Below are positions 1-64,000 of a stretch of DNA of 64,000 nt, piece after piece. Each line of letters starts with the position of its first letter. Positions within the stretch are counted from its first letter, which is position 1. The notes under the pieces are model-generated. The model had not been told where the DNA came from, did no database searches, and saw nothing but the letters and a program-made list of their open reading frames with translations. The stretch is from Tubiluchus corallicola (lineage: Eukaryota; Animalia; Priapulida): contig JAQGDQ010000193.1 in the NCBI GenBank assembly GCA_030141605.1, forward strand, positions 186,001 to 250,000, in the 5' to 3' direction. Both the position numbers and the translations under genes were made by a program.

Positions 1-354
1 CTGTATAAACGGTTGTAATGTATACGCTCAAATCAAAGTTGCGTTCCCATATCTATGTAGTTTATTCTGCAAAAATACAAATTTTCTGTAGTCTACAACT
101 ACTACATCTACAAATCTAGTGAAATGAAAGTGCTAGAAAATAAGTGCTACAGATTACTACGTCACACTAAAGAAGCTAAAATGCATACATACATTGTTGG
201 TCCAATATTGAGTCGAGAAAAAGCCAGAATGTCAGTAAAAGGTAGCAGTATAATTATAAGACAATTTTTAAATGCAACAAAGACGTGCGTACATGACAAG
301 TTCCACCTATACAATGTCAGAGTAGAAAAAGTAGTCTAGAGGTTGAGCTACAGT

Positions 355-975
355 CTAATATATTGTGGCTTCCAATGCATATACTACCTTGAGAAGAGGT
401 AATGGACCAAAACATTTGCACCTGCAACATGCCCAGTTAAGAGAAATACCAAACAACATTATCACACAATGCTCAGTATACCGATTATTCGGTACGTGAG
501 CTGAGGCCCAGTTCACATACGTAGCTTCTCATCCAGTTTCCAGCCATACCCACTTGTCAAAACTTTCCAGACTGTTATATCCTATCCAAAAACCGTGAGG
601 AGAGTGGTGATATTTGCTAAGGTGTCGTCGAAGAAATTAATCTTCTTCTTTCGTATCTATGGTTATCGGTTCACTATGTTTCTGCTTGCACAAGTTGGCT
701 GCCCCAAACCAGCTGTGATTCTCTTCCTGACGAGAGAAGTAGTAGCAGTTGTTTTCATGTCATACGAAGCGATCCAGACAGGATGTCTCTAAAAGAACAG
801 ATGTTTTGCTAGGGAGCCTGCTAGATGCCGTGCAAGAGACAGTTGATCTCTCGCCGAGAGCACCAGGGTTAGGTGTCTTCGCCTTGACATCACTGAGGCA
901 CTTACAGTTGCAGTTGAATGGGACGACACTTGCAAAACTGCTGGCAATCAGTAGCAGTGTGATAAGTAACCACAT
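355..975 (-). pseudogene. Secreted C-type lectin (CTLD) gene, uninterrupted 207-codon frame with three in-frame stops; probable pseudogene
   Basis: Single frame from ATG at 975: MWLLITLLLIASSFA (signal-peptide-like)...SCLDRFV*HENNCYYFSRQEENHSWFGAANLCKQKHSEPITIDTKEED*FLRRHLSKYHHSPHGFWIGYNSLESFDKWVWLETG*EATYVNWASAHVPNNRYTEHCVIMLFGISLNWACCRC...TIY*. It has the CTLD motifs CYYFS, W-x2-A-x3-C, EExxFL, FWIG, WVW, YxNW, PNN and EHCV. Stops at 762-760 (TGA), 639-637 (TAA) and 531-529 (TGA). Confidence 0.85.
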
Positions 976-3900
976 TTTGAGACTTTGTGTAGAGGAAACA
1001 CACAAATTCAAATTCAAGAAAACACAATTTGCTGCTATTCTAGATCTTTAGTAGGTATTAGAGAAGAAGCAATGAAAAACCTGTATGTTTGGTTACTGAA
1101 TGAGAGCTACTTCTTATTCCATTTAAAATCTTCCAGGTTTCAGCTATGCAAATTGTCAGCTTTTCCAAACTGTAAAATAATTTGGTAGCTTCGATGACAA
1201 ATAAATTATTATACAAGTATAGAACAGTTAAGGTTTTCAAACAGTAAGAACGTCAAACAAAACTTATGAAAAATTCTAATAGTCGTTAAGTTAAAATTAT
1301 AGTACTGATATGCCAGCTGCAGGAATTAGCAAAAATTTTGCAAGATACAGTACGTATTGCACTTAAATTCTCGTGCAATGTGCAAAGTGGAACTGAAGGA
1401 AAGCTACATACTATGCCATAGCATAAACATGAAGCATAAGAAACATTGCATGGCAGCTGATGCTATTTACCAGTTATCAACTAAAATGAGCAATAAAAAT
1501 AATATTGCTGTGTTTTAGCTTTAAATAAAAAACACATTTCTAACTTGCAACAGGCACACTGATATTTAAATACACATAATACAACACGCACTCCGATATT
1601 CAAATACACATAATACAATTGTAAGCAAAAATATCACATACTGAAAAACCAATACATCTAAAAAAATATTCCAGCCAAAAATATCTATTGAAGCACAAGG
1701 CAAATGTAGAGGAATTAATGAAACTATAAGTGGCAAACAAAAAAATGAGAAGCGATGTAACCCCAACAGAAACAGAGCAAGAAATTGAATATTTTATAGT
1801 TTTAATACTCACAGTGTTCAGTGCACTTAGAGAACGGCTTGAACCTCTCACCACACTAGTTAAAGCATGATCTGTGTGACCTCATGGCATCCCTATGTGA
1901 ACCAGCGTTGGAAAGTTATTATTACACAGTTTCTGCAGTTCTTTTGATGCAAGTGGCAGCAGGTCCATCTTAATTTTAAATTACATGTAAATTGTAATTC
2001 AACTAGCTAGAAGGTATGTAGCTGTTTTGATCATAGTTGTATTACCAGTTTACAGTACAGGCCTAGTTGTTTTGGAATTTCACATACCCATATGATTTAC
2101 CGCGACCTTCTAACATTAATTATTATTCTCTGGTGAGTATAAGTTGGCTAGACTATTGGTTGCCAACCTGAAGGGTGTGACATCAATTTAGATTACATTT
2201 GTCACAAAATTTACGTTTCTCATATCCAGCTAGGAGTTTCCAAGTTTTAGTTTGTTCATATTAGACTAGTGGTGTCTAGTTTGTGGTTATGGCATTGGAT
2301 GTGTAATCCAATGACATTGTGGAGTTATCCCCATAGTATACATGTATGTACTATTTTCATATTATACCTTGCTCAGAGTATGTTTTATTGCAAATCGAAT
2401 AGACGCAAAATGTTTCAATGACATCATGGAATTATCCCCTGAGCTGCTTCTCTGTGTATTTGACTGTTTGTTTTTCTCAGACACTAATCAATAGGGTCTG
2501 ATCTGGCTGACCTTCCTGGCCACGATTTCTGTTCCTAGGTCTGTATCTACTTGATTGGCACATCTCAGTCTGATCCCATTTCAATGACTGTCGAACTTGA
2601 AAATGGTTTCTGGTAGGAAGGAATTCATGCAGAAAAGAAACGCTCGTTTGCGACTGTTTACCTTTTCAACTGTTCTATTTTACTTCGAAGCACACTACAA
2701 CACTCAGAACATCTCACTTCTATCTAACTTCTGTGAATCAGTTGACCTTATTTTGACAAAGCTGGCTTATTGGCTAAAATCATTTGAGTAAAACATGAGC
2801 AACGCAACGACATGCATAATGTAAGACTTAATTGTTTATTCTCTACAAAACTGTACACGAAATTTTAAACTAGACGCTTACAAAGATTAAAAGTTTTAAT
2901 CAAAACTGGACGGTCTGTTCTACTATTCCCTGTTACGATTTCCAGACACGGTAAGATTTAGATTTAAATAACATGCAATAATCTAAAGAAACAAAAATTA
3001 TTATTAACCGCTGTAGCTAACGTATAACGTGCAACAATATTTACCAGTCACATTCAATGTAAAAAATAGAAAAACTGTCAAAAAATGCTCAAGTCCGAGT
3101 TATACAAGTATCATATACGAAGTGTATAATAAAAATGTAAACTTTAGGTGACGCTAGTAGACTGCCACAATACCCCTCAAAAATATGGTGAAGTTGAAAC
3201 AACATCTGGGTATTAGCTTTGCAAATATTTTTTCTAGTCCAATAACAGCCTGAAATATTAATTTCAAAGTTACCATTTGTAGGTCAAAATCTTATTACAA
3301 TTAACTAACAGCAGATTTCTGCTAAAGTTCCCTTCACTTTTCAAAGAAAGACCTGTAATGCCCCTGAAACAGGCATATCCAAAAACATTTGAGAACTACG
3401 CTGCAAAAGCATAAGTTAGTTTGATTATCACATAAATTACTGCTAAAACATACACTAATGCATTAAAATTATGACCAAAGAATGTCATACATTAACATTA
3501 TCAATGACACGCACTGCCATCTATATGTTCAATTACCACAACTAACGACAGTGATTGTGTATAAAAATAGTCTCTTTGTAAAACTACAACAATTACAAGT
3601 TGAACTTGATCAAACAATAAGTGCCGCTAACGGTGAAATTTACAGTTGAATTCTGTACCCACATACAGACAAGACTAAAATTTTATACCAGTAATGAATT
3701 CAAAACTAAACCGAAAAATTGAGCCAACTATTCAAGTAACAGTTTTGGTCAAAATAACAGATGCATAAGGTCCCAAATTTAATGCTGATTTGTGATAAAA
3801 AGTTTGTATAAGTTTGCAATCTGTGCAAACAAAAATCAACATTTGCAATGTCACAATTACAGTATTTATCACAATCTTCAATAACATGAGAGCTTTATCA

Positions 3901-4546
3901 ATGGCAATTATAGTTCAATAACAGCTAACAACAATTATGGTATGTAAAGCTGTGAACAACGATGACAAAAAGTGAAACACCATATTTACATTATCTCATG
4001 ATTTATTGCTTAAGATGAGTTCATGCATTAGAGAGCTTACTGACAAATACTAGTTAGCAAACAGAAAAATGTTGGCAAATTCTTTGAAGTATTGTCCAAA
4101 GATGGCAGCACAGCAGCTGGGAGTTTTCACAAACAAATTGAAAATATTTAACAATGCTATAGTTCAACAATTCGAAGTTTAGATACGAACAAAAAATCTT
4201 AATTAGGGACTCAATAATAAAGAAATTAAAACCATCTAAATGTCATTTCTAACAATACAATTAAACAACCAAAAAATGTTGAAAGCTTTAAAATTTTTAA
4301 AACCACGAATGAAAATGTCACACTCACACAATGACAAACATGATGAAGATGAAACTCTGTCAAAAGTTAAAATACAAAAAATAAAATTCATCTCAATATA
4401 TACATATCAAGAGAAGGATAAAAGCTGTCATTCTGCAGTATGTTTGCAACTATACAGTGTTACGGTGCTGCCACAGCTTAGGAAGTCGACGACTTCTTGC
4501 TACGGCATTTGTGAGAGCGGAGGTTGTATGGATAATTTTTTCTAGG

Positions 4547-4595
4547 TCACCTGATTTGCGCCGGTCTAGAAATACGTAGAGAAGCGGAACGAACG
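4547..4595 (-). CDS. CDC14: CDC14 candidate terminal coding exon ((S)VRSASLRISRPAQIR*)
   Basis: Strong acceptor ttttgttttttccag at 4596-4597. Phase-2 entry matches the donor of exon 8680-8883. Short basic tail ends at TGA 4549-4547. Minus-strand AATAAA lies downstream near 4002-4007. Confidence 0.6.
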
Positions 4596-7221
4596 CTGGA
4601 AAAAACAAAAATGCGTTACATGTAGAAAAGTCTGTAATTTTTTGCACTAAAATAATAAATCTGCACTCACTGCAGACTTGTAGGGTGTTTTAATCAGTTC
4701 AGCACTGCAAGCTGGTACCAAACACTCAACATTAAGCCTACTTAATGTTGAGAAATGTGGCCAGCCCGGAACCTAGCTTACTATCAAGGCTAGTCCCCTG
4801 ATGTGAGCCACTAAACCAGCAGAAATGTGTTTGAATGCACATATGCATCCATCCTCAAAAAAACAGCAGGCCCAGAGGCAGTTATTCATGCGATATATAT
4901 ACTACTCATTTTAGCAAAATACACACCGTGACCATTTGGTTAATTCACCACCCCTAAAGGAGGAAGGCAAAGTGACAAGTTTTTGTTTGGTACGTTAACA
5001 AGCTCTGGTTTCAACAATTCCTTTCACACCTGTACATCTCACATTGGTATTACAAAAGCAGTATCCTCATGCAAACTCAGTAACTCGGGGCGGAGTCCTG
5101 GGCTTCTTTAGTTCATCTATTTTTCGTTTAATTCATGCGTAATCCTTTTTAAAGCTAGATAGAGTTATAGAATTAACGTGAACTGAAACTGAGAAGTTGA
5201 AAACTGGTTGATGATATCCAGCGAGCCACTTCAGTCAAATAGTAGAGATTAACAATGATCAGTAAACAGAGGATCACTGCAGTTAGGATACCAGTACTGG
5301 AATGTGCACTAACTGAGATCATTTCTCTGACTTTAACTTACTTAAGCACACTGTGTTATCATAATGCGTCATAAAAATGTTAGATACAGTAATATGGCTG
5401 TTATCGGACAACTTTTTGTTGTTCAACAAAAAGCGTTGGTCATCTGTTGTATCATGGCAATGCACATTTTTCTGCTATTTTTCACGATTTTAGGCAAAAC
5501 AGTTTTTCGCAATTTTTGGGCAATGAAGCTAAAAATTTCAACAAAAATTGTGCACACTGCTGGTCACCACCCAGTAAAACTCGCAGTTCAAATGAAATTT
5601 TATAAGTGGTTTTCATAGATCATCATTCTATTTAGGTTGTGAGCAGTCTGTAATAAAGAAATGAAAGGAAATAATCAGCTGGAAATACCTTTGAAGGATA
5701 GTTAGGCTGGGGAAGATTTCTTTCCAGGAATAGAAGGAAAACTTTAGGATTAAGGGTCATTGTCTTCAAGCCTTTCTGCTGTTCCTGAATATGTACTTAA
5801 AGAAGTTCTTATGTTGGAGGAAGTTCCGAAGAACCACGAAGGCATATGAGCCGCTGCCGCTTCAGTAACCTCTAAAAAGACTTCTTTACTAAAATTTTAA
5901 AAATTTTACTGGACTAAAAATGTTGCTTTTCCTATTGTATTTTAGAAAACATTTAGTGAGATTTATGCAAACTAAGCAATAAGCAATATTAGTTATTAAT
6001 GCATATGCACTGTAGCTGCCCAAGTAACAATAGGACTTGCCAACCTGCCAAACATTTAGAGTTAAATGAAAACGAAAATCTCAATTCTTGTTGATGTTCA
6101 GCTATAAAAAAATGGCTCAAAAATTCAGTGGCAGATTCACTAATCATGGAGCACTAATAAAATTTTTAAACGAGACAGAAAACAGTTTTATTGGAAATGC
6201 AAATTTGTAAATATGCCACTGGTAATGACTTGCAACTTTAGGGTTTTTAAGACTCGGTAAACAAATTCATTGGAGGGATTGAAGAAAAATGATTATTTGG
6301 ACAACTACGCACCCGGAAAGGAACATGGCATTCCCACTTCACAGGAAGTGTGCTGTGTGCTAGGCAGATGAGCAGACGAAACTTTGTTGATTGAAGGAAA
6401 TCATCGTCTCAAAAAAATGGTTTACAACAGCATTATTTCATGCAAGACGTAGTTAGAAGTTTTGTTCTTGTCACTGACTTCACTTTGCTTTATAGTTTTA
6501 AGTGGATTATAGCTTTATTATTTCCATCCAACTTTTTTTGACGTTACAATATTACACGTGACAAAAGGTAGTTAGTCAAATGAAGTCAGACACTTGCTAA
6601 ATGTTGACAAACGTTCTTACAAAAGAATAGTTAAAATTATCAGTCTCCTCTGCAGAATGCTATTCATGAAAACCATTTTCATTGTGTAAATAGTGTGTGC
6701 AAATGATGTGTGTAAATGAAGTTGTGCATGTGGATTGTGGAATAAGCCTTTTCAGAGTTCCGACGATTGATGATGATCATGAAAAGGCTACGTGTAGCAT
6801 TTCCATGATCATCGTATAGCATGGCAATAGCAATGAGTTTGTGTCTATGGACAAAGCTAGGCTTCACACTGAACCACTTTTTTGCTAGGTAGTTTTGAAC
6901 AAGAGCATCATGTTAGATTAATATAGTTATTAGTCAAACAATTTAATTTAGCCATGGGCTTATGTTATACTGACCTGTATTAAAATGTAGCATCTACAGG
7001 AGCATACACAAAATTTGCACTATGTATTGTACTGCTGAAATTTCAACAGCATGTCATTTCAATGGTTATATAACGTGACCATACAATCTAACTGCACGAG
7101 TCTAAATGTAGAAATAACCTTTGACCTACAGCTCTAAACTGCAACTGCGGATGCATGTTGTCGGCACTCTGAAAAGGCTCACAGTTTGAATTCACCTTCC
7201 TTAACAGAATAGCACACTTAC

Positions 7222-7390
7222 AAAAAGCTTGTTGTTAGAACGGTTACGATTGCTAAGCGTAGCGTAGGCGGGGACCCCATCGTGGCGCCGTCGTGATCGA
7301 GTAGTGTCAGCAGTGCTGCTCATATGGCGATCGGTTAACGTAGAAAGAATGGGCGCATAGACGTTGTTCTCATCCCAACCACCGCCACCG
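7222..7390 (-). CDS. CDC14: CDC14 candidate alternative C-terminal exon ((S)GGGGWDENNVYAPILSTLTDRH...NNKLF)
   Basis: GC-rich open frame (part of ORF 7201..7443). Pyrimidine tract plus AAG acceptor in phase 2 with exon 8680-8883. Consensus donor gtaagt after 7222; alternatively it reads through to TAA at 7201. Confidence 0.55.
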
Positions 7391-8679
7391 CTTGAGGTTC
7401 GAAAGAGAAATAAGGTTATGATAAGACTAGCATAGCATAGCAACTACAAGTGAGAAAGTTACACAGAAAGCATAGCCAATAATGCCAAATATATTAGCCA
7501 GAATAGAAAAGCTTATAGAACAGAAGTTAAAGGAAAGTTTATGAAGAATGAAAGTAGTACAATAAACTGATTTTATAAGCAACCATTTAACATCAGGCAG
7601 CAAGTGAAAAAAGGATAAAAACATTTGCTGTCGTCTTCAAAAAATTTATCCAATGCTAGAAGAATATTGCAGCTTATCACACAATATTGAATTTCACAAA
7701 TGTTATAAATGAAATAAAAAGCAAGCGCATAAAACAGTAAGGTTAGCAAAAGTGGTCAGTGAATTAAAAAAATGAGAAAACCATGCAAGCATACATGTGC
7801 GCATAAATGCAAGGAGAAATAAGAAAATGGAAATAAAAGTGAGAAACAGCAGAAAGCAGCAAATTGTGGAAAATTGGTAAAATAATTTATAGGTTACATG
7901 GTATCGTTAATTTCTTGTTTAACATACAAAAATCTACTTCAGTAATGCTTTGATTATACTTCTGTGGCTTATTCGAGTAAGCATAGGACAACGTCCGATA
8001 AAAAATACCGACACTTTTTTAAATACAGACTTTCGTAGCAGCTCCCAGCCAGGCTACATTGTCGATGAACTACCAAATGAGCAAAAGACTGATTAAGTAT
8101 AATAACCGTTAATTCCAAATGATGATGCTATACATTCCGTTTGTTGTGGCAAGGCGTATCAATAGCAGCATTTACTTAATCAAAGTTAATCATTGAACAG
8201 CAAAAAGGCTTAAAATATGGCATGCCGTTAGTTAAGGGGAAAGGGAAAGTATTATCTGGATTGCTAATGCTATCTCACGGGTATTCAAAGATGTTAGATT
8301 TAGGTAGACTACTTGGATATCACGGATAATCTTGGAATACACACAGACTTCAATTTCATGAGCATGTTGTACGTTTGTAGGTAACAGCTACACAAATTGA
8401 ACATACACACGAACATACGTCTTGCACAATAAATGTGAAGCAATGTTATTTTCTATGAAAACACCAAAGGCGGAATCAACCAAATCTGACTGCTGTGAAT
8501 ACATGTTACTGCAGACTAGTGCAAAATGCAGTGATAAACTTGCGTGCAACAAATGCAAATATAAATAATGCCAATCCATAATATTTTGCCTACACACTGT
8601 GTAAATGTATCACATTACACCAGCGCTATGCTATGAATTAATTCTATACACAAGGCTCGTGACCTCCAAAATCATGTAC

Positions 8680-8883
8680 CTTTTCAGTGTGATGGGAGAT
8701 GTGGTGATCACAGACGAGCGGGGTCCTCTTTTAGCATGGCTGGAGTGTATCGTGTTACTGTGATATGCCGTCTTTGAAGCTTTCAGCGGGGATGTGACGC
8801 TACCTTGCATACCTGTGGATGATATGTGCATCGGCTGCGTCGGAGAGCGTTTGTGAGCCTTACCAGTGTCAACATCATTAATA
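8680..8883 (-). CDS. CDC14: CDC14 C-terminal Ser/Thr/basic-rich exon (INDVDTGKAHKRSPTQP...SPLKASK...AKR...ITLK)
   Basis: ctttcag acceptor, AAAG|gtacat donor, 204 nt, phase 2-2, in frame with exon 10365-10495. Confidence 0.8.
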
Positions 8884-9719
8884 CTGAAAGGAAGACAGGA
8901 TGACTTTTCATATACTACCCCTTTCAAGTCAGATAAAAACTATACATTTTAACACAATTAATACTGCAAAAGCATTTCTGATAATTAAATAATAGATCAA
9001 GATCTTAATTAATGGCAGGCGAGCCCAACTATTGACGACATCACAAACTAACATAATTTTCAACATCAAAAATAGTCCACGAGCATGTTGCATGTGTTTT
9101 GCAAAATCGAAAGCTGAAGTATAGTGCTACTGTAAGATATTCAGTGTGTTGTACTAAAACTAGACAAGTATAAGGTAAAAATTCAAATTACAAATATACT
9201 GTTGTGCTCACATGAGCAGTTGAACGTGTGTATTTCACCACAAACTAACACATCTGAACTGAGAGGTACAGCACCTGTTTTTTGTGCAGTGCATTTCCAA
9301 TAGTGCCCATCTAGCTAGCTAACAGCAAAATGCATGTAACAGAGCAAAGAACTAGTGGCGCAAACATGAAATTCGCTTGTGTGGCAATAATTTTTCACGC
9401 AAGTCATTTTCGAAAAAAATAGTAGGTTTTTCCTTTCAATATTTTAAAGAGTAGATTGTTTAGACCTACTGCTTAAGATTGGGTCCAGTTTTGCTTGAAA
9501 GAATGAAGTGGTGAATTAGCAAACTTGGCATTATATAAGCTATAAATGCTGAAAAATTAATAGGCTTGTTAATGCAGGAGACAAAAGTGTGTTTTATACT
9601 CTTGGTAACTTAAATTTAATATTTGATCAATTGGACTGTTCTTTACATGTTCAGCATAAGGCGCCCAGGAGTTAAGATACTGACAATATCTGTCGAAGAA
9701 AATCCCGTATCCCCTTTCC

Positions 9720-9849
9720 TTAGAGAATGGCGAATGTACTGGGGAGACAATGCCAAAAGCCACGCCGTTCGAGGGATGGCATCCGCTTACAACAAACTAT
9801 GTGGGATCCCAAACTTTTACAACTCTTGCGTTGTAGGTCGCGAATAGAA
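9720..9849 (-). CDS. CDC14: CDC14 candidate alternative terminal exon ((C)SIRDLQRKSCKSLGSHIVCCKRMPSLERRGFWHCLPSTFAIL*)
   Basis: tgtttaattag acceptor in phase 2 with the donor at 10365. 42 open codons run to TAA. Locally GC-enriched compared with the flanking intron. Confidence 0.35.
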
Positions 9850-10188
9850 CTAATTAAACAGCCACTAACTACCCTGTTATTTCATTTTAATCTCAAGATA
9901 ACACTCCATTGGCATACGCTGACATCTGTATAAAAAGAAACCTACTACTGCAAACTGTACATCATATCATCAAATCACAGCCTATGATTAAACTCCATTA
10001 AGCACACATACATCTTGCACTAATAACAGTTACTAAGTGCTCTGGTTATTTCATTTTATTCTCAAGACAGAAGCACCATTGGCAAGTGCTGCCACCTTTA
10101 CAAACAAAAACCAACTTCTGCAAACTCTACATTTATCAAACCACAGGTTGCAATTACACTCTATTAAGCACACATACATCTTGAACTA
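9847..10188. repeat. Diverged tandem duplication, about 169-bp unit, two copies
   Basis: gttatttcatttta at 9876 and 10045. The blocks ctcaaga, ccattggca, ctgcaaact and attaagcacacatacatcttg recur in both units. Confidence 0.85.
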
Positions 10189-10364
10189 TAAATTTTTGTT
10201 TCTGTGCCACGATTGATTTCCGCATGATTTCTTCCACATATCAGTTCTAGGATATTTGCCCTAGATTTTGATTCAGAATCGAACAGTAACGGGTCATCTA
10301 CTTTGTTACATACAACATAGGTCTGTTTATAAATTGAAACTAAATTTATTATTCCCGAACTTAC

Positions 10365-10495
10365 CATGAATGACCCCCAAGTGTGTGAGATCTCAAGTGC
10401 ATCTTGCGCTGGGCTTTGATATGATTCAGCACGTCTCCTTGGGTGATTTTATTATCAACTCCCGGACTAGTCACGGGCCGCTGTTTGCCTCGATC
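10365..10495 (-). CDS. CDC14: CDC14 exon with the conserved TQGD motif (DRGKQRPVTSPGVDNKITQGDVLNHIKAQRKMHLRSHTLGGHS)
   Basis: tttacag acceptor, gtaagt donor, 131 nt, phase 0-2. The TQGD-x-L-x2-[IL]K motif is typical of metazoan CDC14 tails. Confidence 0.9.
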
Positions 10496-10616
10496 CTGTA
10501 AACAACAACAGACTTTCACATTACAAAACAAAACGAAAAATGTTACAAATAATGTCTCAAGGCAGTTTACTACTACGAATCCAATAAGCAGTGTGAATGG
10601 AGTAAACTATGTATAC

Positions 10617-10776
10617 CGCGTAATCCTCGATGCGGTCGTCAATCGCTATGTCATCCACCCGCGATGTTAACTGCTTCATGGTGGTGTAGGCGGAGTTCGT
10701 CTCCATGTTGTTGTTGTCCCGCAACTTTTGACGTGCCCGCCAAATGTCACCCTCCCTCCACATGTCATTCTGCTTA
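10617..10776 (-). CDS. CDC14: CDC14 exon, end of catalytic domain (KQNDMWREGDIWRARQK...IEDYA)
   Basis: ttccag acceptor, GCG|gtatac donor, 160 nt, phase 2-0. Contains the KQ-x2-[ML]W-x-EGD motif. Confidence 0.9.
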
Positions 10777-12009
10777 CTGGAAACAAAAGAAATTCTTACT
10801 GAGAAAGTAAAAGCAACAGAAGATCATTAAGAGCAAGGGACAAGACATAGTTATCAAGAACAAAATCTTATCAATCAATCCATCACATAGCCTCGCTTTT
10901 CTAGCTTTTCAATTTCAGCATCACAAAGAACTGATAGCATCAATAAGATAGATTTGGAAAATTTGGATGAGACATCTTTACAAGTTTACGTAATTACAAA
11001 GCTTGTCTTTGATAGCTGCTATCACGTCCTTTCTCTTAGTAGTCAATAATGAATTCATCTTTTTATGGTCAAGAAAGAGAAAGGCAAATATACGCTTTAT
11101 CCCTAAAGTTATTAGCAGCCATCAGAGCCAAAAGAATGCCGCTATAACAGTGTCTGGTACTGACTGGCTCTGTCATGACTGTGAATGAAGAGTTGCGTGG
11201 TGTAATTTGTTCACATTCTTAAAGCAATCGGATTCAAAAAAGCAAATGTGCTCAGCTGAGCAATTTATGGTATCAGATCTCAAAAGAGATTTAAAGCCAA
11301 CGGAGAGAAATTTTCGTTAATCAAGATATTTGATCTTCAGAAAATCGCACAGAACCCAAGGACAAAACCAATTCACTGCATTGTGTATCATCAGTTAGTG
11401 GAAATTTCGGGAAGTGTGCAATTTGACATGCACACAAAATTCAATAGCAATTAAATGTGGTGGTTTAGTTTAATTTCGTGCAACTTGCTGCATTAGACTG
11501 TTATTGTTGTCCACATTTTATACCTTAGCCACATAACAACACTTGGTCAGTAAGGCAGTGATAAATCCAAAAAGAAAGGTATAATTCTAAAGATCAAAAA
11601 TAGGGCTCCATTCATACACTTATTACTATAAAGAGCCACATGACAGTTCGCACAAAACTTGCCAATATTAAAGGCTAACTGCAACTCTTGGGTGTTTTTG
11701 TTTGTAAGAATCAGCTTGCCAGCTGTGATTAAGAAACCATTATTAAGAGGTTGTGATTAAGAGGTCAGCAAGGTTGTGATAAGAGGTCAGCCTTTTGACC
11801 TTGACCTCTGAACTTAGACAGGACAGTTCTAATGTAGTCATATCAATGATGATATTTCTACCATACTAGGTAACGTTACAGTCATTTGTTTTTCAGACAT
11901 TTAAAATTTATTTCAATCATTCCAGATTCTTTGCCATCACGCAGAGAGAGAAACAGGCACAAACTAAGCAAATGTTTTTCACAACCAGATTTCACTTGTT
12001 AGTAATGGT

Positions 12010-12260
12010 TCAAGACCTTTAAAATCTATATGAAAACGAGTCTTAAAACCCATCTTTTTACTAGAATGTTTAATGAGAGTGAGTCTTAGAGCCCATTTTC
12101 ACTACCTTGTTTAATTAGTTTCCTTGTGAATTTTTATTGTATGCTTATATTTTATTGCAGCCGTTCTTATTGTTGACATGTTTTAGTGCACGTCTGATGA
12201 CAATAATTGTCGATTTATGCACTTTATAAATAAATCATCATTATCAGTATCATTATATTA
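12010..12260 (+). mobile_element. 3' tail remnant of a non-LTR retroelement (L2/CR1-like or a derived SINE)
   Basis: cttaaaacccatcttttt (LKTHLF-like ORF2 end), then a tail ending aataaa-tcatcattat. A similar tail occurs near 59600-59680. Confidence 0.45.
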
Positions 12261-12491
12261 TAAATGTACTGTGTACTAGCAGTGTAGGTTGCATTTGGTG
12301 GGCACAGGAAGTTCTGTTCATGTAAGTTTTTCTGAGTCTTAGATCAGACATCATAACAACATGTCACAAAAGACGTAGTTTAAAACTTGTGGCGGCTTCT
12401 ATATAGCACAACCGAAACATTTTTATACAGTGCTAGCATCGCCCTCCCCCCCACCACATCTGAGATGATGCGAACTTGCAATGTCACTTAC

Positions 12492-12630
12492 TCTTCCAGA
12501 TAGTATTGTTGTGGTCCTATGATAGATCCCGGACGACAGATGCGTATCCAAGCGATGCATTCTGCAGCCGTGTAGCGATAGTGCTTCATCATGTAACAAC
12601 CGATGAGCGTACCTGTGCGACCAAGGCCAG
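12492..12630 (-). CDS. CDC14: CDC14 exon, second half of the PTP loop ([46 protein letters not shown])
   Basis: ttttttgcag acceptor, gtaagt donor, 139 nt, phase 1-2. Completes HCKAGLGRTG and contains RPGS-x-IGPQQ. Confidence 0.98.
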
Positions 12631-13222
12631 CTGCAAAAAATGCAAGACAATGCGAACTTGAGTACTGATTAGGTTTGCACAATGTCAGCTGAGCTGAACC
12701 CTAACATTGTTCCACAAAAGAAAAAACACTTATATCTAATGAAGTCTAGAGCTAACAAAATCAAAGCCAGTATGCAATTTGCTACGAAAAAGAACTCAAA
12801 TAGGAAGTCCTTCAAATGCAATAGGCCTAAAAGCTCATTTTCAGTCTCACAAGTACTATTTTCAATCTTTCAATCACAGTGCAACAGACTAACCTTGAAA
12901 ATAGCAGTCTAATACAAATTTAGATTCACCGAGTCCCACAAGTTATTAATGTAACGAGAAGAATATCGCACAATAAAAGAAATGATGGCTGTTAGAGTGC
13001 AGATATAACATCGTTTGAATTAAAAAAGATTAAAATGTCTTTTATTGCAGCACATGTGTACCTAACAAGTACCCATTTGTCTTAATTTTCTCATGTTCAT
13101 TACCCATTGTCATAAGCCATTGATTAGTATGCTTTGAGAGTGACAAGTCTACATTTACAAGCCAGGAAATTTCCATACCACACTATCCTTCTCTCTACCT
13201 AACTACCACTTTCACCACCTAC

Positions 13223-13453
13223 CCTTGCAATGCACAGCAAGAGCTCCATCGGCATTTTCGGCAATCTCTAAGAATTGTTTGAGAATGTTGTCTGTCGGGA
13301 CGCTACCGTCCAGGAAGAACAGGTCCTTGTGTTGAAAACCGGCTTCCGTGAAACGACGAGAGTCGTACATTTTCTTGTTGAGTCGGATGATGTGCGTGAC
13401 GTTGTGCTTGCGGAAGTAAGGAAAGTAAGCTTCTGGGGCATGCAATGGATATC
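13223..13453 (-). CDS. CDC14: CDC14 catalytic-domain exon ([31 protein letters not shown]...[10 protein letters not shown]...LAVHCK)
   Basis: tttccag acceptor, G|gtaggt donor, 231 nt, phase 1-1. Contains the general-acid loop FFLDGS and the catalytic HCK. Confidence 0.98.
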
Positions 13454-14205
13454 CTGGAAAATTTAAGAAAACATATTCACTGCATCTGTCTTAATTTAGT
13501 GTTGAAAACCTAAGAAATTTCTGAACGATGAAACTCCCGATGCAATTTAGGAACCACAATTTTACTAAATCTTAGTTGTAAAACAAAAACATTCTTTCAT
13601 ACATACAGCATGCGCACTTCTTTTCACTTTGAAATAGACATTTGTAATAAATGGTTTTGAGGAATTAATGACTTAAAATTGTTGATTTTGATTACGATAA
13701 TTAACTATTTTGTTACGAAATTAAAAAGATGGTGATGATTAAAATACAAGTTAATTAGAGGATGCAACGTGCCAACAACTTATTAACAAACAAATAAATC
13801 AGGATTACAAGGAATGCACAATACTGCATAATTTTTTCTTACTTCATATAATATTTTTTAATAATGAAATACAGACACACTACATGTTAGTTTGCAACAT
13901 TAGACTGATTTACTAGTCAGGAAGAAGCACAAAAACAAATACAAAGACTATTCATTCTAATGTTTCAAGATATGGAGTTCTATTCTAAAAATTAGCTTTG
14001 GGGTTGGTTCTATTCTGCTCGCGGAACAGAGATTGCATAGCAACTTATAGAGGACTTTCACATCAAAACTTATTGAATCTTGAAAATGCCCAGTGTTCCG
14101 TTGTAGATGCATGCTGTTACAGCCAAATTCAACTTGAAAGTCCATCATCTTGGTTAGTCCAAATTTCAGGCATTTCTCATGCATTGCCAAAAAATGTTTC
14201 CCTAC

Positions 14206-14296
14206 CACTTTCCTCAATTTTACTGATATTAAATGGACCAGAAAATGCCAGCATTTTCCCTGGAATAATCCAGTTTATGTCACCATTTTCAATTTG
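14206..14296 (-). CDS. CDC14: CDC14 duplicated exon, variant B ([31 protein letters not shown])
   Basis: tttttttcag acceptor, G|gtaggg donor, 91 nt, phase 0-1. A weaker same-phase donor would give 88 nt. Paralogous to 14594-14681. Confidence 0.88.
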
Positions 14297-14593
14297 CTGA
14301 AAAAAAGATAGAAAAAGTATGATGAAAGAGCAAAGAAGACGAAGATAGATTGAATGACAGTGCATCTGATCTGGAGTAGTTTAAAATTTGCTGTTTTTTT
14401 TAAACTACTTTCCCGTAGTTATTACTTTGGGATGGCATAACAGAATTGCAATCAGTCATCAAGATGACAGAAGTGGAAATCTTCCACATATTCTCTCATT
14501 CAAACAAAATGTGAGAATTTGAAACGGGTGAAACAGCCAATTTTTTGAGCAGTTGCACTGTCATTAAGTTGCCAGACTCCAAAAGTTGCGTAC

Positions 14594-14681
14594 CATGCTC
14601 TATTTTGGTCTGTGAATGTGGCCCACAAAATGCCAGGAACTTTCCAGGAAGTATCCAATTCAAATCGCCATTTTCAACTCG
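14594..14681 (-). CDS. CDC14: CDC14 duplicated exon, variant A ([30 protein letters not shown])
   Basis: gttttgcag acceptor, G|gtacgc donor, 88 nt, phase 0-1. Canonical CDC14 ENGDxNWI-x-P motif. Confidence 0.96.
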
Positions 14682-14859
14682 CTGCAAAACATTATAGGTT
14701 GCATGCAAAATATTTAAATTGCTTACTATATAATTCATTTTTCAAGCAAATAAGACATTTTAATATTAAAATTTTTTTAGACTCATTGAAATATATTGTA
14801 GTGAAAGATATAAACAAAAAATTAATACAATGGTGCAAGAATGGAAAAATGTGACTTAC

Positions 14860-14922
14860 CTCGTAGTGCTCGTATTCGTCTACGTCAAAAGTTTCAAAGT
14901 TGAAAAAACCATTGATTAAGCT
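14860..14922 (-). CDS. CDC14: CDC14 exon, acidic linker (SLINGFFNFETFDVDEYEHYE)
   Basis: ttttccag acceptor, GAG|gtaagt donor, 63 nt, phase 0-0. Contains the FDVDEYEHYE motif. Confidence 0.97.
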
Positions 14923-15175
14923 CTGGAAAATGAATAAAAATAAAAATATTCTTTAATGCACAGAAAAAGAAGTGATGTTATTCAAATTTCCGTTTGACCA
15001 TAGAAGCAAGCTGCATTAGACTACAGACACAAGAGTTCAACCTCGCGTCAGTCTGGTTGTGTCATAACTTGTATCTGGAGTGAATTAAACAAAGCAAGTG
15101 AAAAAAAGAAATGAAAGGAAGGAAAACAGTAAGAAAAATTACCAATACATATATATATAAATTAGAGAAAGAAAG

Positions 15176-15321
<146 letters not shown>

Positions 15322-15879
15322 AGGGGAAGGAAACAACAATAATTTAAAACAACAACAGGTAATTGAATTAATGAATCAGTGAATGAGTGAAAGAAGGAAT
15401 AATGAATAATTAAGGAATGACTGTGAGAAGTAATGAATATATGAATCTATAGTTAACTGAATGAACGGATGAAAGAAAAAGCGAATAAGTAAATGAATTT
15501 CATAAATGGTGATCAAACAATTGGATGTACAAAAATACACAATGCGAAACTGCACAATTCAAATACACTGACTGCACCTAACGTTTCAATTCACATCATT
15601 CAAAAAATCATATCCAGGCATAAATCATAATTGTGAAAATGCAAAAACAAAACGAGAACACATGAATGGGATTTTGTTGTACCCGGATTCTGAACTACAC
15701 GCAAGTGTTTCTAATTCAACATTTTAACTTTTTGCATGTTGTGACTAATAAATCTCTTGGTTTTATTTTCCTAAAGAAGACGTGACGGCGCAGGGGGTAC
15801 AACAGCAAAAACAGGTTGGCCCGAAAGAAGGAGTGTCTTCAGCACTCAGAATCAACTGATAATTTAATAGGACTGATGT

Positions 15880-15975
15880 CGACAATTTAGACCAACAATG
15901 TCACGTTTCATTGCCAAGAAGGAATGGTTATCGACATCCAGAGGAAGACCAAGAAAAGATGGAAAAAGAGTTACT
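15880..15975 (+). mobile_element. Degraded 3' end of an RTE-clade LINE
   Basis: agaggaagaccaagaaaagatgg resembles the RGRPRKRW C-terminal motif of RTE ORFs, with one base lost. Confidence 0.35.
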
Positions 15976-18900
15976 CGAGTGCCCGACGTTGACTTTGAGC
16001 TGATAACCGTGCCATAAACCAATTTGCGTAAGTCGCGAATAAAAACTTAACGAGTTTCATGTGTTTCAGGACAGCTAGCGTGTTGTAAACGCAAGAAAAA
16101 ATGAGCTGTACATTTACAACAGTAAAAAGTGTGCAAGCAACGCCTGACAAACAACCTTAAACAACTACACGTGGCCTTTCAGACAAATTTATCGGAAAGA
16201 GCTTTTCCAACGTTTATCGTCGCTGCCCATCAGCACGGATGGACACTGACAGCTTCTCTTCTCTAGATGAAAGCATTCAAATTAATATTGGTCCCCTAAG
16301 CTTTGAGAGCTTGGGTATGTGCTTAATTTACGTAGGACAGGGCTTGCGAAACCAGAAAACTTTGCCTTTGCTAGTGACATCTAAATCCTCCATTGCCTGT
16401 TAGTAAAACTACAAAGCTTCTATTCAACAGATAAACTATAAAACCGCATGTTAACTTGGCCAGGTGAGTTTTAAATGGACACTTGCTATCACAGAAAGAC
16501 TGTGTAAGCTGGTGACATCGATGTTACAACAAGTATTGCTGGCAATACATCATGTGCTGGGCATTTTAGATGATTAGAAGTCAACCAAAGTGCAAGCAAA
16601 TGTTATGCATGTCATATACACATAAGCGCACATTTTGACGGTATTTCCTATACACAAAAGTGGCAGTCAGTTTGCAAGATTTCCTGCAATATCCATGCTT
16701 TCCTCACTAGAATTTTTATGGGGCACGTGGAAAGACGAATGTTTCTACAAATCGCGGAAGCCAAACTGGCCACATGTAACAACAACACAGACTGGAGCTT
16801 ACATGTGCAGTCCGTGCAAAAAAACTTCGAAATTAGATATTTAATTAGAGTTGTCTAATTAAAAAATAAACAGCAAAACTATCAGTGTCATGTTCTGTTC
16901 TGTCGCACATGTCTTGTTCAAGTCTTGACAACTGACGAAGATTAATAGCAACCAATCCCTTACAAATAATGCAAATAACACATTAAAATGCTTTACAAAA
17001 AAGTTATGCGTTTACCAAAATTGTGATTTAAAAATAAACAGCAAACTGCATTCAGAGACAAACGCAATTATTAGTGCTTTAGAATCTGGTATTCCTGTGT
17101 CAAACTAATTTCTTCGAAGAATAAGAAAGGAGGAACAGGGAAGGCGGTCAAGTGCCTCTTTCTGGACCGAAGGGAATTAAAACGCAACATTTCCGCTGGA
17201 CCTCCATGCTTCCGGCAATCCACAGAAATGGCTTCTTAGCTCTTATCAGTTAATTGTACAAGCTCTCGCTTACAAGAACAAGACTGCATTTCTCCAAGCC
17301 GCTGCAGCTAATCAAGTTGAGACGTCAGTTAAAAATTGAAAAGCTGTGCCACAATAATCAGCGCCACATGTAGCCGGTGTTTCTATTGGCCCATTAGACT
17401 CATCTTCATGTGGGTTTGTGATCCGAAGGTCCGGGTGTAGACAGATCCGACAACAAAAGTTCCATGAACTCCAACCAACAACGTCGTATTTTGTCGATCT
17501 AGTAGGGACGAATACCTTTAAGACAAGTTCCGCAAAGACAGAATCGACTTTCATCAAGTTTAAGATCGTAAGTTAATTTTTCTCAAGTTCAAAGTATTTT
17601 AGTCAAATAAACATTGTCACATCGAGAGGATTTCTTTTACTATAACATATTTTACACTTAAAGAGTCCGGCCAAATTAAGCAATTCGTATATCTTAGTTA
17701 TAGGATCAAATAAAGGAAACATTCTCGGTAAATGTACCGTTTTCAAATACCAAATGAACTATTTCTCCATTTCCTGGTGTTAATAGTTCCCGTCCCTCTT
17801 CTAAAACACAAGACCACCCAAGCATCCACCATACTACGGCAACTTCCCAACACAAATTCAGTGAGTGTTGACAGATCCTGTGTGGATTAAACGAGAAATG
17901 AACTGCGCTGTGTGCAATTAAATTAAGAATTAATAATTCATTAAAATTTTGCGCTCGCCATTTGAAACGCATCAAAAAGCGGAATAGCGCACGAAGGCGC
18001 GAAGAATATTTAAACTGCAAATGCCTCGTGACATTGCATGTTTTATAATCTAGCAATAGCATCACCTACTGAGCTGTGGTGTGTGACGTGAACTTTCCAC
18101 AACCTTTACTATTAATAATGTATCAAATCAGCGAATTAATACAGGTGAGATTAGCGCATGGCAGCAGGATTAGATTGGAACCACCTTACACTAACCCTTA
18201 ACTAGTCACTCCAAAGTCATTTGCTTTCAAAAACCAGAAAAAAATGTTTGCAAAAATTTTTTAACAAGTTTGCGAAAACAGAGTTTTCAACGCCTTCTTT
18301 TGAGTGTAATAGAATTCAAAGGTGCTTCCCAGCGCCCTCTATTAAACGGAAAAATTCCGGATCCGTAAATCATATGAAATCCCGATGAATATTAAATGGA
18401 AAGGTCTACGACCTAACACTTATATAAAATGACGGAATCATTAATAAAGATTTACGAAATCATTACCGGGCACACACGAAAGCAGTATTAGAGATTACTA
18501 GAATGGCAAAGTTTGATGTAGGGCTTCCAGACGGGGAGCTGAGAAAATTCTAGCGCAAAAAACACGCATACAATTAATTACATCATCCTTAAAAAATCTC
18601 TTTTCCTCCTCAGTAAAGCAAGCGAGAAGAACCAGATCCAATGTTATTTGGCTTTGGTTTTGAGAAGTGTACTGGATAGGACTATTTCGACGAATCGGCG
18701 CATTTGTACTTCTAGCAGACTAATACAAAACGGCGTTAAAGCATGAGAAAGAAGAGAAAAATAAAGAAGAGACAGTATGCGGTAATGGAACAAAAGTCGA
18801 AGCTGGTGGAGCATAAAATGGGTCGCAGTGTACTCTAGATTGATTTGCAATTCATACCTTTTTTCAAGTCATATATTTTTGCTGGAAATTATAGCATTTC

Positions 18901-20399
18901 GCAATAAGATGCACCACATTTTCGTGTGACAACTTTCATGTGCTAAGCTTTGCTATAAGACCTGCTAGCTTTTAAACAAAGAATAAACTATCAGAAAAAT
19001 CTGCAAGAATTCTACTAAGGAAGCGAAGAATATACGTTTTTCTCATGTGAAACAATATAAAAGTTTTACGACTGACATTACTCAACAAGCGACACTAGGA
19101 AGAACCGTAAACGTCTGTTGAAAGTTTTTACTGCAAAAGAAAATACGTCGTGAATGAGTTTTTATGGTCTACTTCCTAGGCTCAACAAAATCTGATACGT
19201 TTTGATTACAATCATAACTCACTAGTTTCTAACCGTCTAAAAGTTCACCTACAATAACTTACTCGCCACTAGGTAGATTAGAGAAGATGGGTCACAGGAG
19301 CAGTTTAAACTGTAGCGGGGACTATAGGGCGCCGCCTGTGCTTGTACTCAGTTTACTGAATTTGGTGTCAAATCGTGATCTACATTGCACTAGTACACAG
19401 AAAATTACTGTAAACGTGAAGTACAAATTTTGTACCTCTAATTCGATTTTCACTGGTCAGCCTTTACAGAAAGGAGCTACACAACAAAGCGACCACATCA
19501 GGCTCTGAAGCAATCACTTTCACAATGCACTGTTACGTACAAGATCCTTGGTATGACATTTTCTGAGAGGCCAGTTTGCTTGGAGACAGGCCTATTGAGT
19601 TTCAGCTATCACTAACCTAACCGTCTAGCGAGTACTAAGCCGTCCGAGGAATATCTCAAGAGCTAGTGGACAAAATAATAATCAAAGTAGCGACCAGGTT
19701 GTCATTACCATGCATTGAAGCGCTTCAGTTCTTAGGTCATAAAGTCAAGGTCAAGACTTTTCGTAATTTCACAATCACTGCAACTGTTTGGCTTCTGATG
19801 CCTGAAGAAACTTTATCCTGGGATTACCGCATTGAAGGTCGAGGAACCTCAATAGTAACAATTTCAACCTCATTGAACCGTTTGGCGTGGAAGTAATCAT
19901 CAATAAGCAACCCGGGTACCTGGTGCGAACAGTACCAGTCTGCCAGCCCAGCAATGATGAATCACGGAAGCCATAAACTTTAGCTAGTTATGGTTCGTTG
20001 ACTGAAGCCAGTTTTTGCAACAGGCAAGACTCAAACAGACTAACGTAAGCAGCGTGAAGTTGTTACAGGAAACCGCAAATAAACTGACAGACAAAAAAGA
20101 CTGACTGCAAAACTAGTTAATCTTCGATGCAAAAACGTGAAAACTTCGTTCAAGGCACATGGTTCATGCTGCTGTTCAGCGCAGGTTACTGTCGACTCTG
20201 CAATAATTTTAAAAATTCGATAGTTTCATACAAGGCGATATTACATTTCTTCTCAAAGCCCCTCCTCAATGTCAACAACATTATTAGATAAATTGTCACA
20301 CTAAGCACTAATTCAATTCGAACTTGATAGCTAATAGCTAAGTATTGAGAAACATAGCGGTGTAGGTCCTTGATGTAAGATTTGGAGTTGAGATTTTAC

Positions 20400-20930
20400 A
20401 CAGCAAATTGAACTGAATTGAATTAAAGTTTATTTTTCTCCATCAAATTACAAAATATACAATAACCGCATCCATTTTTCATCAAAATCAATGGTATATT
20501 CAGATTTGTACGGTCTAATGGCTACTAATACAAGTGAAGAGGATAGCGAACTGGCCAAGAGGTCATTTAGTCAGCAGTCAGCTGTCTTTTTATATGAAAT
20601 AGTAAGTACACAGGCAGCACCAATGATGTACAGGCAAAGTTAATTAGCTTTAACTTTAGCTAACTACTAAAATTGGGTTGATAAATGTATGTTTAATTGA
20701 ACAATATTACAATTTATTATGTTAGGTGGCAAAAAAATGCTATAAGCTTTTGACGTAGCACTGCATGAACAATGGGACAATTATCATAAGAATAAAACAA
20801 TTATGCTTTGATAACAGAATACCCATAAGGAAACTAACCTATTTTGAAAAAAAGTATAGAATATTACACGAGTGAAAGACGTAATATTGAAAATCTTCTT
20901 GTTTAAGTGAAGACAACCACCAATCAGTAT
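20400..20930 (-). mobile_element. Degraded LINE ORF2 3' remnant
   Basis: The minus strand reads FFQNRLVSLW, similar to the FFSNRVxxxWNxL motif of CR1-type elements. It ends in an aataaa plus (ttcaa)n-like tail near 20430-20405. Confidence 0.35.
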
Positions 20931-21769
20931 ACCTTTGAGGAGAAAGGATTATTGACAACACAGATTCCAGCGCACACATCACAAGTAGAGAACCCGCCGC
21001 ATGCTAACTTTATACTACAATGGACTCCATTCCCAGCATCATTATAGAAACAAACACTAGAGCCCATCAGACACATCAGCCTGGGCAGCGGCCTCAGTCT
21101 AGGAGGAACAATCCCCCGATGGGGCCTTTGACCGGTTAGACGGCGGAAATCTTCGAAACATAAACATGGCCGCGCACACCGAGTCAATTTAGTCAAACAA
21201 ACATGCGTGTTAGTGTTTGACGAAAATAGAGGGCATAGCTAAAATATGCCGCCTCTAGAAGATTCATTTCAAATCATTACGCAAAATGCACATATTGTGT
21301 ATTTGTCTACATTTGTCTAATACAAAATGTCTATCTTTGCCTATCTATGACCAATGACATCATTTCTACAAAAAAGTCTTTGTACATGAGGAGCCTGGGG
21401 AGTTTGATAGCACATGCCAGCATTCTCAGACATGTTACTAAGGTAAACAAACGGCGTTGATTGACTCATTATCGACGGATTATGTCTGGCATTGTTGCTT
21501 GTGATTAGGATTCTCACCTCATCATAACAAATAAACAAACAGGTAATGATGATGAACGCAGACAGGTGGATTGATAGGTGTGCGAACAGAGGCTGCAGTT
21601 ACGCCAGAGAAAGGTTATTGGAAGCTAAAACCTTTAACATCATGCAAGAAATAATTATTGCTTCAAGTCTGAGCCTTCCTGGTTTCCGACACGAAATGTT
21701 TTCTCTAGATGAGGACACTAAAAATATTACGCCTGTGGTCTTGATGTTGCAGTTCTTGTTTTTGCTGTC

Positions 21770-21852
21770 GTTGTCATTGTTGCTGTTGTTGTTGTTGTTG
21801 TTGTCGTCGTCGTTGTTCTTGTTGTTATTTATTGTTCCTGTGTTCTTGTTGT
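21770..21852. repeat. Imperfect (TTG/TCG)n microsatellite
   Basis: Runs of ttgttgttg. These explain the poly-L and poly-N ORFs here. Confidence 0.9.
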
Positions 21853-23825
21853 TACAGTTGTTATCTAAAAACGTAAACGACAATCTTTGGGACAAACAAG
21901 GTGGTAAAATCATAACAAAGTAACACGTTAAAGCTTTCTGTGATGTCACTGATGCCCATTTCTCTAGTTTCAGTTCAGTTTTAACTTTTAGTTTTTAATA
22001 TCCAAGACTACAAATTGTTCTGCAGCAAACGATAAAGCATCAAATATTGTGCAAAATTAAATTTGCTAGATATACACTGTTAAACACACAGACTTCTGTG
22101 CATTCCTAAAGCAAGTGTGGCAGTCTCACGAAGAAGTATAAAACGCTTGGCAAAGATTAATGCAGGCAAACAAAAAATTTATTCCGCGAAAATATAAAAC
22201 TAAATGGTAGATGTACATAGTGCATACGACAAAAGTACATCTTATCAATCTAGACGATGACGGCTAAGAACACACATGGCCTATATATATAGATTGTACA
22301 TTAAACAATACATCCGAAGCTTATCAGTTTCAGATAATGGCCAAGAATGCAAACAGTTATACACAGATTTAGGCTATAATTGCACATCAGCAAGCAATAT
22401 ATAGGGCGCAAACAGTAAACAAAATAACAGCAGCAGCAAATGTAGTGAAGAAAGAGGCAGTACGAATGCAGATAACATAAACAAATTCAACGTATCTATA
22501 AATACACGTAAATATGATATGGATTAGAGCAACCAAATATATACATCGATCTGCAAGTTAATCCAGGACACTTAAATAGCCTGCCAATAGTTTAGACTGC
22601 TAATAGTTTATACTTCTGATAGGCAATACGCCAAGGTAAACTAACCATTTAGCGCCTCGAATTATGTTTATTTTCAGGCACTTTTAACAAACTGCCTATT
22701 TGGAAAACAAAATAAACAAAATTTACAAACTAAAAGGTACAATTCAATCGCAGTTAGATCAGTGAGTTTCTGCTAATGCATGGTAGAAAAAATAACCCCA
22801 GCAAATCTAAAACTGAACATTTCCTGGTGCTACGTTTTTTTCTGAAAAGAAAGTCTCAGGTGCGTAGACATGAATGCGATTCGTGCGATTTTTTTTATTC
22901 AACTTACGTATTTCATTTTATTTGTGCGGAAAGTGCGGTTGGTCCAGTCCAATACAACATCTCCGCATTCGTAATGTTTGCGCATGCGTGTTTGTGTGTG
23001 TAACGGGGGATACACCTTTAGAAGGCAAAGAGACCTGAGGTTGTTGTCTCACCCAGCTGCACCATTAATAAACTAAATTGAATGGCTTCACTTGAAACAT
23101 CAAGAAGATACCGACGCATGTAAACAATAAACAGCCTGTTACCATAGCAGAACCGACCATCTGCAGGGCAAAAAAAGAAGCCATTTGCGTAAAAACCACA
23201 CGTGTGCGGTTTCGGGAAGGATAAATTAAACATGAGAGGTAAACAACGAGCACCCAGTGGTGGTGTCCAGAGTGACGTGATGACGTCAGCGAGAAAGAAA
23301 CTACTCTCTGAAACCACTAAGAGATCTTTGTTAATGAGAATGTAATCATTATAGGCTGATGAACGTAAGTGAAGAGCATCAACAGATAGACTGGAACCTG
23401 CGTTAAGCTATAGAATTCATCACTAATGGATTTTCACTTAGTCAGCTAATGGTGCCCTGACATGTATACGCAAATAGAACACTGAAAAAAGCAAAAATAG
23501 AAATTTTCAACGTTTCATGTCCTGAAAATCAAGGTCAAGAAATTCCAAGTTAAAGACAATGTCAGCGAAAAACAACTTTGCTGACGCTTTTTTAATTCCA
23601 ACAATTTCGAAAATCAATGAGTCTAGTGTTCGATTTATATGAACGCGACGAAGTACTGGCAAACGAAGTTGCCCGACCCATAGTCAACAATGAAATCTTG
23701 GATAACAAACACTGCATATTCGAATCTTACTTAAAAATTACTCACAGCACACTCGAAAATAAAAACAATGCTACTCACTACATAATAATACAAAACAAAC
23801 TACACTGATGATGGTCATGATGATA

Positions 23826-23826
<1 letters not shown>

Positions 23827-23875
<49 letters not shown>
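23827..23875. repeat. (GAT)n microsatellite
   Basis: Perfect tandem GAT run. Confidence 0.95.
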
Positions 23876-23877
<2 letters not shown>

Positions 23878-24256
23878 GATGGATCTTTCATTACGCCACT
23901 ATTTGCAGGCTCAATACATTAGCGATGAAAATGAAATCCACGGTAGAAATTAATGACACACACTGTACACAATTACATAAAAATAAAAGAAACTGCACAA
24001 AATTATATATAAACAAATGCGTATAAACAAATACGTTAAAACGTACAAAATATATACAAAAAATGTTTAGGAAGTAAATGTGATTATAAAACAACAATTT
24101 CTAAAGTCGTAACAAGTTGTAGTGTTGACAAATTTCAATTTATATAAAAGGAAGAATCAAAGGAACTCCACCAGAGTGTACCTTTACTTTTCACTATGTT
24201 AACTTAATTTTTATAATCTGTATGACAATAAAATGACAGAAAATCATTCTGCTTAC

Positions 24257-24323
24257 CTTTTCTATAGCTTTTAAACAATCTAGCAATGTCAGCTTGTACA
24301 GGCAGGCACCAAATGACGCATCT
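24257..24323 (-). CDS. CDC14: CDC14 exon (DASFGACLYKLTLLDCLKAIEK)
   Basis: tttttag acceptor, AAG|gtaagc donor, 67 nt, phase 2-0. Completes the conserved PFRDAS motif. Confidence 0.96.
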
Positions 24324-25544
24324 CTAAAAACAGACGAAAGAAAATACAGATTAAAACATTTAATTGAAAAAGATGATAAGTTCTGAAATGAATTCTTAAA
24401 AAAGCCACACGCGAAAAGCTGTTTAATTCGTTATAATGATCACCTTAATGACTTGTATTATAACACGTAATGACATATTTAAACAGAGATATGTTTAAGA
24501 CCGAAATTTACAAATTCAATAGGACAACCTAAAAGTGTACATGTAATATAATATACATTGTGATATATACCCTATATGTTGACCCAAAAAGTCAATGCTT
24601 TTTAATAATTAATATTTGCCTAGGCCCCTCAATAAGCCGCAAACTGGGTGCGCGCATTAATAAAGCACTAGCTGTGCTAAAAATATTCAGAGAATTAATT
24701 TTCTGTAAGTTACCATGCATAAAGGCCTAAAAGCAATTGTCTTTGATCTATAGCGAAATGCATGTGTTGGTAATAAAAACTGAAACTTTAATTAGCAAAT
24801 AACCGCGAATAATTAGAATTTTAATTAATGCAGGCAGAGCCTCTAGTTTATGCTTTATACTGTCGTTAAATTACCATAAGCGGCCATGCCAGTTTACGGA
24901 ATTCTGCCAACAGCAAGGTTACGAGAGCAAAAATAAACCAAAATAAATAAATTGCTATTGAACTAAAAGCATAAGTTTAAGTGCATTGTAAACTTGCTTA
25001 CATATTACAGTGTCTAAGTAGCTTTGTCCAAAAACCAAGATGGGGTGTTTCTAATGAGTGACGACCATGACTCAAGGCCAGAACTCATTAAGCCAAAGGG
25101 TTAATTTACACAAATATCATTGCAAAAGGCGTTACGGAGGAAAAAGTACACAAAAATTTACGAGGCGGTAATCAATCTTTGTTTTTTAAGTGCTCGAATC
25201 CTGACATTACAGCTTTGAAGCTTTCCATTTTTAGTTGAAAAAAAGTTAAAAATCAATATACTGCTATATAAAAATTACAAAACTGTAAAATATTTTGCAT
25301 GTTAGCGAATTTCATGCAGCACGGCGCACAAACTAGAATTAGTAAATAAGTGGCCAAGCTTCAGCTGCTGGCAAATTGTATCCTTACCCGATTTATATAC
25401 TCAAAAAACTCAAGACTGACAAAAAGATCTGCTTTTGAAATAAACAAGCAGGGAAATCCATCAAACGTCAAAACAACAATGTAAACAACTGAAGACCGAT
25501 CCCACATTCCGTTTCAAAACTGAGGGAAGATATAAAAGGAAAAA

Positions 25545-25741
25545 GGGGAAGATGGAAGGCAGAGGCGGCAGAGACAGAGACAGATGGGGAAGGAGGGAGA
25601 GGAAGAGAGGGAGGGAGAGAGGGAGGAGAGAGAGAGAGAGAGAGAGGGAGAGAGGGAGGGAGAGAGGGAGAGAGAGAGAGAGAGTGAGAGAGAGAGGGAG
25701 AGAGAGAGAGAGTGAGAGAGAGAGGGAGAGAGAGAGAGAGG
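25545..25741. repeat. GA-rich polypurine / compound (GA)n tract
   Basis: About 200 bp that is almost entirely purine on the + strand. Confidence 0.93.
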
Positions 25742-28700
25742 ATGACTTGTTGATTCGCAGGTCAGCAGCATCTGGAGGCTGAATCGTGTGCGCTTAACTG
25801 CTTATAATTAGCTAGCTCGCAAATGCGATTATGGTCGTAATTAAAACAGCCGCGGAATAATTAATTAATCCAAGATTAATTAACAGCGCAAGGTCCTACG
25901 ACCGTCAAGGGCTGAACGGTTAGATTAATTAGCACAGAGTAATTACTTTGAAAACGTCAAGGTGATTAAGTCAACAAAAGTCGTGAAAATTTCACCCTGA
26001 GCGTTTAATACATGGCTGTGTACGCGTCATGAAATCTTGCTACAAATCCCCAAATTTCCGCACGTGGGTATATAGTTTGTCCAGGACGATTTTAGCCACA
26101 AACATAATAGCCATCAAATGTAAGCGGCAAACATCCTGTAGCTATAGTTAGATTAGCCATTGGACAGTTTGCTATTCTAGGCTCAAGTTACCAGAAAGCC
26201 TGCTAAAAAGCACATCGTCATTGACACAGTTACTAACTCTAGGTGTATATATACCGCTGTGTATATTCACGTTTACATAATATCCAAAACCCGTAACAAG
26301 ATCATGTTGAAAACAAATTGAGCTGGTGGAAAAGAGCCTCAACTAGATAACCGCCAGCTGCTTAATATAGAAGCCATTTTGCTAAATTGAGGAGACTCGA
26401 GCCGGAAGCCAGCTGTTCCAGTTTGTATCCAGCGGATTTCCGCGTCAGAGGAGGGGTTTTCCACCGCAATGATCGAATTCGCGCACCGCTAAAAAAAGGT
26501 TTACCAAACTTTCACTTGGCTAACGGTGTCAGTGGGGCAAATGCAGTTCAGTGAAATTACATTTAAATAACCACAACTTGACAACTAAATTATTTTTGAA
26601 AATTGCTCAGAGCCAATCGCTTGGAAAAATTACGAATCATAAATTGATAGGTATTACATCTGATAATAAGTGAAAATAATTTTATCAAATTTATCTGTGA
26701 CGTAGCGGTCATTTGTCGGAAATTCTGTTTTTAAGAATGTGCTAATCTTTGGCAACGTGCTAATTTTTGGCCATATTTGGAACGAATTATACTTTCGACA
26801 GTTAAGCCATATTTAAGGCCACGGTGTGAATGTCACATAATATCTGGCAACAGTTGCTATCATTGGCTATGGCAATGCATCAAGCCGAATGTGGCGCCCT
26901 GTTAGTAAAGTGTCGGCGACGTTACTATGACTGGGCTTCGCTCGTTAAACGAATAAACTGTTAAACTTGTTTTAACAAGAAAGTAACCTTTAACAGTATG
27001 CTGTTTATAGTAACTACTGTGTGAAAACGCCCTTGTAATACTTGGAAGTCTCTTGATTCCACTTAGATATAAACAACTTTCTCCGAGTACGCTGACCCAG
27101 TGTTAATTCTATTGTTATCCATTATAATAGCTCCACCCCGATGGCAAACTGATGATTTTATGAGGGGCGTAATTGCAAAAGGGAGTCATAGCAACACAGT
27201 CAGAGATAACTTGAAAGTAATGCTTCAAAAAATCTTGCAAAACAAAGAGAAAATAAATGTTTTATAAACGAATCGTACGACAAAAACCACTAACAATACC
27301 GAAAAGAGAACCAGCAACCCAAAACTCTATTGTTGTAGGAATTCTATGAAAAGAGGAGCATTTGAAGGGCAAGGGTGGAGATGAAAAATGATGATGCTGT
27401 CAAAACTTTAGTCCATGCAGGCAAGACACAGTGATTACCGCCCATCAAAGACAACAAAACCAGAAAACGCCCGGCGTGATGTTATGCTAGCATGTCTGAT
27501 TAAAGACCGATTTTGGAGGAACGTATATGGAATATGGAATATGATCAAATGGGCCTGCAGCATTGCTGTTCGTGACGAATTTAGAAAATTGAATATAATT
27601 ACTGCACGCGGTTTAAAAATGAAGTAAAAGCAGAACGCACACTCTAAATTAGAAATTATTACACGTATTGCATATAAATGTAAACACACATTAAAAATTG
27701 ACAATCTGTGATTCTCTGCAGTGAGCAAGAATCTAAAAACAGATACGTGCGACACTTTGTGTTGCTTGTGTAAAAAATTTACGCACAGCAAATTTAGCAT
27801 TGATTACTGATGAGATAGGCCTACAAAATGCTGCGTATGCTGTTTTGATTTTTTTTACCGTCAGGAACTTTTTACACGTTTCTAATATGTTGATTAAAGC
27901 AAAACCGTACCCAATCGTAAACTGTAAGTCAAAACAATCTAGTCTTTAAAATATTGAAAGGAAACATGCTATTTTTTTCAAAAGTGACTTACGTGAAAGA
28001 ATTATTACCACACAAACACAATTTCGCGTTCGCGCCACTAGTTCTTCGCTGCTACATGCATTTCGCCAGTCGCTAGTTAGACGGGCACAAGTGCTTGCAT
28101 TTCAGAAACGCAGTCAACAAAAAAACAGGTGCTGTACCTCTCAGTTCAGATGTGTTAGTTTGTGACGAACTACAAACGTTCGACAGCTCATGCGTGAGCA
28201 CAGCGGTAAATTTGAAATTGAATTTTTATCTTAAAACTTGCTTAGTTTTAGTACAACACACTGAATATCTTACAGTAGCACTGTACTTCAATTCTCGCTT
28301 TCGCAAACACGTGCAACACGCTCATGGAATATTTTTGTTGTTAAACATCACGTTAATTTGTAATGTCGTAAATAGTTGGGCTCGCCTGCAGTTAATTAAG
28401 TTTTTAATCTATAATTTAATTATATCAGAAACCGTTTTGCAGTGTTATTTGTGTTAAAATTATGCTTTTTATCGGATTTGAAAATGAGGTAGTATATGAA
28501 AAATCATCCTTTCAAGGTTCAATCTAAATCTGACCATTTTTAGCGATCATAACAGTACTGATTGTACTCGAACGTACAACCGATGGCGATTTTACGAAGG
28601 GAGGAAATCGGATTCCTTTCCTACCAAGATTATGAAATCAAATTATGCGATATTTTCAAGGTCACTCGTAACAGCAATTATTCTTGTGGGTGAATGGGTA

Positions 28701-31700
28701 TAATAATGATAACAGACATTAAATTTCAGTTTCCGACTACAGTCACTAGCCAGTAAACCTTGCTACTTTCCAATAAGCAAATATGACTTATCATTTACTG
28801 TTGCATATTCTTCAAATGTCTTTTAGAAAAACAAGAACTTGGCAACCGTAGCTTAGGTCGAAATGGGCAGCTGAAATTATACAACAACAGAGGAAAAGAA
28901 TGAATTTATTGAGTTATGGGCCGCCAAAGCAGTTCCGCATTAAGTTCACGAAAATGACAGTTCAACGTGGGATTTAACGGAAAGAATTACGTTAAACCGC
29001 CTCTGTTTAAATTAAATATGTTAAGGCGATATTGTATTATAAGGCGGACTTTTGTATGCACATCGGATTGCTAGAGAATATATACGTTATAAAATAATAA
29101 CGCAAAAAACAACAAATTCTAAATATCAAATTATATTTATTTATGCATTTGAAAAATTCATTCAGAGCGATTAAGGTTTCTAAGAATTTTTAATCATCTA
29201 CAAACCTTCGAATAACTGCTGATTATACAACACGATACAGTAATTACATTAAATTTATTTTCTATAAAAACAAGGGAGCAGATTGGGAATTGGTAATATC
29301 GCGAATATACAATAGAAATACAATGAATTACAATAGAAATAGTCAAATATGACATTCACGTTAAACTCGCTTAAACGTGCAGCCTTGTCTGCTAGTTCTG
29401 AAAATGCACTGATTGAAAATTTACTAATTTGAAAAAAACTTGAACTGAACGGGACTTGTTCAGAGCGGCAGTTCTGCAACAAGTGTATTAAATTTAAAGT
29501 TTTAACATTAACACATGACAATTCACAAAAGCATTATGTATTTGAAGCAGCCAGGCATTGAAAGATTGATCTGGTCCAATACCTAGTGGTAGACATGGCA
29601 AAATCAGGGAGACCAGTTATAGTTTTCCAACAGAAACCAGGAGAAAACTAATCAAGCAAGTTGGATGACTAGCCTGTCGCAAATAAAAACGGAACTTTTA
29701 ACACAAAAGTTCAGCTTTTCTTGTTAAACATTTGAAAGACAAAACATAAGAGGAAACTTGTAAAAGCGAAATACATTAGCCCATGCGATAGCAGAGGGTG
29801 TACTGCTGTAGAGTCTGTGGGTGGGCACTCGAATTAATGCAAAAACCAGTTATGGAGGAAACAATTTTCTACGAACGTCATAAAATCTCTTGCCAGGGGA
29901 ATTTCGTAATTAAAAATTAATTGCTTAATCGTCGAACTGCTAACAAGTCATCTTAATCAATTTACAGTCAGCTTCTGCTTTGCGTTGCTGCTCTAGTCAA
30001 GCATTTTAAATTAGAAACGTCACGGAAAGTCTCTATACGCGTGATACAGTAAGGTTGCTATAGACACAGTGTTGGAAACGCATTGAGTGATCGTCTTGCA
30101 TGGCGAAGAAGCGCAGAAAATTATTGAAAAAAGAACCCCCGGGTATTAATCGATATAAGTTTTTGTTTGCAAAAGTTCATACGTGAAATCCTAGGAGGCG
30201 AAGCAGCCAAATGTAGATCAATGTCTATGTTTTGACGTAAGCCATAACAGATCGTAACAACAAAAGCCAAAAAGGAAAGCCAAAACGAGACGCCTGCATG
30301 TGCGTTTTTGCAAAAATAAATCATTAAAAAGGTTTAAAAAGTTATATAAAAATTTGAACGGCATCAAAATTTTCAACATTCGCTTCTAAAATGGTTAATT
30401 TTAATTTGCACACTTGGCGGGACAACAGCAAGCTTGGGTTAGAACTTGGAAAACACATTTTTCTATGCTCTTCAATGCTAAAAATTATCCCAAGCATTAG
30501 AGATGACGTGCAGCCCTTACTAAGTACATGTAATATGATCACTACAATTCATAATACATGCACAAACGGCACCTGTATGCAAGCTTCAGGGCCAAGAGCA
30601 AACAGGATCCGCGAGTTGCACAGGATAGCAGAGTACATTGTTATCCTGTGTTAAGTTGGCCCTCTCTACCTCTCTGCAAAACGTTCACTTTCCCTCAGAC
30701 ACTATGGCGTCTCTTTTCCTTGCCTTCCCACTTCCACAGGCAACCATGTTACCTGAGGAACGACTCGACCCCTCATCTTCCTAAACGCCTAACATCAAGA
30801 AAAAAAGAGCAAACTCTTTCCAGAGATCCACAGTGAGACTTGCAGAAGGGAGGGGTCAAATCCGGTTTCTTTTGACACGTAGTCACAAGATTGACAAAAT
30901 AATTACAACTCCCAGAAAAATCACACATTGCAGACAGAATGGATGAGGAATCACGCCCCCACATCCCGCCAGAGCAGACTTTCCATCACGCCCCTATAAG
31001 GCAACAACATGCATTGATTTTTTTTTGCACAGAGCGTCTCTGGTCGTTAAAAAATGGGTTTGCGCCAATTTGCTAAATAAACTAAACTTTGATTAAGTCA
31101 ACACGGAGCGGGATAGAATTCCATTTCACTTAACTCACTTTTCAAACACAAGTGAACGCTGGCGAGGAAATCTGATAAAACAAAAAGGAATTTTGTTTGC
31201 CAAAAAATTACCCTGTTATACAGTGGTTGCTCGGCGGTTTGAATTTCGCTAGACAAGAACTCGCTAAAATGCTTTTAGTTTGTGAACAAACCGACTAAAA
31301 TTAACTTCAACCCTTCTGACAGCAAGTGGTTGCTCTTTTTTACATCGCACTACTAATTCTTACATAAAAAATCAATAACTGTGTAAAAAGTAACTCTACT
31401 TATGAAAAACGTACATCACTTATAAGAATTTTGACTTGTAATAGGTTAATAAATCTTCATCATAAATACACTGCAAATATTATGATACGAACTGGTAATA
31501 AACTTCATGTTGATGATGCTAATGTTCGCTTGACTAATGATTTCAACAAGGTCATAGTGATCACGCAAGATTCAACTCGCCTCCTGCTGCTGATGGCTAT
31601 GATGATGTAGCAATCAATAAAAACAGTTTTTAAAAGAGTGCAACTTGACCGCAAGCGAGAGTGCTGCCATTTTTCTCACAGACCATAATGTGGTCACGCC

Positions 31701-31838
31701 GAAACTCTTGATCGACCACGCAGGGTGCATTTGGGAACAAAGCTTGTACCGCACACAAGTTACTGTGAGAATTTTAACATCTGCGGTGACACATTTCAGC
31801 GTATCTGTTATCCTTCACTCCAAAAGAAACAGAAAAAC

Positions 31839-31842
<4 letters not shown>

Positions 31843-31890
<48 letters not shown>

Positions 31891-31935
31891 AAGGGAGGAA
31901 GGGAGGGAGAGGTAAAGAGAGAGAAAAAGAGAAAG
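31843..31935. repeat. (GA)n microsatellite plus G/A-rich tract
   Basis: Perfect GA run followed by poly-G and GGGA units. Confidence 0.93.
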
Positions 31936-34049
31936 TGACAAAAAGGGCAGGAAATGAGCATAACTATAAGGAAGAGGACAAGTTGGGGCAACAGGGCTGT
32001 TTCAGTGTCATAATTTCGGCGCAGAAGGGTTAACATCGATCACTTCGTGGATATTTTGTCAGCTGTGACCATGCACGCATTCTTTCTTTGAGCATACGAA
32101 CCGACACAACAGCGTTGCCCGCCGGGTGTTGCAAATTCGAATTATTTATACGACCACAAATTAATAAATTTTACAGAATGGTGTCATAAAATTTTGATGA
32201 AACGAGTTCTGGGTACTAAACAGTAAATGTCTGCGATACCAGGCAATATACAGATGATATAACAGGTATAAGCAAAGATACTACTTACACAAAATACTAG
32301 TAGATGTAGCAACTTGAATTGACAATATGACATAGAGAAAAAACCAGGAAACATAAAGTAAAGTCTGTAACACAGGGAAAAAGTTACAAAGTAAAATGTG
32401 GTCATACTACATTAAAAGGAATGCCACATGTTTAGGCTAAAGAACAATTTAAATGTGAAAGGTCTCTTCATGATAATAAATTAATCGGGGATTTGCCAAA
32501 AATCTAATTTTAACTGCAACTACACTTTTTGCTAAAATAATCAGAAAACGACAACCATCTGAGTAAATGATTTCACCAACATCTCTGGCCTACTCTGGCG
32601 GGAAGCCTTTGATGCCATGAAAAAAAAGAAATTTGCATAAACAGCTTTAGGAATCGCTAAAAGTCTGTCACATTTTAGCCTATTATAATAATTTGAAATG
32701 CGTTTTGCCCTCGTAAAACTGCACTATCTTAACAATAAAATCGAAAATTTCCAGAAATCTGTGACTTTGCGGCGAGCGAAAACTCGCTAGGAAATCATAT
32801 AAAACTGAATTAAAGTCGATTGATTAAAAGATGAAAGGCTAGCCGAAGAGAAGGTCGGTTATAAATCGCATACACTATTATACAAAACAAGGCAATGACG
32901 ATTAAACACACAAAACTAGTCCGAATGCAAAGCATTGGATTAATCAGTGAACTTTCTTCTGCATACCTACCTGGATATATCATTTAGATGGCCATTTACT
33001 ATTGTCGTGAATTCGTTTTTCTTAAAAATGTATAATGCAGAGTAACTCTATTGCGATGTCACAATATAAATACTAATTATGGAAGAGACGGCGAAATAGA
33101 CAGCGTTATAGAGTTGCATCGCAAACAAATAATCCAACAGTTAAGAAAAAAATGAAGAAGAAACCCTAGCATTTTTTGAAATAACTTCTAGGTAACAAAT
33201 AAATATTTTATACAGAAAATTACCGTGTAATTAACGACGAGTAGTTTCAGCAGTTATAAGACTACAAAATACCGTGACGTCAGCAAGCCTGTAAAATGCA
33301 TCCCTGGGAAGATGCCACATGCGAAAACAGACACCATAAAGACCGTGCAAGAAGTTCCAGTAAATTCTCTAAATCATAACAACTCTGAAATGACGCATGG
33401 TCACGCACTCCAACAGTGGTGTCATGCAACGGTCAGTCAAGTCACCCAGAATTAATAAGCAACTTGGTAATCAAGAAGAAAAATCGTTAACGCAGTGAGA
33501 AAAATTCTAACAAAATACCATTTCATGATTTCGTCTCGTCGTTTAATAATTTTGGAAGCTTAGAGTATGAAACACAGGCCAGTGCATTATTGGAAAAAAC
33601 AGTAATAGGGACAGGTATCAAAACAGAACAAAACAATAGTGCCAATGTACGCTAATAGTCAGATTACTTGCATAGTTCTTACACTGTTTTTTTAATGTTA
33701 CAAGTGTTACGTATAATCTACTTTACTTAGCGTTTATAGGCAATTAAAAAAGATATCGTTTGAAAAATAATTTCCTGGTATATTACTACGTATTCCTTGT
33801 GCATGTATTTTACACTGTCTGATCTGTTCAACAAATACCGTGTTCCAAGACGCGGGGACTACATATACTGAGATGTATGTACATAGACTTGAAAGTTTTT
33901 TGAAAAAAGGCTTTTATAGGACCAAGTTATTGAGGTATTATCATCTAAAAATCACTGCACCTAAAAGTTACTGAGTTAAAATTAACACGGGGACTTGCAT
34001 GGTGGGAATTTCGACACGCGACTGTTCATATAATCAAACTCTGTTTGAT

Positions 34050-34428
34050 CATATGAACTCTGTAATCAAACAAGCAGTTCTACTTTGGAATTCTCTACCA
34101 TTACAGGTTAAACAAATCAAGTCCCTATCAGCATTCAAAACAAAATTAAAATCACTAATATTAACCAGATATGAAATACCATCACACCAGTACGACAACA
34201 TACACACTAATTCAGAATTCATATATCCACGTCATATTAATTAAATCATAGTTTTTCATTTTTTTTGTGCATAGTTGTAAATATGTTTGATTTTATTCGT
34301 CGTTACTTTCCATTACTGCACAGTAGTTTAGATTGCACTGACGCAAGTTTTTATTAACTAACACTGATTGATCATCTCTGTAAAGTTTTTATCAGTGATT
34401 ATCAATGTATTTTAATGGCAAATAAAGA
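34050..34428 (+). mobile_element. 5'-truncated non-LTR retrotransposon 3' end (CR1/L2-group ORF2 C-terminus plus 3' UTR)
   Basis: ORF 33999..34244 contains AVLLWNSLPLQVKQIKSLSAFKTKLKSLIL, the typical WNSLP...S...FK..LK terminus. It is followed by aataaa and a simple-repeat tail. Confidence 0.75.
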
Positions 34429-34464
34429 TTATTATATATTATATTATATATTATAATATAATAT

Positions 34465-34503
<39 letters not shown>

Positions 34504-34650
34504 AAGAGAGAGGGAGAGGGAGGGAGAGAGAGTGTGTGTGTGGTAGAGAGAGACAGCGAGAGAAAAGGGAGAGACAGCAACGAGAGAGAGAGAGAAAGAA
34601 AGCGAGAGGGAGGGAGGGAGGGAGGGAGGGAGAGAGGGAGAGAGGGAGAA

Positions 34651-34719
<69 letters not shown>

Positions 34720-34723
34720 GAGA
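34429..34723. repeat. Compound microsatellite (TA)n-(GA)n-(GGGA)n-(GACA)n
   Basis: Visible directly in the sequence. Confidence 0.95.
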
Positions 34724-36047
34724 CTGAATGACATTTAGCAGGCTTTCTGGGAATGTGGTTATGTTTAAACCTGATACATTTCTCAGGAGTGTGTGTGTGT
34801 GCATGTGCAAAGTTGGCAGACAAATATACAAACATGCAAACATGTTAAGACGACAAATGAAGTTCAGTTACAGATCCTAGCTTATTGAGTGAGTATGAAT
34901 GGCTTCTCTGTATGGCTTCACGTGGATTGCAGATGTGGTATGAAGTTTAGGCTTCACCTGTGTTCACATGGGTTGCAGATGTGGTGTGAACAACAGGGGC
35001 AGGTTATCGCCGATGTTTGTACCTAATTGCTTTGACTTTGTGAAGCAGCCTCAATGACAAATGACTAAAAGACTGTCTCATTTAAATCATTTAACTGTAC
35101 TGTACAATGTTTTAAATCATCACTGCATTATTAATTATTTTATTTCCATTTCTTCTGTATTCTTTTGTATATTGTAAATACGCTCACGGACGCTTAACCC
35201 GAAATAAAATTTTACTTACTTACAAATGAAATGGCACGGTTAATTCTAAAAACATTTCCATATTACCTGTTAGTATATACATAATCACGAGAAGCAAAAA
35301 ATGCTATGAGCAAATGAAAAATAGATTTATTCGAACTTTTGAGTTTTTTTATAGTTGCATAGTTTTACAGTATGAGTTTTTATCTTACTCTTAGTATTAA
35401 AAAGTCTGTAAGTATGTCCACATAATAACCAACAAATGGTAACCAACAATACGTCAAACTAGTACATGGACTCATAATTTTTTAGTCCTTTTAATAATCA
35501 TGTTTTTTATCAAAAAAGTGGACATGGAATAATTCAAATACGATCAAAATTATTCATAAGGTTGTATGAATAAATTTCTTGCACTTTATTCCTGCAATAG
35601 GGGATGTCTTCAGTTGATTTTGAGACACCCGGAATGTCAAATACAGTATTTTAAGGCATTTTCCCAGTTTTGTGCACGTACTGCAGCTTACAAGAATAAA
35701 TAAATTATTTTGTAATAAACACTATGTAGCTAGAGACGTATAGGAATATACTTATCTGTCGCAGCTCGTAAAATTATTAATATTACTTTATCACTAAACA
35801 AAGAAGAAAACTTTGTCATAGATTACATTGTATCTTTATCTTAATCAGGAAATAGTCTGCAAAAATACGGTGTTACACTGAGACTCTTTGGGCAATAACT
35901 ACACGTTCAGTATCGTTTTTATCCTTCAAAATAATTTATGCTGTGTACGTATTGCGTGAAAAACAGCTTGTCGATATCGTATCGTTTGGGAAAAAAATAT
36001 CGTATGGCATCGTTATCGTATGGCCAAATTTGTATCGTTTAACATCC

Positions 36048-36251
36048 TGAACCCTGGTAAAAAAAGTCTTAGGTAAAAAAGCCACAAGTAAAAAAGTCAC
36101 AGAAAAAAGTCGCAGGAAAAAGTCATAAAGAAAAAGGCAGGGGAAAAAAGAAATAACCCTAACAGTAATGCTAATCCTAGCAAAAAGTAATTCTGACTTT
36201 TTTCCTAGCCGAAGTTGTGACTTTTTTCCTGTGATTTTATTACCGGTCACC
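36048..36251 (+). mobile_element. Foldback/MITE-like element with AAAAAAGTCACAGG subrepeats (copy A)
   Basis: The left arm repeats aaaaaagtcacag and the right arm has the inverted tgtgacttttttcc. The centre is ccctaac-like and the element ends ccggtcacc. Related copies lie near 43097 and 54806. Confidence 0.7.
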
Positions 36252-36665
36252 AACATCCCTAGTTTAACTATCAATTGGTTAAATCATTTTTTAAACAAGT
36301 ATAATAAATCTGGTTCTGGCTAGTTAAATCAGCAAGCTCATGGCCATGCGCTTTCCGGCTACTATAAATCTTCTTCCACGAAGCAGATAACGAGATAGTT
36401 GGAAAATAAAATGCTGTTGTTATTGTTTAACTGTTTACACACACTCTCGTTTGTAAACTTTTTAAACTGGAGCACAGATACTGAAAGTGTAAACAAATAA
36501 TTTATCGCCTAAGCCAGTGCGTGTAGCGTTTCATTGTTTGAACCACTGACCCAAATTGTTCCTCGGCGTTTACTTGAAAGAACGCAAAGACGGTTTGTTA
36601 ACAAAAGGTAGTTGAATTGAGTTGTTCGCATGGCAAATATTTGATCGATAATGAAAAATGCTTAC

Positions 36666-36745
36666 CTAAATGGCAGGTAGGGCTGATTATTGCTAGACAC
36701 TAAAGGCCTATACGCTTCCTCCGGCGTTCGCTTCAGATATATCAC
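36666..36745 (-). CDS. CDC14: CDC14 exon (VIYLKRTPEEAYRPLVSSNNQPYLPFR)
   Basis: ttcatag acceptor, AG|gtaagc donor, 80 nt, phase 0-2. Contains the TPEEAY and YLPFR motifs. Confidence 0.96.
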
Positions 36746-38139
36746 CTATGAAACACACAAAATAATGTTCTATATTATAATGCTAAGAAAGGACCTCATG
36801 GAACATTTACACTTGAAAATGAAAATCATTATCAGTAAAAAAGTATCGCCTTTATTCAACTTCCTACATTGTCAAGTAATTAACATTGTTAATATTAAGT
36901 AATGCTACGTCACTAGTATCCATACTCAGAGACACTACTACCGAAATACTCTATTTCAATCAGCCAATAAAGAAAACACAAAAATTACACGTTTTTTCTG
37001 CTGAAGGCAGTACGGCTGAATTTTGTATGGCCATGGGAACTATAGTGCTAACAAACAGCCAAAGGCAATCAAAGGAAGACAACTAAAAGTCCCGCATAAG
37101 CTCGAGAGATGAGGCTACTACAAGCAAACGTAAGTGTACTTCAAGAAGAACTGTGTAAGCCTCTTGAAGACGTGCGATTGCGTTCTTTTCACAGACTTCA
37201 CGAGTATTTGTGTATACCTAGAGCGGAGAGTATTATAATGACTGGGTGCTGACCTCAGGGCCTGCGTGAAAAAGGCCGAGGGATATTCTCCAACTTCTCT
37301 GTGTTGTCTCGAAACAAATTCATGATTTTTAGAGACATACGTACTAGTACGTGGTTAAAAAAGTAATTATTAGGTTGCGATTGGACAAAGTTGTGATGAA
37401 AAATCTATAAAAATTAACTGGTCACATTGGAGGGACTTCCACTGGGTCCTATAAAATCCACGTCCTAATGAAGGTGCAAAATTGTTCAGCCTTTCTAATT
37501 TAGTATTGCCTTCGTGCACATTCTGCAACTAGTAAAGCAGTCTATGACTCCAAAAGGCCATTTTCCCATAACGCTCACGAAAACCAAGTAATTTTTTTAT
37601 TCATCAGCAAATAATTTCGCAAATCTTCTCTGCATACTTGTAACTAGCGTAGGATCATAAAATTTATCACATTGAGCCAATAGGAGCAGACGCAGCTGCT
37701 GCCATATTAATTAGAATTATTGATTCTAGTTTAATTACCAATCAGCTGGTTAATAATTATCAAGGGAAGCAGAATTGCTGAAACATTGGGAACTAAGTAA
37801 TGAGTTTCATTACTTGTCTGCATTCGTGCACCTGGAAATCTTCAAGAAGAGTGATCAGGGCACTACTTGTAGGACCGTGTTGCATTTTTCATTTAGAAGT
37901 TAGGAATGCGTACGAACTTATGTTAGAATAGCACATGATGGCATAAATTTGCATCATAAAATCATTTGCCAGAGGGGCTAACATACCTGTCCTTCACATT
38001 CCAGACAACATCCAAAGGAAAAGAGTCAACCTAGGAGTGCAAACAACAGAAAAGTTTCTGCTGTCGCGTCTCATTGTGTTTTGCTGCTCCTTATAAATTA
38101 TAGATCCAGGTAGAATCACCAAGAATTCTGACTCACTCT

Positions 38140-38950
38140 TCCTACTGTCACAGAAGAGCAAGAGCGGGCCTAGGGTACAGCCCTGTGGACGTACATGGGA
38201 CTTAAGCTAGATGCCAGTTTAAAAAATCGCAAGGAGTTTGAGCACAGTGTAGGTGTAGCCTGGCTGTCCTCGCCAAAGTAACCATTGATTTAATCTTACG
38301 ATAGAGGTGGAGATTAGAAAAGCATAGGGAAGAAAAGACAAGAAAACAAAAGAAAGATGGCGATAGGAAGTTATACATTTCACTACATACAAAAAACTTA
38401 CAGAAAAGTACTATATGTAGTATCGATCGAAAATGTTTCGTTTTACAGCAAACACATGCCTAAATTGGCGTAAATAACCGTTTAAGCGGGCCATGATTAT
38501 GATATAGCTAATCTAGTTTTTTTGGAAAAGTGGACATTCTCAACAATAAATCAAAAGTTTTCAAGCACAAAATTCTGTAACAAACTGCCCTTTCTGTAAC
38601 AAAACAACAAATATGAAAAAAAGAAAAGTACTATTTATACGAGCACGTATTTGAAGATACTCTGATTTACAACTTACATCACAACACCCCCATGTAAAGT
38701 AATATTCGCAATTTCTCGGCAGACAGAAAAAACCCAAACCAGTTGAGCATGTTGGAAACAAACAGGATAAGAGCCACTTTTGTATTGCTTGAGGAGGAGA
38801 GGGATAAATATCTCCAGAGGCGAATTTGTCACGCTTGGAGGAATGGAATGCGGGATGAGAGCCTACAAGGACTTGAGACGAATGCGGTGAGAGGTGTTAG
38901 AGATTTTGATACGACGCCAAAAAAACCCGGATCACGGTAAGAAGAAGGGA
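38140..38950 (-). mobile_element. Highly degraded LINE fragments
   Basis: Minus strand near 38150-38195 reads VRPQGCTLGPLLLF, resembling the RT motif GVPQGSVLGPLLF. Near 38900-38930 it reads approximately DPGFFWRRIK, resembling the FW-x2-IK linker. Confidence 0.35.
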
Positions 38951-40549
38951 ACATAAAAGAATTACTATCACTTCTGTAAGCAATGTTGCCCACAGTGTCG
39001 TGTATGGCATTAGTGTCCAGGGACTAGAAAGTTGTAGTAATCATGATTGATTACTACTGTGTGAAAGATGTAAGATAAAGTGCATGATGATGATTACAGA
39101 AATGTGTTGGAATACTTATGTACACTTTTAAATTTAAATAATAATCATTTTATTACTAGTTTCAAAATGACATTTTTAACTAACAACTCCAGAATGCGAA
39201 TCATTGAGTTCTCGTTTATTGAATTTTTTTTCTGCCCAACTGCTTGGATATTTACCATTGTCGTAAAATCGAAAAAATTTAGAATACGGAGTAATTTTAT
39301 ATTGTAACAATAACTATATTGTCGCAACGTCACAATATTAGAACTGGCTAAAACTTATCATTACTCGAATACCTAGAGCAAGGCACCGGCATCACGGCAA
39401 AATAAACCTCTTTATAGAGTTATTCGCTTGTAACCAGAAAATGACAGTAAAATCTATTAGCTGAAAGAATGACTTTCATATAATGTCCTCCAACATTCAG
39501 CAACTAAAGACAAAGTCTAGAGAATTCATTTTGAATTCTTGATTTGGAATGTATTTTCCTAACTACGTGAAGGCTATAGAAACCAATATCAGACGAAGAC
39601 AGGTAAAACTCGTGAAAAGAGAAGATCGACAAGTTCTAGCTACAGTTTTTATATTCCTTCAAGCGCGAACTCTGTCCTGTATTTGACACATTATGCAAAC
39701 ACCATACACGCACAGGGCTATAACATTTGCTTGAGCATTTTCCACAAACTTTGCTCAGCACACAAGACTTACTACACGAAATTTAACGTTGTGAAACGGT
39801 AAACTGTTTTCGGTTCAACAATTCGGGTGAATTTTTCGATTTGACACAAAAATGTACGACTGGCGACGTTTTAATAACATCTTACGCATGCATCCATTGT
39901 TGCTCAAAATTGCACAGTTCAGTTGACCCCCCAAACAACACAGTTGAAGTTGATGAAAATAATAATTATAAACTGCTGTCAGACATCCTAGAAGAAAATT
40001 TATGTCTACATTGAACCTCACTGGGGGTTGTCTGCCTTCTGTATGCACAAATGGCTGTGTGATTTCTGCCTGACCAAATTCTGAACCAAAGTTGACGCTT
40101 TAGGATAGTCTATAGTTTCTGCTCAGTACGACAAAAATTATATATTGTCCAAAATGTAAAAAAAATAGTGACAGACTGGCGGAGATTGGTGATACACACC
40201 AAGCATCAGGCCAATATGGACATTTTGTAAGCAGTATTAGTCATGCTTAGTAAATGGATGAGAAAACTGTGTAGCGTCTGCTAGAATGACTAGGGAGATT
40301 AAAGAGGACAAATTAAGGCCCAGATAAAACACGTTGCAGGAATTAATAAACATATGCCACCAATAAACTGAGGCCAGCACTGATGCTAATGACACCAGAT
40401 CAGCATTCAGCAGTCTGTACATATGGATGGCTCGCTGTGTCATTGAGGACATTAAAGGGTAAATGAGTTATGCATTAGATTATCTTGGTTATTAAGGAGC
40501 GTGTATATGGTAAAACTAGGAAAAAATAATTACTGCCACAAATACTTAC

Positions 40550-40642
40550 TTGATATGCTCCAATTAGGAAGGCGGCGTTGGATCGTTTTCTCTGGTCCTG
40601 GCCAGTATAATGAACTATCTTCTTTCGCGCTAGTGAAAATGA
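40550..40642 (-). CDS. CDC14: CDC14 exon ([31 protein letters not shown])
   Basis: attttcag acceptor, gtaagt donor, 93 nt, phase 0-0. Contains the KKIVHYT and [12 protein letters not shown] motifs. Confidence 0.97.
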
Positions 40643-40909
40643 CTGAAAATATAAACCGAAATTCGTCAGTTTGACAGACGTCTAGCATAGAAATCAAATG
40701 CGATGAAAATACAAAGTAACTTATATTGTCAATAGGTAAACTGTATTTGTATCATCGCCATAACTGTTACCGTCATCAGCTACTATCATTGCCGCCACTT
40801 CCACAGCCGTTACTATCAGCATCATCATTACTTTTCACTGTTATCATCAGTTTATTATTATAAAGTATTTTTGACACTAATAAAAAAATATATAAATAAA
40901 AATAAATAG

Positions 40910-41000
40910 TATCATCATATTCATTTACATCATCATCATCATCATCATCACCACTACCATCAAGATTATCACCATCATCATCTTCATCTTCGTTATCATC
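40910..41000. repeat. (CAT)n-rich imperfect microsatellite
   Basis: Run of catcatcat. It explains the poly-D ORF 40776..41030. Confidence 0.85.
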
Positions 41001-43096
41001 GTTAATCAAACAAAAACACAATAAATACATAAAAGGTAGTAAAACAATAAAATAATGCAGTAACGTTAATCAATGCATTAATTCGGCTAGAAAATGCGAT
41101 AAATATCATAAAAGACAATTGAAAATCAAATATCAATGTAAGAAGCTGCAGAGACGAAAATGGCCTAATTTCTTACAAACACCGCAAGCGTACCCTGAGA
41201 TTGACAGCAAGCAACTTTCTGATTGACATACAGAGAAATACTTGAAAATCGCACTCATTCATGTGTATTAACGACTGGCGCTTTCGCCGCGGGTCTAATA
41301 AATGGTTCGATGTGGCAAACAGTCTGGCTTCAAATCAATACGTACGTAGAAGAATTAATCCAAGTCCTGGAGAGACGCCAGGTACAACTTAAACACCACA
41401 TGGGTAGATAGCTAATCAGGAAAAGAGGCAATGTCGGTTTGCACTGAAATAACTGGCATCGGAAATCAAAGGTTTTCGGTTCAATTCCTGGATTAAACTC
41501 AGATTTTGTCTCGCGATCTTGTGACTGTAATTTTTAGACAGTAAATTCATTAATCCATGAAATCGCAGTACTCGCTATGCAGACAGTTTTACTAAACAGC
41601 TCAGCAAGGTTGTTACTAATGTTATTGTTAGCTAAAATACATAAATTACAATTAACGGTACTTGTGACAATATTTTGGGTTTTTTAATGCAATGTCTATT
41701 AATGGAGCAAAAAATAATTCCGAGATGTCTGTTATGTAAGCCTATTGTTGTAGACACTAATTGCAATTGTACAGGAAAGCGTACACAGCAAATGGTGTCT
41801 ATCATTTTGCTGCTACTTGATATACTTTCTTCCCAAAAAACAGCAGCCGTTTTCATGGTGTGCGTCTGACCACTGCTATTTTATTGTAAACAAGGCAGAG
41901 AATGAAAATAAACGTTAAGGGTTTCTGTCAATCGAGGAGCGACGGCCTCACTGAAGCCATACCGCACAGAGACGAAGTCGTCGCTAGGTCAGTGGTGACT
42001 TGCACGAACTCTGTGTACGCGTGAAGCCAGAGTTGCCGCATTGTTACAATTTATAGGAAACGTTTATCTCACTGCAGTGACAACTCATAGACAGCTGGGG
42101 GGTAACACAAAGTAGAAAAATCATTAGAGCTGGAGAAGCGCACTGCATATTTGTATTACAAATTTATACAAAACTGAAATCTGTTAACCACGGAATGACA
42201 TGAATGAGAACAAAAAATACCGTTATGTTCCAATTGTAAAAAAAATTATTTTAACTTTTAATTACTAGCCAGTTTTTTTTTCCGCGGACAATATACAGTC
42301 TCTGTTAAACTTATACGTGTGCGCAATAAACTTAATCCAAGTCGATATTACATGACAGTATGCAAGTAACTGTATGTGATAAATTTAATTAGGTTCTTTG
42401 GCTTTTTTCTTAAATTTGCAAAAGAATGCGGTTTTTCGTGAAAGAGCTAAGCTCAGAAAATTATCACCAGATAACAACCGTAAATAAAGGGTTATACAAT
42501 GATGGTGTTCCAAATTCCGGCCCGGAGTCTATAATCCCATTTAAATGAGCTATTCAATCTTCGAGGAACCTAAATACCACAAGTGTATCACTGCATATAA
42601 ACTTCAAATCTTCATAGAAAACGCTGATTGATATGCTTGAGATCTAATAATACCGCACTCGAAATGACAGCAGCATAATAGCCACGCGGGGGCGGGACAA
42701 TCGGAAACAAAAGGCAATACTTCAAACGGCAGAACTTTATGAAAGTCCTCTGGCATTTTGAGCCACAGACGGCAGAATTAAACCAATAAACTTTATTCGG
42801 GTCAGCTTAGACATTGGCTATGTTTTGCAGAATAATCTGCGCTCAGTATATATATAGACGACTATTTTCTAGCGAAATTGCTGGGTTAAGCCGACGATAA
42901 TGTAGTCATTTGTGTTCAAAACTGCAGACTACTGGCGTATAATTAGCGACAAAATTGTGCATTTCTTGCCATTTACAAGTAGGGTGTGTAAGCACGGCTG
43001 AAAGCCAAGATAAAACTTTGAAAAGTTACTGCCACAAATGAAATTAACCCGTGTTTGTTTTTTTCTACTCACAGCCATAATGTCAGTTTCTGATTC

Positions 43097-43210
43097 AGGA
43101 AAAAAGTCATAATTAATTTTCGCCTAGGGTTAGGGTTGTTTATTTTTTCCTGAGTTTTTCTTCTGTGACTCACTTACTTGCTACCTTTTTGCCTGTAACT
43201 CTTTTTATCT
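43097..43210 (-). mobile_element. Foldback/MITE-like element, partial reverse copy (copy C)
   Basis: caggaaaaaagtcataattaatttt...ctagggttagggttgtttattttttcctgag is the reverse-complement equivalent of the core of copies A and B. Confidence 0.55.
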
Positions 43211-46200
43211 GGACTCGATTTATAAAAGCCGAGTGCACCCAATAATCACTGAACAAATCACACTCATTATTTCAAGACTACCACATCTCCCTGACTGTGG
43301 AGCCGCCCTTCGAAGAGCATTGCTCTCATAAAGGTATAGTATAAATAATATGGATTTACGTTCGCGTACCTGAGCATACCATCACGCCATGAATTATCAC
43401 GACCCGCGCATTAAATATTGATCAAGTATTTAATGACGTAGACGCTCCTATTAAAGATTAACGGCTGTACAAGTGACTAAGTGCGAAGCGAATTAAAAAT
43501 TCAGTACAAACATTGCTGAATACCGACCACGAATGAATGATTTAAATGTTAAGTTAAACAATCGCCTAATCGTCACGTGAACACACTTTAAAGCAGCCTT
43601 AATGACCAGTGCTCTAGTTTCGATCTAAGAGGTCGACTTGGGAACTTTCGTTTTCGAAATGCGTACTCTATTAAAAACTGCACGCACGAGGGGTTTAGTA
43701 ATATGTCTTTTACAAACAGAATATTAACTATGTATGTAGACCGTATTTGTAAGCCACCCTGCTCTTCGTGTTCTTTTTCGCAATCTCTAATCTTAATCAT
43801 TTGTATCTGAAAACGTGATGTCATTTGTAGTCAGGTTTCTACATGCACACACGTTTTTAGCTGTCTTGTATCAATTGTTATTAAATCGTATTTTATTTGC
43901 ATTGATGAGATTAAATCTTAAATAAAATAAACTCCTACGCGACAGATGCGGGGAAAATATAGCAATGGCGATAATGAAATTCATTTCGCTTCAGAAAGTA
44001 TTACCTTGTTGCTCAAATAAACTGCAGTAAGACTAATGGAATGCCGGTGGGTCTTCACCACTAGGGGACGGGGGTAGATCGTTCCGGTCGATTCGAATCC
44101 GCGCTTTTCGGAGGCCCTGGTTCAGTGTTGGATTGTTGTCATGTAGAAATTGTATGTTTCAGCCAGTGTTTTGTAAAATCCAAAATGAACGTCAAAACAG
44201 AGAAATTAACGTTTAAAGACTTGCCAGTAAATTATCTTGGGTCTTTTATACCTAGCTGAACTAAGGAGGAACAGGCAATTAGATGTGATGATACACGCAC
44301 TTATCCGTCTGGTTGCTGAATCGCAGAGGCCTTCACTATGGGCACTTATATACCTATATTATGCAATGGTTTCGTAACGAATCAAACCATCGCAATGCGT
44401 GTGTGGGGGGGGGGGTGAAAATAAACGCATTTCGCCCACGTTGCAATATTTTTTATTGATTCGCACATGGTGAAGGCAGTCACGAGGCATACACTTAAAA
44501 ACCATAACACTAGAAATACAGCTCACAGGGTCCTATATAGTATCACACGGAGGGGGAGGAGGTATATCTGCAATACGGACGACAGTGTAGACGTGTTCTT
44601 AATGTGACTGAACAAAACTCAGAAGCAATATCATGAATTCCAAAGGCCTGTCAAATAACAACGCCACGATTACAATTTTTCTGCACGTTCGGTGCATTCA
44701 AACAAACACGTTTTCACGCGCGTTGAAATCGTTTTTGACAAGAGTTTCTGACATGAACTTCACTATGGAAATCAGCAGCCTTTTGTTGCACACAGTCACT
44801 GACCTTGACCATCCACGCCGTGAGTTCCTGACGCGATTACGTCCAAAATGCTGGCAAATACCACGCCCATTATGTAAATGTTATCTGGCTGGTGGCCAGT
44901 TTAACTTTAAGTCTAGAGCAAATAAACTTATCTTGCACCCAGGGATTTCAGAGCATAGCCAAATATGAGCAAAATCCAGTTGTGCTCATAATTAACCAAC
45001 CGACCAACTAACGAGCCAATTAAAAAACCATCTAGCAGATTAAACATTCCATTTGCACATATCTATTTTGCACTAATGTTATTCTTTTTTGTGTTTAATA
45101 CACATTCACATAACATAAATACTAATAACACGTTCACAATGAGCCAAATTTTAATCTCAACATAAGGGGAAGTAGGCCACGTCATTAAGCGTTTGATCCC
45201 AGTTTGAAGTATGCATAAAAAATTTTGCATATAAATCTTCTGCAAGAGTGAAAAATAGGAAAGCAATTAAATTGCATAGCAGGCGGCAACACAGCACACG
45301 CTTTGCTAATCAAACAGCTGACTGTTATTTCTGAAAATATTAGATTGATCAGATTGATCAAAGTTTCACGTCAAACACTGGCCCTTGCTCAATCAGCAGC
45401 CAAATTAAGAAAAAATACTGAATACCAGTGGAAAATTCATTCTCCAACTAACGTAAAATTTACTGTTTGCTCTGCCAAGTTAACCACTCCAATCTTCGAA
45501 CAACATAAAAACTTTCGATGTGTAGACTTATATAAACAGAATTGATAAAAAATCGATAAAACCAGAAGAGAGCAGTTTCAATGAATGCGTACAACGGAGT
45601 ACAATACAAGACGGACCACTTTAAGAAACAAAGCCAGCACAGGAGAAAATGTAGGCCCAATTAAAGCCAGCTCTATCGAACCAAAATTGAGTAAAGCCAT
45701 CCACGGACCCACTATCTACTCTGAATACCTTCTCAGGATTTTTCCATAATTTTTGTACTGTCGGTTTGCACCAACTGAACTATGGCATTGATATTATATT
45801 TATCTGGGCATTTGAAAAACCTTCATATATTTCGTACTAAGCGACTTTGCTGTGCATATTTCACGATTACTATAAACACAAAGTACAACGGTTTAGTACT
45901 ATTACTTAAACAATACAATAGTTTTACCAGAACGCAGCATATAGGCACACTCTAAGCCTTTTGATGCGGCATTCAGGGTAAAATACGACGAGCGAAAGAC
46001 GACTTAATTAAAGGATGTTCTCAAAATCCTTGAGTAGCTTTCAACAAGTCATCCTTGCATACGGAAATATCGTCAGCCTTATTAGATAATCAAGCGTCTA
46101 ATTAAGCGAGTGGAATGTACAGAGTGGAGCGTGTTGATTAAGGCTATGTGAGACAAGTGATAACACTCAAGATACACAAAGCCTTAACCTTTAAGTTACC

Positions 46201-47689
46201 TGTATCCTTCATGTGCTATAATCTACGCAAGTAAATGGTAAATGGGAAGGGACATGGGACGTACTGCACCACCCACACCGAGTTGTAAAATCATTAGCCC
46301 AAAATTCAGTTTCTGTGTCACCAGGGTAAAATGGTACTGGTATTTGTCACGCACACGAAAATCAGATGCGACATGGTGTCGCATTGTCTTTTCTGTCGCT
46401 ACAGAGCAGCATCTGGAAGTATAGGCCTAACACAGGCAACACAGAATATTATTGTCGCCATATGGTCACGATTTTGAGACAAATGTGTTCAGAAAATACT
46501 GTCACCACGTTGGTACAATATTGGTAACAACATTGTACCAAAATTTTCGTCCAGTACTGGAAATACGTGGTTCACACATATTCATGAAATAATGGTATAA
46601 TGTTATGGTAGGTTCACATTTCCATGTATGGTATCCAATTACTATTCATATGTGCAAAAGTATTGTGACAACGCTGGTACAATATTGTCTGCCTTGTTAT
46701 GTATGATCAAACACATAGGGATTCTATATAGATATTGCTTAACTTACAAACTGAAGATGACTTAAAGACACACTTGCATATAATACTTCCTCTGTCTTCT
46801 AGAGAAATGACTTTGCACTAAATACGGTATAATATTGTCAGTATACTGGCGACAAATATGGTCAAATATACTGCCGACAAAACTCGGAGCAAAATTAGGA
46901 AAAATCAACCAAACCCGGTAAGAATATCTGTCTTTGGGTCTTCTCTGTCAGATCTGAATATTTCAATTAGCGGAGGTAAAGATCAGTACTGGGTAGTATA
47001 GTATGAAAAGCTGTTTTTGTGTAATAATGAGTTATCAGCTATAAAACTTTCAATTTCAATGCAGTTTCGAAGAGCCAGTATTTATGCCAGTGTCATTCAC
47101 CATTATTATATATGGCCAGGTTGGTGGATGGGAGATTTGACAATTGCTAGGCCAGATTTCTAAGAGATCCTTTCGACTATACCTGTATTAACATTTTTAG
47201 AGATAGTTTAATAATTATATGTGTGTGATCGTTTTAAGAAAACCTTTATAGTGTAATATGCATAACGTGCAATAAGATACCTATATCTTATACAGCATCT
47301 TTGATATTTTATCTCTACGGGACCACTGGTAGTATTTTAATATTGTGATGAATGCTTATAAACTACCAGGTATAAACTGTAAACTGTAAACCATGTTTTA
47401 ACGTTTAATAATTTGTCTATGCTTGTAACAAATGAATGAATGTCTTAACTACTATTGATTTCTTTACTGTATAAGCAAACATAAATTTTAGAAATATACA
47501 ATGTGAATTCCTGCACACGTTTGATGTTATATACGTCAATAAATTTAATTAAACCATGTAGATGACTTGAAACCTGTGTTTTGCACGGTAAAACTACTAA
47601 TGCCAGAAAATAAAAGCTGGCTTTTGTTTCCGAAATGACACGGCTCACAAACACGAGAGTGCTTAACTGTCCAAAAGACAGACAATATT

Positions 47690-47882
47690 ATATTTACTGT
47701 CGCTCATTTAACAGAGAATGTTAGCATTAACGACTATTTTGCGACTTACAGCAATACAGGTAAGGACACAGTATACAATAATGAATAACACATTTAAGTG
47801 CCCTGGCGTTGACAGCTGCTGGTATCGAACTCAAGACTACGTGGTTGCAGTTGATTCCGAAAATTAAATCACTCGGCCACCC
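47690..47882 (-). mobile_element. tRNA-derived SINE-like element
   Basis: Minus-strand Pol III box A-like TGGCCGAGTGA (47879-47869) and box B-like GAGTTCGATACC (47832-47821), with no full cloverleaf. Downstream tgtaagtcgc...tgctaa resembles L2-type SINE tails. Confidence 0.55.
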
Positions 47883-49017
47883 ACTCCAAGACGGTCATCC
47901 ACAAACCCGTCATCCTAGGCACTAACACCCAACCCCCACGTCTTCACTGTTTAGCAACAATGACTGCAAATATCTGCGCCTTCAGCAAAATGCAAATTTC
48001 GCGACTTTTCTTTTCTCCATTATCTGCATTCTTTAGTTCAGGTAAACTCAGGTAATAAGGTTGTGAAATGCCCCAGACCCAGTCGCCTAGTCATGATTTA
48101 TGCAAGTTTTTGACAAATGCCACTTTTCACGTTCCAGTTACAAAAACCGATTAGTCAGGGGCAGGAAATGTTTTACATATTTAAACCACAAGAAAACCCT
48201 TTACTTACAGAAAGCTAGAAAAATTCTTGAAATGAAATGCTGTATAAAACCGGTAGGCGCAGCCATTTTGACCGTAGGTCGTTTGAAACAAATTTAGATA
48301 ATATTGCGTTAAGTTTGTGAAAATTAATAAGTGCACCGGCAGCGCACTTCAATAACCAGGCAAAAGTACAAATAACTGTATCTTGTGAATATAATTAAGA
48401 TTATTTTTGGTACATCAGTAGTGCACTGGGAAAGTGCGTCAATGACATTTTACCGATTGGCGTGAACATTTAAATTTACTAAGAATTTTCTTTTCTAGTT
48501 ACTGTACATAAGTTTTTCAAGCAGGTAAGCGTGATCCTATATAATGAAACTTGTGTGGAATATTTTTGGGACATACTTTAAATAAAATAAGCATTCTTTT
48601 CCTTTAAACGTTTTTGGCATAGTTTCAAAATCTTGCACAACAAATTCTATAGACTTAATGGGGGGGGGGGGGTGGAGGAGACCAGAACCCTTTCGAGCAT
48701 AACTTATTCGGAGTAATTACATAATTTGTAAATGATTAATGTGACTCCCCAATGGCACTACCGCCAGTACTTCCAGTTCAATTTCAGTCGACGGCTAATT
48801 CAATGTTTGTCGTCTAGAAGGCCAAGCTTGAAATAACTGCAAATAAGGCCAGCAGACAAATGCGAAGGTAATCTTCACCGACGCTGCAATGCTGTCACGG
48901 TGCGAGATGTCAGATGAAATTGAAACCGTCGGCACCCTTTCAAATCGGCTTAAACCGGGAAAGAGTTAATCTGGCCGGAAAATGGCTACAGATTAGTCTA
49001 TAAACGGATTCACTCCT

Positions 49018-49120
49018 TGAATCTCTCTGTCTCTCTCTCTGACTTTGTCTCTGTTTCACTCTTTGAATCTCTCTGTCGCTCTCTGACTTTGTCTCTGTTT
49101 CTGTCTCTGCTCTCACTCTC
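49018..49120. repeat. CT-rich tandem duplication (about 46-bp unit, two copies)
   Basis: tgaatctctctgtc...ctctctgactttgtctctgtttc occurs twice in tandem. Confidence 0.8.
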
Positions 49121-49269
49121 ACCTGCTCTCTCGGACCGACAATTTAGAACCTATTTGATATTTTCTTCTCTACTTTTGTACAGATCCAACTACACTTTAC
49201 AAATGAATTCATTGTTGAGATGAATTATTAATTCATTTCGGGGTTTAGATGATGAAATATAAATACATA

Positions 49270-49730
49270 AAATACATACACGAATAAAATAGCACTAAAA
49301 ACTAACATAAAAAACTTATGTACAGTATAATACATGGGTATGATTACACATTTACAATTAAAATTATTCTCCATTTGCTAAAATTATTTGAGAATTCATA
49401 CTGATATCAAAATTTAAAATACATTGTATAAAGTATTGCTAGAGTGATCTAATCGATTTTTAAAAGAATAAACAGTTTTTCGTACGATGATTACGTCAAA
49501 GTACCGAAGTTGCAAGCTGACACGCATTTGACTAGTGCTGCAATCATAGGGCAATGAAAATAGCTTCCTTGCACACTAATGTATTGTTATAGGTAACTTT
49601 TACTTCTTTTTTAATACAGGCATTGTAATTTCTCCACAACGGTATACACTTGTTCAATAGGTTTTAACCAATTGTATCTTTAACGTCTTTAGTACAAAAT
49701 GAATAATTTCTAATAAGCGATTCTATTTTC
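49270..49730 (-). mobile_element. Degraded LINE ORF2 C-terminal remnant
   Basis: The minus strand reads approximately LWRNYNACIKKEVKVTYNN, resembling the LW...V[AT]YNN motif downstream of non-LTR RT domains. An AT-rich tail follows. Confidence 0.4.
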
Positions 49731-50304
49731 TAAACACATACAATGTTTTTACATACTATCATCATATATCATACAGTCTACCAACGCTTCATACAACAAA
49801 CACACGCGTCACACGCAAGAAGTGCCATTCACCTTAAAATTCAACAAAGGGCAGTTACACAAATTAAAAATTTCCGATGAAAATAAATGGCATGCTAGCA
49901 TTAAGCCGTGACTTCTACCTGCACGGCCAGGTAACCATGCATCATCATCATCATCACCATCACGCTCTCAACTCACAGGTAAAAACTGGACGACCTTCAG
50001 GTGTAGTCTACCTGAAAATTGCGGGCAAACAGAACATTAACAGGTAGAGTGAGGATAATGTTTAATGCAATCAGTTACTGGGCATGAAAAGCAAATAGGT
50101 GGGATCGGCAGCAAAAACATTTAGCTTTAGTTTGAAAAAGCAACATTTATAAGTACAAACAGGATTATAGGTATTGACTTAAAAAGGTAAATTCCTTTTT
50201 ATGGGCAAAATTCTAAAGTTTTGACAATTCCAAGACAGCTAAGAATAAAACTAACAAAAATTGTCTGCAATCCGATATACGTAATGTTACAACCTACTTA
50301 CAAC

Positions 50305-50510
50305 CAGGGTCGTTTTAATGGAATGGCACACTGGGCAGTTGCACGGGCCGCGGGCAACTGGAATTTGTTGGAATTATAATACAATAAATATACATGTATG
50401 TTTAATTTTACGGACCATTTATATTTATAGTCCTGTGAGTGGTTGTGTATATAGGGGCCCCAGTGCTCTGCTTTGGCCGGGGGCCCTATAATGCTGTTAA
50501 GACGGCCCTG
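50305..50510. mobile_element. 206-bp hAT-type MITE
   Basis: 14-bp TIRs cagggtcgttttaa / ttaagacggccctg (12/14 match). Flanked by an 8-bp TSD: cttacaac (50297-50304) and cttagaac (50511-50518). Confidence 0.85.
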
Positions 50511-53500
50511 CTTAGAACTATGACGCGCAAAATGGTAAATGAATCTGAATTCCTCTGATCGCAATCTATAAAAGCAGCAACATCAGCGGCAAAGACTGCA
50601 AGATTTAGCAAGAACTTACAGCAACAGCGAGAACGTCTCACAAGTTCGAGCGTAAATTCGGAATTTGGTCGAAAAAGCGAACATATTGCATCTAGCATGT
50701 TTTTCAGTGAAAATCTCAAAATGAACATTAAAAAGTTGTATAATAATGTACGACATTACACTGAAGCAAAAGTCTGCCTCCTGAAACATGAACAAACCAT
50801 CCACACAAACAAATGAGTAACATTTAGACATCTCGTCGTTAAAGTGTAATTTATATCATCATGTATATTTTCATAGGCAAGTCTGTATTTCTGTAACAGA
50901 TAAAAAAGTGAATAAACACGTCATTAGCGGCGTGAGATAATCAATTATCTCGAAGGCTAAAAATAGCGACTAGCGGAAAAAAGGAATCAGAAAAGAGAAA
51001 AAGGAAAGCACAAGAAAAAGAACGAGGTGTGGGGGAAACGAGACAGTGCATCACAAACAATGACGAAAGAAAGAAAGACGAAGAGAATGGCAGAGACAGC
51101 TGGATGTAAAAAAGACAGAGAGACAGAAAAAGGGTGAAAGAGAGGTGTGAATAGAGAAAGTAGGGGATAGGGGAGAGGAAGAGAGAGGGGGTAACAAAGT
51201 ATCGGAAACTCAAAATCATCTTTCAGAACGTTAGCCATAGATGACAACGAAAATACATGTACATAAATATTAACATTTCGTTTTACTTGTACTTGGCTGT
51301 AGGTTAAACTAGTTACAAGACTGCAAGTGAAAGTGAACCATGCAGAAAACGGTCACACAAATGAGAATAATCAGATGCTGTTAGTACGATTAAAAGTATA
51401 CCAGTACCTCAGCAGCCACACTTAAAGAATGCTGTGATGAGTTCATTCATTCATACAATGCTTCTGTGTATTGTCACAAACAATGTGTGCCTGATTTGAT
51501 GTTATTCTGAAACTTGCCATTTCCACTTCCCTAGCGCACCTCATACTGTACTCCAACAACTTCGTCGATCTTATTATCATCCCACGGATTGGCGGGCAAA
51601 ATTGAATCACGACCAAATGGTCAATCAGCCAAATTACATCTCAAGTAGAACCCTTGTTATTAATCCGCGAAAGTCAATCAGCCAGCGACGACAAAACGGC
51701 AACGGTTTTGCAGCTTAAACGCAGTAGTATACTTGGCTGCAAAGTGCAGTTGCAGGGGCGAAAATTCGTATTACATCGCAACTGCAAAAAAGAGGTACTA
51801 AGCCCAAAGGCACCCAATATCAAACGTTTTAGCTGTCCATAGGTCTTGGGCGTTGACAGACATTTTCCTTACATTGCACGCGATGTGTAATAAACGTTTA
51901 CAACTTTTAAAAGAAGTTTAGGAAAAGGCTTCTAAGATCCCAGTTGTCAGCAATTATTCTCGTTGGCCTATTATGCATACATGAGCATCAAATCCGGGTG
52001 CATCTGTCATACAACACTTATTGAAGCCAGACAGACAGGAAACTACACTAGGAACTCTCCCGTTTCGGAGAGTTTTCTGTACTTACAGATGCACGAGGAT
52101 GTGTACAACTTTAGTTAAATGGAAGCACATTTTCGCAAATTTAATTTACTATTGTTGACAAATATTAGAAGTGAATGAGTCAAGCTTAGAGGAAGAAACC
52201 AGATAAACAAGAAACCACATGGTGGAAGCGGAAGTGCGAAAACAGCAACTTCCTTGAGTAGCGGTTTCAATGAAAGAAATGAAATGCCTACAGAATTCTT
52301 TTTCCGAAAAATGAAAATTCAGCTATGTGGTTTATGCACTTCTAGGAAGCATAAAAACCGGGTATAGAAAAATTCGCCGATGAACAATGCGCTTACACAT
52401 TACTTGTACGAATATGCGATGCACCTATGTGTACTTAACTCCTTAGGTCCACTTAGCTCCTCTGTATGTATGGTTGTGTATGTGTAGTAATTTATCTCTT
52501 TTAGTGCATTGGACGGCAATTTTAATGCTGAAATGCAAAATGAATTGAATTGAATTGTACATTGCAAACGAAATTGAAACCGTAAATGCTTTCAGTTTAC
52601 TCTTACCCAAACAATGAAAAAAAAACGTGACTCAGTGACTAGAGTGGATTTTAAACCAGGATTAATTTCCATAAAATTTAATGCCTGTACGGAATTGAAA
52701 CTTTTACACATTAGTGATGCCACCAGTTTTCAGCCTCAACTGGGTCAGATGAAGTAAAAAATAACATTTTTTTGTTTTCACTCCTTTGAAATTAGGACAA
52801 TGTAGTCAGTGTAACAACTAACAATCAAGTTTGTGATTTTGAACTGTACCTATAGATTTGCTGGCTCAGTAGAATGAGAAAAATATTATAATTTGTAGAT
52901 GTTACGTACTGATAATTCAACTTTGCTAATCAAGTACTTTTATCATGCTTGCAGTTGCCTTGACCATAAAATGCAACGTACCACAAAAATTGTCACGGAG
53001 AATAGAAATTTTGAAAAACGGATAGCATAGTGCGCATTACACTACATAACATATGCTTAGCACAGTAATTGATAGGGAAGGCTTGCTTTGAACGTACAAC
53101 TAATGAGTTCACCCTTTTTTAACGTTAAAGGTCCATAATGTAATGACGTTGTGCCATATAGTGTTACCTAGTCACATGGGCACGATTATGATGCAAAATC
53201 AATCGCTGTGCATAGAAGATACACGCCAGCAGCGAATTCCGATAGTTGGTCGTTGCCAAGCCGGTTGATGACGTAAATTATGGTGCTTTAAACCCTATAA
53301 CTACCAAGGACGATAACTTTGCAAAATAAGAAAATTATTTTCGTATATGTGTTTAGTATATTAATTTGATTCACTCGGTTAACTTATATTCTAGGAGAAT
53401 TAAGCTCACGAAAGGAGTTTATCTGCGAATTAAATACGTTGGGGGCCCCAATATAACTACTTGAGGGATGCCAATAGCAGGGTTACAAATTAAGTAAAAA

Positions 53501-54805
53501 TTCCATGTCCAAAGCTTGAAATTAATGGAAAATGATTTTGTATCATAACACAAAGCCGCGATTGAGGTCGTTTGATCAATCGTGCTTTTTCACAAAACTA
53601 AGCAACAAGGAAGCCGTAATATGTGATTTTAGAAAAGTCTCATATTAAGGCTTACGGAATAGGAAAACCTACACTGAACACACAGTTCAAACAAACTACA
53701 CAGTTAACATAACATAATGTTACGTAACCTAACCTAACGCAGCACAACATAACATAATCTTTATTTTATTTTGTCACAAACACACACATAGATATAATAC
53801 GAATGATAATATGAAAACATTTTTGAAGACAGGGCAGCAAAAGCCAATTCGTCATTTCGTGAAGCCAAGGTCAGCTGCCCTTTGATTAGTGATGATTGAT
53901 ATTATAAAGTTAACTGACTCTATATACAAGCAGAACATTCAAACATTTAATTTTGTACAATCAACACTCAGATAACTCAAAATCAAAAAATTTACATCAT
54001 ACATGTACAAAAATTTTGGTGCGACTGACTGGCTCAGCTTGCAGTCATCGCACTGCACATTTGATTACAAATTCAAACAATCACACTACACGAACTAATA
54101 TCTACAATAAATTTTACGATAAGCTACAATAAACTATGTCAAATAAATGCAAAGCGCGACGCAGTTCAGAATTTCAACAAAGACACGTAAAAACGGACAA
54201 CTTTTCACGTGACAATGACACTGTTATGTTGCATAGCTGCGCAGTGACTAGGCTCAGGTAACCGGATCTGAAGGTAATTAAATACCTGAGCTTGACACAA
54301 AAATCTACAAAACCATATAATTCAGCCACCGACAGTGGGAGCCGGCTCCCAAAACTTAACAACAACAAATAAATTACTGAATTCTGGCTACCCACGTTCT
54401 TCCAAACTTTTACAGGTGCAAATTCCTAGAAGATGGGTATTAAAATACATTCATAAGGGACTTACGGAAGTGCAAATACTAAGTAACTGCATAGCACGCC
54501 ACGTGATATTATTTAATACAAATGGTAAACGAGCATTCCACCTCCCACGCTGCCCACACAAACCGTCAACAACAAACTGAGGAGCTTCGCGAGTTCGTGT
54601 AAATGAACAATTTCAATTTACCACATGCAGGCACCAGATTTTGTAAGTTTCCTAAGTAATATTATAGTGAAGTGGTATCTTATAAGCTAATATATATCAC
54701 AGTAAGTTACCACACGACGTGATTTTTTTCTACCAGACTGTCAAGACACAGACAGAAATTTCTGCAATGCTATTTTTCATAAAAGCTTCCACTGCAACTT
54801 TGTGA

Positions 54806-54940
54806 ATAAAAGTAAAAAGTCACAGGTAAAAAAGAAATAACGCTAACGCCAATCCTAACCCTTGCCAAAATTAATGATGACTTGACTTTTTTCCTAAACG
54901 AAATTTTGACTTTTTTCCTGAGACTTTAGTGCCGGTCACC
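54806..54940 (+). mobile_element. Foldback/MITE-like element (copy B)
   Basis: aaaaagtcacaggtaaaaaagaaataac...cctaaccc...tgacttttttcctgagac...ccggtcacc is colinear with 36048-36251. Confidence 0.65.
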
Positions 54941-56708
54941 AACTGTCTTATATGTAAAAGAAAGTATAGATAATGAATCTCCTACCTAAAAAGTCCCATC
55001 ATTTTATTTGAATGGCCTAAACTAGGCAATCTCAAAGTTTCAAACTGAATTCCACCAGCTTATTGAAAACCCAATTGAGCAACAGTTTATTTATAACCGA
55101 CAACTTTATTGACGTTATAAATTTAGTGCTCGGTAAAAAATAACCCCAATGTCTAAGTCAACTGATGTTGGAAAATATCTACTTCTGTAGCCAATTTAAG
55201 TTACGTGTTGAGAGGTAATCATAGCAAACAGGAACCTTATTTTTCATTTTCCAACATGTACAAATTACGATTTTCCAAGGAAATAAGGCGAAACCGATGA
55301 GTCACATAATGTGATCAGTTCAGTCAGATGTCCAAAGTTGAACGAAAACACAGCAATGCGGGTGGCTGAAGATATGGGTAGTCAGGTTCTGGTTTCTCGG
55401 ATTAGTACTCAGTAGTCAAAGGCACTGGGGTGGGGTAGTCTGAACTTATGCCAAAAGTCATTGAACATTCCCTTCCTTTTTTGCACCCTAACACCAGCAC
55501 CATTAATTGCATTAGAGTCAAACAAGCAGTGCTTCTGACTATACTGCAAGCAACAATTTATATAGATATCATGTCATGTCCATTTTATTAAAATATTAAT
55601 TTAATTGTATAATCCTATGTATATCATGTCATATCATACCATATCGTGTTTTATTATATGTATTGTTGTATGGTGTTTTCGTAATAAAAAAAAACAATTA
55701 AGGCTTCTAAAGTTTAGGACCGCAAGCAACGCACTCCCTAATTCCAAAGCAGTGGACAAAAATTTGTCCCGTTTGAGAGTAGCGCTTACGAAACTCGCCC
55801 GGAACGCGTTCCCCTTGGGGCAAGGTCAGCAGTGGTTGGTTGGGTTCGTGCGTAAGTAGTTGCTTCTGGCTCGTTGCGTTGCTCAGTTTGAGATTTTTTA
55901 TGCGCCTCAGAAGTTAATCCCCACTGGCATAGGTACAAGGTCGACTGTGCAGATACAGCAGTGCAAATAAAAATGACAGCATCTCTCATTAATCAAATGC
56001 CGCGTTGCATAGGTAAATTTACCTGAGATGATAAGAAAGCTCATCCGCGACAGGCCTTGACAGTGAATTTGTCGGTGAAAGTTTAAGCTTGCATGTTAAC
56101 ACAGAGCGCCTTAACTCAATGGACAGTTTGGTTTAAGTTCCTAATTAAGACAGATTACGAAGAGGGACTAATTATCTAGGCTACAGAGATCAACTATTGA
56201 ATTAACTAGCCGTGTGGAGGGATTGAGAGTACCATTGAGGACTGTTTGCACTGAGTAAAGATAATAAGAAACTCACACAAACTGCACCTCAGCAGAAATA
56301 ATCAGCAGAAAAAACGACACTGTGAGCCTAATGAAAAATAGTCGTAAAAGCAGTATTCACTACATGTATTTCTTGTCCCATAAAAAGTTTAAAACCCATT
56401 CGAATTCCACGCTACTAAGTAATGAGTTTGTGTAAAGTAAGCTGCGTCAATCCAATTTTCACGAGAAAATCTATTTATTTTTCAAAAGTATCCGCCAATG
56501 CTGTAAAACCTGCAAAAATTTAGCTAACCGGCCAGGAGATATGTTTACAGTTTCAATTTTTGATATGCAACACGCAAAACGCATTTTCTACACAACAAAG
56601 CACGTTCAAATAAAGCCTACAGGCTCTCCCAGACAGACACGCATGCGATATAACGCAATACCTGGAAAACAAACTTTCACAACGTGTGCAAAGAGTTAAA
56701 CGACTCAC

Positions 56709-56784
56709 CTTTAACTTCTTGTTTAGCTTACAGCAGTACCGGTATAGAAGGCCAAGATTTAAGGGTCCAAAGTCGGCGTAGAAA
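56709..56784 (-). CDS. CDC14: CDC14 exon ([25 protein letters not shown])
   Basis: tttttccag acceptor, AAG|gtgagt donor, 76 nt, phase 2-0. Contains the hallmark [10 protein letters not shown] motif. Confidence 0.98.
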
Positions 56785-59700
56785 CTGGAAAAAGTGAGAA
56801 AAAGTTAATGCTTTGATCACGAACAAAAACCAGCATCAAAGTTTCTTAAGTACGCAAGAATTAACATGTTGCCATGTGACTGCAAGTAAAGAATTTAACT
56901 GCTTTAGCAGCTAAATTTAAAGTGAATTGAAAATCATAATTATGGTTCAGTTCACGCTGCCGTCACGTGAAAATGCAAAGCAAAATTAAATTAGTTTAGC
57001 TAGTAAGTAGTAATGAAGACTCTCCTATATTTTATTGCAACATACTAGTGCGCAATAAATTAAGGGCTAACTATAGTTATTTAGCCTGTCGACAGTTACA
57101 AACGGTGCAATTTTTATCCAAATTAATGCCAACAGTGGACAAGGTGAAGGTCATGCACAAAGTTGGCACTGAGCCAAGACAATAATATGATGGCTTTTAT
57201 CACCAAGTGAGCAAGAACTACATTTATGGGTTTATTTTACACAGGTCATAGTCAATTCATTGAGCAATCATTATTCATTTATTTTAACGCAACACATTAG
57301 CAATAATATTATGTACAACGATAATAAATTAATGTGAGTAGCCTTACTATGAACATACACTACAATTTTTTACTATTTTGGATTAGCAAATGTCTCAGAC
57401 TCCTCAAACTCACTTCTGTATATAAATGTACATGTGTTATGGTATAATCAGAAAGCAAGACTCGTTAGAAAGTAGTGAAAGGAGAAAAATAATACATAAC
57501 AACAGAAAATTGTGAGGTGATAGAAAAAAATTAGTTCTTCGGAGTTAAATGATACAGTGAATGAAGTTCATGTATGAGGTGATACAAAAGACAGAAAGGC
57601 TATTATTTGCAAAACCATTTGACGTAATATCAGGCAGATAGTAACTCGTTGCATGTCACTTAAAAAGCCTTAAATGTACAAGACAGATTTACGGGCATAC
57701 CTACGCCCACCACATGCTTTGCTGGTGCCTCCACCCAAGCAAAAAAGCTGGTCAGTGACTTGACAGACAAAAGTAAAAGTACGATTAAAGGTGTATCGTA
57801 CGGTTCTTATCGCGCGTGGAGCACGCAATCTTACCCTAGTGTTTGTTTTCTTGCTTAATGGTTTAAAATGGTCTTCTTGCCAAGCAAATTACATACTGAT
57901 ATAGCAGATAACTAAGATTTATAAGTATAATTATAGTGCACCTATTGCACTTTGACTTCAGCAACAAGTTTGAATATGAAATGATTATTTACTGCGGATA
58001 TGCCTGTTTGTATGCATGTGCAGAAATGTAAGCTTTGTTAGCTGCATTAAATTGTAGCTAGTTATAATCAGACAAATGAAATATCTTTTGTTTTCAACTT
58101 CTTGTTTTTCGGGTTGCGCTCATCTTTCTAGTTACAACCTCGTTGCTTTGCGAGTTATAATAAAGTTGTTAAATTTATTCTTGTCGTCTTGGTGTTTGAG
58201 ACAAAGCTGGTACATTCTTTAACTAATGGCGCAGACAAATGAAATAAGAGGGTGTAAGAAAATGTATCTAATGAGTCTCACTATGTTCTTGTAAGTGACC
58301 ACACAGTAAACAATCAAATATTCGCCAAAAAGATGTTTAATTTCGGTGGTTCACGTGTACAAATCTAGGCCTAAACACGAACCAACTATAGATATTTTAT
58401 TTATTATTATAGCTAGTAGTTACGGATCAGTCTTAGTACCTACAAAACCGCTCTGAAATCTCAATCAAAAGCATGGAGACCACCAGCTCATGCAGCCTCC
58501 TCCGCCCGGCTAGATCAAAACCATGTCACAAAAATCAAAACCAAAATCAGCGTTGTCAAGCCTCAACTAAAGTATATAGGCCGCCCTTGACAGCATACCT
58601 GGAACTTTGCCAAACACGGCGTCAGCAAATTCTTAACGTACAATTGCTAAACCTCATATGAATAAAATAACTCGAAAATTTCTCAGGAAAGAGCGATTAA
58701 AAGACGTTGATCTAAGGCAAAAACCACGCTGAGGTCACAAGGTTTCTAGTCCTTCAAGAATGACACACTTTTCACTGTTAACGATTAACTATAACACCAT
58801 GCGCTCATAAGGTGAAATGCCGTAAGGTTACAATAGGTGATTTATACTCCTACAAAGCACACCAGTAACAGTATCTCGATTATTTCGTGATTGCCAAAAT
58901 TTTGAAAATTCGAAATTAATAGCGTTTTTGTTGGTACTATGACAGACTGACTGCAAATCGAGGTTTTGTATGATAGTAGGGCAGCGTCAAATTTTCAATA
59001 TGGACATTATGCTTTGTAGAAAGATATAAATTCGTTAATAATTCTTCTCCAAGCTCAAGGTTACGTCACGCAACAACATAATAAATCAAAAACTGTGTGA
59101 TCGGTCTTGTACAGTATATAAACAAAACTATAGTATTCCGAGTTCAAACGACAGTTGAAATTGTGCTTATAATCACCATGCCATTGTGGACAGTAAACTC
59201 AACTCACTAGAGACGAGAGAAGAATAAAACCCAAATTGTCAGCTATTGTATTTGAGATGCTCTGCTCATATTTATAATTCACAGCTAAAAGGTTCGACAA
59301 CATTCGGTAAAATCTACACTTCCTAGAGCTCTACGTGCTGTAAAGGCAGCTAAAAGCCACATAATCATTATACTACCAATTGACAGCAAGAGGTCTCTTT
59401 TACAGTCCTACAGACAGTGAAAGCAAAGACTGGCAGCTCACAGAAATGTGTCAGTAGTTTACGCACAGAGACGCTAAGCCTTATAATAGTGAGAGGTCAC
59501 AAAGGGAAAAAATAACGGAATAAGACAGAAAGTATACCATTATAATTACTATAGTATTAGTATTTTATTGCAGTAATTCTTAATTGTAGACCTGTTTTAT
59601 AGTGCATCGAACAACAATAATAATCATCGATTTATGCGGTTCACAAATAAATTATCATTACCATTATTATTTTATTCATTCAACACGAAATCTCCAACTA

Positions 59701-60267
59701 CCGAAAAACTGCAGATTCTAAAGTATAAAATCATAACTACTGTACATATAAATTAACAGGTTGCTGAACGAAGGTTTCCAACACTAGACGCTCTTACAGG
59801 TGCCTTTATAAAGTTACTACTTTGCAATTAGCTAATTAAAATCAATCATTTTTTTATTTTGAAACAAACACTTTCACAGTTACGATTTACCATTTCTTGT
59901 GGCAAAGAATTATGATAAAATACTATGCTTTTCTGTTCTGAATTTATCAATAGAGCTTTCTTCAGTGGACTGAAAATCATATTAGCCATAAAAGAGCGAA
60001 TTTCCTTAAAAGTTCATTAATTTATAAGTAGGCCTGCATAATATAGTGACTATGCTCACTGGCTCAAGGAAATTTCCAAAAAAATAAATTAATCGTTGAT
60101 CCAAAAACAAAAATTAGACAAAAAAAATCACTTTGAAATTGAAAAATACATTAAAATATACTAGTTACATGTACATTCTAAAAACACCTCTGACTGAGAA
60201 ACTTAATTTCAATGTAAGTAAAAGTTAAAAGTAGATGAGTTAAAGTTAAATTTGTTTCTGTACGTAC

Positions 60268-60364
60268 TTTTCATAAACTAGTTCCTCGTCTATACAGAAG
60301 TAATGCACACTGGCTGTCGACCTGGGTTTGATGGCAGCTCGTATGGTTGCGAAATACAAACGAT
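60268..60364 (-). CDS. CDC14: CDC14 exon 2 ([33 protein letters not shown])
   Basis: ttgcag acceptor, AA|gtacgt donor, 97 nt, phase 1-2. Contains the DRLYFA and [13 protein letters not shown] motifs. Confidence 0.97.
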
Positions 60365-62302
60365 CTGCAATTTAATCAAAATTAATCAATAATCAATAGT
60401 ACCATTAATATATACTATTATTACTATATACTAGTCTTATTCACAGAAAACAACAAGGGTTAAGATTATACACAACAAATTAGGCACACTATGTGTGCAT
60501 ATTTAAAAGTTTTTTACTTTTCACGAGACAAACAAATACATTCACTGCTGATTGAAGTTGATCACATTTCACACTGTTGTGCACTATTTAATTGCTAAGA
60601 GTAAGATAGATAATAATAATTGTATATACCTTTTATTATTTCACAATTCCACAGAAGTTCATTGTCATTGAGGTGTGACATTTTCTGGCACTGGAAAAAA
60701 TTCGTAACAAGTATACAAGATTAACTACACAACTATATTCACTGTCACTTCATATATCTACAGTACCGTACTTACGGTATGTCGGTAAATTTGTTTTAGT
60801 CTATCTAAAGATATTTACAAACAGCGACAATTGTTTCTCGTTATATACACACGTAGTATATAAATACAACAATCCACGTTCATTGCACAAGGCTGAAGTC
60901 TCTAATGAAACGTTTTCACCTAAAATCTTTTGGATTTTGTAACAACTTGTTAACAACAAAAACGCCTCTTTCTCCTCTGGCTACAGCACTAGCCTTTAAA
61001 CGGACACATGTATGATTGTGCTGTATTGCAGGTTTAAACATCGATAGCAAATTCACGTGACCACGGCGCTTAGCCAATCATACACTTACCAAAACATGCG
61101 TGGGCCCTTCGATTCTTCTACCCGCAGGGGTGCGATGCTTATACATATTTTTACATGGCCTACCACACGAGACATATATATTTCTTCGGTCAACAAACAC
61201 AATGAGAATGCCAAATGGCTGTGTATTTTTATGAAAAGTTTCGCGAAATATGACGAAACATTGACGTCCCATCTTGTATAATTAAACGACAGCACCCTAC
61301 GTTCAAGCGTATTGCTTGAACACGCCACCGTATCGTAAACAGAACGATTTTACCGCCGTTTCTCGGCAGTCATTTAAATTTTATGTAGCATTTTTGTTAT
61401 TTGATGTTTTGCGCTTTGCGGATGTCGAAAGCGACAGAATTTCCTAGATCTTTAAACAAGAAAAATAAAAATTGTTATGGATTACCAGCCGGTACTGCGA
61501 ATTTCTTTTTCTCCAAAACAACTTTGTATATGAATATGAATAGCTTTTGTTTGCAACAAAGCGCAAACTTAGAGGATGCATGTAAGATATATAACTGAGA
61601 TCGTAAGGAGAGACTGGTGAAATGTAATAATTAGGCTCTTTGACCTTTTTGGGCCCCTAGGCTAAAGAAATTGTAAGGGGCAAGCCTCTGGTGGAGATAC
61701 CTCTAACTCGCCCGCACTAGTTTTGAACATTTTCCACTCGTGATAAATATATTTTGGCGACATTTACATACCTGGAAGTAAATTTATTACAAATTGCTTA
61801 AGTAAACTACAGTAGTTATCTTTTGTTTGCCAAGAAAAATATTCCTTAAGAAATACCACTATTTTATTATTTATTGCAAACAAAATTAGCACATATTTCA
61901 ACACGATCATAATGAAAAAAACAAATTTTTACAAAATATCACCAAAACTTCAGGCTGCAGCCTATAGGATAAACTGGCCCTCTTTCTACTAGGCTTATAT
62001 TAGTAGACAAATTTTCATTTTTGGGTGCTGCTTTTGACTGTGGACTGTTCATTTGTAGTTTGGCAAACAAGGATTGCGTTGAAAACGATGTGAATGGTAG
62101 AATGTATGGATTCAATAGTGCTCATTTGGCTACTATCAAGTAAGGTCCAAAAGGTAAGTTTTTGCACCGTTTATCTATATGCTTCAGCAGTGAAAAACGT
62201 AAAAACGTGTTCAAACTTAAAATGTTGCTTAAATGGAAAAAGTCACGAGCTTTTCTTTTCGTAATTTTGTGACTATTCTACTTTTTTAATTTTCATACTT
62301 AC

Positions 62303-62360
62303 CACGCGCGGGAGCACCGGCAGGACATGGCGAACGGGTGACATCAGACTCCGCAGTCAT
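62303..62360 (-). CDS. CDC14: CDC14 probable (possibly alternative) first coding exon (MTAESDVTRSPCPAGAPAR)
   Basis: ATG at 62360 in cacATG context, 58 nt, perfect G|gtaagt donor in phase 1, which gives GAT (Asp) with exon 60268-60364. GC/CpG-rich, with promoter-like motifs upstream. Confidence 0.7.
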
Positions 62361-62439
62361 GTGTCTAAGTGACACAACTTTTACCAACATTCTCCCTAAG
62401 AAAAATCTCTAGGGACTTTCACAAGCAGGGTGAATTCAA

Positions 62440-62660
62440 ACCCCCGCCCCCACCAAACGTTAAGCCAATGTTTCCGCGCTGTCTCGAGCCTAATGCATCG
62501 TTGCCATAACAAAGCGTTGCTTCGATACAACAAACGCGTCAAGTCCCGTTGCCATTGTCAACAGTGCTGCTAATGAGTCACAGTGTTGCTAGGAAACAAC
62601 GAATGCGTTGCATCAATGTTGCTATGAGACTGTTGAAGTCTCAGTATCCTATAGAAACAA
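62440..62660. promoter_or_regulatory. Putative CDC14 promoter: GC box, CCAAT and clustered RFX X-box-like motifs
   Basis: ccccgcccc near 62442-62450; ccaat 62465-62469; gttgccataac 62500; gttgcttcgatac 62516-62528; gttgccattgtcaac 62548-62562; gttgctaggaaac 62585-62597; gttgctatgagac 62618-62630. Confidence 0.65.
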
Positions 62661-64000
62661 CTATCAAATACGTAAAATTGCACAAGGAAGCAAAGTAATT
62701 AATTTTGCTAACTATGATGCCCTAATTTCAATAACTTTAAGTACAATATAGAAGAAGGTATCACCAATATTTGCAATACCAAGGTAAGTAATAAGTAAAA
62801 GGTGCTACAGCAAGAATGAAAGTCTCTCATTCAGAGGCACTCTGGCTACTAAAAACGTTATCTTTCAAAAATGCAATGGTGATATGCATATAGGCACAGT
62901 GACCTCATGATAAATAAAAAATTCATTCGATTTGAATCACGTTACATACTTTATAATGGAAAAAATAACTCATAATCTTTTTCTACAGTTTCAAAACAGT
63001 GGAACATTTTAGATTGTACTTCTGATTATGCAAAAATTTTAAAAAATACGTGAAAGAGATGATCCAGTTTGGGCACTTGTGTCACAATAAACAACATGCT
63101 GCACTGTCAGGTAAATGGCTACACCATAAGAGTAATGGTTACTGAATACAGATACAGATAGAAATTTAGAGCTATAAAACAACTGCAATTACACATTAAA
63201 ATTATCTGTACATATTATATATTTATTGTGTTTAATAATATATTCGATCATTTACAATCATTTACAGCATGTACAATTTAAAAGAATTAGATTTTCCAAA
63301 CTTAAACCTAGCTTTTCAGCACATCTTGTTGGTATGCTGATATGTAATAATTATCATGGCTGTTATTCAGAAATTATTTAAAAGCCCAAAATATGATTAG
63401 CACACAAAGGAAGGTGCTGCTGTTGCTGCTTCTACAATGTAAAATATGGTGGCTGATTTCTCCAATGTTTAATCAATGTTTCTTGTTTAAGAAATCACAA
63501 TTTAAATATATTAATAATATAAAATGTTCATTGTAGCAATGGTACTGTAAGCGACAAAGAGATACAAATTATGCATCATTTTTTAGATACTGAGATTGCA
63601 AAAAACAAGCTATTTCCAAATAATTATATCAAATGTGAGCTGCTCTAAAACAGAGTTTAAAGAAGTGCTTTACGTTAACTATCCACCATGTGAATTCACT
63701 GTTAACTTTCCTCCAATATGTACCATTTCTTCAATTTGATTGACAGAAAACCGAGTTTTACTTTTCAGCTATCAAAATTTTCACTCAAATTAATAAATTC
63801 ATTTAAAAAAATATTTACAATACAACAAATCTATAACACAATATAGACTTCTTGGGCATTCCAAGCCTGCATAAACAGACATGTACTAACAGTGTAAAAC
63901 TAAAACAAGCTTTATTTTGGCATAAATGTATGACATGATTTTTCATATCTTGTATACAATGTTATTTACGTTCTAGTTTTATGTGTATGACTTAATTAAA

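Follow-up and report, generated by a model that had tools for sequence, protein, structure and literature searches.

The closest described relatives of the feature reported here are the tandem duplicated exon substitution events, in which old homologous neighbouring exons are used one at a time, with the core of the encoded segment kept and only a few residues changed (PMC9741552, PMC8373072, PMC5740500); one of these, in Ca-alpha1T, is described as conserved across protostomes and lost in chordates (PMC9741552). A further relative is OGDH, in which the mutually exclusive exons 4a and 4b switch the regulatory sensitivity of a single enzyme, in that case to Ca2+ (PMC7969005). Among the mechanisms named for keeping such exons apart is frame-coupled decay (PMC6071210). 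For the phosphatase CDC14 itself, human CDC14B undergoes a reversible mobility shift with H2O2 for which only Cys228 and Cys314 of its 10 cysteines are needed, a Cys228-Cys314 disulfide being inferred there from the gel shift only (PMC4493999), and this chemistry has been placed in the control of mitotic entry (PMC7222192). The role of the substrate groove of CDC14 is confirmed as well, with a specificity for pSer-Pro-x-Lys/Arg (PMC11407943).

A tandem exon pair in CDC14

The window analysed here, a 64-kb stretch of Tubiluchus corallicola DNA, contains a whole CDC14 gene on its minus strand that is closest to that of Priapulus (Table 1). Among 16 named proteins compared over the constitutive exons Priapulus caudatus scores best (705 bits, with the next at 611), and the exons in the window map along the full length of P0002, the annotated P. 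caudatus CDC14 protein, which itself carries PF14671 and PF00782 and matches 9RIB with an E value of 6.5e-174. The gene has the tandem DSP domains of the CDC14 family, an N-terminal DSPn and a catalytic domain joined by an acidic linker, and the HCxAGxGR catalytic loop is divided between two exons, with HCK closing exon 9 and AGLGRTG opening exon 10. Elsewhere in the window, at 358-1047 on the minus strand, lie open frames that begin like a signal peptide and show a Cys/Trp pattern, which we take to recall a C-type lectin domain.

Table 1. Positions in the window of the CDC14 exons and associated features
Feature	Position	Strand	Length	Remarks
CDC14 coding exons found	~8680..60681	-		approximate extent
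Exon 7	14860..14922	-	63 nt	acidic linker between the domains; donor for either 8A or 8B
Exon 8A	14594..14681	-	88 nt	AG/GT; 5' copy, Cys type (AFCGP); matches exon of P0002
Cys codon TGT of 8A	14625..14627	-		86 residues ahead of catalytic Cys; human CDC14B Cys228 position
Stem 5' arm, 8A-8B intron	14547..14565	-		predicted long-range; begins 28 nt after 8A donor
Stem 3' arm, 8A-8B intron	14353..14371	-		ends 56 nt ahead of 8B acceptor; directly precedes long pyrimidine tract
Exon 8B	14206..14296	-	91 nt	AG/GT; 3' copy, Ser type (AFSGP), one residue longer
Ser codon TCT of 8B	14240..14242	-		same column as 8A Cys
Exon 9	13223..13453	-	231 nt	ends in HCK of catalytic motif; donor used in spliced contig
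Exon 10	12492..12630	-	139 nt	AGLGRTG, remainder of catalytic loop

Between exons 7 and 9 lie two homologous versions of exon 8. The original prediction had proposed this pair, and its measurements hold on recomputation: exons of 88 and 91 nt, 297 nt apart, identical at 18 of 29 residues, with AG/GT sites and phase 0-1; the two are also identical at 58 of 88 nucleotides and both are stop-free. Either copy alone gives an open frame through exon 9, and 8B alone is open through exon 10 as well. With 8A and 8B together a stop arises at codon 32, which is 83 nt upstream of the 8B/9 junction, and with neither copy exon 9 is frameshifted and runs into a stop, so that the predicted consequences of joint inclusion and of double skipping are both borne out by the frame check. 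The pair thus has the characters of tandem mutually exclusive exons, being adjacent and homologous, of the same phase and with intact splice sites, and keeping the frame when used singly while breaking it when both or none are used. The duplication is real, and the reading frame permits one exon at a time.

The duplication is confined to this exon. A search of the three minus-strand frames of the window with an exon-8 profile exceeds 5 bits only at 8A and 8B (63.9 and 48.0 bits), and no second copy of any other CDC14 exon is found in the window. An 88-nt version of 8B that would use the donor GTGGTA is in frame, but was rejected because the conserved Gly is lost and the donor is poorer.

The pair in molluscs and metagenome loci

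Two versions of exactly exon 8 are seen as database isoforms, among the members listed, in at least 15 of 32 mollusc species: Patella (2), Haliotis (2), Gigantopelta, Physella, Mya, Mercenaria, Ruditapes, Dreissena, Mytilus (2), Magallana, Saccostrea and Argopecten; the remaining 17 species have the Cys version only, again among the members listed. Nine mollusc isoform pairs of equal length differ solely at residues 174-202, which is exon 8. These isoforms are automated RefSeq/GenBank models, of a kind for which RNA alignments generally serve as the basis. A full-length protein of the Ser type (P0362) is encoded by a Logan contig without introns, which is most similar to mollusc proteins (65–68%).

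From 172 metagenome loci 80 were kept, 69 of them with an exon-8 match. Two 88-nt copies with AG/GT sites lie between exons 7 and 9 in five of the 80 (L001, L002, L012, L018 and L019), with L002 nearest to Mytilus and both L018 and L019 nearest to Owenia; in all five the Cys copy comes first, as in the window, and inclusion of both copies leads to a stop. At least 26 loci, many of them redundant, carry exon 8 only once, on a contig that also has exons 7 and 9. Genomic order is known for the five paired loci, the window and P0161, with the 5' and 3' labels of the other database pairs assigned by residue. P0161 is a GenBank model from Mya arenaria in which both copies stand in tandem, the Cys copy then the Ser copy, by way of a shifted junction that is probably an annotation artefact. 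Both copies are thus conserved elsewhere, with the pair at the same exon in at least 15 mollusc species and five loci. The view that this is an old and selected tandem duplication with one-of-two use, put forward originally from the window, gains from the frame logic, from the selection on 8B described below, and from the mollusc isoform pairs that differ only in exon 8.

Two other features of these genes may be mentioned. In L002 the intron directly upstream of the exon pair, following exon 7, begins with GC (960-968; GC-AG). In Branchiostoma the isoform pairs P0074/P0234, P0235/P0236 and P0231/P0232 differ only at residues 135-151, a segment that corresponds to exon 6 of the window (about 24325-24257, present there in one copy) and looks like a second, independent swappable CDC14 exon.

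A cysteine or serine at the CDC14B Cys228 position

Every pair, whether from molluscs, the five loci or the window, combines an AFCGP copy with an AFSGP copy, and in the 15 pairs compared column by column the position concerned, column 19, opposes Cys to Ser without exception. The Cys of 8A aligns without gaps to the AFCGP of human CDC14B (PDB 1OHC), where its distance from the catalytic Cys identifies it as Cys228 (314-86=228); human CDC14A (PDB 9RIB) reads AFSGP, with Ser in the Cys228 column. The second cysteine of CDC14B is thus present in 8A and absent from 8B. An AlphaFold model of P0002 (pTM 0.75) places the exon-8 Cys directly after strand 190-193 and ahead of a lower-confidence loop, and the catalytic Cys likewise directly follows a strand (275-279).

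The contrasts between isoforms that were picked out originally, AFC against AFS and GPH against GPF, have had different fates. The first recurs in every pair and coincides with the Cys228 site, and the second is peculiar to 8B of the window, with His in 30 of 30 mollusc and metagenome copies. The emphasis placed on the acidic groove and substrate choice is not sustained, as the Asp of NGD is the same in both copies and in all 30 of those copies. The groove residues of CDC14B, Glu206, Glu209 and Asp215, presumably are encoded by exon 7 or coincide with the NGD Asp, which is common to both copies, so that a groove-based difference has little to act on.

We propose that choice of 8A (Cys) or 8B (Ser) would yield two phosphatases whose selected difference is predicted to be the presence or absence of a cysteine that pairs with the oxidised catalytic cysteine. 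By analogy with PTEN-type phosphatases, the 8A enzyme would be turned off reversibly under H2O2 through a disulfide, as reported for CDC14B, and the 8B enzyme, CDC14A-like at this site and without the disulfide, would respond differently to H2O2; in that case the way CDC14 reacts to redox conditions could be chosen through splicing, according to tissue or stage. This redox reading rests on the conserved Cys/Ser difference and one human experiment. The broader interpretation, of mutually exclusive exons from an old tandem duplication that likely toggle a resolving cysteine of CDC14, has in our view an even chance of being correct, and whether the redox toggle is the main selected difference between 8A and 8B is about an equal wager.

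Lineages in which one version is seen may have Cys (Oopsacas, Varroa, Owenia, Lingula) or Ser (Exaiptasia, Acanthaster, Branchiostoma, turtles, fish CDC14B, Tubulanus, Adineta), and Ala occupies the column in 16 of 144 representatives. Arthropods are thinly covered, by Tropilaelaps, a single moth protein and Varroa, for which the 10 listed full-length isoforms are all of one version. Because one-version genes use Cys, Ser or Ala, neither Cys nor Ser is essential.

This tolerance is one of several observations that fit a different account, in which both exons are used but selection has acted on the surface loop that follows GP and on nearby residues (affecting substrate, partner or localisation), Cys/Ser being just a difference that was fixed early. 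Most of the nonsynonymous change between 8A and 8B is in codons 22–29 (pN 0.50, compared with 0.15 in codons 1–21), Ser-type copies vary most in the loop after GP, and in the spiralian pairs K or R at column 1 separates the copies almost as well as Cys or Ser does (14 of 15 against 15 of 15). However, the Ser-type loop lacks conservation across species, a pattern more in keeping with relaxed constraint than with a shared function, and the loop varies in sequence and length across CDC14-like proteins generally; the groove Asp is invariant; and in the window column 1 is R/Q, so that the K/R rule fails where the C/S rule holds. We regard selection on the loop as the main difference as rather unlikely.

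Selection on exon 8B and its probable use

Between 8A and 8B dN is 0.31 and dS 1.44, and over codons 1–21 the values are 0.17 and 1.24. When neutral drift to the observed 29 nucleotide differences is simulated, 0.6% of 20,000 simulations leave the exon free of stops and with 18 or more identities, and none of the 20,000 keeps 12 of the 13 invariant columns. Exon 8B does keep 12 of 13 family-invariant columns, only one of its nine departures from the consensus falls on an invariant column (P=0.018), and its frame, AG/GT sites and phase-1 Gly are intact. On these sequence comparisons 8B looks to be under selection.

It is also the most diverged copy seen (branch 0.61, compared with a median of 0.06), with an otherwise invariant His replaced and, relative to 8A, 10 further differences besides Cys/Ser plus the extra residue. 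Its Q1, I2, F22, I24 and E29 occur in none of 88 segments from stored proteins, and each of its first 24 residues is present at its column elsewhere among CDC14-like representatives (144 of 150), three of which have Phe after GP. A profile search with 8B recovers generic CDC14 exon-8 relatives, the best at 74% identity, with no close 8B orthologue among them, and a word-index search with 8B, a weak one, is also empty.

No RNA covering 8A, 8B or exon 7 was found, either in run X2 or among the RNA sources listed for 12490-14930. Run X2 yields one spliced contig over exons 9–11 that ends at 13429, short of the exon 8/9 junction; the gap over 8B counts neither for nor against the exon. This contig, which bears the same species label and spans 10615-13429 of the window, shows 23 differences from it over 508 exon bases, a higher number than would be expected in a single species. 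We infer that 8B is probably used in Tubiluchus corallicola.

Were 8B instead an exon once used and now decaying, with only 8A spliced in T. corallicola, its long branch, replaced His and extra residue would find an explanation, as would its profile score, the lowest of all paired copies; the annotated Priapulus protein, moreover, has the 8A type only. Such decay is difficult to square with the intact frame, splice sites, phase-1 Gly and invariant residues noted above, or with the long pyrimidine tract and non-random intron stem found at 8B, while the 3' copy of L018 scores about the same (49.1 bits) and GPF, like a loop of 15 residues, is known from CDC14-like proteins elsewhere; we consider decay improbable. 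That 8B is mainly a poison exon, lowering CDC14 output by nonsense-mediated decay on joint inclusion with 8A, agrees with the position of the stop ahead of the next junction and with the same outcome in five of five loci, but is very improbable, given that such an exon need not conserve a frame of its own, yet the invariant residues are kept in the exon 7-8B frame, and that full-length Ser-type isoforms are present in mollusc databases, with the contig of P0362 encoding one.

Proposed exclusion and the predicted intron stem

If 8A and 8B are used in this exclusive manner, exclusion would be enforced by the decay of transcripts with both or neither copy, and frame-coupled decay is sufficient for this in principle. 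Steric exclusion operates when the distance from a 5' splice site to the next branch point is below about 50–60 nt. The linear distance across the 297-nt intron is too long for this, and the predicted stem would cut it to roughly the threshold range; the AG-free zone before the 8B acceptor is 67 nt. The 8A-8B intron has a better fold than any of 200 shuffles (z -3.67), owing chiefly to an inverted pair of 19 nt (Table 1). Read depth over the stem in run X1 is at the single-copy level, so that a high-copy repeat is unlikely. The stem, which lies at the branch region of 8B and as modelled would leave most of the intron in a loop, may aid exclusion.

Strong intron stems are also predicted in L018 (z -3.47) and L019, and not in L001, L002 or L012. 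L019 has additional inverted repeats: 700-723 with 1455-1478 would loop out the first exon copy, and 1049-1062 with 1612-1625 together with 1127-1148 with 1631-1652 would loop out the second copy and cover its donor, these pairings crossing each other. The docking and selector pairings that the original prediction proposed to look for in the flanking introns were not found, the best duplexes of the three intron pairs being matched by shuffles (6, 6 and 11 of 25 as good).

Origin of the pair

A tree of 49 rows and 28 columns, from which the Cys/Ser column was removed, resolves little (1 of 40 branches is starred). The copy labels of the mollusc and locus pairs change three times on this tree, compared with 9.2 times when shuffled, and these spiralian pairs probably descend from one duplication. 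Because a single origin is likely, their agreement in Cys/Ser is best counted as inherited and not as 20 independent observations.

The relationship of the priapulid pair to these is less clear. AU tests reject neither a clade of 8A and 8B (p 0.31) nor the placement of 8B with the spiralian Ser copies (p 0.22). All five 3' copies with genomic sequence, and 12 of the 14 distinct Ser-type exons that the loci contain, use AGY for the Ser; 8B uses TCT, one step from the TGT of 8A, which hints at a separate priapulid duplication. Exon 8B also shares DINWIIP and KMLAFSGP with the Ser copy of Physella and groups, unstarred, with some Ser copies. The pS of the window pair is 0.64 and that of the five loci 0.77–0.99, and the lower value was rejected as proof of a young window pair because the identity of 8 of 17 shared codons capable of synonymous change is, on a rough estimate, close to what saturation would produce. 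A separate priapulid duplication and a common origin with the spiralian pair have about even odds.

Two loci, L063 and L072, the latter closest to Adineta, have single exon-8 copies that start with Lys like the spiralian Cys copy and yet encode Ser as TCN, possibly another Cys-to-Ser reversal.

Either the splice event is an ancient one of protostomes that many lineages have since lost, or the same residue switch was reached by convergence. In its most elaborate form the second possibility would have a switch for the resolving cysteine evolving more than once: spiralians would have duplicated exon 8 and changed one copy to Cys, with the Ser copy keeping the AGY of fish and cnidarian-like loci; in priapulids a separate duplication of an exon of the Cys type would have been followed by reversion of one copy (TGT to TCT); and in human the two states are divided between the genes for CDC14B and CDC14A. 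We think this repeated evolution rather unlikely; if it were true, the tissue would decide in invertebrates whether CDC14 is made in a peroxide-switchable or in a non-disulfide form.

Comparison with known systems

The 8A/8B feature is real and belongs to a known class, that of mutually exclusive tandem exons. CDC14 is absent from the main text of PMC9741552 and from the supplements of PMC9741552, PMC8373072 and PMC5740500, as far as the available portions of these sources extend. More generally, no description of a CDC14 exon-8 pair was found in the literature, with subscription journals and bioRxiv supplements outside the scope of the search. That the original prediction knew of no such pair agrees with this as regards papers, but the mollusc version is already present, uncommented, in RefSeq/GenBank isoform models. 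The connection of the exon pair to Cys228 appears not to have been made before.

The question that the pair addresses is why animals keep CDC14 with and without Cys228, and what oxidation does to the enzyme in mitosis and cilia. Comparison of human CDC14A with CDC14B is confounded because differences lie throughout both proteins. Molluscs, and probably priapulids, offer natural isoform pairs that are identical save for 6–11 residues in one exon, Cys/Ser included, and the redox hypothesis is directly testable in oyster, mussel or limpet, with existing RNA-seq and isoform models.

The nearest counterparts are the mollusc models XP_050402649/XP_050402650 (Patella vulgata) and XP_052775341/XP_052775342 (Mya arenaria), which have the same exon, the same phase and Cys and Ser copies, in the same order where this is known. 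The mollusc Cys copy starts with Lys, and the window pair further differs in that 8B has TCT rather than AGY for Ser, is 91 nt long and reads GPF. Relative to other tandem duplicated exon substitution events, the diagnostic change in the CDC14 pair is a redox-linked Cys/Ser. OGDH is a different enzyme responding to a different signal, and exclusion there depends on distant branch points near the 5' splice site (PMC7969005); in CDC14, unlike that arrangement, the corresponding gap is about 230–270 nt unless the stem shortens it. Finally, human CDC14B (PDB 1OHC/1OHE) and CDC14A (PDB 9RIB) have Cys and Ser in the same column, as 8A and 8B do, and the Cys of human CDC14B is probably a separate gain, because fish CDC14B has Ser; in the human case the two states reside in two paralogous genes, whereas in the window both are held by one gene.
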